A DNA stretch of 64,000 nt, from assembly GCA_002245135.1 (NCBI GenBank), contig NGBS01000889.1:1-64000 (forward strand). Direction: 5' to 3'. The DNA is from Proteromonas lacertae (taxonomy: Eukaryota). Shown here piece after piece: positions 1-64,000 of the stretch (positions are counted from its first letter, which is position 1; every line of letters starts with the position of its first letter). Below the pieces are notes generated by a model. That model ran no database searches. It worked only from the letters and a program-made list of their open reading frames with translations, and was not told the DNA's origin. The translations under genes were made by a program, and so were the position numbers.

Positions 1-1571
1 TTTAAATAACATATACTTCCATCCTCTTTATGAATTTCTCTCCAATTTTTAACACCCATTCTTCAATTCTTTCACTTTCTTTCACTTTCTCTACAATCTT
101 TTTCCTTTCTATTTCAGCTAAGGCAGTTTTCTGTGCTTGTTCTAATAAGAATTTATTCTCTTTTCTCTCTCTTTATTTGTTCTCTTTTTCAACTGTTCGT
201 TTAATTCAGCTTCCCATTTTATTCTTTCAGCTTCAGCTTTTCTGCTTCTCATATACTTTTGCTTTTGTTCTTCATCTTTTTTTGCCTTTCTTAATATTCT
301 CGCTTCTCTTCTACATATTCCTCTGTAACATTTCTGAATCTTTCAAAGCAGATGATATTCTTAATTCTTTACCTCTTTTTCATGTTTTAATTTCTATTGG
401 CATAAAATAAATTTTATAAAATATACTAATTTCTTAAAGTTCTTCTTTGCTACATGTCTTCTCCAAATTGATTGGAATTTTACAGCTGCATTTATTCTAA
501 TCCATATAATCATCTTCAGTTTTCATCTTAATTCCAAAAGTATATATCTGGCGAATATCAGCTCTATGTAGTGTATGAACATCTGTTTTAGGAAATTGAA
601 ATATCTTAAGTGGGCAATTCTTACTTCTAAATGTTTTGCCATTCCAATTTGTCTCTTATAATGATCAAGAACCATTTTCATACCTTTCAAACCTCTTAAA
701 TCCATTTTAGCATAGTACTTTCTATAAAATCTTTGTATTAACTTTGCAGATTTTGTTCTTTCAAGTTGTCCAGTTTTCATTAGTTGAGTAATATGTCTAT
801 CTCTTACCATTCTGAAGAAACTTTCTATTTTTACTGCTGATTTATAAGCTCGAACCCTCTCATCTTCTCTCTTTCTTGACTTTCGAATCTTGCATTCTTT
901 ATTGCATGTCTAGCTTCATGACATCTCCAACAACATTGTATTATTATTGCTTTTTAGATTGATATCTTATTACAACTATCTTTTCATTATATTTTCTTCT
1001 TCACATACATTCTAATCATTGATTGTATCTTTATTGCTGCTCTATCAGGTTTTAGACATCTATTCATTTGTATAAAATCATATAAATATTTTATACATTT
1101 TTAAGTCGCTTTTGTCTTTCCAATCTTTGTCTTTCTAATTCAGCTAATCTCTTCTTTTCTGCATCCATATTGTCTAATACTTCTCTCCTCTTTTGGAATC
1201 TCTTTCTTAAATGAATCTTATCAACAAAATGTCTACAGAATGTTTGAATTATCTCATAGCATTGTTTTAACTTCTTTGAATACATTTTAGCCAACTTCCT
1301 ATTATTTAATATATTAATAAATTCAAAATATACATTCTAATAACTGATTGAATCTTTGTTGATAGTTTATTCTTCAGATTCATCAATTTTATTGCTTTAA
1401 CTCTTCTTTTAGCTAAGAATCCTCTGGCTATTGTATTGATTATTGTTGCTTTTTCATTCTGTATTCGAACTATTCTTTGTCTTTCCTTTTCATTTATCTG
1501 TTGTCTTACAGTTACACGATCTTTCAACTCTCTTCTCAACAGATAATTATGATAGTGTCTTTGAATCTATT

Positions 1572-1603
<32 letters not shown>

Positions 1604-3128
1604 GCAACAGCAGCTTTATTCTTATATAATTTCTTATTCAATAGTTTTCTGTATATTTTTCTTCCTTTATGACCTCTATATACTCTCTGTATTATTTCAC
1701 ATGCTTCTAATCTCTTCTGTTTTCTTTCTGCTATTCTTCTTAATCTTTCTTTATATTTCTTTTGTCTTATATATCCTCTCCAGATCGATTGAATTCTTAT
1801 AGCACATTTTCTCTGTAAGATTCGTTTTTCTTCAGCAATCTTCTTCTTCTCCAACATCCATTCTTTATGTGTTTTAGCTATTCTTCTTCCTAATACTCCA
1901 CGATATAATCTTTGAATCATTGTAGCATTCTTATCTAAAATTGATCTAAATACTTTCCTACTATTCACTCGACAAGCAACAAATTCAAATAACAATGCTT
2001 TGGTTATATTCTTTCTTTTATCTCTTTTTGCTACATTATTATCAATCTTTAAGAAATTTACATATTTCACTGCTAAATGTTTTCTAACCATACATTGAAT
2101 CTTTATAGCTGCATTTCGTCTTATCCATTTCTTCTTTCTTATATTCTGTTTTACAAATCTATCAAAACCAGCATATAATCTACATTTTAATGCAATATCT
2201 TCTAAGTTATATAATGCAAATGTAATTAATCTTTTCTTCTTTTCAGCTGCATAATACATCTCTTCATGCAGTTTTATATCACTTACAACCTTTTTCCACT
2301 GATTCATCGATTTTTGGAATAATCTGTAATATACTCTTATCCATACATTAAATATTGCTGCTGCTGCTCTATATTGTGTAACATTGTTATTCTTATGATC
2401 TTCAAGGAATGATAAAGGCAAAAAATCAAATGACTGTTTACACATAGCATCTATTCTTTTTGATAATGCTCTTTCTTCATTATATACTCTATTTATTCGA
2501 TCTACATCAGTTTTAATTTTTTTAACTTTCTTTGTTGAATTTATGTCTGGTAATTTGGTCAAACTACTTATACTCTTTGATTTCATCTTCTTTTTACTCT
2601 TACATTTAGTTTCACTTGATACTGTTGCGTATGATACAGTCTTAGCTTTTTGATTTGGTGGTGAATTTGATCTGGTTAAATCTTGACTTGTTATTAGTAA
2701 ATCTCTTACATTTAATGATTTATAAGTTGAAACACGTGTTGATTGTTTCTTTTTCTAGTATAGCAATAGAAATATATGTTATTACTTTCTTTCTTTTCTG
2801 TTCTAATTCAAATTCTTGAGCTGTTTTTATTTTTTCATCTGTACTATTCCATGGTGATGTATTCCAACTGTCTTTTGTGTGAGCTATTCAATAAATGAAA
2901 CTGAAATACGAAATTTCATGTGAAATATGGAATAAGTATCAAGAGGTTCTTCTGGAGTAGTTCCAGAATCATCTATATCTGACACATATATCTTTTCTTG
3001 TCTCAACGGGGATGATGTTCTGGTGCTTGGTGAAACAGTTTCTAAATATTATATTCACAAATCTTACCTGATGGCTGATTTGAATAACGATTAGATTTCC
3101 TATAGATAATAACTAATGACAAATACAT
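1..3128 (-). CDS. Large basic multi-IQ-motif protein (ASPM-like or ciliary IQ type), runs off the window start; 3' part appears frameshifted
   Basis: Repeated IQ motifs (AAIKIQCMVRKHLA, ATMIQRLYRGVLGR, AIRIQSIWRGYIRQ, EIIQRVYRGHKGR) across ORFs 1567-2586, 1306-1539, 1091-1294 and 523-810, joined by short GT-AG introns. Between about 850 and 1060 successive IQ motifs lie in different frames with no intron to explain it. Confidence 0.7.
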
Positions 3129-3331
3129 ATTGAATTAACGGCAAATACGTTTAGAATTCAGTAAATATAAGACTTATTATTATATAATGTTCTATTATTC
3201 TTGACAAATTATAATTTTATAAACCTCAAAAAAAAGAATTTAATATTCAAAACGTATATTCAAGATCTGATCTTATTGCATTTATTATAAAAATATTCTC
3301 ATTTACATTAAATACTGTACATCATGTAGAT

Positions 3332-3736
3332 CTAGACAAATTTATCAGGTAATAGATTGTAACGGTCTATTCTATCTAACTCCATTCTAGTTCTACTATG
3401 CAGATAAGTTGGTCTATCCCATGTGGCAAAAACATCTTCTGGTGATACATTCTCATCAATTCCATCAATACCAAACTCTTCTTTGATGAAACCTGGATTA
3501 GCAATTCTTGAAGAACTCTCGTTGACGTATATGAATGAGAAATAATCTTTAAGAGCTGCCCTGTACTCCTTGATGTTCTGATAATAATAAATAAACAATA
3601 TACAGCATCTGGTGATCGTAGTTCAGGCAATACTAAATCTGAATAGTCATCTTCGTCCTTATATCTACAATAAATCACACTAGTGTAAATACTTCTTTGG
3701 AGAATCAGTTTTCTTTGGCTTATCGTCGTTTTCCAT
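3332..3736 (-). CDS. Small acidic hypothetical protein (MENDDKPKKTDSPKK...LLPDKFV), 2 introns, duplicate copy A
   Basis: Mirror of 10062-10466. Splicing two short GT-AG introns joins the overlapping 151-aa and 88-aa track ORFs. Confidence 0.65.
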
Positions 3737-3925
3737 GATTGCGGCGCGAATAGAAGTGAAAAATGATTAGAATGAATGAGGATTTGATTATCCAATAAAA
3801 TATTTGGCGGGAAAATCTTAATCTTCATCATCTCAAATAGTTTTTAAGGGGGTAAACCCATAAATTCCTCTACAATATTGATATAAAAACATAATAGTAA
3901 AACAATATAGAGTTATTACAGCTAA

Positions 3926-4606
3926 TTAAAAGGTTGATTTATCAAAATTTTCTATTATGTTAAGCTTCCATGTTGCAATTGCCATATCTCTTGCAATTCT
4001 CTTGTTGGCTTTAAGAATTTTCTCTAGTCTCTCCATCTCATAAATTACGTAGTCATCTCCTTTTTCTATGATTTTCTTTGCACATCTTATGTAATACTTT
4101 GCATATTCCAATCTAGAAAATATTTTAAAATAAACAAAAATATACTTCTGACTGTCTTTTAAACCATTTGCATATTTTTCCATCTTGGCAAGTGCTTTAC
4201 TCTTGTTCTCATAGAATAATCTTGCAAGATCATTCATCTCTATACGGATATAGATTTATATTTATAAATACCAGAAATACTTCCTTCAATTTGATCATCT
4301 GCGATTGTAGTAAACCAATGCATCATTACATCATATGTATATTCACCACCATAAGGTTGTCCTTCTCTACTACCTCTATGAATCATCACTACTTTGATTT
4401 GTTCATCATCAATTTCATATTTCTCAATTAAATTCTCTGGTAATTCCACTCCTTCAGGTACACTGTCCATATCTGGATATTCGCCCAGTCCTGATGCTTC
4501 ATGCATCTTTATTTTGTACATTCTTATCTAAAAAATACAAAAATCAAATTCATACTCTTTTATGAAGCATTGGCTCTTCCATTACTGTTTCAGCTAATTC
4601 TTTCCA
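3926..4606 (-). pseudogene. 5'-truncated copy of a thioredoxin-fold/ERp29-C (PDI ERp38-like) gene
   Basis: C-terminal EYAKYYIRCAKKIIEKGDDYVIYEMERLEKIL resembles the ERp29 C-terminal domain. The upstream intron acceptor present in the other copy is replaced here by IFT80 sequence at 4607. Confidence 0.7.
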
Positions 4607-5718
4607 GGTATAATTAAACTACAACTGTATCTCAAATCAAATGAATGAGGAGAAGTCCAATTACCACATTCATATATAAAACATTGAGTTGATGTTGCTA
4701 CAACTAAATGATCATAACTCATTGCCATTTCCACTATTCTATCACGATATTCCAATTCTTCTTTACTACCATTATTACTATCAATTATTTGAATTGTTCT
4801 ACTATTTGTTTCTTCTACTGTTAAGGATTTCCATTGTAATTTTCTTCCAATTGCATATGCTACAAGCATTGAACCTGTACCACAAGCACAACCTAATACA
4901 GTACCATCTGTACTCCAGCACATATCAAAGGGAGATCCATCTTCTATTGCTTGTCTTGCACTACAGAATCCATTATGTTCACATAATCTCAATGAACCAA
5001 AACAACCAACTACAAATTGATCACCTGATGGTTTCCAAGATACTGATGTGATTACATTGTCTACTAAAGAACTTTGATATAATAATCGACCATATGGATC
5101 CCATATCTTATATCTACAATCTTCACCACCTGAGATTATTAGATTATTTACTGAATTCCAGTCAACTTTCATTATTACACCATCATGAGCTTTCCAACGT
5201 AATTGTCTAGCTGCATTTTGTAAACCTTTGATTAATAAATCTTTTCCTGAAGCAATAACCATTTGATCTCCATCTCCACCCCAAGAGAAGGAATATACTG
5301 AATTGGGTAATTGTGCTATTACTGCTCTTGCCATACCTGTTTTTGACCATGCTTTTACTTGACCATCTTCACCACAAGACACAATTGCTCCTCCATCCAT
5401 ACTCCACTTTACATTAATAACAGCTCCACGATGTGCATCTACTTTCTTTTCCTCTCTACCACTTTTGTTTACTATTCTGTAAGTACCATCAGTACAACCG
5501 ACTAAAAATATGTCTGAAGAGCTAGCTCCATGTGTTGGATACCAATCAATTGATGTGATACAACTATCTAAACTACAAACTGATCCTAAATTTTGACCAT
5601 CAATATCCCAACGATATATTGTTTGATCATCAGAACCTGTGTAATATTCATTTGATGGGCTGAAACAGATTGCTGTTGCCATATCTGTATGGCATCTCTT
5701 ACCTTTTCTAACATTCAT
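4594..5718 (-). pseudogene. IFT80: Intraflagellar transport protein 80, N-terminal WD40 half only (3'-truncated)
   Basis: Diagnostic segments GEDGQVKAWSKTGM, WKAHDGVIMKVDWNSVNNLIISGGEDCRYKIWDPYGR and LEYRDRIVEMAMSYDHLVVATSTQC match IFT80. The ORF ends at 374 aa, a few codons after crossing the duplication junction at 4606; full IFT80 is about twice as long. Confidence 0.88.
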
Positions 5719-5984
5719 TATTACTTTTAAAAAATCAAAATAGATTAGGCTTAAACAAATAAGAATGAATATAAAAATAAGCCTCGAGCGTTTTTTGAAT
5801 TTTGAATTTTAAAGCTGTTTTTCTCTTCTTGGAAACCACATTGATCCGTGTTTTATATTTTTATGGACAATATAAGATGAAACAGAGGTATAATTGAGTA
5901 AAAATTAGTAGAATAAGAAGAAATGTGAGATAGTACAACTACTACCCAAAAAATGTTATTAAGCGATAGAAGCAGTTATTATAA

Positions 5985-7351
5985 TTAAATTTCACTAAAA
6001 ATGTTGATGTTATGGTTTGGATGTGACATTTTCATTCCTTGTACTAACTCCAACTTGTTTATTATTCCATTATTACGATTAATCCATAATTTATCAAGTA
6101 ATGGACAACTACATAAAGAAGTTTTCATGAATGCTGACACATTATCTGTAATTTTGTTTTCTTGAAGATTTAGAGTTAATAGATTGGGTATACAGTAACA
6201 ATTCTCACAAAATATTTCAACGTCATCGTCTTCTAAATCACATTCTAGAAAAATATAGGTTATATGTAGTATAATACTTCTCAAATCAAGATACATAAGA
6301 TTTGAAATGTTTGAAAGACTGGCGCTTAAATATTTAATACCTCCAGATAAGTTATTATTGCTTAATCCTAACATTTTCAATTCGAATTGATTCTTTCTTA
6401 TTTTTATTATTGGTTATTGTGACTATTACTACTTCAGGTATTTTACTCCATTTTATTTCTAATGATGAAATTTTCTCTTTTTCATTATAACAGATTCTTA
6501 ATTTTGTATTTCTGTTGATTATATTTTGTTCTAAATCATTTATACAACTCAATTCTTCGTTTGTTTCACTTTGATAATGTAATTCATAATCTGATTTTCC
6601 TATTAATGTCTCTGAAGGTATTGCTGAGATTTCTAATTCATTTAATAAGGAATAATCTTTGAAAATCTTTAATAAATCCAATAAATGGTTAATTATTGGT
6701 TTTAACAACTTTGGATCACAATTCAGATTGTCGATTATTGTTTGAAAACTTCTATAAACAATAAATTGATGTAAATATAGAAAATATACATCAAACAAAG
6801 TTGATGAACTGGGAAATTCTGTGAATCAGGAATATGAATATATCTAAAAGCATCATTTTCATCCTATTATATTATTAATACATTTAATACATTCATATTC
6901 TTAGAATAGCATTTAGCTGCACTACATCTCAACAAAAAACCTAATTCCTCTTTACTAATCGTTGATATATCATCATCCTATTATAAATTAAATAGACAAT
7001 ATTACGTATATACTTCATATAGAGTATTTCTAACTGCATTACAATAATTGTGGTAGAAATCGATTGTACTATCCAAATCAAGTTGATACGATTTTATATT
7101 CTCTATCTCTTCATAAACTTTCACAGTGGGATGACATATTATGCTCTCTATAATTGAAGTTGAATTACTGCCGTTCAATATCTATATGCAGATTACTCAT
7201 ATTAAAAATATACTTCATGTTTCAATTCCGTGGATTCTACATATTCTTTCCATCCACAACCATATTTACAGGGAGCTCCACATTTTCTACATAAATCTCC
7301 TCCACTATGCAGATATGGTAATAAATTAAGCACAAATGTGCTTTTCTCCAT
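5985..7351 (-). CDS. Protein with C-terminal RNI-like leucine-rich repeats; 5' exon structure unresolved
   Basis: LKMLGLSNNNLS, LMYLDLR, LLTLNLQENKITD and LDKLWINRN LRR consensus, with several short introns. I could not build a clean frame through about 7100-7180. Confidence 0.55.
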
Positions 7352-7540
7352 TTATTATATTCGAATCTAAAAAATAAAAGCACAATCTACGATTGTACCG
7401 ATTGTTCTGTTTACAATTTTTGGTTAATTAGAATTATAATATAAATTAAGCCTCAGATTTTTATATTGAAGGTCTAAATATTTTTTGATTGATTATTATA
7501 AGTTTGGCTTGTAAGGTTATTATTATTATTGATTTCCATC

Positions 7541-8964
7541 ATGATCGCTGTATTACTTTCATTTATTGCTATTTATTCATTTGTACCACTTATGTGTGTG
7601 GTATTTGGATATGGTGTAGAGGTTTTATACAATCAAACATCAATTCAATTTATGCTAATGTTTGAAACAAGATTCGATATTGTCAATCAAGTTAATGTCT
7701 TCTTGTTAAATACAAATGTTATCACAAAATCAGATTATATTCTATTAATGTCAATCTTTGCTGTACCCCTCTTTATTATGGTAATTCATGTTATATCATA
7801 TACAGTTATATCATCAATCTACAACAGAAGATTAAATTTCAACAAAGATAAAGTAATTGGAATTATTTTTATTGATTTATTACAATTTTATCATACTATG
7901 TTATATCAATCAGTTAAGTACATTACTAACTCTAACAATAACCATCCTACTTATATTTGTATTATATCAGGTTTAATATCAATATTATTGGTTATTCTAT
8001 TCCCAATCATGTTATTTTTATTTTTATATAAAAACAAAGAAAAAATAAAACTCATCCAGTATGTAAAAATTTCTGGCTATTCTATTTTAACATATCCTAA
8101 AGAATATAAATCTTTTATGGAGAAGTACAACATATTCTTTTCAATTTCATCAATGAAGTGTTGGTATTGGAAAGTGTATATTTCTATTTATCTTATATAT
8201 ATAATATGAATAGATTAGAAATTACAGCGTTTAACTGTTTTATAATAATCAATCAATTCATTAATGATATAAACATTAAATATGGTTTATTCCTTTTATT
8301 ATTTATAATATTCATCACAATGTCAAATCTTAAACTTTCTTACTATGACATTAGAAGAAGAGAATTACTTCAAAATATATATAAATTCAATAGAAATTAT
8401 TTCTACATATTAACAGATTGCAAAACTGCTCATAAAGACATTGAAGAAACTGATAGAATCATAAAGTGGATGAAAAGACAAAGAGATTTTAAGTTTGAAT
8501 TAGATTATACAGTATATATTTATATATATATATATTCTTTCATAGATATTATTTAATATTCTTATATGCTTGATATCTGCTTTAATATATTCAACATCAT
8601 TAAATCATCTCTTATATTACCAATATAATAAGTATTTCAAAATAATTGTATATTTCTACTTGTTGTTACATTCTAAATAGTCAATGGTGTTTATAACATC
8701 AATTATTATTCTTTTAATGATTTATATACTAATTCAAATATTTGGATTCTATAAAAAGTATAGAGAAAAGATGAATGAAAAAGAGACATTGATTCAATTT
8801 ATGAAGACAGTCAATCCATATACAATAAGTATGGAAGATGAATATGAGGTATATAATTAAACTTAATTATTAATTCTTAATAGAGAGTCGTAATTAAACT
8901 AAGAGTTATTAAGGCCCAAAATGAAGAAAGTAAAAGAAGAAAAAGAGATGTTGAAATTGTTTAA
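7541..8964 (+). CDS. Multi-pass membrane protein of unknown function, multi-exon
   Basis: Several long hydrophobic segments in ORFs 7529-8209 and 8158-8556 and later exons; GT-AG introns near 8176, 8512, 8650 and 8849; stop TAA at 8962-8964. Confidence 0.55.
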
Positions 8965-9079
8965 TCCTACACTTATAACCACTACTTCTTATAAATATTT
9001 ATTTGGGAGCTAATATTCATAATAATACAAAAATATATTTTATATTTAAAAAAAAGAATTAAGTAAATTATTACTTTCA

Positions 9080-9872
9080 AAGTTAAATCATACAACCCTC
9101 AATTACTTTGTTAATGGAGTTCATTTTGCTGCTGTTATTGTCAAACTTTTGCAGTTATGTATATTAATTATATTTTTAAATTGTATTTAGTTGGAAAGAA
9201 TTAGCTGAAACAGTAATGGAAGAGCCAATGCTTCATAAAAGAGTATGAATTTGATTTTTGTATTTTTTAGATAAGAATGTACAAAATAAAGATGCATGAA
9301 GCATCAGGACTGGGCGAATATCCAGATATGGACAGTGTACCTGAAGGAGTGGAATTACCAGAGAATTTAATTGAGAAATATGAAATTGATGATGAACAAA
9401 TCAAAGTAGTGATGATTCATAGAGGTAGTAGAGAAGGACAACCTTATGGTGGTGAATATACATATGATGTAATGATGCATTGGTTTACTACAATCGCAGA
9501 TGATCAAATTGAAGGAAGTATTTCTGGTATTTATAAATATAAATCTATATCCGTATAGAGATGAATGATCTTGCAAGATTATTCTATGAGAACAAGAGTA
9601 AAGCACTTGCCAAGATGGAAAAATATGCAAATGGTTTAAAAGACAGTCAGAAGTATATTTTTGTTTATTTTAAAATATTTTCTAGATTGGAATATGCAAA
9701 GTATTACATAAGATGTGCAAAGAAAATCATAGAAAAAGGAGATGACTACGTAATTTATGAGATGGAGAGACTAGAGAAAATTCTTAAAGCCAACAAGAGA
9801 ATTGCAAGAGATATGGCAATTGCAACATGGAAGCTTAACATAATAGAAAATTTTGATAAATCAACCTTTTAA
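9080..9872 (+). CDS. Thioredoxin-fold plus ERp29-C protein (PDI ERp38/ERp29-like), more complete copy; start codon not resolved
   Basis: Splicing the intron ending at 9190 gives CCYCQTFAVIWKELAETV (CxxC thioredoxin-like context), continuing into ORFs 9277-9558 and 9561-9872 with the ERp29-C-like tail. Confidence 0.6.
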
Positions 9873-9982
9873 TTAGCTGTAATAACTCTATATTGTTTTA
9901 CTATTATGTTTTTATATCAATATTGTAGAGGAATTTATGGGTTTACCCCCTTAAAAACTATTTGAGATGATGAAGATTAAGA

Positions 9983-9995
9983 TTTTCCCGCCAAA
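9983..9995 (+). promoter_or_regulatory. Candidate E2F-type site TTTTCCCGCCAAA (mirror at 3803-3815)
   Basis: Matches the TTTSSCGC consensus, with a second TTCGCGCC at 10048-10055. Both lie within about 80 nt upstream of the ATG at 10062 in otherwise AT-rich DNA. Confidence 0.4.
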
Positions 9996-10061
9996 TATTT
10001 TATTGGATAATCAAATCCTCATTCATTCTAATCATTTTTCACTTCTATTCGCGCCGCAATC

Positions 10062-10466
10062 ATGGAAAACGACGATAAGCCAAAGAAAACTGATTCTCCA
10101 AAGAAGTATTTACACTAGTGTGATTTATTGTAGATATAAGGACGAAGATGACTATTCAGATTTAGTATTGCCTGAACTACGATCACCAGATGCTGTATAT
10201 TGTTTATTTATTATTATCAGAACATCAAGGAGTACAGGGCAGCTCTTAAAGATTATTTCTCATTCATATACGTCAACGAGAGTTCTTCAAGAATTGCTAA
10301 TCCAGGTTTCATCAAAGAAGAGTTTGGTATTGATGGAATTGATGAGAATGTATCACCAGAAGATGTTTTTGCCACATGGGATAGACCAACTTATCTGCAT
10401 AGTAGAACTAGAATGGAGTTAGATAGAATAGACCGTTACAATCTATTACCTGATAAATTTGTCTAG
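10062..10466 (+). CDS. Small acidic hypothetical protein, duplicate copy B
   Basis: ATG at 10062, two short GT-AG introns, TAG at 10466; same sequence as 3332-3736. Confidence 0.65.
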
Positions 10467-10669
10467 ATCTACATGATGTACAGTATTTAATGTAAATGAG
10501 AATATTTTTATAATAAATGCAATAAGATCAGATCTTGAATATACGTTTTGAATATTAAATTCTTTTTTTTGAGGTTTATAAAATTATAATTTGTCAAGAA
10601 TAATAGAACATTATATAATAATAAGTCTTATATTTACTGAATTCTAAACGTATTTGCCGTTAATTCAAT

Positions 10670-12196
10670 ATGTATTTGTCATTAGTTATTATCTATAGGA
10701 AATCTAATCGTTATTCAAATCAGCCATCAGGTAAGATTTGTGAATATAATATTTAGAAACTGTTTCACCAAGCACCAGAACATCATCCCCGTTGAGACAA
10801 GAAAAGATATATGTGTCAGATATAGATGATTCTGGAACTACTCCAGAAGAACCTCTTGATACTTATTCCATATTTCACATGAAATTTCGTATTTCAGTTT
10901 CATTTATTGAATAGCTCACACAAAAGACAGTTGGAATACATCACCATGGAATAGTACAGATGAAAAAATAAAAACAGCTCAAGAATTTGAATTAGAACAG
11001 AAAAGAAAGAAAGTAATAACATATATTTCTATTGCTATACTAGAAAAAGAAACAATCAACACGTGTTTCAACTTATAAATCATTAAATGTAAGAGATTTA
11101 CTAATAACAAGTCAAGATTTAACCAGATCAAATTCACCACCAAATCAAAAAGCTAAGACTGTATCATACGCAACAGTATCAAGTGAAACTAAATGTAAGA
11201 GTAAAAAGAAGATGAAATCAAAGAGTATAAGTAGTTTGACCAAATTACCAGACATAAATTCAACAAAGAAAGTTAAAAAAATTAAAACTGATGTAGATCG
11301 AATAAATAGAGTATATAATGAAGAAAGAGCATTATCAAAAAGAATAGATGCTATGTGTAAACAGTCATTTGATTTTTTGCCTTTATCATTCCTTGAAGAT
11401 CATAAGAATAACAATGTTACACAATATAGAGCAGCAGCAGCAATATTTAATGTATGGATAAGAGTATATTACAGATTATTCCAAAAATCGATGAATCAGT
11501 GGAAAAAGGTTGTAAGTGATATAAAACTGCATGAAGAGATGTATTATGCAGCTGAAAAGAAGAAAAGATTAATTACATTTGCATTATATAACTTAGAAGA
11601 TATTGCATTAAAATGTAGATTATATGCTGGTTTTGATAGATTTGTAAAACAGAATATAAGAAAGAAGAAATGGATAAGACGAAATGCAGCTATAAAGATT
11701 CAATGTATGGTTAGAAAACATTTAGCAGTGAAATATGTAAATTTCTTAAAGATTGATAATAATGTAGCAAAAAGAGATAAAAGAAAGAATATAACCAAAG
11801 CATTGTTATTTGAATTTGTTGCTTGTCGAGTGAATAGTAGGAAAGTATTTAGATCAATTTTAGATAAGAATGCTACAATGATTCAAAGATTATATCGTGG
11901 AGTATTAGGAAGAAGAATAGCTAAAACACATAAAGAATGGATGTTGGAGAAGAAGAAGATTGCTGAAGAAAAACGAATCTTACAGAGAAAATGTGCTATA
12001 AGAATTCAATCGATCTGGAGAGGATATATAAGACAAAAGAAATATAAAGAAAGATTAAGAAGAATAGCAGAAAGAAAACAGAAGAGATTAGAAGCATGTG
12101 AAATAATACAGAGAGTATATAGAGGTCATAAAGGAAGAAAAATATAAAGAAAACTATTGAATAAGAAATTATATAAGAATAAAGCTGCTGTTACTG

Positions 12197-12229
<33 letters not shown>

Positions 12230-12320
12230 TCAAAGACACTATCATAATTATCTGTTGAGAAGAGAGTTGAAAGATCGTGTAACTGTAAGACAACAGATAA
12301 ATGAAAAGGAAAGACAAAGA
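10670..12320 (+). pseudogene. 3'-truncated duplicate of the IQ-motif gene with a premature stop
   Basis: Same translation as the minus copy until TAA at 12145-12147 (TAC in the partner). Homology ends abruptly at 12320. Confidence 0.85.
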
Positions 12321-12401
12321 TTCAGTTACTTATTGAAGTGTATATTTTAATTGATATATTATTAAACAGAAGTAAAAGAAACATAATTATAATAATGTTA
12401 T

Positions 12402-14929
12402 TTAATTATTTCCTTTAGCTTCTTCTTTCTCTTTTGCCCATTCTCTTAACAATTTATGATATTCTTCACATATGTTTGGCATATCTCTTTCTAGTTCTTC
12501 CAATTCTCTTCTTTTAGCATATTTATAGATATTCGGTAAGCATAAAATATCTAAGACAAACTATACATAAAATATATATAAATAACAGATTATACCAATA
12601 TTTGGCAAATAATCAAAATATTCTTCCAAATAAACTATCTTCATCTGGTTTAGTTTTTCTTCTTTGCCTTCTTCTGTTGTACTTTCTTCATTATAGTCAG
12701 TACTAGTTTCAAACTCATCTGGATCATATCCTGGTGGTAATGTTGGTGAAACTGTAGTAGGAGCTTCTGTTGTAGGTAAAACAGTTGTTGGAGTTTCTGT
12801 TGTAGGTGAAACAGTTGTTGGAGTTTCTGTTGTAGGTGAAACTGTTGTTGGAGTTTCTGTTGTAGGTGAAACTGTAGTTGGAGTTTCTGTTGTAGGTGAA
12901 ACTGTAGTAGGAGCTTCTGTTGTAGGTGAAACTGTAGTAGGAGTTTCTGTTGTAGGTGAAACAGTTGTTGGAGTTTCTGTTGTAGGTGAAACAGTTGTTG
13001 GAGTTTCTGTTGTAGGTGAAACTGTAGTAGGAGCTTCTGTTGTAGGTAAAACAGTTGTTGGAGTTTCTGTTGTAGGTGAAACTGTAGTTGGAGTTTCTGT
13101 TGTAGGTGAAACAGTTGTTGGAGCTTCTGTTGTAGGTGAAACTGTAGTAGGAGTTTCTGTTGTAGGTGAAACAGTTGTTGGAGTTTCTGTTGTAGGTAAA
13201 ACAGTTGTTGGAGTTTCTGTTGTAGGTGAAACTGTAGTAGGAGCTTCTGTTGTAGGTGAAACTGTAGTAGGAGCTTCTGTTGTAGGTGAAACAGTTGTTG
13301 GAGTTTCTGTTGTAGGTAAAACAGTTGTTGGAGTTTCTGTTGTAGGTGAAACTGTAGTAGGAGCTTCTGTTGTAGGTGAAACTGTAGTAGGAGTTTCTGT
13401 TGTAGGTGAAACAGTTGTTGGAGTTTCTGTTGTAGGTGAAACAGTTGTTGGAGTTTCTGTTGTAGGTGAAACTGTAGTAGGAGCTTCTGTTGTAGGTGAA
13501 ACTGTAGTAGGAGCTTCTGTTGTAGGTAAAACAGTTGTTGGAGTTTCTGTTGTAGGTGAAACTGTTGTTGGAGTTTCTGTTGTAGGTGAAACTGTAGTAG
13601 GAGCTTCTGTTGTAGGTAAACTGTTGTTGTAGTTTCTGTTGTAGGTGAAACTGTAGTTGGAACTTCTGTTGTTGGCTTAATTGTTGTTGGTATTAGTGAT
13701 ATATTTTCATAATGTTGATATTTATCAATGTGGCATATATCTCCTTTAACTGCTTTATATCCTTGAGGAACCTAAATAATATTATTATAGTTGTAATATA
13801 CTTTTAGAGGATTTGTCATTCCATTATAAGGACAATAATAATGATCATCATCACAAGGCAACATATCAACTTCATCTGTAGGACAGTAGTGACCTTTAGG
13901 ACAATCTTCACAAAACATTGTTCCAACATTCTTTTGCCATTGTCCATCTGGGCATCTTCCATCACAATATTTATGTTCATAACCATAAATTTTTGATTGA
14001 TTTGATTTCACCAACTCTGGACACAACTTTGCTTTACCATATGAACAATAAGAGTTTATTTTGAAAGGTAAAGAAGTTGTACTATTTTTTATACCAGCTA
14101 CATTAATACATTCTTTCACACATTCATATTCTTTTGCTTCTAAGACAGTTGTTCCATTGCAATATAATATTATCTTTGAGTCACAATTTGCTATTATATA
14201 AAAAATAAATGTATACTAATGAAGTCGCACTTTGAACAATCAGCTCCTATATATTGCTCACATAATATTCCATATGTTGGCTTTTCTGTGCATGTATTTA
14301 TTACATCATAAAATAGACCTTCATCATTACTTATAGCCTTTTCACATTCTTCTACCTTTTTCGGGACACTTGATCCTTCTGGGCAATAATGACTACTGAA
14401 ATTACATGGTAATTTATTTTTTTCATCTATTAAATAATATGTAACCATATACTTTCAGAACAATAATATCCTTCTTCACATTTTACGCATTTACGTTTTT
14501 CAACATTAAACTCTTCACCTTTTGGACAATGTTGGTTTCCACATAATTCATCGCTATACACATTTTCTTTAGGGATGTAAAGGCTGGGGCAATGATATCT
14601 GTATCCATATTTACAGTAGTATGCATATTGACAAGGAATAGATTGATGAGCGTTGACATAACTTTCGTTATAACAAAATGGTAAATAGTTTGGAATTGAC
14701 TACATAATTAATATTATTGAAAATATACTATAATTATTTCTTCTGTTGTAAATCCAGGGCAGTAGTAAACTCCTTCGGATGTGCATTGAGCTAGTTTAAT
14801 GTTAATTAGAAATATTAATACGATCTTCGCAAAGCAAACAACCTTTAGCTGTATGTCTTTCCCAACAGCACACTCATACCTTACACACAAGCAACAACAC
14901 AATAAAAAAGCTAAAACAATGAATTTCAT
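12402..14929 (-). CDS. Type I surface protein: signal peptide, Cys-rich CPxGxYC repeats, Thr/Pro mucin stalk, TM helix, short tail; contains apparent 1-nt deletions
   Basis: MKFIVLAFLLCCCLC leader; CEDCPKGHYCP, CEEGYYC and HYCPEGS motifs; TETPTTVSPT repeats; WKNILIICQILFVLDILCLP hydrophobic segment. Frame breaks at about 13620, 12655 and 12633. Confidence 0.7.
12744..13672 (-). repeat. Coding tandem repeat, 30-bp unit x about 31, encoding TE[T/A]PTTV[S/L]PT
   Basis: Visible 30-nt period (acagttgttggagtttctgttgtaggtgaa and variants) with a few shuffled polymorphic sites. Confidence 0.97.
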
Positions 14930-15031
14930 TGTAATGAAATTTGATAATCTAAACGAATTTAATTGGTTGATATTTCTTCTCAAGCCGAACCTATAAAAAA
15001 TAGACATTTCATATAAAGACACTGTATTTGA

Positions 15032-15980
15032 ATGTCTTTTAGTTTTGTATTTTTGTATTAATGTGTATTAATATGTATTATTATATTTTTCTATTTATCA
15101 CACATAGCATCGTCATATGCTTTTTTTGAATATTCAAGAGAAGATGCTTTAGAAAAAGGATATGGTCAGAAGAGTATTTTTGTTTGTTTATTTTAGTAAT
15201 TCGACCACCTTGGGCTGGAGGTAGATGTGTGTCTGCTCCACTTTTAAAAGTATTAAAAAATATATATGCAATATAGAATCAAATGTATTATTCAACAAAA
15301 GGCAATTCTTGGACAAATAAATATTTAACTCCAATTAATAGAAGAAAAGATCAGTTTGGTTATCGTCCTGATCTGGATGAATGTATGTCGATATTATATT
15401 TTATATAAATAGTTGCTAAAACAATGTATGAGAAAAAGAAAGAAGAAGAAGAAGTATAGTAGTTTTATTCTATACGTCTGTAATAGGAAAGAAAGGCTAT
15501 GGAGATGGATCGATTGAAAAGTTTCAGACAAGCTCAATTGGATTTAATGAAAGAAAGAAGAGAAGGTCATGATGCAATAGATGTATAATAATTATTATTA
15601 TTATTTATAGTATTCTCGTGGTGGTGGTGGTGTTACAATAACACGAGATGAAAGACATCGAAAGAAATATATAGTAAAAGATAATTTATATTATCATGGA
15701 AGATGGAATAAATGGACAAATTTATCACATATACCTGAGAATAGAATCCCTTTGTTATGTAGACCATATATAATAGAGAAAGATGAAGAAGCAGCTCGAA
15801 CAATTGATAATAAAAGGCAAGAAGAAGTAGAATATGAATATGCAAGACAAGATTATTTAGGATATTTAGCTGAAGAAGATAAAGCTCATTTAGATCATCA
15901 AAGAGCAGTAAGACAATCATTTGAAGATAGTTTATATGGTCCTAATAGATGTAAATCACATCAACCAAAGTATAATATTA

Positions 15981-16015
<35 letters not shown>

Positions 16016-16878
16016 GATGTTATACAGCAAGTGAAAGAACTGAAGCATTAGCTCAACCAAAGAATAAAATATATGATCCAAATGGTCCAGAAACAGCTGA
16101 TTATACTGGTTTAATAACTACATCAACAGCAGCTCCTCAGATATATCAATCATTACATCGTCCTTATAAAGAAACAAATACAAAATATTCGTTAGATGAT
16201 TGGATAGAAAGATCAAAAAGATCATCATCAACATCCTCCTCATCTAATAAGAAGAAGATGACATTAAGTGAACATAGTAGTGATATTCCATATAGTTTAC
16301 CTGATAATGAAGAATATTCTGATGATGATATTCCTCCATTTAATGAGTTATTAAATGATAATAATAGTAATGAAGAACAACAACAACAACAACAACAACA
16401 TGAAGATTATAATGATGATGAAAATGTAAGATATATATCACCAGATACAGAAGTAATTCCAACCAAAGTAGGTACAATGTTTGTGAATAGATCTGAATAT
16501 CCCGAGCCAAAGAGTGTAATATCTCCTGATTTAGCTGATAATGTATATCATAGTGTAAGTGAAACATCCTTAGAAAGAAATGATAGAATAGAAGGAATGA
16601 ATCATATTGATGATTTATATAAACATTCAGCACCTCCAATAGATAAAGGAGATGAAGTGAAGAATAGAAATCCCAAACCAATTCAAGAATATACTTCCCC
16701 AAGAGATTCTCCGAGATTGAATAAAACAAATAACAACAAAATTAGAAAACCATCATTTATTAGCAACTATTGGGAATATGTTGATAATGAGACAAAGAAG
16801 AAGGAAGATAAGAAGAAGAAAGAAGAACATTTACTTCCAATATTACAGAAATCTTATCCTCAAGGGCAGTTAATATAA
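15032..16878 (+). CDS. Hypothetical hydrophilic low-complexity protein, many short exons; start tentative
   Basis: Open exons separated by GTAT...TAG introns from about 15100 to 16017, ending in ORF 16258-16878. Confidence 0.5.
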
Positions 16879-17006
16879 ATATAAGTATTATGTATATTGT
16901 TTATCTTGTTTCTTTGATTTCGAGGAAATATAAAAGAGAAAATAATACAATACATGTAAATGACATAAATACATGTAATTGAAATTTTTTAAATCATCTA
17001 TTAAAT

Positions 17007-17969
17007 ATGAACGAATTGGATATAAAATATAACAACTCATATATGGATGATGTAGCATGCTATGAAGAGTCAATGAAAAGAAAGCGGGACATATCTCCAC
17101 AAATGTCGTCTATACTACCACAATATAAATGTAAGCAGTTTTGTACGTCAAATGCATTTACGCAAAAGGCAACATCGTCGAATACAAAACCTGTTTGCAT
17201 TAATGGATCAGTTATGTACTTACGAAAGAATTTGAGGTTATTATTGTTAATAGGTTTTTTTAAAGATGACTTACAAAATAAATTTAACAACTGTGATAGT
17301 ATAAAATTAATTGATAAAAAAGGAAAAGAAAAGAAGAATATACAAGTTGATATTTGTACAAGCACACACGATTTGAATGTGTTGAAAAATTATACATATG
17401 ATTATATATTTTATGCAAAGACTGATTCAGATAGTGAAGTTAAAAAACAGAATTCACAATTGTACAAAACAGTTGAAACAAACTTCAAAAATTACACAAT
17501 ACCTTTAGTATATTGTATATTTTATAATTATAAATAGGTTGAAACAATGTTTAATGATAAGATGGTTGAAATTAAATGTGATAATGATAATATGAAAAAA
17601 ATAACTCGTCATCATGGTTATAATTCTCTTGATTTTAAATATGCCTCTGGACAAGTTTCATCTAAAGATTATGAAGAAAATAATAATATAAAAAAGAAAA
17701 AAACAAATGATAATGAAAAAGAAGATATTTTAGTTTTTGCATTTGTTGGGTCTGATAATCATTTTGATAAAGAATTGATTGATAAATGTTATGATGATTA
17801 TCTATTAAACGAGAAATTAACTTCAAGAGATTTAGAAATATTAAAAGAAATCGAAAACGAGCAAATTGACATTCCTATTAATTATAATGATAGTTATGAA
17901 AGTGAAGATGATAATGATGATGTTTTTAAGGATTTGTCGCCATTGTCAAATGATTTGTTTTATTTTTAA
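17007..17969 (+). CDS. Hypothetical protein, spliced
   Basis: ORFs 17007-17537 and 17547-17969 are joined by a GT-AG intron at about 17508-17537. Confidence 0.55.
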
Positions 17970-18042
17970 GTTTTATTTAATTTTATTGTTTTTTTCTTAT
18001 ATATTAAAGCAAAACAAGAATATATTAATTATATTATATATA

Positions 18043-21000
18043 TTAATTTGAACTAGCCAATGGATTATTAGATACTAATTTACTAGATTTCTTTATTACA
18101 GCATCATATATTATTCCTTCAATTTCTGGATCTAAAAAGAATCTATCTGATTCAGATATTGTGGCAATTTCTATTGGTAATCTATCCAATATATGAGGAG
18201 TTACTCTGAATCTTCCTTTACTGGCTTGTTTCTTTTGTAGTTTTGACTTTTCACGACTTGTACTTCCACTATGAGATAAAGAACTTGACATCCATGTTGT
18301 TCTTAACTCAAATAAATATATATAAGATATTTTATTTCCAAACAAAATCAATACGATAAAAAATACTCCTACTTCTACACCAATTCCTCTTATTCCCATT
18401 AATGTATCTGGTTCTGAATCCATTAAATAGTTTAATGGAATTAATATCACTCCTAATATCAATATAACTGATATAGTTGATAATAAAGGCATTGATTCGT
18501 TAAACTCGGATGATGCTTTTCTTACACTCCATGCAATTTTAGCACCAAATAAACAAGAGATTGTTATAACTGCGATTTGAATAAATACAAAGGCAATATT
18601 CTCTGTACATTCTTGTAAATAAATATCTTCTAAATATGTTGAATATGTTTCACTGTATGATAATTCTGGTTTTGATCTATCTACACCCCACCATATTGCT
18701 AAATATATTAATTCGATTATTATAAACACGCCTATCATCTTTAAAATCATCCAATTAGACATTTTTACTCTCATTAGCTCTCGGTTATTAAATAATTTAT
18801 GGATTCTCCAAGCTTTACATATTAATATTGATAATAAGAACGTTATGGCTGAAGCTAAAAACCATACTCGAAATGCACATATATACTCTTCACTAGGCTT
18901 CACTACAAATATATCACCAATACAAGCTAATAAAGCTAAGGATAAGAGAGTATAGAATAGAAATATTGGACTAGAACTTTTAATTATTTTTGATTTCTTA
19001 TATTTGAATATTATATACGCAATTAAAATACAGAAGCAACAGATAATTACAGATAAACTAATAATCACATTTCTTATAGTATCACTTAATTCATATGTTG
19101 AAATGATTTTAGTATAAATACAATCAGATGGGTTTAAATATATTGGTATTGCTTCTAATACATTTTCTTTTCCTTGCTTTGGATGAACTTGCATTATACT
19201 ACTTTCTGACAATCTAAATATATATACATTCTTTGATATATGATTGTTATTTAATACTTTCGTTACACCAGATGGAGAATTCAAAGAAATATACTTCAAA
19301 CTTAATTCAATATAATCATTAGAAGGCCATTTAGTTGGTGAATAATCTGATGAATATTCAACAGCTGTTTTCCATAAATATATTGATGTATAACTATTTT
19401 CATATAACTCATTCAGTTCAAATGCATTTTGGAAATATGATGTTGTTAATTTTTGAAATTTGCTAGATTCCCTTACAGATACACCTGAAGAATATGGAGA
19501 TACAACAAAAGAACCTTTTATTAATGTTCGATAATCTGATGCAATATCTGCAGGATCATATTTTAGGAAGAATAAAATCATATTTTTGTATTTTGAACTC
19601 TTCGTGATAAATTGAACGAATTTTTCATTTTCTGAAGCTATAAATAGATTAATTATTGCTATTCTATCATAAGTATCCAATATTTCTTCTATTTTGAAAA
19701 TTACTTCATTTGCTGCTACATCATAAAATGGTGAAAACATTGAATAGCCAATCACATTTATGCCTACTTGTTTAAACCCTGAAGATATTACAAATATTTC
19801 ATTTTCAGTAGAATTTCTTTCAGGTCCAACTATATAAGCTAAATTCAATCCAATTGTTGAAAAATATTGTAATAAAGCTTGAGTTCTTTGGTTTATACTT
19901 AATCCTGTTACTATTAAATTCTTATTAAATGTATAACCATCATCTCTACCTGTAAATATAAACATAGAATCTCGATTCTCTAAGTATCTATTTACTTCTT
20001 TATTACATTCAGCTGTTATACATCCAAAGAATGTATTACTCTTTCCTAATTCAAATATACTTCGAACATTTACAAATCCATTATTTATAGTTATCCAACT
20101 ATGATTAGATTTTAATTCCCTTCCTAATACACCTCCATTTGCATTGATTTCATCAATAATAACATCTTGTAATAAACAATTATACTTCTCAGTTTTACCT
20201 CCTAAATCTGTTTCATGTAAGAATGTCAATACAATTGGATCACTACAGTATTTTGCACCTTTATTTTCATCACTTAAATCACAGGAACAGCCAAAATCAT
20301 CATTATTATATGGATCATATAATTTTGGAATATATAAAGCAGTTGATCCCCAATTTATTTCATTATGTCCATTTTCATCTATTTGAGCACAATATATTCT
20401 TCTCTTCACATAATTATTTGTATGAATTTCAATTTGACCAGATGGAACATCCAAATAATAATGAAAATAATCAGTAAAATCAGATACTTTAATAGAATTA
20501 CTTTTTTGTACTATTGTTTTCCATATTTGCATTGCAGTATAAGCAGATTCAATCTCTCCATTTATTGATATTTCCATACCAATTCTTGTATGAACAATTT
20601 TATTCATTGTTTCAGCCATATATGGAATATCAAGTTTATTATGTTCACTATCAGCTAATTCTTCAAAATATGAATTCAAAGTCATCATTCCATATTTACA
20701 ACTGTTATCTAAAAACTCAATATTCATTGAATTTAATATAACATTTATAAATCTATATTTCGGATATCTAAACTCAGTTTCTTCACAAATTGCCATAAAA
20801 AATTCAGATTGTATTTCATCACTATTAAGAATAGTAATAATATTACCACCATCATTCAAAGCACGATTCATATCTTTCAATACATTTCTTAATGTTGTAT
20901 ATACTTCTGTACCTTTGGATGTTAATTGCATATTTTGCATTTTATTTACGATTCTTTCAGATATATTTGAAGCATAATAATCATTAGTGTGTAATATAAA

Positions 21001-24000
21001 TGCATCAGTTCCTATTTCTAATAATTTTCTGATTGTTGCTTCTGCTAATTGATAAGGCGTTACATGTGTTTGTATCACATGCTTATAACAGTCATTGCCA
21101 TAAGAATTTCCTATATGAAAAAAATAATTTGAACTGTTTGAAAACATTGGACCTAATATTTCTAATGCTTCTGCTGAATCTCCACCAAATACAAACTCTA
21201 TATTGTCATTATCTAACATTTCTTTTGCTTTTTCTTTCAATATTTCATTACTTGATTGACTGTCCAATAATTTATAATCAATATAATATCCTATTAATTT
21301 GTCTGGACTATCATTTATTTCATCCATTGCTGCTAATATAGCATCAAATAGTAAATTACCTTTACTACTTGATTCACCTGTCATTGGTAATATTATTCCT
21401 ATTACTACTGTTGGAACACTTTCACCATCTAAGATATTTGGATCAGAAAAATCACACCTTCTATAAGCAAGTCCTGAATTCTTCAACACTTCTGGCACTT
21501 GAGCATCTCCTGCTTTGTAAGTTATTTCTGTGTATTTATTTTCATCATACACAAACATCAATTTTGGAATTCTTGCTAAATATTGATTATTACTAAAATA
21601 TATTTCTCCTTCTATTGTTTCATATTTAAAACCTCTTAATACATTCTTTACTTTAACTACTGACAAATCTGCTACCAAATCTCCATTTTCATAGGTTATT
21701 GTTTTAGGTAATGTATTAGCAGATTTAGCTAATAACATACCAGATGTTCTTGCTCTTACCATTAAATCAGAAACTACTACTTCTGAATCAATTCTTTGAT
21801 ATATCTCATTCACAAATTTTGTATTTATTTCACTTGGATCATCTTTCCAATAAAATCCAAAATACTCATAATTTGTAAAACTTAATGGCAAGATCTCTTG
21901 TATATTCTTCATTACAATAACATTAGTTGTATAAATATAAAAATTTTCATTCATTGCTGTCATTAATTTATCAAATACTACTGAATGTCCCCAATATAAA
22001 ATGCATTTCATTGACAATCCTCCATCACTTGATAATATATCTAAAACATCATTAATATTAAATTCATCATCTTTACTATAACTTATATAATCATGTGGCA
22101 TATAATGACTATTCATAAATCCAACAGTATACTCTGCGATTATATCATTTTCAGGTGTTATTACAATCAATTTATCATAAAGTCTATTTCTAATTACATT
22201 CAAAGCCGAATCATAATATTCATAATAATTATTAGCAACAAATATATGACTTGCACATTTATCTCTTTCAATTGTATTTAATTGGAATAGTATGCTTTTT
22301 GTTTCGACAACTGGATTTATAATTTCTAAACAATCATCACTTAAGTAACTAAATACAGCTAATGGATTTTTATCTATTATATATTCATAGATTGTAGTTC
22401 TGCATGAATCTATATTAGATCCTTCATCGTAAATATCAGGTTCTATTGTATAACCACCTATTCCACCTTCATCATTTATATTACTAACCATTAATTGAAA
22501 TGCATCAACTAATCCTACAGTTTCTTTGGAAGATGTACCAGTTAAAGATGCTACTAATGCTAATCTTTTCACTGGAACTTTATATTTATCAGCATCCTCT
22601 CTTCCTGAACTAAATGAACAAATATAACTATAGCTATTGTCTAAATTCCAATTCCAGGCTTTAGGTGCTTCTTGATCCAGTTTACTGTAAATTAAATTAC
22701 AATATTGACCATTTGAATCATATTTGATGATAAAAAATGGTGATGTGATATAATGACTATCTGTTAATGTCAATACTCCACTACCTACTTCTAATGTTAA
22801 ACCATAAGAAGCGCTTCTGACTTCATCAATATTAAAACTGCCTGCTTTCTTAGCTGCATATCCATATAGCATTATACTAGCATAAGTTGATTCAAACAAC
22901 CCAGTTGGCATGTTCAAATCTACATAATTCATAACTTTCTTTATATAATTTGTATTTGTATCAGTAACTGCATCATATGTATATCTTACAAGCTTATATA
23001 CATCCTTACGTAATGAAACATCCAAATTATCAAATTCTTCTAACTCTAATAAAGTATCAACTATTCCAATTACACTTGTATCTACTCCTAATCGTGTATA
23101 ATACATCATAAATGTTTTAAATATATCAATCTTTGTAACTGTTGATATTATTATTCCATGTTTCAATTGTTTAGTAATTTCTACTACTGTCTGATATGTA
23201 ATTGGATTTGAATCACTAACTAAAAATGACCCAGCTTTTTCTATCAAACCTTCAGCTTGAGCTTCAATCATTGTATTAACATCAACGGAATAATAAATAT
23301 CTTCAGCTAAGGTGAAATAATAATCATAATCAGTTTGAAGTAGATATTCAACTAATCTTGTAACATATTGATTTGAAACAAGGGATGTATAAAACATATA
23401 TTTATTACATTCTTCTCCTACTGATAATCTAGGATAATATAATAATCTGTTTGTTTCAACTAGTTTAGTTTGGACAATTGATTTACATTGTCCTCTTGTA
23501 CATCCAACAAATGCTACAAGGTCTTTATCATCATCATATTTATCTAATAATGTTTTTAAATACTCTTCATCACTATGATAATCCATAAATTCCATTAGTA
23601 ATATATGACCATTAATTGGTCCTTCATCATACAACTCTCGAAATGCAGTTATTGCTGCTAATATCGCTTTTGAATGAACTTTCTTCATATCACCAGATGT
23701 TGAAAATATAATTCCAATCTTCTTTGATGGTAATAAATATTTCGTATTATTATATTGAAAACTACATCTATATAATGGTTCAGATCTAAATATATTACCA
23801 TAAGGTCTATTTACTAACATTATAGAGGTTTGCCAAATCACTTTCGTTTGTAATTTACCATTATCATCCAAATACCATTGTTTATAAGATAATACATTAT
23901 CCATATTATTATTCTCATGAAATGTAAATTCACCCAATGCAGTGTTGGTTGGATATAAATAAAGATTTCTTCGAAATTCTTCATAATTGATCGATTTACA

Positions 24001-27000
24001 TTTACTTGCTATATTTATAAAGATTTGAGTCATTGCAAATCCTCTTGCTGCTATTATATTTGTTAATCCAACAAATGTAAACAGTTGGTTAAAATAGTCT
24101 TGTACAGTCACTAAAGCATCATTATTATCATCTTCAATAAATGAATCCCAATAATAATGTCCAGCTACATCATTACCTAGTAAACTCACAGCTACATTAT
24201 TCATATTTATATTGAATGAATAAAACAATGGTGGTAATAAACCATGAGCAGTCATTGCAGGTATTAAATTATACTTTGCATCTCCTTCTAGCATATTAAT
24301 CAAAATAGCACCTTGTGGAGATAATCTTTTTATTGTTTGAGTTACATCAGATACATCAGTTTTACTTAAAGGAAAACGATAAACTGCTTTAAATGATCTT
24401 CCTAAATATGCATAATCATCAATAAGATGTTGAGAGAAATATGCAGAATATGTTGTATCTGTATAAAACAAATATTGATCAAATGATGATAAATCCATTA
24501 AGATAGGTATTAATGTATACTATTGAAATAATAAATAAATATATAAATATACAAAACTAGAATATGAAAGACCTGAATAATATCCATTATAATAACATTC
24601 TTCACCTTCATAATCGGTTGGGAAAAAGAATAAAAACTTCAATTCATCAGCTGCTTCCATCACAGCTCTTCTAATTTCTACTGTAAAACCACCAAATATT
24701 ACAAATATATTCTGTTCTTCTACCATTTTAATTACATTCTTTTTGGCTAATTCTGGGTCATCTTCATCATGAATAATCCATAACATCAAATACATACCAT
24801 CAACTCCACCTTCATCATCATTTTGTTTATCAATAACTGTATATATAGCAGAATAATATAATAATGCATCTCTTCTATAGGCTGGATTGTTTGGAAGTAA
24901 TAATCCTATTTTGTAAGATGGTTGTTGCATATTACCATGCATTCCAGTCATCCAATCACATTCAAAATATTTGGCTCTATTCACTTTCATTCTATAACTT
25001 TCTCCTTTCCATACATTTGATACTGTCAATTTATAATCAATAAAGCCATTTTCATTTATAACACCAAAATAAGAAGCATGTAAAAAGTCATTATCCATTG
25101 TGAATTTCAAATTACCCATTGCAGTTTCCATTGTTGTAACATACAATTGGGTTTGAATATCTTTTAAACCAAATGTCTGTGATTCAGTAATTACTTGAAG
25201 AAACCATTTTGTTGAGGCACTTACAACTAAATCTTTTAATTCTATATAATCTTCTTTATCAGCAATATAATCATAAACCTGTCTAAACTGTTTATCTAAA
25301 GGATTGTCTGTTTCAATTATTGAACTATAAACATAATGACCTTTAGCAAATGTACCATTAAAATGGGTATTTGTATTATCAAATAAATATATTGTATAAT
25401 CTTTTGACATATCTTTTGAAGAACTATATTCTTCTAATGAACCAAAGAAATTATAATAATTTCTAAACAGCGATTGTGATTGATCTCCTTCTAATAGTGC
25501 AACTATTGAACAACCATTAGGTAAACTCTTTCTTATTATGCCTAGATAAGAATACAAATCTTCATCATATGTAATTTCATCCACTTCTTGATATAATTTT
25601 ACATCAATACCAAATGCTGTTAAGATATCCTTAATAAAAGTGATCCTATCACTATATAATTTATTAGCAGTATATAAAACGACAATATCTTTGGATGTAT
25701 GATATAATAAATGCAATAATGTTGGATATACTTCTTGTCCTTGTGTAACTGATGCAGATATTATTTCTTGAACACATACATGACCTTCATTAAAACCAGT
25801 ATAAACAAATAATGCATCTAATGACTGAATAATATCTTGAATAATATCTCTCTTTTCAGGATTACATCCACCAATTATCAGATTAAACCCACGATTAAAG
25901 AACCTTATTATTAATGGAGCAGCATCATCTAAAGTTTGAGGACATTGATATAATTCAGTATACTATTTATATAAAAAATTATAATAAAAACTATAATTGT
26001 AATATACAACTGGTGTTCCTTGTATCCCTCCATTAAAATTGATTGTCTCAACATGTTCTTGTACTAACATATAATCCAAAAATCCTGAAGAATCAGTCAA
26101 ATCAAATAAACATGCAATTCCTATAAATACAGTAGATTTCATGGTTAGATTATTTGCCAATGAGAAATCTGCAACATAATACTCTTGGTTGTTTTTCTAT
26201 GTTAAAATTAATAAAAGAATAAAATATAATATATACTAGTTGATTGTATGGTTTAGCATTAATAGGAAATGGAATTTCCATAACAATCTGTAAATCATCT
26301 TCAAGAATTTTGCCAATAAACATATGACTTGATATGTAATTAGATTTATCTATTTTTACATTTTCATGTAAACCTTCATAAGTAAGACTATATATTGCAT
26401 TTCTTAATTCAGTTGAAGATGAATTTGTACTAATAGAAGCTTTTGCATTGCTAATCATATTAATACTATCATAAATGATAACAAATCCTTGATTAACAAT
26501 ATCAAATGATTTACCCTTTGATTTATCCAAGAATGCTTTAAATTCTACATATTTTGGATGTATTTTACATAAAGTATTGTATGAAGTTATTGCATAATGA
26601 CCAGTGTATTCATCACCATAATAATCATCATAATCAAATAACATTAACGGATTTTTCTCTTTATCATATTTATTAGCAGTATAATATTCATGCTACAAAT
26701 GATGGAATATCAGTATCTAATATACAAATAATAGCGATTTGATCATTAGCATTATTATCAATTACATCATCAATTTTAGCAAATGCATCAGCTGGTTTTG
26801 TATCATTATACATTATTGGTTCTACAAGTGGTGGTTTTTTAACAAATTCATACAATAATTTCAAATAATAGATTCTTTGTTCTAACAACATAGTCTTCTT
26901 GCTTGAAACAACAATATATTTCTTGAATTTATACAATATCCAATAGAATGGATATTCTAAATATTGATGAGTGATATGATTGATCTATTTATTATATTGA

Positions 27001-29875
27001 CAATAGATAGATATAAAATATACAAATAATATATTTCTATATGCAACTTCACCATACGCTTTATCCATCACTAATAACAATTTATCCCATTTATCTAAAT
27101 ATGGTGATAATAAATCCTGTTCAGCACTTGAGGAAGTTCCAAAGAAACATAACAAATGTGAATTATCAGCATAACGTGATGCTTTTTCAATTAAATTCTC
27201 AATATTATCATCATAACCTGTTGCTTCGATTATCACATTATATCCATTAATGCCTCCATTTTCATTGATTATATCTGCTGTTAATAATAAGGAATCTAAT
27301 TTCTGCATTCCAGCTTTAGTAGTATGATCAAATAGACTAGCAACAATATAATAATTTTGTAACTGTTTTCCTTTAACACTATCAGTAGACTTCCATGAGC
27401 AAGTATAAGCTTTATTTTTATAAACAGGGGTTGTTCTAACAATTATATCGTCATGAACTACAATAAAACTATCAGTATCATTAAACTGTATCAATCTTAC
27501 AATACCTTCACCATATCCACTAAAATATACGTTATAAGGTCCAGCTGCTGGATCATTAATCTGTAAATTGTATAAATACTCTTTGTAATGAGATGGATCT
27601 ATCGAACCACTCAACTCCATTGTTTGCTTAATTAATTGAAATAAATTATAAAATACTCCAACTTTATTTGTTAGAGGATAAGGTTCATTCAAATTTGATT
27701 CTAATGATTGTTTAAATTGTTTAAGAACTGATGAAGGTTCTGGATATTTATCATAAAAATGAGTTGCAAAAGTAACATTTGCAGCATATTTAATATCCAT
27801 TGATCTAATCATAAGTTCATTCAAATTGAATGATATAACATGAAAATCATTCTCATGTGTAAGGTTATGTCTTTGCAATGCTTGTAAAACTGGTATTTGA
27901 TATAAATCTTCAGCGGTTATTACTATTACACCTCCACTAGATGGAGTAATATTAAATACATCAATAGTAATATTCTGCATAAAATGATCTAAATAATCAT
28001 CATCAGTGGATATAAAATCTCTATAAATTAAATTGGAAGTATCATATCCAAACGCCATTAATCTTTCAATTAATAATTCTCTTGTATAATACCCATATTT
28101 ATACTTACTACCTAAAATCAATACTCTATCAAAACCTAAACTATTAATATATCTTACTGTTGGAATAATATAATTCAAATTAGTTGGTTTTCCCTATTAT
28201 CAATATATAATTATAATAATAATACATATATTACATTCCCTTGACAATCATCTCCTTCTACTGTTCCCATAAAGAAGAAAATGATATTATCATTACTTAT
28301 TTCTTTACTAATTTCCATTCTTTGTTCAGATGAACAAGATAAGAATATTGTATTGATTTGATATTGTTCACTTTTATCATTTATTGCTTCTATTGTTTCA
28401 GTTATATTTTCTGGATTTAACTCTATTATATAAGGCTGTATTGGTATTTTCATTATTCCACTCTATTTATATTAATAATAATAATAATAATAATAATATA
28501 CAGAAACATCATTATAATAATCACACATAAATATCAGAAAACTGGTCAATAATCTTTCTTCTTCATACAAATAACCATTGGTCAATGAATGTACAAAACC
28601 AATAGTAATAGAATTAATATTAACAACTCCAGTTTCAGACTTCAGAAAATTACAAGTCCATTCCTTCTTATCACTAATAATTTGAGATGGTTCAAAGTGT
28701 ATTGTCAATGGTAAAGTATATTTTAATTTCAATTTACCATCATTTTGTATTTCATATATATATTGAGTATGACTAATGTAATTATTACTCACTAACTCTA
28801 TTTCACCTCCTCCATATCCTGTTGGATTGTTATAAACTATGTTGAAAAATGAATCAGTATTTTCTAATGATGATTGAGTCATTGCTTGTGCAATTAATTG
28901 AATATTTCCCATTCTATTCAATAATAATATGCATTATAATATAATAAAATATACATATAAAGAGCTTCATAATCTGATTCAATATTTACTGTAGTTTTAT
29001 AATTATCTATGTATAATTTAGTGTAATTGTTTATCATTGTTTCATCATATCCTCTAAATATTAAATTACCTTCATTATTTGCAACATATAAACCACCTAA
29101 ATCTTTGATTTTCTCAATTGTTAATCCACCTTCTAAATATATTAACTTTGGAACATTTTTATTGTTAGTTTTTAACCCACTTATTTCATCTAATACATAC
29201 TTGATTGTTGTATCATCATCAATTGTTGTGAATATGGCAGCTTTTAAATTTGTATCTGAAATATTCTTTACATAATCTGTGATTTTATTACTCAAATCAT
29301 CATCATCATATAACATATTATAAGCATCTAATCCATAAAATTTACCAGCTGCCTTTAATCTAACAGCATAAAACTCATCTAATCCCTTATATTTATTATT
29401 ACCTAAAAAACCAATAACATCCACTTGATTAGATAATATATACATAACTAAAATAAAATATAATAAATAGATATATACATGAATGTATTTGAGGTATTAT
29501 ACTTGTGCCCATAATAAAGTGTTTTTCACATAAACCGATTGAATAGGTATTTAAACACCACATGTAGGACGAATTATTAACAAGAAATTCACGAGTATAA
29601 TTCAACACATAATTATCACAAAATCCAAATATAAGAGGAGTATTTGCCTTAAATGTGTCTCTGAAGCAAGTCTTAATAGCCTCTTCAGCGTCTGCGTCAG
29701 TAGCTTTATATTTACACTCCAGAACATCTACATCAGCTATTTCTGAAGTCTGATTTTTTAAATACAGATCTATCAGACTATATTTATTATGATCATCTGT
29801 AATTCCATCTCTTCCTAAAAATCCTATATTTATAGAAGCAACTAAAGGCCATATCATAAAATAAATTAAAAACAT
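18043..29875 (-). CDS. Giant class C (GABA-B-like 7TM) GPCR with nine tandem UrtA/AmiC-like periplasmic-binding (Venus flytrap) domains, about 3,840 aa
   Basis: Signal peptide MFLIYFMIWPLVAS; nine ~390-aa repeats with type I PBP motifs (VIGIILPMTG, DEINANGGVLGREL, FFPTDYEGEEC); 7TM with IIKSSSPIFL, CAFRVW, KAWRIHKLF and EFNES. Eight introns at about 29448-29478, 28914-28954, 28463-28501, 28194-28225, 26985-27023, 26197-26236, 25963-26007 and 24520-24552, plus one frameshift near 26690. Confidence 0.88.
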
Positions 29876-29990
29876 CTTTATAACGACATGAAACGCATAA
29901 ATTTTTTATTTTTCTTTTTTCATAAAGAAAACAGACAAAACAAATGCAATAATAAAAAAACAAATTTATTTTCTTCATTTTTTAATTTAG

Positions 29991-31603
29991 TTACTGAATG
30001 AAACAACTGTTTTGATTCTCTGGATTGTGTCTGCCTGATACTGTTACTGGAGCAGCATTAATACCTCTTCTGTTTAATAAACATCTGAACCACATTAATC
30101 TCAATTTAGCAGATTCAATATCTTTTAAATCTTCATCTTTTGACCACATTCTTTCACCTGCAGCTGCTGCTCTTGGCCATACAGTATTGAACCAATCAGA
30201 AACATCTACAGTTTCAGCCCACATGCATACTTCACCACCTAAAATATTTTCTTTGTATTGTCCATCAATACCTTCATCTAATTTATTGTTATAGAATGTT
30301 TCCCATTTAGTATCAAGATAATCTAAATACCACATTCTATAATTAGATAAGATTCCTCTATATCCAGATTCTACAACTTTCTTTAAGTTCTCTTTATTCA
30401 ACCAAATATGAATAATTGTTCTCTTATCTAATTTAGTACCAAAAGCATTCCACACTTCTTCCCAATTCACTGGATTACGATTTTGATTTAAAACTATTTG
30501 ACCAGCTTTGTTTACAATATAATGATAACCTTCTAAATTATTCATTCCATGTTCTTTTAACCAGTTAGCAATTCTTTCAACTTTGCTCCAACAAGCTGTA
30601 TCTACTTCATCACCACCTAAATGGAAGAAATTATCTGGGAATAAACCAGCAGCATGTTTTCTTCCAGTCATTTCACTAAACATACTATCTAAGAATTCAT
30701 AAGTTTCATTCTTTGATAAATCTAATGGATTTGGACAATCTTCAGATGGACATATTTCTGGAATACCTTTACACCAACTAGTACTATGACCAGGAACATC
30801 AAATTCTGGCATTACTCTTACACCTCTCTTTCTAGCATATTCTACTATTTCTTTTACATCAGCTTGTGTGTATTTTTCATATTCAGTATAAGCACCTTTC
30901 CAGAAATTTGGATAGTTCTTGGATTGAATTGGTTGACTTTGATCATCACTGATATGCCAATGTAATACATTGAACTTAGAGAATGTTAATGAATCAATAA
31001 TCTTTCTAATGCTTTTTGTTGATAAATAATGACGAGATGTATCCATTAAAATACCACGATGAGAATAACTTGGAGCATCTTCAATCTTATATGGAGCTTT
31101 TTTGATAAGGTATGTTCTTTCTGAATAATCATAAACAACAATTTGTGATAGTGTCTCTAAACCATGATAAGCACCATAAACAGTTTTTGCTTTAATAGTA
31201 GCAGCATTTCCGTCAGCTGGGATGGTCAATTCGTAAGATTCATCTACACCAATTTGTAATTCAGCATCAAGGTCTTCAACACTGATATCTACTCCAGCTA
31301 AATATACTCCATTCTTTGTTTTTGGAGCTGTATGTGGGAATATTAAATTGTAATATCTATAAAAACATATAACCTAGAATTAAAATACCTTACTACAGCA
31401 TCTGTTAAATCTTGATGGGGAGTGATTATGTTGAATTTAAAACTGTCACGATTCACTAAAATAGTCTTATCACCAGTTGTTAATGATTTAGGTTGTGGCC
31501 AAATATGGACATCAAGCTCGGATGCTGGATATCTTGGATCTTTAAGTTGGCCTGCAAGTGTTGTAGCTAAGAACAATAATGTTAAAGCAAGAGTAGCTTT
31601 CAT
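29991..31603 (-). CDS. Secreted beta-N-acetylhexosaminidase, glycoside hydrolase family 20
   Basis: HRGILMDTSRHY, KFNVLHWH, PEFDVPGH, catalytic FHLGGDEV, GGEVCMWAE and WPRAAAAGERMW; signal peptide MKATLALTLLFLATTLA; one intron at about 31357-31388. Confidence 0.95.
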
Positions 31604-31776
31604 TTTAGAAAAATGGAACACAATTCAAATGATGTTTAGTTAAAAAACAGTCATTGATAATCAAGAAATTCTAGATGAATAGTTATTTTGAGTATTTGAT
31701 TATCAAAGCCATTTTAATAACTGAACTAAACATATAATAACTTAACATTTCTTTATTGGTGTTCCATTTCTTAAAT
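31604..31776. promoter_or_regulatory. 173-bp bidirectional promoter with inverted-repeat symmetry
   Basis: TTGATTATCAA, AACTAAACAT and GTGTTCCATTT occur in the same order upstream of both divergent ATGs. Confidence 0.7.
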
Positions 31777-33381
31777 ATGAATAAAGCAATTGTTGCTCTT
31801 TTCTGCATCTTGTCAATTTGCAGTGCTAAGAGTATATAGTTTTCTAATTTATCATTAGATTTAAAATATCCTGCGTCTGATCTTGATGTTCACATTTGGC
31901 CTCAACCAAAACAGATATCAACAGGTGAAACAACATTAGTCGTCGATAAAAACTCATTCAAATTTGAAGCTCTCACTAAGTCAGCTGATTTAGAAAAAGC
32001 TTTCGAAAGATATCAATATATCATATTTGATCATCAAGTTCCAGATGTAAACAGAAGAGCAGCTGTAGTACTCGACAAAATCACCGTAACTGTTGATGAT
32101 CTTAAAGCTGAATTACAATTAGGTTTTGATGAGTCTTACAACTTAACAATCCCAAATGATGGTAGTGCTGGTAGTATTCATGCTAAAACTGTCTATGGTG
32201 CTTACCGTGCTATTGAAACATTCTCACAAATGGTAGTCTATTCCTTCAACGATGAAAAATACATCATTAAAGCTGCTCCATACCATATCTATGATGAACC
32301 AACCTTCAAACATCGAGGTATTTTATTAGATACAGCTCGTCACTTTGAATCAGTTCCAACCATTAAGAAATTCTTAGATGCTATGTCCTATGCTAAATTA
32401 AACGTATTACATTGGCATATTGTTGATGATGAAGCTTGTCCAATTGAATCAGAAGTATATCCAACCTATTTCTATGGTGCTTACACTGAATATGAAAGAT
32501 ACTCAACTTGGGATGTTAAAGAAATAGTAGAATATGCAAGATTAAGAGGTATTAGAGTTATTCCAGAATTTGATGTTCCTGGTCATGCTAGATCATGGTG
32601 TAAAGGTTTACCTGATATTTGTCCATCCACTGAATGTTTAACTCCATTAGATGTATCAAAGAATGAAACATTTGAATTCTTACAAAAGTTCTTCGGTGAA
32701 TTTACAGGTGGTGTAAGACGTTCTGGTTTATTCCCAGATGATTTCTTCCATTTAGGTGGTGATGAAGTAGATACAGGATGTTGGAGCAAAGTTGAAAGAA
32801 TTGCTAACTGGATTAAACAACAAGGTTGGAGTAATGATGATGCTTATCATTATTTCGTTAATAAAGCTGCTAATATTGTAATGGATCAAGGTAGAAATCC
32901 AGTAAATTGGGATGATGTATGGGAAACATTTGGTACTAAATTAGATAAGAGAACAGTCATTCAAGTATGGTTAAATCATAAGAATGTTGGTGCTGTTGCT
33001 AATAATGGTTATAAAGTGATTGTAAGTAACAACGATGTATGGTATTTAGATCATGAAGCTACAACATGGGAATCTGTTTATCAAAATGATTTATATCAAG
33101 GTGTTAATAAAGAAAACTACCAAAATGTATTAGGTGGTGAAGTTGCTATGTGGAGTGAAAGAATTGATATTTCTGATTTATTCAGCACTGTTTGGCCAAG
33201 AACTGCTGCTGCTGCTGAAAGAATGTGGTCAAAACCAGAAGATTTAACTAACATTGACTCTGCAAAGAATAGATTATTATGGTTCAGATGTTTATTAGAT
33301 AGAAGAGAGATTAATGCTGCTCCAGTTGAAAAAGGTGGAAGACCAGCACCACCAGAACCAGGTAGTTGTTTCGCTCAATAA
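31777..33381 (+). CDS. Secreted beta-N-acetylhexosaminidase GH20, paralog 2
   Basis: Signal peptide MNKAIVALFCILSICSA, intron at about 31832-31858, then HRGILLDTARHF, FHLGGDEV and GGEVAMWSE. Confidence 0.95.
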
Positions 33382-33499
33382 ATAACTAATTTGTTTTTAT
33401 ATTATTTTCATTCTTTTTGTTGTAGAAAACAAATAAAAAATATGATGGTTTATCGAAAATATTTTGCATAACCCAGATATTTGAATTTGAAAATTAAAA

Positions 33500-36417
33500 A
33501 TGTCTGTACATGAAGAATTAGATGTTTCTCAAACTGAAACTAGTTTCGATGAAAGTTCTTCATTATCATCAATAGATACACCATCAAGACCGCTCTCTAC
33601 TTTTTCAAATGATCCACAAAAAGAGAATGGACTTGAAGATCGAGATAAACAATTCAAAAAATCAATAAACAAGCTAAATAAAATATATAAAACTACAGAA
33701 TTCTCTGTTGGCAAGATGCTTGATGTATTTATTGCTATTTAGTGTTATAATGTTAGGCACTTAAAAGATCAGAAAGAGAGAAAATATCTTTAGAGAAGAA
33801 TCATGAATATCATCAGAAAATATTAGAATCAGTTGAAAAACTCAATACTAACTTAGTAAATAATCTTACTAAACCAATAGAAAAGACTCAAATAATGCAT
33901 GTATCACAACCATATGAAGAAACAAAGAAGAAACATTCAAATGCTGATTATACTTATGAATCTGCAACTCAAACAACACCAGAGAAAAATAATACAATAA
34001 CTCAAACATCTTCAATATCCTCAGCATCTATATCAAGTAAAAAATCATCTCCAGCACAGTCAGTAAAATCTGCTGACGTAAATACTACACCTCCTTTGAT
34101 GTTAGATAATAAGGCTAATAATTCTGATCCTTATTATCATATTATATCACCAAATCCATTAACTAAGAGCCAATTACTAACAGTTCCTGTAAATAATATA
34201 AATAATAATAATCAACAATTAAAACAACAACAACAACAACAACAACAACAATTGTCAAATCAAGAACAATATTCACAGCCTTTACCACTACAACAACAAC
34301 ATTTATCACAATCACAACAACAACAACAACAACAACAGCCATCAATGCAACAGCAAATGGATAATTCAATACCTCAGCCAATATTAAACCAAACACCACC
34401 ACCACCACAAACATCTCCTATATATTCACAACCACATCTACCTCAATCACAACCTCAATATATATCACCTAATCAACAACAACAACAACAACAACCATTA
34501 TATCCACCAAATTATTACTATTATAATCCTTCACCACCTCCACCATCATTATATAATAATAATAATCATTCTAATACTCCTTTATATGATAATGATAATC
34601 TTCAATTCTCTAGTATTCCACCTAATTCACAGCACTTCATATCATCCAATCAAAAATCACAATCAAATCCAATTAATAACAATAACAACAATAAGCAATA
34701 TAGAACTCCATCTCCAATACCAATATATCCTAATAATATAGTTTCTAATGCTAATACACCACCATCAATAGAATCTCCAATACAGCAACCACAACAATCA
34801 CAATCACAATCACAACAGAATATTGAAGAAGTAATGGAATCATTATTGCAATCACTTAAAGGAAATAAACTATCAACACAACAATATTCATATAAACGAT
34901 ATAATACTAGCAACAGTGGTAATAATGATAGTAGGAAAAGCAGTAGCCATAGTAGTAATAACAATAGTGACAATGATGAGAACAATATAAACATCAATAA
35001 TACTACAGATAGTCATCATTATTATAATAAACCTCAATTAGAAAAGAGTATAAGTAGTTCATTTGATAATATATACAAAACAAAACTAACTGAATTTAAA
35101 CAGACATTAGATAATGAAAAGAATACTGCATTGGATGAAATACTTAATGAAATACACAACCTACCATTAGCACCTTATAAACCATCAGATAATAATAGCA
35201 ATAATGATAATACACAAGATACTCATAAAGATTCTACACTACAGGAAATATTAAAAAAGAAAAAAAAAGAAGAACAACAACAAGATGTTATAAGTAATAA
35301 TAAACAAAAAGAGATATTATTAAAAAATAAAGAAAAAATAATTAAAGAAATATATGAAGAAAATGAAAAAGACTTTGATAATATGTATCATAGTATATCA
35401 TCTCAACTATTAGATGGAATTGATAGAAATATTGATAAAGTGAGGGAAGAAATGAAATCAACACATTTATATAATATAGAAAAACTAACACGAGAATTGG
35501 TAAAAGAAAAAGAAATAAAATGTAAAGAAGAAAAAGAAAAATTAGAAAAATATTATGAAATGGAATTAAACAAACATTTAAGTGAAATAGAAAAATCATA
35601 TGATAAAGAAATAAATGATAGTTTAGAGCAAATAAGGAAGAAATATGAATGTGATTTAGCAAGAGAAGAAGGTAAAATAAGAGATGAAATAAAGCAGAAA
35701 CAATTAAAAGTAGAAGCAAATCTAAGAGAAGAATTAGAATGTAATTATGTAAATGATAGAAGAAATATAATAATGAGAATTGAAAAAGAATCACAGAACG
35801 AACTATGGGAATTAAGAGAAGAATTAAAAAGGAAATATGATTTAGAATATGAAGAAGAGAAAGATAAAATCAACAAAGAAAATATAACTATAATAAATCA
35901 AGAAAAAATGAAATATGAAGAAGAAATATCATTGAAGTTAAGAAGTGAGAAAGAAAGGCTATTAATTGAAAGAGAGAATATATTAAATGAATACAAAGAA
36001 AGTTTATCAATAGAATTGGATAATGAAATCAATAAAATGATTGAAGAAGAAAAGAATAATGAAATTGAATATAAAAACCAAATAAATATAACATTCAATA
36101 AACATCGAAGTGAAATAATGAAATATTTAAAGAGCATTCAAAACATTCAAGTGGATAATGAAAATGAAAATGAAAACATTGAGAATCGCTATAAAGAAAT
36201 GAAAGTAGAAGATATAATAGAGATTATAAAACAAATGACAATAAATTATCATAAATTAGAGAATAAATATTTAATGCTAGTAGATAAATTAGGTAAGATT
36301 ACTAAAGAGAAATTATTGAATTGCAAACTGAACTTAAAGAATTGTGAGAGTTGTAAGAGATTAACAATATTGAATAAACATTTAATAGAGAAAATTAATA
36401 CATATGAGAAATCATAA
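33500..36417 (+). CDS. Large protein with Q/P/N-rich disordered region and long C-terminal coiled coil
   Basis: ORFs 33500-33742 and 33895-36417 are joined via an intron at about 33725-33756; poly-Q/N tracts then E/K heptad-rich region. Confidence 0.7.
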
Positions 36418-36551
36418 TATTTAATTAAATTATTTGTTAGTAACTGTTGCTTAAAAAAGAAATAAAATTAAAAAATGCAAAATAAATTATCAAACTAAGT
36501 TTGTCAGTTTTTTTATTCGTTTTTAAAGTTTTAGAGGGATTAAAGCAATAA

Positions 36552-39500
36552 ATGGATGATAGTCCTGATAAAACTATAACACAGAATCTATACATAAAAG
36601 AAGTATGAAATTATTATCGATTATACTGTTAATAGAAACAATGTCGTGAACAGTTTAAATATTTGAAAAAGAGACTTGAAAATATGAGAAAAGAATATGT
36701 TTACTTAAAAGATGAACCAATAGTTGTACGTGCAATTCAAAGAGCAGTTCATACGTTCAAAGTAGTTAGAGAAACTAGAGGATATGAATTTATTGAATTA
36801 GTGCATCAATTTAATAAAGAATTAGATACTTTATCAACATTAGTATCACAGGTTTTACATGAAAGAGAATTAAAAGCAGAAGTTAATAGATTAGAAGCTT
36901 TTGAAGCTCGTAGATTTGACGGAATAATTAATGCGATGAGATACAAAAGACCACAGTACATAGCTCTTCCTACACCTTCACAAACACAAACATTGCCTCG
37001 TGTATCAAAATCAGCACCAACTGCTTCATATCCACCACCTTCTATAAATCATGTATTAACTCAATCACCATTTATGGGTAGTTTCGTTGATGCAGTTAAT
37101 TCAGCATTTGTAACTACATTAGATAGTGAAACATCTCCAGTACCATCATCACCAGATGTAATGCAACAAAATATATCATCCCCAAGAGGTGAAGAGAATA
37201 AAGAACCAAATCATATGAATTTAACTCAACAATTAGATATATCAACTGCAGAAATACTTCCAGAGAAAGAGAAAGGTCCAGAAGAAAAAATAGACAAAGA
37301 AAAAATACAAAAATACAATGAAGAATTAAACCAGAAATTAGAATCAGATATTCATGACTATCATGAACAAATAATCATAATGAAAAATGAAATACAAAAT
37401 GAAAGAGAAGAAGAAGCTGCCTATCTACGAGCTCAAGAAGAAAAGAGAATATTCTCATTATCCAAATGGACTGATTTTACTAGAGGGATGTTGAGAATAT
37501 TGAGAAAAATGAAATTTGATGAAGCAACTTATAAGATTAAGATAGAAAATGCAGTAGAAAATTGCCTTAAAAAGCAATTAAGAGCTAGAGAAAAACGTGA
37601 TTTATTTATACAATCAATAATTAATGACATTATTGAGAAAGTAGGAAATGAATGTGCGAGAAGAGAAATGTTTCAAATGGAGAAGAATGAAATATATGAA
37701 AATAGTAAATATGAACCATTACAACAGAGATATATTGTATTATATATATTTTTATATATATATTTATATATTCAAATAGATATCTGATATAAGGAATAAT
37801 CATTTAAATAATCCAATATCTGAGAATACAAGATGGATTGGCATATTATGTTGTGGTTGTTGTGTTGAAGATCCTGTAGAATATTCAAGATTAATAATAG
37901 CTATGATTAAACAACAGGAAAATGAAGCAAATTATAATAATAACAATAACAATAATATGTATATATTTATTATATTCATATTTATATAGTCAATTGAAGT
38001 TTAATATATTTCATGTTCATTATGATGATTTGCCTACAAGAGCTGAATCTTATTTATATCATACATTTATATTAAGTTGTAGTCCTTTAGTTGAAATGGA
38101 AGGTTATTGGATTAAAGATTTAAAAGACTTTATTAATTATCAACTTAAATTAAACCATAGTATTATTAGTTTAGGAATGACAAGTTGTTTATTGAAATAT
38201 ATATTAGAAGATAGAGAATATGATAATACAACTCAGAGATTATATGGTCCAGTTGGTGTATCTTATCATTCTGATTATTTAAATCCAAGAATTGATTATA
38301 CTGAGTTAGATACTAGTATATTGAATGATGTATATATATATTTAAATTTGTTATTATTATTATTATATATTTATAGTATGTTATTCTACATTGTTCAAGT
38401 ATTGTATTAGAACCAGATGATTCTGTAGCAATTGATAAACAATCAAGAACATTACATTCTAGTGGATATAGAGTAGGAAATAATATAATATCCTTATATT
38501 CATCACCAGAATTATTACCAATTACATTTGAAGCATTTTGTACAGAGTTAATGAATAGAAAAATGATGGATCCAAGTGAATATTCAGTAATAAAAATGAG
38601 AATAAATAATATATCTTATAAAAAGTTAGTGGAACATAAGAATATAGTTTGTAGAGATATTTATGATTGGATTATTGGATTTGAAGCGAATTATGAACTA
38701 CTATCATTTGGACCATTATTACCACAGATATTTTCAATTAAAGGAAGTAGATCTCTTGTTCAATGTACAGAAGATGCAATTAAAGAAGCAATTGAACAGT
38801 TATGTGATACAATAATTATACCATTAGTATTCACTAAAGATGCTAATCCAATTAACTTGTGGAATTATCAATTGAAAGAAATAACAGATGTTTCTGAAAT
38901 TACTGAGTTATGTCAAATATATGTAGAAAAGGGAGATGGAGATGTTGTATATTTAATCATTTATTATTATTGTTATATAGTTATATCCATCACATCTATT
39001 TTCGACAGAACAATTGAAGTTAATGAGATTAGCACTTCCATATATCCCAAGAAAGACTATTTATAGATTACTTACATTGAAAGAAACTGTAGAATCAATA
39101 GAAAGATTATCTGAAGAATATGCTAAAGATACTTCCTCTATATGTTTGATATTAGATTATTTAGGTGATAATCCAATATCATTAGTTGTTTCACAAATTA
39201 AGAATGATTTATATAAATGCAATAAACAAGTAATATTACAGACAAAACATAGATATATATTGGAATATATTCACAAGTATATATTTTTCTTTATAATATA
39301 TTATTATATAATAGAGAATGTCCAAATTGGTTATTATTTTATGATATATCTGAGATTGATATTAAATCAGTAGAATTATTGCCATTCTTTAGTGATGTTA
39401 CTTCATTTGCTGATGGTGTGTATATGAATAAACATCAAATATTTGTTGAACCACATGATATTGAATTTGCTGATAGATTAATCAATACAATTAATAGTTT

Positions 39501-40546
39501 TGCCTTGTATTATGGTTGTGGTGATTTTATTAGTAATGTAAAATGTGTTAGTTTATGTATTTGTTTTTATTTTATTATTTTATTTAGATTATGATGATTC
39601 TCCAATGAAAGAATATAGTGCTTATTGTAGATATAATCCTGATTTTGTAGTATCTTATTATCCAAGACACGCATTTAGTGCAAGAAAGCAATGGATTGAA
39701 AGTCATGGAGATGAAAGTCTATTTGAAGTACCAATGAAAAACTTGTTAGAATTCTCATTAAAACAGTCAATAGCTAAAGTCAACTCAAACCCTTTTATTA
39801 AAATTGTAAATCCTGATTTTAAAGATGAACCGCAATCTCCATCCTTAGATAAGACTAAGAAAAAGAAGAAGAAATTTGATCATGTTGGTAAGTATATTAC
39901 AGTAAAAGAGATAAAAACACCTACATTTTTAAACAGTGAAACTTTAAGAAAGAATTCTATCGAAGTTCATAGGGATGCTGATTTCTTCTATGAATTGAAT
40001 GTATATATATTTTTTAATATTTTAATTATAATAGCATAATTTAAGTCTTTATCAAAAGAACAAATCCAAAAAACCTTATAGAAGAATCAAATCTGTTTCT
40101 CCATCTGTTTTATATGATTCTGTTAGTCCGTATTATTACTATATTATTATTATTATTGTAATAGTCAGTCTACTAATTCACCATCAAATCCAGTATCACT
40201 TTCACAAAGTCCAGCATTTGAAATGAAGAATACTAGACCTTTAAGTAGAACAACAGCATCTAGTGAAGATAGAGATGTAGATAGATGTAAATCTGATGCT
40301 GAAGTACTATATCATTGTCCTTCTATTGTGTCTCAGATATATAGTAATATAAACAATACACAGTTAGCATTAAATAAATTAACTCTTCATGGAAGGTCAA
40401 AAAGTACCACACCTTATCAAAATCCAGTTACAACTTTACCTAAACTTACTAAACATGATGATTCGAATAATTTCTCAATAAAAACGAAATATAGCAGAAC
40501 AACAGATTTTCAAACAGAAGGTGAATATAACCCATGGATACAGTAA
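36552..40546 (+). CDS. Large multi-exon hypothetical protein with coiled-coil N-terminus
   Basis: Chain of plus-strand ORFs, each ending in GTAT... intron sequence and resuming after TAG; no family recognised. Confidence 0.6.
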
Positions 40547-40659
40547 TTTTAATAAAGTTATTTATTTATTTATGTTGTATGTGTGATGAAAAGAAAGAAA
40601 ATAATTCAAATTAGTTTGATTCTGTTCAAGCTTTTTTCGTTTTTTTATTTATTCATCAT

Positions 40660-43600
40660 ATGGAAACAATAACAAAAGAAGAGTTGTTAAGAATATCCCC
40701 TGAAGATATAGATCTTCGATTGTCATCATATATATTAGGTCCAGTTGATAATCCAACCAATTTATCTACTGTTGATTTACTAAAGCAAGTTTTAATACTT
40801 TCAAAGTTGAACAATGTTGAAGATACTACATCTACTCCATTACTTACCTATTCTACAGTAGCTGAACAAGTAATGACTTCTATACCTTCTTTAACAGAAT
40901 TGTGTGAAACTGGAGATGGTTTTTTTCAACTTCCAGATTTACCACTTCCTGTTACTGGATTTGCAACTCATTCTGAAGTGAGTGAAGTAAGATCAGAGTA
41001 TTTTATATTCTGTATTAATATTATTAATAGAATTTCAGTTCCACCGAGTATATTTGATCATTTTAAAGAAGTTAGTGAAATATTAAAATCATTACTTGGT
41101 GATGTTATAAATTTATTATCATTTTCATACCTAGAATCAGGCAATGTAGAAAATGACTTTAATCTTGATTATGAAGTATCAATAAAAATACCAATGGAAG
41201 TTAATGACATGTATTTTGGTAAATTATCACAGATGTTGCCTACATTTAGTATTGATCAAATAATAGAAGTATTAAATCATTTGAAAGTAGAGAAATATTC
41301 ATTATTAGGAGTTTACAATAAACAAGAAGCATTAGAATTATATAGAAGGTGTGAAAAATATCATATTAATCTTATCATAGTTCCAAAATTCATTATTCCA
41401 ATTTTAGACAAAATAATACATATAATTAAGTATTTGTTCGAATGTATTGAAACTAATTCAGAATTAGCACTTGGTTTTACATTTTCAGAAGATTTATTTA
41501 AACAGTTCATTCGTTCTGTTAATTATTATCCTCCTTTCGTATGTAATGCACTTATTAAATATGTTTCACATTTTGTTCCAAATTATATAACAATTCTAAT
41601 GGATTTTATAAAAGAAGATGATTTTATTGAATATTACAAGAATAATAATATATTACATTCACTATATTGTGCTCTATTCAGTAATACAGAGTGTTTAAAT
41701 GAAATATTTACTGATAATATGATCTACACATTTCTATTTACTAAAGTGTATGATTTAGTACTTAATGAAGAATATAAAACAAAAGAAAGTCTATATGATT
41801 GGAGTATTATTAGTCTATCCTGTGATAATATAATTTATTATATCTTATTACTATCAGATAATAAACCAACAGATGTGAAGTTTCATACAATGTCATTATT
41901 AAAGACTATATTCACTATACTCTTAGACTTTGATAAATTAGTAATAAAACCATTTGAATCATATAATAGACGTTTAGATATTGAATATGATGTAGTAAAG
42001 AGAATAACTGATATAATGGGGAAATTCGCATCTCAATTTGCATTGAAAACTGAAACATACTACAGTAATCAAAATCTATTACAATATATTGAGTATTATG
42101 AAGAGTATATAAAACTAATTAGTGAATATATCCATAATGAAGAAGTTACTTTATATCCATTCTCTATCATGAGGACATTCATGACAGTGATTTTATATCA
42201 GAATTTTATATATCATAAACTACCAGCTGATACATTATTTAATAGGAATAATTGTGATGAATATATGTTAATATATATGAATCCTATCATTAGGTATTGT
42301 AAAGAAAACAATTTATTGTTATTTGAAACAGTTTATAACCCATATATTAATTCATTAAACTATAAAACTGATATTTTGATGTTGCAACTATTATCAAACT
42401 TTTATAGTCCTCATATCTATTTAAAGAATATTTATACAAAACTGAATATTGAAGAATCAACGTTATTAGATTATAGTATAGACAATCTATTAAAAAGGTT
42501 GAAAATATTAATTACTCTCTTTACAGTTCCATTGAAGGAGTATAACGAAGAGGAGATAATAGAAAATGATATTGGAAATTACATATTGATTCATAAACAT
42601 ATGTTAAATGAAAAATTAGATGAAGATAATATGAATGATTTCTTTTATAGATACATCTTATCTCATTATTATGTATTACATTCAAATAGTAATTATGAAA
42701 CAATAACCAGAATTTATACAAGAATAAAAGAAGAAAATAATTTAATAAAATATTATAATCCTTTCAACAATGATGTTCCATTTTCTCAACATGAATCTAT
42801 GTTATTATTGTTCAATTATTATCCAGTATTTCATCATAATGACAATGAGAATAACGAAAATATTGTTGTTGAATTTCAGATGTTAAGTCATGTTGTTGAA
42901 TTACCATTGTGTTATGATATAGTGTTGTATTTGTTTTCTAATTATTATGATAATGAAAATAACTATCTGATATATATTTTATTGAAGATGTTGAATATAT
43001 TATTGTTTAATCCGTTTATTTATACGGATTTCTTAGCTCAGTGTATGATTGGTATTAATAATAATCCTTCAATATATGAGTATTTGTCAATCACAACGAA
43101 TAATAATCCATATTTATCAGAATGTATAAAAGAAATACAACAAAAATTGATTGAAGAATATACAAATCTAAGACACCATAATAATGAAGATTATAAGGAT
43201 TTAATAATAACAAAGAAAGATTTATCAAATACCTGTAAATCATGCAATGCTTTAACAGTAGAAAGATATTGTGATAAATGTAAATGTTGTTATTGTATAA
43301 AATGTAGTGATAGAATTCATAGTCTAATTGAAAACTTTAGTCATTTTCCAAGACCATTATGTTATTGTGGTAAATGTAATTCAGAAGGTAAAATGACATT
43401 AGCTGAATTATTATGTATTGACTGTGAGATATTTTACTGTAAATCTTGTAGTGAAATTGTTCATACATCTTTAGATTCAAGAGATCATCGATTTAACTGT
43501 TTATATACAATAACAAGTAAGACATATAGAATGAAAGGAAATAGTAAATCTGAATTTAACCCAACAAGTAATGAGAAATTGTTATTATCAAATTACACTC

Positions 43601-44468
43601 CTTATCATATGGTAATATTGACATATTATCACAGTACAATATTAGGAAAATTGTTTAATATTCGATTTAAAGCGAATGATATAAAAGAATATACATTGTA
43701 TGTAATAAGTAGTAATAATCCTTTATTTGCCTCCTATTATTATATTCAAAGTTCTTTACCATATCAAACACATATAATTAGATATTATACTCATTTTGAG
43801 TCTCCAATTTCTTCTCAATTTGAATCTTGGTATAATATAAATAATGAAGATACTTATCACTATTTAATATTTGATTTTATTCCAATGGTATATATATATA
43901 TTATTTGAATATTATTATGATTATTAAATAGACATTAAATCAATATATACAAATTCATAATCCACTAACTCGAAAAGAAATCATTACAATTTTATCTCAA
44001 ATATCTAAAGCTGTAATGTTTTTATTCAATCGTCATGTGATTTATAGAAATCTATGTTTTGATACAATAATATTAGATGATGGAGTATGGAAAATATCTG
44101 ATTTATGTTATTCAATAATAACGAATGATAAATATGAATTCAAAGAAAAATATGTTCAAGGAATAATGTATACATTACCTCCTGAAATATTATTAAATGT
44201 TGATGATAAATATGAAGAAGTGACTAATAATTACACATTAACTCCACCATTTTCATTAGGAATAATATGTTACCAACTAATGTTTGGTTGTTTGCCATAT
44301 CCAAATTATCCATTAAAGTTGGAGATGAGAGAACAAAATCCTGAAAGTGAAGAGATGAAGGAATTATATAGTGTAGTGTGTAAAATGCTAAGTGCAAGTC
44401 CAGAGAATCGAATGAGTTTCAATGATTTCTTTTTATACATAAATAGTGAATTTGATAAGATTAATTGA
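40660..44468 (+). CDS. Large helical protein with tandem B-box zinc fingers and a C-terminal degenerate protein-kinase domain
   Basis: CKSC..YCDKC..YCIKCSDRIH..H and CGKC..LCIDCEIFYCKSCSEIVH..H B-boxes; intron at about 43888-43931; kinase-like HVIYRNL..WKISDLC..TLPPE..FSLGIICYQLMFGCLPY..PENR. Confidence 0.75.
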
Positions 44469-44823
44469 ATAATTTTATGATAAATTTGTATGATAGTGTT
44501 TTGTTATGTTATAAAGTAATTATTGATATTATACAAGCTCGATTATTATTTTGACATAAAAAAAACGTTTTGCTTTTAATCTGAATTGAAAACATTAATA
44601 AAGAGATTAAGATTTTATAAACCATTAAGTATAATAAATCTATTAGGAAATGAATTAGCTGAAAGAGAATTAAGAAATCAGAATTAAAATCATTCTTAAA
44701 AACAATTTCAACAATAGGAAAAATAGAATTAGGTGGAATTACTGAAGAATTATTAAAAGAATTTTGGGATTATATTTTTAATTAAAAAATCAATGAATAA
44801 ATGTTATAAAAGCATTAACAAAT

Positions 44824-47800
44824 TTAACAACTTTTTAATTTTGTATTTCTCTCATTATTATTATTATTATCTTCTTCTTCTCTTACTCTCTTTCTACTTC
44901 GAGGAGTGCTTATTTCATTCTCTTTTTCAATTAATCTAATCAAAGTCTCGCATCTTTTCTGTAACTCTAATGCTGTTCTGGATTTTATATACCAATCAAA
45001 TCTAAATCTATCAGATTTCATTACTTCATGTTTTAAAGAATCCCAATGACCAATTCCCACTTGAGCTAACATACATAATAAAAATCGATCATTATCTTCA
45101 GTATAATATTTACCTTTTTGACTTCCATATGGTATATTTAAAGTGCCAAGAGGATCAGGATTACGAGATATACGACTTAATAAAATACTTTCAGTTTTAG
45201 CCTTTCTTTCAATTCTTTGTTCGCCTTTCTCAATTCGATCCATCAGTTTCTTATAATCATTTATTTGTTTATATTTATTTTGAAAAGCAGTATAATATTT
45301 TTCTACTTCTTCTTCACTCTTTCCTGTTTCTTTAGCTATTTCACTTATTATTTTTACATTCTTTCTACCAATTTTTTCTAATGTATTTATAAATTTTTTA
45401 AAATCATTTCTAGACCAATTACCAAATCCTTCTTTCAATAATCTTTCTTTTTCTTCAAACTCATCAACTGTTAAACCGTTTATTGTTCCATCATCTACCT
45501 CTGCTTCTAATTCATGTTTCATTTTCCATTCATCTTCTTTATCAAATAATTCATTCAATCTTTTTTCATCATAAAATTGAAAATCAAACATTTGAAAACC
45601 TCTTCTTTTCTCTTTAATTTCTTTTTCATTATTTCTTGATGGAACAGTTTCACCATAGATATTCTTTCTTTCTCTTTGAGGTAAATTAATAAATGAACCA
45701 CCTTTATAATCCTTACCATCAAATGAATATAATGAAAACTGATCTTTGGAATCTAAACTGAAGTTCTGTAAATTATGAGACATTGATTTTTGTATTTTTT
45801 CATTAAAATCTTTAGTTTTATTTTCACCATATGCTAATATTGCATCAATATCTTCATCAGTAACAGTCGAACCTTTCGAATTAAATATCAAATCAGCACC
45901 AAATGTAATCATCGTGTTTAATTCATCTTTTGATAATTTCTTATTCTGTTCAGCCAATCGTCCTTGTTGAATAACCACTGCATCTAAATATAACTTTCTT
46001 TCTGCTCTTTCTACAATCTTTTCTTCTACTGTTCCTTCACAGATGAATCTAAACACACGAACTTGTTTCTTTTGACCTATACGATGACATCTATCTTGAG
46101 CTTGAAGATCAGCTTGAGGATTCCAATCTGAATCAAACAAAATAACAACATCAGCAGTAGCTAGATTAATACCTAAACCACCAGCTCTTGTAGATAATAA
46201 AAACATAAATACTTCACTATTTTCACTATTAAATCGATCAATCTGTGAATCTCTATCTTCACCTTTCGTTTGTCCATCAATTCTACAATATTGATATCCT
46301 TTATATCTTAAGAAATCCTCCAATATATCCAACATACGTGTCATTTGAGAGAATAATAAAACTCTACTTCCTTGCTCTTTTAGTTTTTGTAATAATTTAT
46401 TTAATATTATCATCTTACCACTACTTTCCCATAAATGAGGTCCATCAATATATGGTGGCCCAGGTTCTGCACCTTCAAATAAATATGGATGATTACATAC
46501 TTTACGTAACTGCATTAATACATTTAACAATTGAACTCTACTAGCACCACCTAATTGATTCAAAGCAGTTGCATCTTTTAATAAGACATTCTTATACCAT
46601 ACTTTCTGTAATTCTGTTAAACCAATGTATAATTTAGTCTCTACTTTGGGAGGCAAATCGTGAGCTACATCTGATTTTAAACGACGTAATAAAAATGGTC
46701 TTAATATCTATATAAAAATATTAATAATATTAAAATATAATACAGTATGTAATTTCTTTACAAAATCATCTTTTACACCACTTGAAAATATTTCATCAAA
46801 ATCATCAGAATTGCTAAACACATCAGGCAATAGGAAGTTCAATAATGCCCATAATTCATGCAAATTATTCTGTAAAGGAGTACCAGTAATTAACAATCTA
46901 AAATAACTTCTAAATATTCGAACATTCTTTGACAAAGTTGATTCTTCATTCTTAATACGATGTGCCTCATCAATACATATATAAAACCAACTGACTCTGG
47001 ATAATGCGTTCTTCTCGATATTCGCTATTTCATAAGAAGTGATCAATATATCAAAATCACGAGTTTGTATTTTATCTCTAATTATTATATTTCTTTCATT
47101 TTGATCACCATGGAAACGTACTACTCTGAAATTAGGCACCCATGTCTTTATTTCCTTCTCCCAATTACCTAATGTTGATTTTGGTGCAATAATTAAATGA
47201 GGTCCATCTATACCACGATACTCTTTCAAGAATCCAAACATTGATAATGTTTCTAATGTCTTACCTAGACCCATCTCATCAGCTAATATTCCATTTATTC
47301 CTGATTCATATAATGAGATTAACCAATTAAGAGCTTCTAATTGATATGGTTTCATTTGACCATTTTTAATACATGTTGGCTATTATATATAATATAGAAA
47401 CATATATACTTGTGATGTCAACCTTGTAAAACCCCTATCATCAGTTGATGTAGTTAATAGTTGCTTATCTTCTTCTTCTTCTGTCATTCTTCCTGCTCTT
47501 TGTCTGCCTTGACTCTTCTTTTCCGTTGTAGCAGCTTTACTATTGATTGTTCTTACTCCTTGCATATATAATGAGTATACTTCAGATTGTTGGGTAAGAT
47601 ATATCAATCTACGTCTTTTCTTTTCTTCAATATCTATATATAACAAAATATAAACATATTATTCATACCACTACTTATTTCAATGTCTGAAGGTAGATCA
47701 TTGGAAGCAGCTTGAATTTCTTTCAATAATTTTATCTGTTCTTCTTTAATTCGTTGAAGACGTTTTTCTTCTTCAATGGCAGCTCTTTTCCTCTACAAAT

Positions 47801-48001
47801 AAGAAATCTACTGAAATACTTCACCAGTTAGCTGTGGCGATCCAGGAAGTCCATCATTGTGACTGTTATCTTGGTTTTTCTTCTGATTCAAAGCAGAATT
47901 TGGAACCTAACAAAAAATATTAATAATTTAAGAAATACATATTGCTCAGATGGATCATGATAATCATCATCATCATTGTCAGAGTTTTGCATAGTTGGCA
48001 T
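44824..48001 (-). CDS. ISWI: ISWI-family SNF2 chromatin-remodelling ATPase
   Basis: [46 protein letters not shown] and [11 protein letters not shown], with a C-terminal HAND-SANT-SLIDE region ([11 protein letters not shown]); five short introns. Confidence 0.95.
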
Positions 48002-48140
48002 ATTACTTCGTAATGAATAGAACTCAAACACAAAAAAGGAATTAAATGACTCAAACGAAATCCAAGCCTGTTAAATCAAATTCACATAAAAAAACACAAA
48101 AATTAATACAATATATATAAAATATATACATACAATAAAA

Positions 48141-49152
48141 TTAGTTTAATAAAGCAGAAAGTCTCGAAGGTGTAGAAGGATTTGTAGTTGATATTTTCAT
48201 CGACACTGTAGTTGATGTCTGTATATCCTGGTCCTTAAATTCTGTGTAAGAAGAATAAAAGTATAACGAATAACATCCCCAACATACTTCAAACAATACA
48301 ATCTGTTCATTTCCATCAGGATCTCGCTTAATATCTTCCATTTTCTTACATCTACATGTCTTACACATCGCTTTATGACATACATCACATTCAACTCTCT
48401 CTTTATCATTCTTTATAATAATGTTGCAAATTGGACATCTTACACAATTTGCTGTCTTTGGTTCAGTTATTCTTCTTTGTCTTAGCAGTTTATAATAATC
48501 ATTACATATTTTCACTGACAAACTAATCTTATGTTTGGGATAAGCTTGTTTATCTAACTCATTATATTCTTTTATCTTTTCTTCTATTTCTAATTCCTCT
48601 TCTCTGATTTTATTCTTTAAATCTCTTATCCATTTTTCACTAGTTGCTATTTCTTTTATTTGTTCTTTGTAATTATCTTCCGCTTCTTCTTGTTCATTGA
48701 CAAAGTCTTGAGATCTTCCTTCTTTCACATATCCTTTATATCTTTCTATCACTTCTTCTATTGCATGTGCTTCTTGGTTAAGTCTATCTAATTCTTCTTC
48801 GAATTTAGTATTATCTACTGGATTAATTTGATATTCCGGCTAATTAGTGTATTACATAAAATATTTATACTAGATTTATTACTTTTATAAAGTTTGATAT
48901 TAGAAATTCAGGATGTGAATCTCCTAAATATATCTGTGAAGTATTTAATATAAAATATAGTCTTTGAAGAAATTTTTCTCTCTGCTTTGTTGTGCATATT
49001 TTCTTTGCTACTTGAAATAATTTTTCAATCTCTAATCTCCAAGTTTGACGACTCATCACAATGGGAAGTTCTTTGGGGAATAAAGGTTTTTTTGACTTTC
49101 CTCCTATACATTTATAATTCATTCATATCATACTTGGTATTTGATAAGCCAT
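48141..49152 (-). CDS. Coiled-coil protein with C-terminal FYVE-like zinc finger
   Basis: CPIC...CDVCHKAMCKTC...VCWGC pattern without the RRHHCR signature; intron at about 48840-48870. Confidence 0.6.
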
Positions 49153-49222
49153 AGTTCTCTACCAACGTCTATCAAATAAAATCTAAATTGAAAAAACAAA
49201 TCAAGCCGAGTTTTCATTTAAA

Positions 49223-50557
49223 ATGTGTAGAGGTAGATATTTTCTTGTATTCTGCTGTTTTTAAGTGTATATAGTTTTGCTGCATATGTATGGGAATGCT
49301 AATAATGGCTTCTATTACAATGATATTAATCCCTACTCAAATTGATGGTTCAAGGTTAAGAAAGGAATATTCTAATATCACATCGCAGATAGTTCCCCCT
49401 GATCCAGTAGTCAGAAAGCTTTGTATACTCCATATTTTTAATAATTTAGTTCCAAATCTAACACTTAATAAATTTACCATTGTATTAGTTGATTATAACG
49501 AAGCATTGCTAGGGAAAACATATCTTTGAATTTAGAATAAAATATGAAGTAGTAATTCTTAATAATGTAATATTCTTTCTCTTTTGGCTAATTCTACAGA
49601 TTTATTAGGAGAAATTCTAATAATAGATGATGGTTCTAATCCTCCAGTGAAATATGATCATCACATGGTAAGAATAGTCAGAAATCCTACTAGACAAGGT
49701 TTAATATATGCTAGAAATCAAGGTGGTAATGAGGCAAGATGTGAATTTATCGGTATAATGGATGCACATATTAAAGTGGCTTATGGATGGTTAAATGAAC
49801 CATATTTATTAATGAAAAAAGTATAATATGAATAATTATGTATTATTTTTTATAGAATTATAAAACAGTAGTTAATCCAATAGTGTTTAGTCTACAACAT
49901 GATAAATTCGAATTCTTCCCAGCACGTAAAGGTATTGGTAGTTCAGCAGGGTTTCTATGGTCATTTACACACATATGGGGAGGTGGTAAAAAAGGAAGTA
50001 TAGAAGCAGCAGCAACAATGGGTGAATTTTTCATTACGAAAAGATGGTGGACAGAAATCGAAGGAATGGATGAAGGAATGAAACAATGGGGTGGTGAGAA
50101 TATCGATATATCATTAAGAACATGGTTATGTGGTGGGCAAATATTAGTAGCAAAGACAAGCTATTTAGCACATGCATTTAGGACAAGATTTCCATATCCT
50201 GTAGATGGTAATTTAGTATTAAGAAATGCTGCTAGATCTGCTGAAGTATGGCTAGGTGACAAATATATTAGTAAGTTTTATGATGCAAGAAGAAGAAGGA
50301 GAGGTACAATAAATGTTGGTGATATATCTAGTATGAATTGTTTTTTTTCTTCATATTTTTATTTTTGTTTAATAGAACCATTAGCATTGAAGAAGAAGCT
50401 GAAATGCCATGATTTCGATTGGTATGTAGAGAAATTTAAAGGCATTTCTCCATGTGAATCAGGTATTTATTATTTTTTTTAATGAATAATAGGTGATCCT
50501 AGTTGTGGAAAAGTATATGCAGTTAGTGTAAATGAAATTGATCGAAAATTTTATTAA
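49223..50557 (+). CDS. Polypeptide N-acetylgalactosaminyltransferase-like (GT27), type II membrane, no ricin lectin domain
   Basis: N-terminal TM anchor; EILIIDDGS, RQGLIYARNQG, DAH metal motif, WGGENIDISLRTWLCGG, AHAFR and LKCHDFDWY. Confidence 0.88.
49520..49570 (+). other. Candidate U12-type (minor spliceosome) intron with AT-AA or AT-AT ends
   Basis: Stop-filled 51-nt insert in a conserved GT27 segment; 5' ATATCTTT, branch-like TTCTTAAT near the 3' end; removal gives NEALLGKTILSLLANS. Confidence 0.65.
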
Positions 50558-50663
50558 CACTTATTTATAATTTAATGATTTTTGTGTATTTTGTTATTGA
50601 GTTAGAAATTTTTAATATTTTTCAATCAAACAAGTTCGAACCCATTTGAGATATTTTTTTGAA

Positions 50664-51272
50664 ATGGGTTGTTGTGGATCTAAACCTAAAATCCCATTTT
50701 TGGAGTTAGATCAAAAGATAAAAAAGATAACTTCAACAGATTATTCAACAGAAGAGAAAATGTCTCAATTGCTACAACTACTAGAAACATATTTATTAGA
50801 AAGATGTAAAGACTTTCTTGTATCTAGATGTCAACAAGAGGATCAAAATGACACAGGTTTAATCAAATATACTTCTCTAGAAAAACTAGTACAACGAGTG
50901 TTTATCTTCCCAACATCATTCTATGATGAATCGCTTAAACCACCAATAACTGAATCAGAAGTAAACTATTATCAATTCTTAAGGTATTTATCAGTAAATC
51001 CTTTGTTTGCTGAAGAACAAAATGTTCCACCACACTGTGAATGTAAATATTTATGTCTTCAACTAGGAAATCCATTATTATATGCAGATTTTATAATGTC
51101 ATTAACAATTGAAGTAGAAAAAGAGGATGACGAAAGAAGCCCAATTCGAATAGGTGAAATGGAAATACCAGTGACTCATTTGGAGAGATTAATAATATCT
51201 CAAATACCAGTCATTGCAAAAACCACAGATTATGATTATTTATGGTCAGATATACAAAAAGAAGTATTTTAA
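50664..51272 (+). CDS. Hypothetical protein with N-terminal dual-acylation motif MGCCGSK, possible degenerate EF-hand region
   Basis: ATG GGT TGT TGT GGA TCT AAA fits myristoylation plus palmitoylation; DQNDTGLIKY is EF-loop-like. Confidence 0.6.
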   Translation: MGCCGSKPKIPFLELDQKIKKITSTDYSTEEKMSQLLQLLETYLLERCKDFLVSRCQQEDQNDTGLIKYTSLEKLVQRVFIFPTSFYDESLKPPITESEVNYYQFLRYLSVNPLFAEEQNVPPHCECKYLCLQLGNPLLYADFIMSLTIEVEKEDDERSPIRIGEMEIPVTHLERLIISQIPVIAKTTDYDYLWSDIQKEVF

Positions 51273-51340
51273 AAATCTAATTAAAAATAATAATAAAATA
51301 ATATTTCATTTATTCTCTGTTTATATTATTTGTTTGTTGA

Positions 51341-52324
51341 TTATATTTTACCATCTAAATCTCCTGTTGCATTTATATAATATGTTGGATATATTGTGTT
51401 ATTTTCATCATAAACACTATTCAGCGATGGAGTAATTCCACTTAACACCAGCAAAGTATCTATATCATTATTATTTCCAAACAAAATATCTGTCTTTAGT
51501 GAATCTCCTATCATTAATGTCCTTTTCTTATTTATATTAGGTCTTAACTCTTCGATACATTTATAAACAGCTGAAGATGGTTTACCTGTTAATATATCTG
51601 GTTTTCTATTTGATACACAAGTCAAAAAATCAATTGTTGGTTCTATTGGATTAATAGAATAATATATTATACGATTTGCAGGAAATAAAAACATGTTAGA
51701 TTCATAATAAGTCACATCACTTTCACAACTAACAAATAAACAGTCTTTATTCTCTAGATATTTCATAGCTTTTGTCAATTTAGTAAAATTATTGTATTTA
51801 TCAAAACCAACTACAACAGCATCTACTTTTCCATCTAAGTCAATATTATCAATTGAAAAATCATATTTTTTATTATCTTCTAAACCATATGCATCTATTC
51901 CCATTGATGTCATTCCGTCTATTAATCCTTGTTGTCCTATCACATATACTGTTTTACAACTTGTAAAACTCTTCAAATATTTTGCTGCAACATATCCAGA
52001 ACTATAAACAGATATTCGTTGATTTATATGATACGGTATCATCTGATCTACAGTGGAATCAATTCCATAGGTTTTTAATTTTGATACATACATTTCTCTA
52101 CTACTTGAAGAATTATTAGACTAAATATAATTCATTATTATTCAATGAATTAATACGACATAAAAAATATCTTTCTTCAATTGCTTAAGACGATTTATTA
52201 CTTTAACTGACAAAGGCATTGGACTTGAACCATAATAAATGACACCATCACAGTCAAACAGTATAGTATCATAATTACCTATTAAATCTGGTGTAAATAA
52301 TGGTATTTTAATATCACTATTCAT
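51341..52324 (-). CDS. HAD subfamily IIA phosphatase (phosphoglycolate/p-nitrophenyl phosphatase-like), paralog 1
   Basis: FDCDGVIY motif I, SNNS, GKPS, MIGDSLKTDILFG and LLVLSG. Confidence 0.92.
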
Positions 52325-52421
52325 AATTATTGATTGATATTCTGAGAATAAAGAGAATTACACAAATTGACATTACATATGTAATTGACCAAAAAGAGAG
52401 GTAATTTTGTTTTTTCATAAT

Positions 52422-53687
52422 ATGAATGATAGCAGCAACGAAGTGAGAAGATCTGTAAGGAAATCAATGAGTGGAGATAAATTACCAAATGAAGAGGTAA
52501 TGAATAGTACCGAAGTATTATCAGGAGCAAATTATAGTACAGCAGTGAATTCGTATGAATAGGTTATATATTGAATAGAAAACTGGATGGTAGTGTGTTT
52601 ATTAATGCTGCAAATAGAAAATTTGGGTATGAACAACTATCTCTTTAATTTTAGAATAAATGGGTGGAGTGATCATATCGTCGAAATAAAGGAAGATTGC
52701 TGTGAACAATTAGCAGGTCACCATTATCAAAGTATTTGTCACAGTGTAATTAGATTAACATTATTAACTGGAATAAGCCATGAAGAGTTAGGCTTTGGTT
52801 GTTGTACTCATTCAAAGAGAGAAATTGCATTAGAGAGAGCGATGAAAAGTGCAATAATTGATGGTAGAAATAGATGTTTAGAAATATTTCTACAAAATTC
52901 TAATAATATAAACAGTAATAACAATAACACAAAAATATATAATAAAACTAATTATGTCAATAATAATAATAATAATAATTTAAAGAGTGAAACATATTCT
53001 ATAAAAACTAATACCATAACCCCCAAAACAGATAGTAATCAATCCATTACAAGTTTTATCAAAAATCCTTATGACATATCTCATATTATATCATCAAGAA
53101 ATAATTCACCATTATTACAAGATAAACAACAACAACAACAACCTATAAAGCAATATAATAATAATAATAATATCAATCATTCTATTGATTCATTACGAAC
53201 TACTCCAAATAGTCAGGAAATAAGAAAATCAGTGAGAAAATCTATTACCAATGTTACAACTACAAACACAACAACAACAACAACAACAGCTGATAATAAT
53301 AATAATAAACCAATTTATATGACTCCACCTCAACCTATCAGAACAACCATAAATACAGCTGAAAATAGTATAAAGAAAGATAATCAAGAAGAAGAAATGA
53401 ATAATGGTGATAATAATAATGAAAATGATAATCCCATTGTTATATCACAGACTGTACCTACTGCTTATCCAGTTATTCAAAAAACTTATTATCAGAAATC
53501 ACCAATACCAACTAAGAAACCTCCTTCTCCACCATCTTCACCAAATCACAAGAATCCAATGAAAAGATCCACAATATACCCCATTCCTATAAGTAATAAA
53601 CGATTAAGTTTAGGTGATAATAAAAATGATGATAAGGAAGATGATTTAGATAAGTATTTAAGTGAATTAGGTTCACAAACATTTTAA
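52422..53687 (+). CDS. Rad52/Rad22-family domain protein with disordered N/T/P-rich tail
   Basis: Spliced N-terminus gives ANRKFGINGWS...VIRLTLLTGISHEELGFG...ALERAMKSAIIDGRNRCLEIF, matching the Rad52 N-terminal domain pattern. Confidence 0.72.
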
Positions 53688-53804
53688 TAGCTATTAATTT
53701 TAATATAATCTTTTTATGAATTTTTACATACTAATAAACATTTTTCATATATATGAAGATATAATTGAATGATTTGAAAAGCATTATACTAATAACCCAT
53801 TTAT

Positions 53805-56800
53805 TCACTTTCCAGCTGCTAATCCTTTCTCTTCTTTTGGAGCTGCAGCTGTGGCTTTCTCTGGAGCTGATTCACTATTCTCTCCATTCTTCTCTCTAGC
53901 TTCCATTGCAGCTTTAGCTGCTTGTGCTTGAGCTGTTCTCATTCCTCTTCTAGTAGCTCTCTTCTTGGCAGAACTAGCACGAGCATATACACAGAATCCA
54001 ATCAATAATAAGAAGATTACACCAGCTATTGAAGCAACTACTATAACTGCTGTTGAGGTTTTCTTACTCACTATTTCTTCGGCTGAACAATTATCTTCTA
54101 AAGTCTCCCAATGAGGATTCATACCAGCTGTACATCTTCTTGTCATTGTTCTTGTTGATCCTGTACATTGAATTGTTACTGTTTTACCTTGTTCAGTTGC
54201 TGGCCATGAACCATCAGTCATACATCTAACTGTATCTACACGAATGTGAATATTTCCATATAATTCATCAGAAACTGGATTTTTAACTGTTACTCTGAAT
54301 GTGGTTAAAGCCATTTCTGCTTTGGGAATTCCTGTTATTTCACCAGTTGATGTATTGAATTTCAATCCTGGAACTGTTGTTTCAAGAGATGGAGTTATTG
54401 CATATTCTAATTCAGCACCATATACACTAAATGTTGGAACTAATCCAGCCACATCAAAATCTTTAAATACTGTTGAGGTTTTATTACTAATAACAAAATC
54501 TTTAATCATCTTTAATGAACAAACAAGTGAAAATACTGGTTCTGGTCCCCATGATGGACTTCCACCTAAATCATTACACATTCTATTCTGTTTACCACTA
54601 TAACCTTCTGGACATTCTCTTAAACATTCACTTCCAGCTACTGTTGCAGCCCATTTACCATCTGGAGCACATAACTTGTTGTTACAAGCATCAAATGTTA
54701 CTTCCATCAATTCTAAACCTTTTTCATTTGGATTTGGATCTGAATCACATGCTGCTAAACCTGGAATACCAATTGTAGTAACATTAATTAATACACCATC
54801 AAAAGAGTCTGACATACCATAAATATAAAATTCTCTTGTTAATTTACGACTGTCCTGCCAATTACTATCATCATCTGGATTATAACTATCTCTCCATATA
54901 ATTTGATCTTGCGAATCTAATAATTTCCATGTTTTACCACCATCAGTTGTTGCATATAAATCCCATGAAAATGGATCTCTTCTATTACCTGTATCTCCAC
55001 TTGTTAAAGTATATTTGTTGAAGAATTCTAGATTGTCCATTTGGCCACATGAATGTTAACTCAACACCACTACAACCACTTCTTACATAACCTTTTGTAT
55101 TTTTATTACCATCAACCCAATTATTCAATGGTGAATCTCTATATACATAATCTGGACCATAATTGTTTGATACATCCATTCCTCTTACAGTTCTTCTACT
55201 ACAATCAGCAACTATATAATTGAAGAAAGCAGCAAATGGATTGATATTTACACTATTTCTGTGTTTATGAACTTCTGCAGCAATATAATTCACACCATTT
55301 TGTAATATATCAGCTGAAGCACCAGTTTTTCTTAACACTTATATTACTTCCTGTGTATATTTCTGTGGCATAAGTATTAGCTTGTTGATTTGCTGGAACA
55401 TTTCTTCTGTAGAATTCTTTGTTGTTTAAGTAAGCAACAATACCAGCATCATATTTAAAACCAGCTTCAAAAGCAGCTATCTTTCTAATATCAAAATCAT
55501 CAGGAATTGTGAATGTTGTTCTGTAATAAGTTGTATAAACTCTATCACCTCTATCTGGATAACTTCCTGGAATATAAGATTCCCATTCACCTGGTTTGAA
55601 GTTATTATACCAATTTCTATTATTAGTTGTTGGACTATATTCCCAAGCTGAATTTGGTGGACTTAAATAAGCAACATTGAATACTTGAGTTTTTTCCTCA
55701 TTACCATTATATATTGTATCACCATCAGCTAAAGAAATAGTCAAAGCATTTGAATCCCATCCTCCACTAAGACTTAAAGTGTAATTATCTGGATACATAC
55801 AGAATGATCTTTTTGTTGTTGTATATGGATAAATACCAAAATCCCAATTTATAATATAATCTTGTTTATCTTCTGGTGGTTCTAATCCTCTGAAAAAGTA
55901 ACCATAAGCATACCAACCAGCACCACTAGATCCTGTTGAACTAGCAGCAATTTGAGCAGGGAATGATCCTTCTGGACATGGTTCTGTTTTGATTGTTAAT
56001 TGAGTTGTTCCTGATCCTGCTTTATTTGTACATGTTACTGTAAATGTTAAACCATCTGGATTGTTATACATTGAATTACCAGTGATTGTTCCTGTTTTAT
56101 TATCAAATACTAATAAATCAGGAAGATTAACTGGATTAATTGAACAGTAATCAGCACCATAACTAATAATTGGTGATATAACAGCACCAATACCTCTTTG
56201 AATAGTATAAGCACCACCATCACCATCTGGATATTCGATTTGAGGTGATGAAGAAGAACCAATATTAACTGAAAATTGAACTACAACATTATCTGGAGAA
56301 TCAACTCCTTTCACTTTATCATTTAAAGTATATTTACCATATCTATAGATACTCTTTCCTTCACCATAAACCCAATATTCACCTGGAACTGAATATTTAT
56401 TTGGACCTACTGTAACTTGATAAAGTCCATCATCAACACATCCGTATTTATCAAATGTACCAAATGCTGTTCCTGATCTGTCCATTATGACAGCTCCATC
56501 AAATGTTGATAATTTCATTGTTTGATGAATAGCATTTCCGAGATTTGCACCACCAGTAAATACCATTCTCACAAACGATTTTCCTGATTCACATGCATCA
56601 ATTTGAATTGGTATTAATGCTTGAGTAATACCACCATCAGATTGACCAAAGATTGTTATGGTTCCTGAAGCTGATTCTAATGGAATTCCACTTATTGCAC
56701 CTGTGGCTGAATCTACACTTAAACCAAGTGGTAATCCACCTTCTACATAATAATTTACACCTTCAGGAGCAGTTGTTGGAGCTACTGCATCTATTGATAA

Positions 56801-59003
56801 TCCAATTGTACCAGCTACTGTTTTACCAGTATAATCAATTGGAATTGGAGCTACATATTTTACTACTTCAATTTCTACTGTCGCTGTTAATACACTTGTT
56901 CTATCAGTTGAAGTGGCTGTTACTGTATATTTTGTTCTGTAAGATGAATCAACTGTTGGTGTTCCTGAGATTACACCAGTTCTTGAATCACATCTTAAAC
57001 CGGATGGCAATGATGGATAAATACTGAATGATTGATATATCTTTTTTGACATAAAGATAATTGGTCTATTTGCTTCAAGTTGAATTTGAGACATGTAAAT
57101 AGCAACTGCAGTTTCATAAGATAATGATGATGATGGTAAGTAATAATAATAATCAGAAGGAATATAATTCTTTTCCATCATATCTGCACCTCCTGACCAC
57201 CATAACTGTACTTGCTTCAATGAATTTGTATATGATTTTAAATATGTAAACTCAATTGCTCTTGGACCTTCACTTGTTGTTAATGAAGCTTGACCTGATC
57301 TTGTATTTGTTAAACATTGACCTTGAGTTGTAAATTGTTTCACATCTTGAGAATTTTGAGCAGTCCACATAACACGTGCAGAATCCATAACATCTGCACC
57401 ATAAATATAAGTACCAGATCTTGGGAAATTGATATAACCTTCATAAACTACTTTCAAATTTGTTCCATACTTTGCAATTAAACCTTCAAATGATTTACTT
57501 GATTTGTCTCTATTGATTGAAGCAATTACATGTTTTGCTATTAATGTTTCACCTTCACAACTGTCAACATAGCATGACGTTCTCTTACATGAATAATAAC
57601 TTGCCATTATACCTGGCTGTAAAATATCTGTTGAAATTGTAACAATTGTAATATAAATATCAGTAGTTGTTGTTGAAACACCATTCTTAGCAGTAATCTT
57701 ATATTTTGTAGATGTTTTTTCTATTGATGGATTACCTGTAATTCTACCATTAGCAAATACTAAACCAGTTGGTAAAGCTGGTTCAATATACCATTCAGTT
57801 GGACTTCCTTCAAAACTTGGTTGAATATTAACAGCAGTATAAATTCTAATAATATAATCACTTGATAAATAAGTTAAGAATTGAACTGGTTGTTGAGGAC
57901 CAGATATAAATTCACCACCTAACACTTCATAATACATAATACCAGCTGAGAATATCTTCCATTCAACATAATATTGAGTTGCACCTGTATTTTCATAATG
58001 TAATGAAGTAAATGCATGATCACCTTCAGTCATTGGAATTCTAACAACAACACCAGTTGTATAACCAATATGAGCAACTGGATGAGTGAAATTATTATCT
58101 AAAAATACCCATACACAATCATCAACTTTGAATCTGAATGAGTAAGTACCTGTTACAGGAGCATGAATAATACCATCATATCTAGTGAAATATCTTTCTT
58201 GAGGAAAAGCAGCTGGACAATTTCCATAACAATAATGATCTAATTCAGTGAAATAATAAGTGGTAATTGGATTCATATTTCCATTTTCAAAATCATATAA
58301 GTATGGATCATAAGTTTCAACACAACTTCCTCCTTCTTTTGGATCAGCATAACCATTTGGAGAAATTCTAGCCATTATACCAGGTGGTAATTTTGTATTA
58401 GCAACTACAATTATATTCACAGATACTGGTAATGAACCAGCAGTGTTTTTAGCTGTTACAACAATGGTAATAGCATTTGTAGCTGCAGTTGGAGTTCCAC
58501 TAATTGCACCAGTCACTGGATCTAAAGTCATTCCTGCTGGAATGTTGTTTGTTTGTTTTTCGAATGAAGTAGCTTCTGGATCACATTTAGGACCTTGAAT
58601 AATTGTATAAGTCTTCAATGGAATTTGAATTCTATCAGTAACACCATAGGTACAAGATTGAATTGCTGCAGTAACAGACATAGAGATTGTTGTTGTGGAT
58701 GTATCACCTGTAGGTCCTGTAAAGGTAATGATAAATGTAGTCTTGGGTAAAGCAGATGTTGGAGCACCTTTAATTGAACCATCACTTCCTAAATACAGAC
58801 CAGTTGGTAAAGCTGGATCAGATCCTGCATTTATCGGTATTGGTAAGCAAGATGGAATGATTTCTACCTCTTGATTTACAACATATGAGAAATCTGTGTT
58901 CCCATTGTTGTAAGTACACCTTGGGCCTTGTGCATAACCTATAAAAGTGATAACAAGCTAATATACAAGCAACAAATAAGAAGAATAGAACTATTGAGCT
59001 CAT
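53805..59003 (-). CDS. About 1,720-aa type I surface protein: ~7 He_PIG/putative-Ig repeats, 2 PA14-like domains, 2 HormR-like Cys modules, TM; two frameshifts (possible pseudogene)
   Basis: LPxGLxxDxxTGxISGTP repeats; YDGIIHAPVTGTYSFRFKVDD PA14 motif; CxxDGxWxAT...C modules; TM AVIVVASIAGVIFLLLIGFCVYA; 28-nt intron after the signal peptide; +1 shifts at about 55328 and 55030. Confidence 0.8.
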
Positions 59004-59130
59004 ATTTCTATAAAGATCTTAGATTTTTTGTAAGATCCAATTAAATATCAGTATAACAGTATTCATTGATTATCAAAACAAAATGACTTTTCATCACCGA
59101 ACATATAAAAATCTTCAGAATCATAGTATG

Positions 59131-59501
59131 CTGTTCTTGAAAGTTATTTCGAATCAATACATCACTATACAAAGTTACTACAGTATGATTCGCCTCTGAA
59201 GCATACTTTTATGAATCTATTCAAAATGAGGAGTATCTATATTAACATATTAGTAAAGCTAAATACATCTATTGTATTAATCCTTCATACATTCCTACTT
59301 ATCACTATTAACTCTCAATCTTTAATAAAACTTTTTCAGAGCAAGATAATTCTTCTGATCTTCTTCATTATTATCATGAAGAGTGTTTAATTCTAGCATA
59401 AAAAGGATAGAATGTTCAATATTTCTTATAAATTGATAAAAGAGTATCTATTATATAGCCATAGTGACTTATACATAGAAGTATTTTTCATATATTTATT
59501 A
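59131..59501 (+). repeat. 371-bp direct repeat, copy 1
   Basis: Matches 60684-61054 at offset 1553. Confidence 0.97.
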
Positions 59502-60683
59502 AAGAAGTAATAAAGCAACTACAAGATAATACATTTATTGAATGTATTTTTTGTGTATTTTTTGTATTATTTCTAAAATATGTATTTACCTTTAATTAAA
59601 TATGTTAAATAATATAAATCAAATAATAGAGATAATAATTCAATAAAATCATCTATTTTATCCACCAACCATATCTAAATATTTCTTTCAAATATTCTCC
59701 TTTAATTTTTGATGATACTTTAATTGTTTTTATTTCACCATCTCTTATCTTTTCACTTTTTATTTCTTCTATCTGTGTAAATAATGGCTGATCTCTTCTT
59801 AAATTTTTATTTATAACTTCTGGCTGCTCATTAACAGCTAATAACCCATCACATTCATAACAAGAATAATAGAGACTTCTTATATCATCTTTATATACTT
59901 CTTTTATTCAACACATATTCTAAATACAAACTTTGGTGAATAGTATCCATCTATATGATAAACAAGAACATATTTATATCCTTTTTTCTTATTCCATTAC
60001 CAATCTCCATTTTTATATTTGGCAACAAATTCTTCACTCAATCTCTCTATTTTGTCTTTTTATTTACTAATAATAATAAATTTCCCTTATTCGGGCATTC
60101 ATAATATAAGCATTTAACTTCTGGATAATCAGGCTTATCAACATAGCTTATAAATACATATTATTTGTGTATTCCACCATTCTTTTAATTAGATATTCCA
60201 TAAATTCGTTACTTTTATAATTAAATAGTTCTCTTTTCGTGTATATAAAATAAAATATACATCACAATTCAGCAGATATATAATTTATGTCATTTTTGAT
60301 TAATTTATATACATCTGTGCAATTTTTTACTTTTAATTAATTATTCTCTATTTTGTGGATTTAAGCATCCATAAATTACTATAGCATTGTGAATCTGTTT
60401 CAATCCATTTGTTAGATCTTTCATTAAACTCAGTATATCCTAAACATATTATATTAACACTGCCATATACATTCATTGATATATCATCTGTCTTTCACAT
60501 CTTTTCATACAAATTATTTTCAGCACTTTCATAATTCTTGTTTAACATTTTATCTTTGTATTGTATAATCGGATTAATTAAATTGTTGAAAATGAGTATA
60601 ATCGGTTCTTTTATGCATCAAATCATGATTTTGTAATTATTACAATGAAGCCACCACATAACTCACATATTATTTTTACCATA

Positions 60684-61054
60684 CTGTTCTTGAAAGTTAT
60701 TTCGAATCAATACATCACTATACAAAGTTACTACAGTATGATTCGCCTCTGAAGCATACTTTTATGAATCTATTCAAAATGAGGAGTATCTATATTAACA
60801 TATTAGTAAAGCTAAATACATCTATTGTATTAATCCTTCATACATTCCTACTTATCACTATTAACTCTCAATCTTTAATAAAACTTTTTCAGAGCAAGAT
60901 AATTCTTCTGATCTTCTTCATTATTATCATGAAGAGTGTTTAATTCTAGCATAAAAAGGATAGAATGTTCAATATTTCTTATAAATTGATAAAAGAGTAT
61001 CTATTATATAGCCATAGTGACTTATACATAGAAGTATTTTTCATATATTTATTA
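60684..61054 (+). repeat. 371-bp direct repeat, copy 2
   Basis: Matches 59131-59501. Confidence 0.97.
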
Positions 61055-61151
61055 TAGTAAAGCAACAATAGAATTAATTTCAAAATAATGTTGAATAAAA
61101 AACAAAACAAAAGAAACAAATAATTTATTTATTAATTATTAAAATCAACAT

Positions 61152-62116
61152 TTAAAATTTACCATCTATATCTCCTAGATTATTTAAGTAATACGTTGGA
61201 TAAATATCATTATTTGAAGTATATACTTCATCTAAACTACTCACTTGACCACTTAATACTAATAAAGTATCAATTCCATTTTTATTTCCAAATAATATAT
61301 CAGTTGATAAAGTATCACCAATCATTATACTTCTTCTTTCATCTAATTTCGGTCGAAGAGATTTTATACATTCAAATACTAACTCAGATGGTTTACCTGT
61401 TAATACATCTGCTTTTCTAGATGTTGACACTTCTAAAAACTCTATATTTGGTTCACCAGCTGGATATTGATAAGAATTAGCTTCTATATACTTTATATCT
61501 CTAATAAATAGAATTATTAAATTATACTTTTCACAAGCTATAAATTTACATTTTGGATTTTGTAAATATACTGTTGCCTTAGCTAATTTAGTGAAATTTA
61601 ACACTGTATCAAAGCCACAAACAACTGCATCTACTTCAGAGTTTATATCTATATCATTTACACTGAAATCATAATTATGATTATCTTCTAAACCATGTAC
61701 TTCTATTCCAACTTCTTTTATTTCATCACATAATCCTTCTTCTCCTATCATATATACACTTTTTATATTTCCTAATCTCTTTAAATATTCAGCAGCTACA
61801 AAACTCGATCTACAGGAATAAATATAACAAAATACATACGGTATCATTTGTGATTTATCAGCATCTATTCCATATCTTTTCAAACGATCTACATATCCTT
61901 GTCGGCTTAAAGAATTATTGTTTGACTATACTATAACAATAAAAATAATACAATAAAGAACACATCCTTTCCTGATTGTTTTAATGTATTTACTACATTT
62001 ATAGCTGATTTAATAGGATTATCACCATAATACAATACACCATCACAATCAAATAGAAATGTATCGTATTTATCAATCAATTGTGGAGTAAATATATCAA
62101 TTTTATAATCATTCAT
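61152..62116 (-). CDS. HAD subfamily IIA phosphatase, paralog 2
   Basis: FLFDCDGVLY, GKPS and MIGDTLSTDILFG; colinear with 51341-52324. Confidence 0.92.
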
Positions 62117-62195
62117 TTCGTATTTTCAACACAAAACAAAAATGAAAAAACAAGTCAAGCCAAACTATTTATTTTTATTTTTTAACTTAATTCTA

Positions 62196-63476
62196 ATGTT
62201 TAAGAAACTATGTAGCTTTATAAAGAAGAAAGATAAAAAGAAAGAAAAGAAAGAAAAAGAAAATAATGAAGAGATTCCTCAAGAAGACTCTGTAGTATGA
62301 TTATGTCGTTTTCTTTAAATAGGTTGAAGAAAATGTTGAAATGAATGACAAACCAGAAGATTTTGAAGGAGATGATCTTCCTGGAACTACTTACAAAGGA
62401 AAGAAACTTTGTTTAGATGATTTCGCTTTATTAAAGACAATTGGTAAAGGATCTTTTGGTAAAGTATATGAAGTGAAGATGAAAGATACAGGACAAATTT
62501 ATGCTATGAAAGTATTAAGTAAAGAGAGTGTAATTGCGTATTTATTGCTATAATTGATATATAATAAAAAATAGTCGTAAACAATATGAGCACACATTAG
62601 CTGAAAGAAGAATATTAGAAGCTGCAGCTCATCCATTCTTAGTGAAGTATAAAATGAAAATTGTATTAATATTAATTGAATAGTTTGAGATTTGCTTTTC
62701 AATCTCGTACAAAGTTATATATGGTATTAGATTTCTTTAATGGAGGTGAATTATATACTTACTTAACAAAAGGAAAGTTTTCCGAAGAACGAGCCAGATT
62801 CTATTCTGCAGAAATCGCATTAGGTTTACATCATTTACATAGTAGTGATATAATTTATCGAGATTTAAAACCTGAGAATTTATTATTAGACAGAGATGGT
62901 CACATTCGTATAACTGATTTTGGTTTAAGTAAAGAAGGTGTAGAAGGTGATACAGTTCGATCAATTTGTGGAACTCCTGAATATTTAGCACCTGAAGTGT
63001 TAAGAAAACAACCATATGGTAAAGGTGTAGATTGGTGGAGTTTAGGTACTTTAATATATGAGATGATAAGTGGTTTACCTCCATTCTATGATAAAAACCG
63101 TCAGAGAATGTACAAGAAGATATTAGAAGCTGAATTAGTCCAACCATCTTGTATGAGTGATGCTGCATTTGGAATAATTAAGAAATTTTTAGATCGAAAT
63201 CCAACAACAAGACTTGGTGTGAATGGATTTGATGAGATAAAGAAAGATCCATTCTTTAAAGGTATTGATTGGGATCGATTATTAAGAAAAGAGATTGAAC
63301 CTCCATTTAAACCAACTGTTAAAAGTGAAGATGATGTATCAAATGTTGATCCTGTATTTGTAGATGAATTGCCAACAGTAACTCCAACCCCAGCTGATGT
63401 AGCTTTGACTGATCCTGATGCATTTAATGGTTTTACTTATAAACCAGATACAATGGGTGAATCTTCTGCAAAATAA
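62196..63476 (+). CDS. AGC-group Ser/Thr kinase (PKB/SGK/S6K/Ypk-like) without a PH domain
   Basis: [35 protein letters not shown] and hydrophobic motif FNGFTY; three introns. Confidence 0.93.
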
Positions 63477-63642
63477 CGTAGTTGTTTTTAGATTTCTATT
63501 CGTCAGATGTAAATATTAAGGTTAATTGAGAAGAATTAATGAGTGTCATTATTAAGAGTATTATTATTATTATGTTTTATGTTTTATATATTTTTATTAT
63601 CAACGCAAAATAAAATATTACACTTATACAAAGAATTAATAA

Positions 63643-64000
63643 CTATTTTTCTGTTGGTTCTGTTGGCTGTTGTGGTGGTTCAACATTATTTTCATCATAA
63701 TCTTCAGCAGATCCTTTTTCTTCAAACAATTTTATCATTTGTTCTACAAATTCAGGATCTATTGATGGAGTTTGATTTTTACGAGGCATATATGATCTAA
63801 TTTCATCAAAATCTAAAGGAAGATAAGCTTTAACCTGCAAAACTTGAACTTGGGCTGGATAAGGACAATCTTGCAAATCGTTGGTAGTCCATGCAGAATT
63901 GTCAATTGCCATAGCTGGTTCACTTATAGCTTCAAATATTCCAAACAGTTTACGTGATGTATAGTTATACAAGAAAAGTTTTGTGAAATTTGGTTTCTAT
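63643..64000 (-). CDS. 3' end of a DCD (development and cell death) domain protein, partial
   Basis: FLYNYTSRKLFGIFEA...AIDNSAW...YPAQVQV matches the DCD consensus. Confidence 0.75.

Follow-up and report, generated by a model that had tools for sequence, protein, structure and literature searches.

We describe here a receptor gene with an unusual extracellular architecture, found in a 64,000-nucleotide stretch of the Proteromonas lacertae genome (contig NGBS01000889.1, positions 1 to 64,000; the whole stretch is referred to as the window). The minus strand from 29875 to 18043 encodes a signal peptide, nine flytrap repeats, the helices of a 7tm_3 domain and a tail of about 98 residues, and with 7tm_3 and N-terminal type I flytraps both present, the protein is by its sequence a class C GPCR. 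The spliced gene model specifies 3,845 residues, with an extracellular N-terminus of about 3,500. The comparisons below establish this architecture, an origin of the repeats from the bacterial protein UrtA, the loss of the urea-binding residues, conservation repeat for repeat in orthologues, and a family with further nine-repeat members. The features of the gene are as follows.

29834..29875, minus strand: start codon and predicted signal peptide, residues 1-14; residues 2-20 hydrophobic (by hydropathy only); P0023 starts at the matching place with a similar leader
28610..29833, minus strand: R1, UrtA-type flytrap; introns 29478-29448 and 28954-28914; 47 bits, orthologue HMM; 28% identity to P0023 R1
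27351..28609, minus strand: R2; introns 28501-28463 and 28225-28194; 92 bits, orthologue HMM; Peripla_BP_5
26131..27350, minus strand: R3; introns 27023-26985 and 26236-26197; 94 bits; without the conserved Cys pair, like P0023 R3
26690..26696, minus strand: one-base frame break within R3; TGA at 26690-26688 in the upstream frame
24916..26130, minus strand: R4; intron 26007-25963; 126 bits; P0003 crosses without a gap
23725..24915, minus strand: R5; intron 24552-24520; 220 bits, orthologue HMM; pocket positions conserved
22570..23724, minus strand: R6, the most UrtA-like repeat; PDB matches UrtA and AmiC; model compared with 8HIC
21409..22569, minus strand: R7; 204 bits, orthologue HMM; pocket positions variable
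20236..21408, minus strand: R8; 277 bits, orthologue HMM; structure models
19090..20235, minus strand: R9, membrane-proximal; 56% and 49% identity to P0001 and P0002; structure model
18340..19089, minus strand: stalk and class C 7TM domain (7tm_3); Pfam E 7e-36; GABA-B2 E 1.7e-11; seven helices
18043..18339, minus strand: cytoplasmic tail of about 98 residues, Ser-rich at its start, and stop codon; from the sequence

The sequence-only reading had proposed that ten open reading frames splice into a single gene of about 3,840 residues, with a signal peptide at the N-terminus and a short Ser-rich tail. Much of this stands: the leader is hydrophobic and resembles that of P0023, the 3,845-residue model contains eight clean GT-AG introns (of the form GTAT...TAG, 31-45 nt long and 5-15% GC), and the tail does begin Ser-rich, although its length is corrected to about 98 residues. 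The last exon is a single open frame of 2,158 codons that carries R6-R9 and the 7TM, in which Pfam finds five Peripla_BP_5 stretches plus the 7TM (single-exon Pfam matches below cut-off being disregarded). The ninth junction, at about 26692 in R3, is where the proposal does not hold, as it is a one-base frame change and not an intron. Among short (≤45 nt) GT-AG introns only 26696-26657 would leave an open frame; its ends do not fit the consensus, its GC content is 25%, and splicing it out would remove residues with aligned counterparts in the orthologue P0023. A non-canonical intron is rejected on these grounds.

The frame break is either an assembly error or a recent lesion, and we regard an assembly error as the probable explanation. 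Across about 3,845 codons no other lesion is found, and P0023 is continuous across the equivalent site; because the break does not lie in a homopolymer run, a real lesion is nonetheless possible. Comparing the inverted duplicate copies in the window for coding indels, as a gauge of the assembly error rate, gave no support, since the gaps occur at the margin of the alignment and in AT-rich sequence. That the family is genuine while the window copy is a recently broken allele, yielding at most a truncated secreted fragment of about 1,000 residues, is unlikely but deserves weight, since no consensus intron repairs the frame, the context is not homopolymeric, and elsewhere in the window lies a near-identical duplicate with a nonsense difference; against this, there is no second lesion, and identity to P0023 is similar upstream (28-32%) and downstream (30-42%) of the break. 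It is scarcely credible that several separate genes, for secreted binding proteins and a shorter receptor, have been wrongly joined. One junction is indeed not an intron, and the joined model comes from genomic DNA, but in the intronless P0023 a single open frame spans all nine junctions, P0002 covers the last junction and P0003 the last three, and P0024, P0203 and P0204 encode nine repeats and a 7TM in single frames.

The nine repeats of about 390 residues that had been noticed earlier are borne out, with starts at 29833, 28609, 27350, 26130, 24915, 23724, 22569, 21408 and 20235 and a spacing of 382-396 residues. With an HMM derived solely from orthologue repeats R4-R9, all nine give 47-298 bits; reversed repeats do not exceed -0.2 bits, and 6.3 bits is the maximum for the 179 shuffles reported of 180. 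They are type I periplasmic binding proteins by profile throughout and by structure models for R6-R9 with the 7TM, R1-R5 being assigned by profile only, and comparison of the repeats agrees with serial duplication followed by strong divergence from one another. A closer relationship to UrtA and AmiC than to the mGluR flytrap is likewise upheld by Pfam (in the last exon, Peripla_BP_5 at 318 bits versus ANF_receptor at 26), by PDB matches and by the R6 model, which superimposes on UrtA 8HIC with Z 46.9 and rmsd 2.6 over 376 aligned residues and covers 8HIC residues 41-431, up to its final residue. In trees the receptor repeats group beside long-tailed UrtA and AmiC. The last-exon protein scores 290.9 against TIGR03407 with five stretches summed, below the cut-off of 492.75. 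Both members of the Cys pair are kept in 68 of 73 aligned repeats and both lost in three. In the predicted arrangement, every repeat amounts to a complete long-tailed UrtA, the C-terminal tail of which bears the Cys and leads directly into the following repeat with no linker between them, and adjacent repeats pack against each other in a definite manner; the AlphaFold2 scores (pLDDT 92.6 and pTM 0.82 for R8-R9-7TM, 89.5 and 0.81 for R6-R8) suggest a fixed inter-domain geometry, since pTM is high across domains. An R9 homodimer prediction run without an alignment scored 0.02, which speaks neither for nor against binding.

The C-terminal 7TM was expected to be GABA-B-like, and this is what we find. 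The 7tm_3 match has an E value of 7e-36 (124.6 bits against a Pfam cut-off of 33.5), seven hydrophobic segments lie at residues 3506-3747, the best PDB sequence match is GABA-B2 (E 1.7e-11), and the TM3-end motif KAWR aligns with KTWR of GABA-B2. R9 ends immediately before TM1, and Pfam finds no match in the window protein to the NCD3G cysteine-rich domain that separates flytrap and 7TM in mGluR, CaSR and T1R. The GABA-B receptor (GABBR2/GABBR1; PDB 7c7q, 7c7s) similarly has no cysteine-rich domain between flytrap and 7TM, is the nearest solved relative of the window 7TM, and is the top Foldseek match of the R8-R9-7TM model. However, it has a single ANF_receptor-type flytrap per chain where the window protein has nine of the UrtA type, and the modelled flytrap-7TM orientation differs (rmsd about 26, TM 0.40).

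The sequence-only reading did not notice the frame break, the loss of the urea pocket in every repeat, or the wider family. Multi-flytrap 7tm_3 proteins are found elsewhere: 15 of 153 examined proteins have at least five repeats plus a 7TM. Four orthologues (P0001, P0002, P0003 and P0023) match the window protein repeat for repeat; for R1-R8 the comparison with P0023 gives 108-322 bits on the diagonal and at most 36 off it, so selection has kept each position distinct. In the two nearest orthologues, P0001 and P0002, R9 is better conserved than any other repeat. Exactly nine repeats and a 7TM also occur in the distant proteins P0024, P0203 and P0204, which keep at least eight of nine urea-pocket residues in five, eight and seven of their nine repeats respectively, with only one of nine in the membrane-proximal repeat of each; P0024 scores 2996 against TIGR03407 over nine stretches. 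The two groups could have arrived at nine repeats by convergence, because a position-to-position match of the window's AT-rich family with these urea-pocket proteins lacks significance (P 0.28-0.40) and their 7TMs form no single clade. A search with exon 5 among proteins of 684-2000 residues gave nothing at E≤0.001, a first metagenome scan found no related locus, a second yielded only single-domain UrtA genes among 80 kept of 422, and the class C clusters obtained from the ESM Atlas, of about 730-900 residues, all had a single flytrap. The literature searched contained no description of a nine-UrtA class C receptor, and the family is easily overlooked because one database labels a member merely a urea transport binding protein.

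The nature of the ligand is approached through the UrtA pocket (W120, S122, Y141, Q144, E146, Y190, F192, N246 and S274), in which single changes at Ser122, Gln144, Tyr190, Asn246 or Trp120 are reported to strongly reduce or abolish binding (PMC10392092). Every window repeat retains between zero and three of these nine residues in two alignments, and because the pockets are changed, the window receptor is likely to sense something other than urea. Pocket conservation across six orthologues, with 7-9 sites per repeat, six repeats tested and uncorrected P values, is 0.57 in R5 against a background of 0.34 (P=0.010) and 0.14 in R7 against 0.35 (P=0.009); R9 (P=0.058) and R4 (P=0.094) fall short of significance, and R6 and R8 are no higher than background. 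At one R5 pocket position the window has Phe where five orthologues have Trp, and Arg-Asp-Arg is kept at R9 pocket positions in the five closest orthologues. R5 appears the best candidate site, for a new ligand, perhaps with R9 and R4 also, while R7 is probably a spacer and R3 and R8 may be too.

Two other accounts of the ectodomain bear on this. Continued sensing of urea or short amides through a remodelled pocket would fit the nearness of UrtA and AmiC in sequence and fold and the intact pockets of relatives, but it is very improbable when so few pocket residues are left, when single UrtA changes already cripple binding (PMC10392092), and when the last exon falls short of the TIGR03407 cut-off. 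Rather less improbable, though still not favored, is a mainly structural role as a long stalk for adhesion or for contact or force sensing, with clefts that bind no small ligand: the urea pocket is gone in all nine repeats, pocket positions are at background conservation in R6 and R8 and below it in R7, the packing is predicted to be rigid, and there are 21 N-glycosylation sequons in the window protein. The R5 conservation above background, the retained Arg-Asp-Arg of R9 and the complete two-lobed fold of the R6 model speak against it.

The model to which we give an even chance is that nine head-to-tail UrtA copies form a semi-rigid chain on the class C 7TM, in which small ligands other than urea occupy a few of the clefts and the resulting movement passes through R9, the putative membrane-proximal transducer, to the 7TM. 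Nutrient sensing with several ligands, as the sequence-only reading proposed, may be its function. Output would presumably be through heterotrimeric G proteins, only the TM3-end motif being common with GABA-B2. The ancestor may have been a multi-site urea receptor, subsequently re-tuned in the window lineage. More tentatively, and with rather less conviction, we suggest an old eukaryotic receptor family with one origin, in which nine captured long-tailed bacterial UrtA copies were fused to a class C 7TM; P0024, P0203 and P0204 would then be cooperative multi-site urea GPCRs, with up to eight urea clefts in a rigid chain whose signal passes through a ninth flytrap that is degenerate in every case, and the window lineage would have expanded the family and re-tuned individual clefts, so that the receptor integrates several ligands.

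Tandem flytraps that are coupled to one another within a single membrane protein are familiar from the BvgS/EvgS sensor kinases and GlnPQ-type transporters, although these have two or three type II domains and a kinase or transporter output, and the window receptor has nine type I domains on a GPCR. Each window repeat corresponds to one whole UrtA including the C-terminal tail (PDB 8HIC, 7S6E, 7S6F; TIGR03407; AmiC, 1PEA), but UrtA is described as a monomeric soluble transporter subunit (PMC10392092), and here nine are fused to a GPCR with the urea pocket lost. Prokaryote-type binding domains (Bmp, OpuAC, SBP_bac_1) on 7tm_3 have been published for non-animal class C GPCRs (PMC3251606, PMC5168858), and Peripla_BP//7tm_3 is listed in supplementary figure text (PMC3971589), where the figure appears to collapse repeated domains so that copy number is unreadable. 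The N-termini reported reach 1,600-1,667 residues, compared with about 3,500 here, and UrtA and tandem copies go unmentioned in the text compared from these three reports. In the literature compared, each class C receptor chain bears a single flytrap, whose closure, relayed to the 7TM, is the basis of activation models; a conserved chain of nine raises the question of how distant binding reaches the membrane and offers a natural test system. The family also illustrates how one particular bacterial binding protein was recruited to a class C 7TM and later re-tuned, and relatives with intact pockets are candidate eukaryotic urea-sensing GPCRs and possible scaffolds for urea biosensors.

A Blastocystis-type source for the sequence was considered but is not supported. 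The TGTTTGTT motif known from that group is not enriched in the window (7 seen against 6.1 expected). The window also contains an IFT80 gene, whereas nearly all ciliary genes are reported lost in Blastocystis (PMC12129017).

The gene is a real and unusual class C GPCR that differs from those known, encoded in an AT-rich eukaryotic region (GC 23-33% over the window). Ten frames on the minus strand, from 29905 to 18043, join into a model of 3,845 aa. The sequence-only reading had spliced these ten ORFs into one gene, and this stands for eight of the nine junctions, which are introns of 31-45 nt, all GTAT...TAG, with GC of 5-15%, but not for the ninth, which is a one-base frame change without an intron at ~26692 in R3 (the repeats are numbered R1 to R9 from the N-terminus, with R9 membrane-proximal). 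In our judgement this break is probably an assembly error; a recent lesion is a less likely explanation, and recoding or odd splicing a very improbable one. The core claim is independent of splicing, because the final exon by itself has 2,158 open codons containing five Peripla_BP_5 stretches and 7tm_3. Two introns considered at the break were rejected: 26725-26693, the sole candidate with consensus ends, leaves a stop codon in place, and 26696-26657, the sole short GT-AG intron that opens the frame, has atypical ends and deletes residues that align with an orthologue.

The proposal of nine tandem flytraps of the UrtA/AmiC type is borne out. A repeat HMM trained solely on R4-R9 of the orthologues, and tested on the window repeats and on shuffles, gives 47-298 bits for all nine window repeats and at most 6.3 for the shuffles. 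The repeats are 382-396 aa long and follow one another without a linker, and the top PDB sequence matches of R6 are urea-binding proteins and AmiC. Folded models were made of R6-R8 and of R8-R9-7TM, so the structure-prediction check suggested for the repeats covers R6-R9, and it returns a UrtA fold for R6. UrtA is the first structural match of the R6-R8 AlphaFold2 model (pLDDT 89.5, pTM 0.81), and R6 aligns to 8HIC, a long-tailed bacterial UrtA, with Z 46.9 and rmsd 2.6, whereas GABA-B and mGluR flytraps reach Z of about 31-32. Since this alignment runs from residue 41 through the final residue of 8HIC, the repeated unit, as modelled, is the entire long-tailed UrtA. Of the 80 single-domain UrtA genes retrieved using P0024, a distant relative, 79 have the UrtA tail ending W...CD[WF]. 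A Cys pair is complete in 68 of 73 repeats and wholly missing from three, among them R3 of the window receptor and of its orthologue P0023; we infer that the pair forms a disulfide that pins the UrtA tail.

The GABA-B-like 7TM was also correctly recognized, with seven hydrophobic segments corresponding to 7tm_3 and GABA-B2 as the closest solved relative. No cysteine-rich domain was detected between flytrap and 7TM in the window receptor. A structural search with the R8-R9-7TM model (pLDDT 92.6, pTM 0.82) ranks GABA-B receptors first, with an rmsd near 26, which suggests either that the flytrap is oriented on the 7TM differently than in GABA-B, or that the monomer model misplaces it.

The earliest-found orthologues are P0001 (49%), P0002 (40%), and P0003 (28%). 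P0023, 34% identical to the window receptor, spans the leader, R1-R8, and a portion of R9 in a single uninterrupted frame of 3,244 aa, and its alignment runs across all nine window junctions, the frame break included. Each window repeat is far nearer to the same-numbered orthologue repeat than to its neighbours, which indicates that the array is old and that each position has been selected separately. A representative search gave 2,627 matches at E<=0.001, and the best 150, plus three added from another search, were examined. A UrtA-type flytrap is carried by 64 of these 153 proteins, in two or more copies by 43, and five or more flytraps plus a 7TM are present in 15, with more than nine in none, these repeat counts being lower bounds in a set where many proteins are exon or contig fragments. 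The AT-rich members, the group of the window receptor, form one 7TM clade (21 rows, SH-aLRT 99) with several subgroups, which implies that there are paralogues among them. The distant relatives P0024 (3,745 aa, its start probably cut), P0203 (4,080 aa), and P0204 (3,909 aa) each encode nine repeats and 7tm_3 in a single frame; their amino-acid composition is unlike that of AT-rich members, and their 7tm_3 points to a eukaryotic origin. The UrtA module also turns up in a receptor of another type, P0205, where it is accompanied by Ephrin_rec_like repeats and the membrane region is something other than 7tm_3. LRR matches occur in seven of eight scanned non-flytrap proteins from the family search, and LRR (some with PA) is fused to 7tm_3 in P0054, P0060, P0062, P0064, P0068, P0071, and P0074.

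Two quick trees (LG+G4, with SH-aLRT as sole support measure) used 26 of 69 bacterial domains and 40 of 80 metagenome UrtAs respectively, the longest branches being left out of the latter. The proposed phylogenetic comparison with UrtA agrees with the earlier assignment, in that the receptor repeats form one group adjoining long-tailed UrtA in both trees (support 91 and 86, unstarred), and they may reflect a single acquisition of UrtA. Repeats of P0024 and P0204 pair by position, r1 and r5 in both trees and r2, r4, and r7 less stably. The positional match of the window family repeats to repeats of the P0024/P0204 type is not significant (P 0.28-0.40) and in the 7TM tree the window family does not group with the nine-repeat urea-pocket proteins, so that a common origin of the number nine is suggestive only.

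Nine urea-contact residues of UrtA, drawn from passages of PMC10392092, were transferred to the repeats via the 8HIC alignment. At least eight of nine are retained in five repeats of P0024, seven of P0204, and eight of P0203, and the cut r1 of P0024 retains 7/7; the membrane-proximal repeat retains only one of nine in all three. Window repeats have 0-3 of the nine in two alignments, with the mapping in divergent loops uncertain by 1-2 residues. Using uncorrected P values from six repeat tests over six orthologues, conservation of the pocket positions exceeds background in R5 (P=0.010) and falls below it in R7 (P 0.009); R9 (P 0.058) and R4 (0.094) are borderline, and R6 and R8 do not stand out.

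The receptor belongs to an apparently undescribed family: no multi-UrtA or nine-flytrap GPCR was found described among the top-ranked full-text matches, which include few subscription journals. Passages of PMC3251606 and PMC5168858 show that 7tm_3 with bacterial-type binding domains is already known, with N-termini of up to 1,667 aa. Supplementary figures of PMC3971589 give Peripla_BP//7tm_3 without copy numbers, and a family member may therefore already be counted there, unremarked. The window receptor is not a GABA-B receptor proper, and, failing the urea-pocket and score tests, is not a UrtA.

The architecture, UrtA origin, urea-pocket loss, and positional conservation are observed, and adjacent repeats are predicted by the models to be tightly packed. 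By analogy with class C biology, the receptor would lie at the cell surface, ligand binding would close a cleft, the movement would be transmitted via R9 to the 7TM, and the output would be G proteins. The ancestor would have been a urea sensor with several binding sites whose ninth flytrap acted as transducer; in the window lineage some clefts, R5 first, would later have been re-tuned and others retained as spacers. We are evenly balanced on this joint reading, our confidence being lowered by the frame break.

Elsewhere in the window, an IFT80-type gene suggests a ciliated or flagellated host, and the end of one of two divergent GH20 genes, 59% identical to each other, lies ~115 nt ahead of the receptor start codon. 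The features are:
1468-4606 and 9192-12327: inverted 3.1-kb duplication, 99.7% identical; in the second copy one substitution gives an IQ-motif ORF a premature stop
4594-5808, minus strand: IFT80-type WD40 gene between the duplicated arms (Pfam Beta-prop_IFT80_2nd)
12561-13771, minus strand: 30-nt tandem repeats encoding a mucin-like Pro/Thr/Glu sequence
29991-31540, minus strand: GH20 hexosaminidase gene
31840-33381, plus strand: GH20 hexosaminidase gene
53805-58957, minus strand: large ORFs for surface proteins that contain He_PIG Ig-like and PA14 domains, with a hydrophobic helix at the C-terminus
59128-59501 and 60681-61054: direct 374-bp duplication, 99.7% identical
51341-52120 and 61152-61925: pair of HAD-phosphatase-like ORFs, alike by eye
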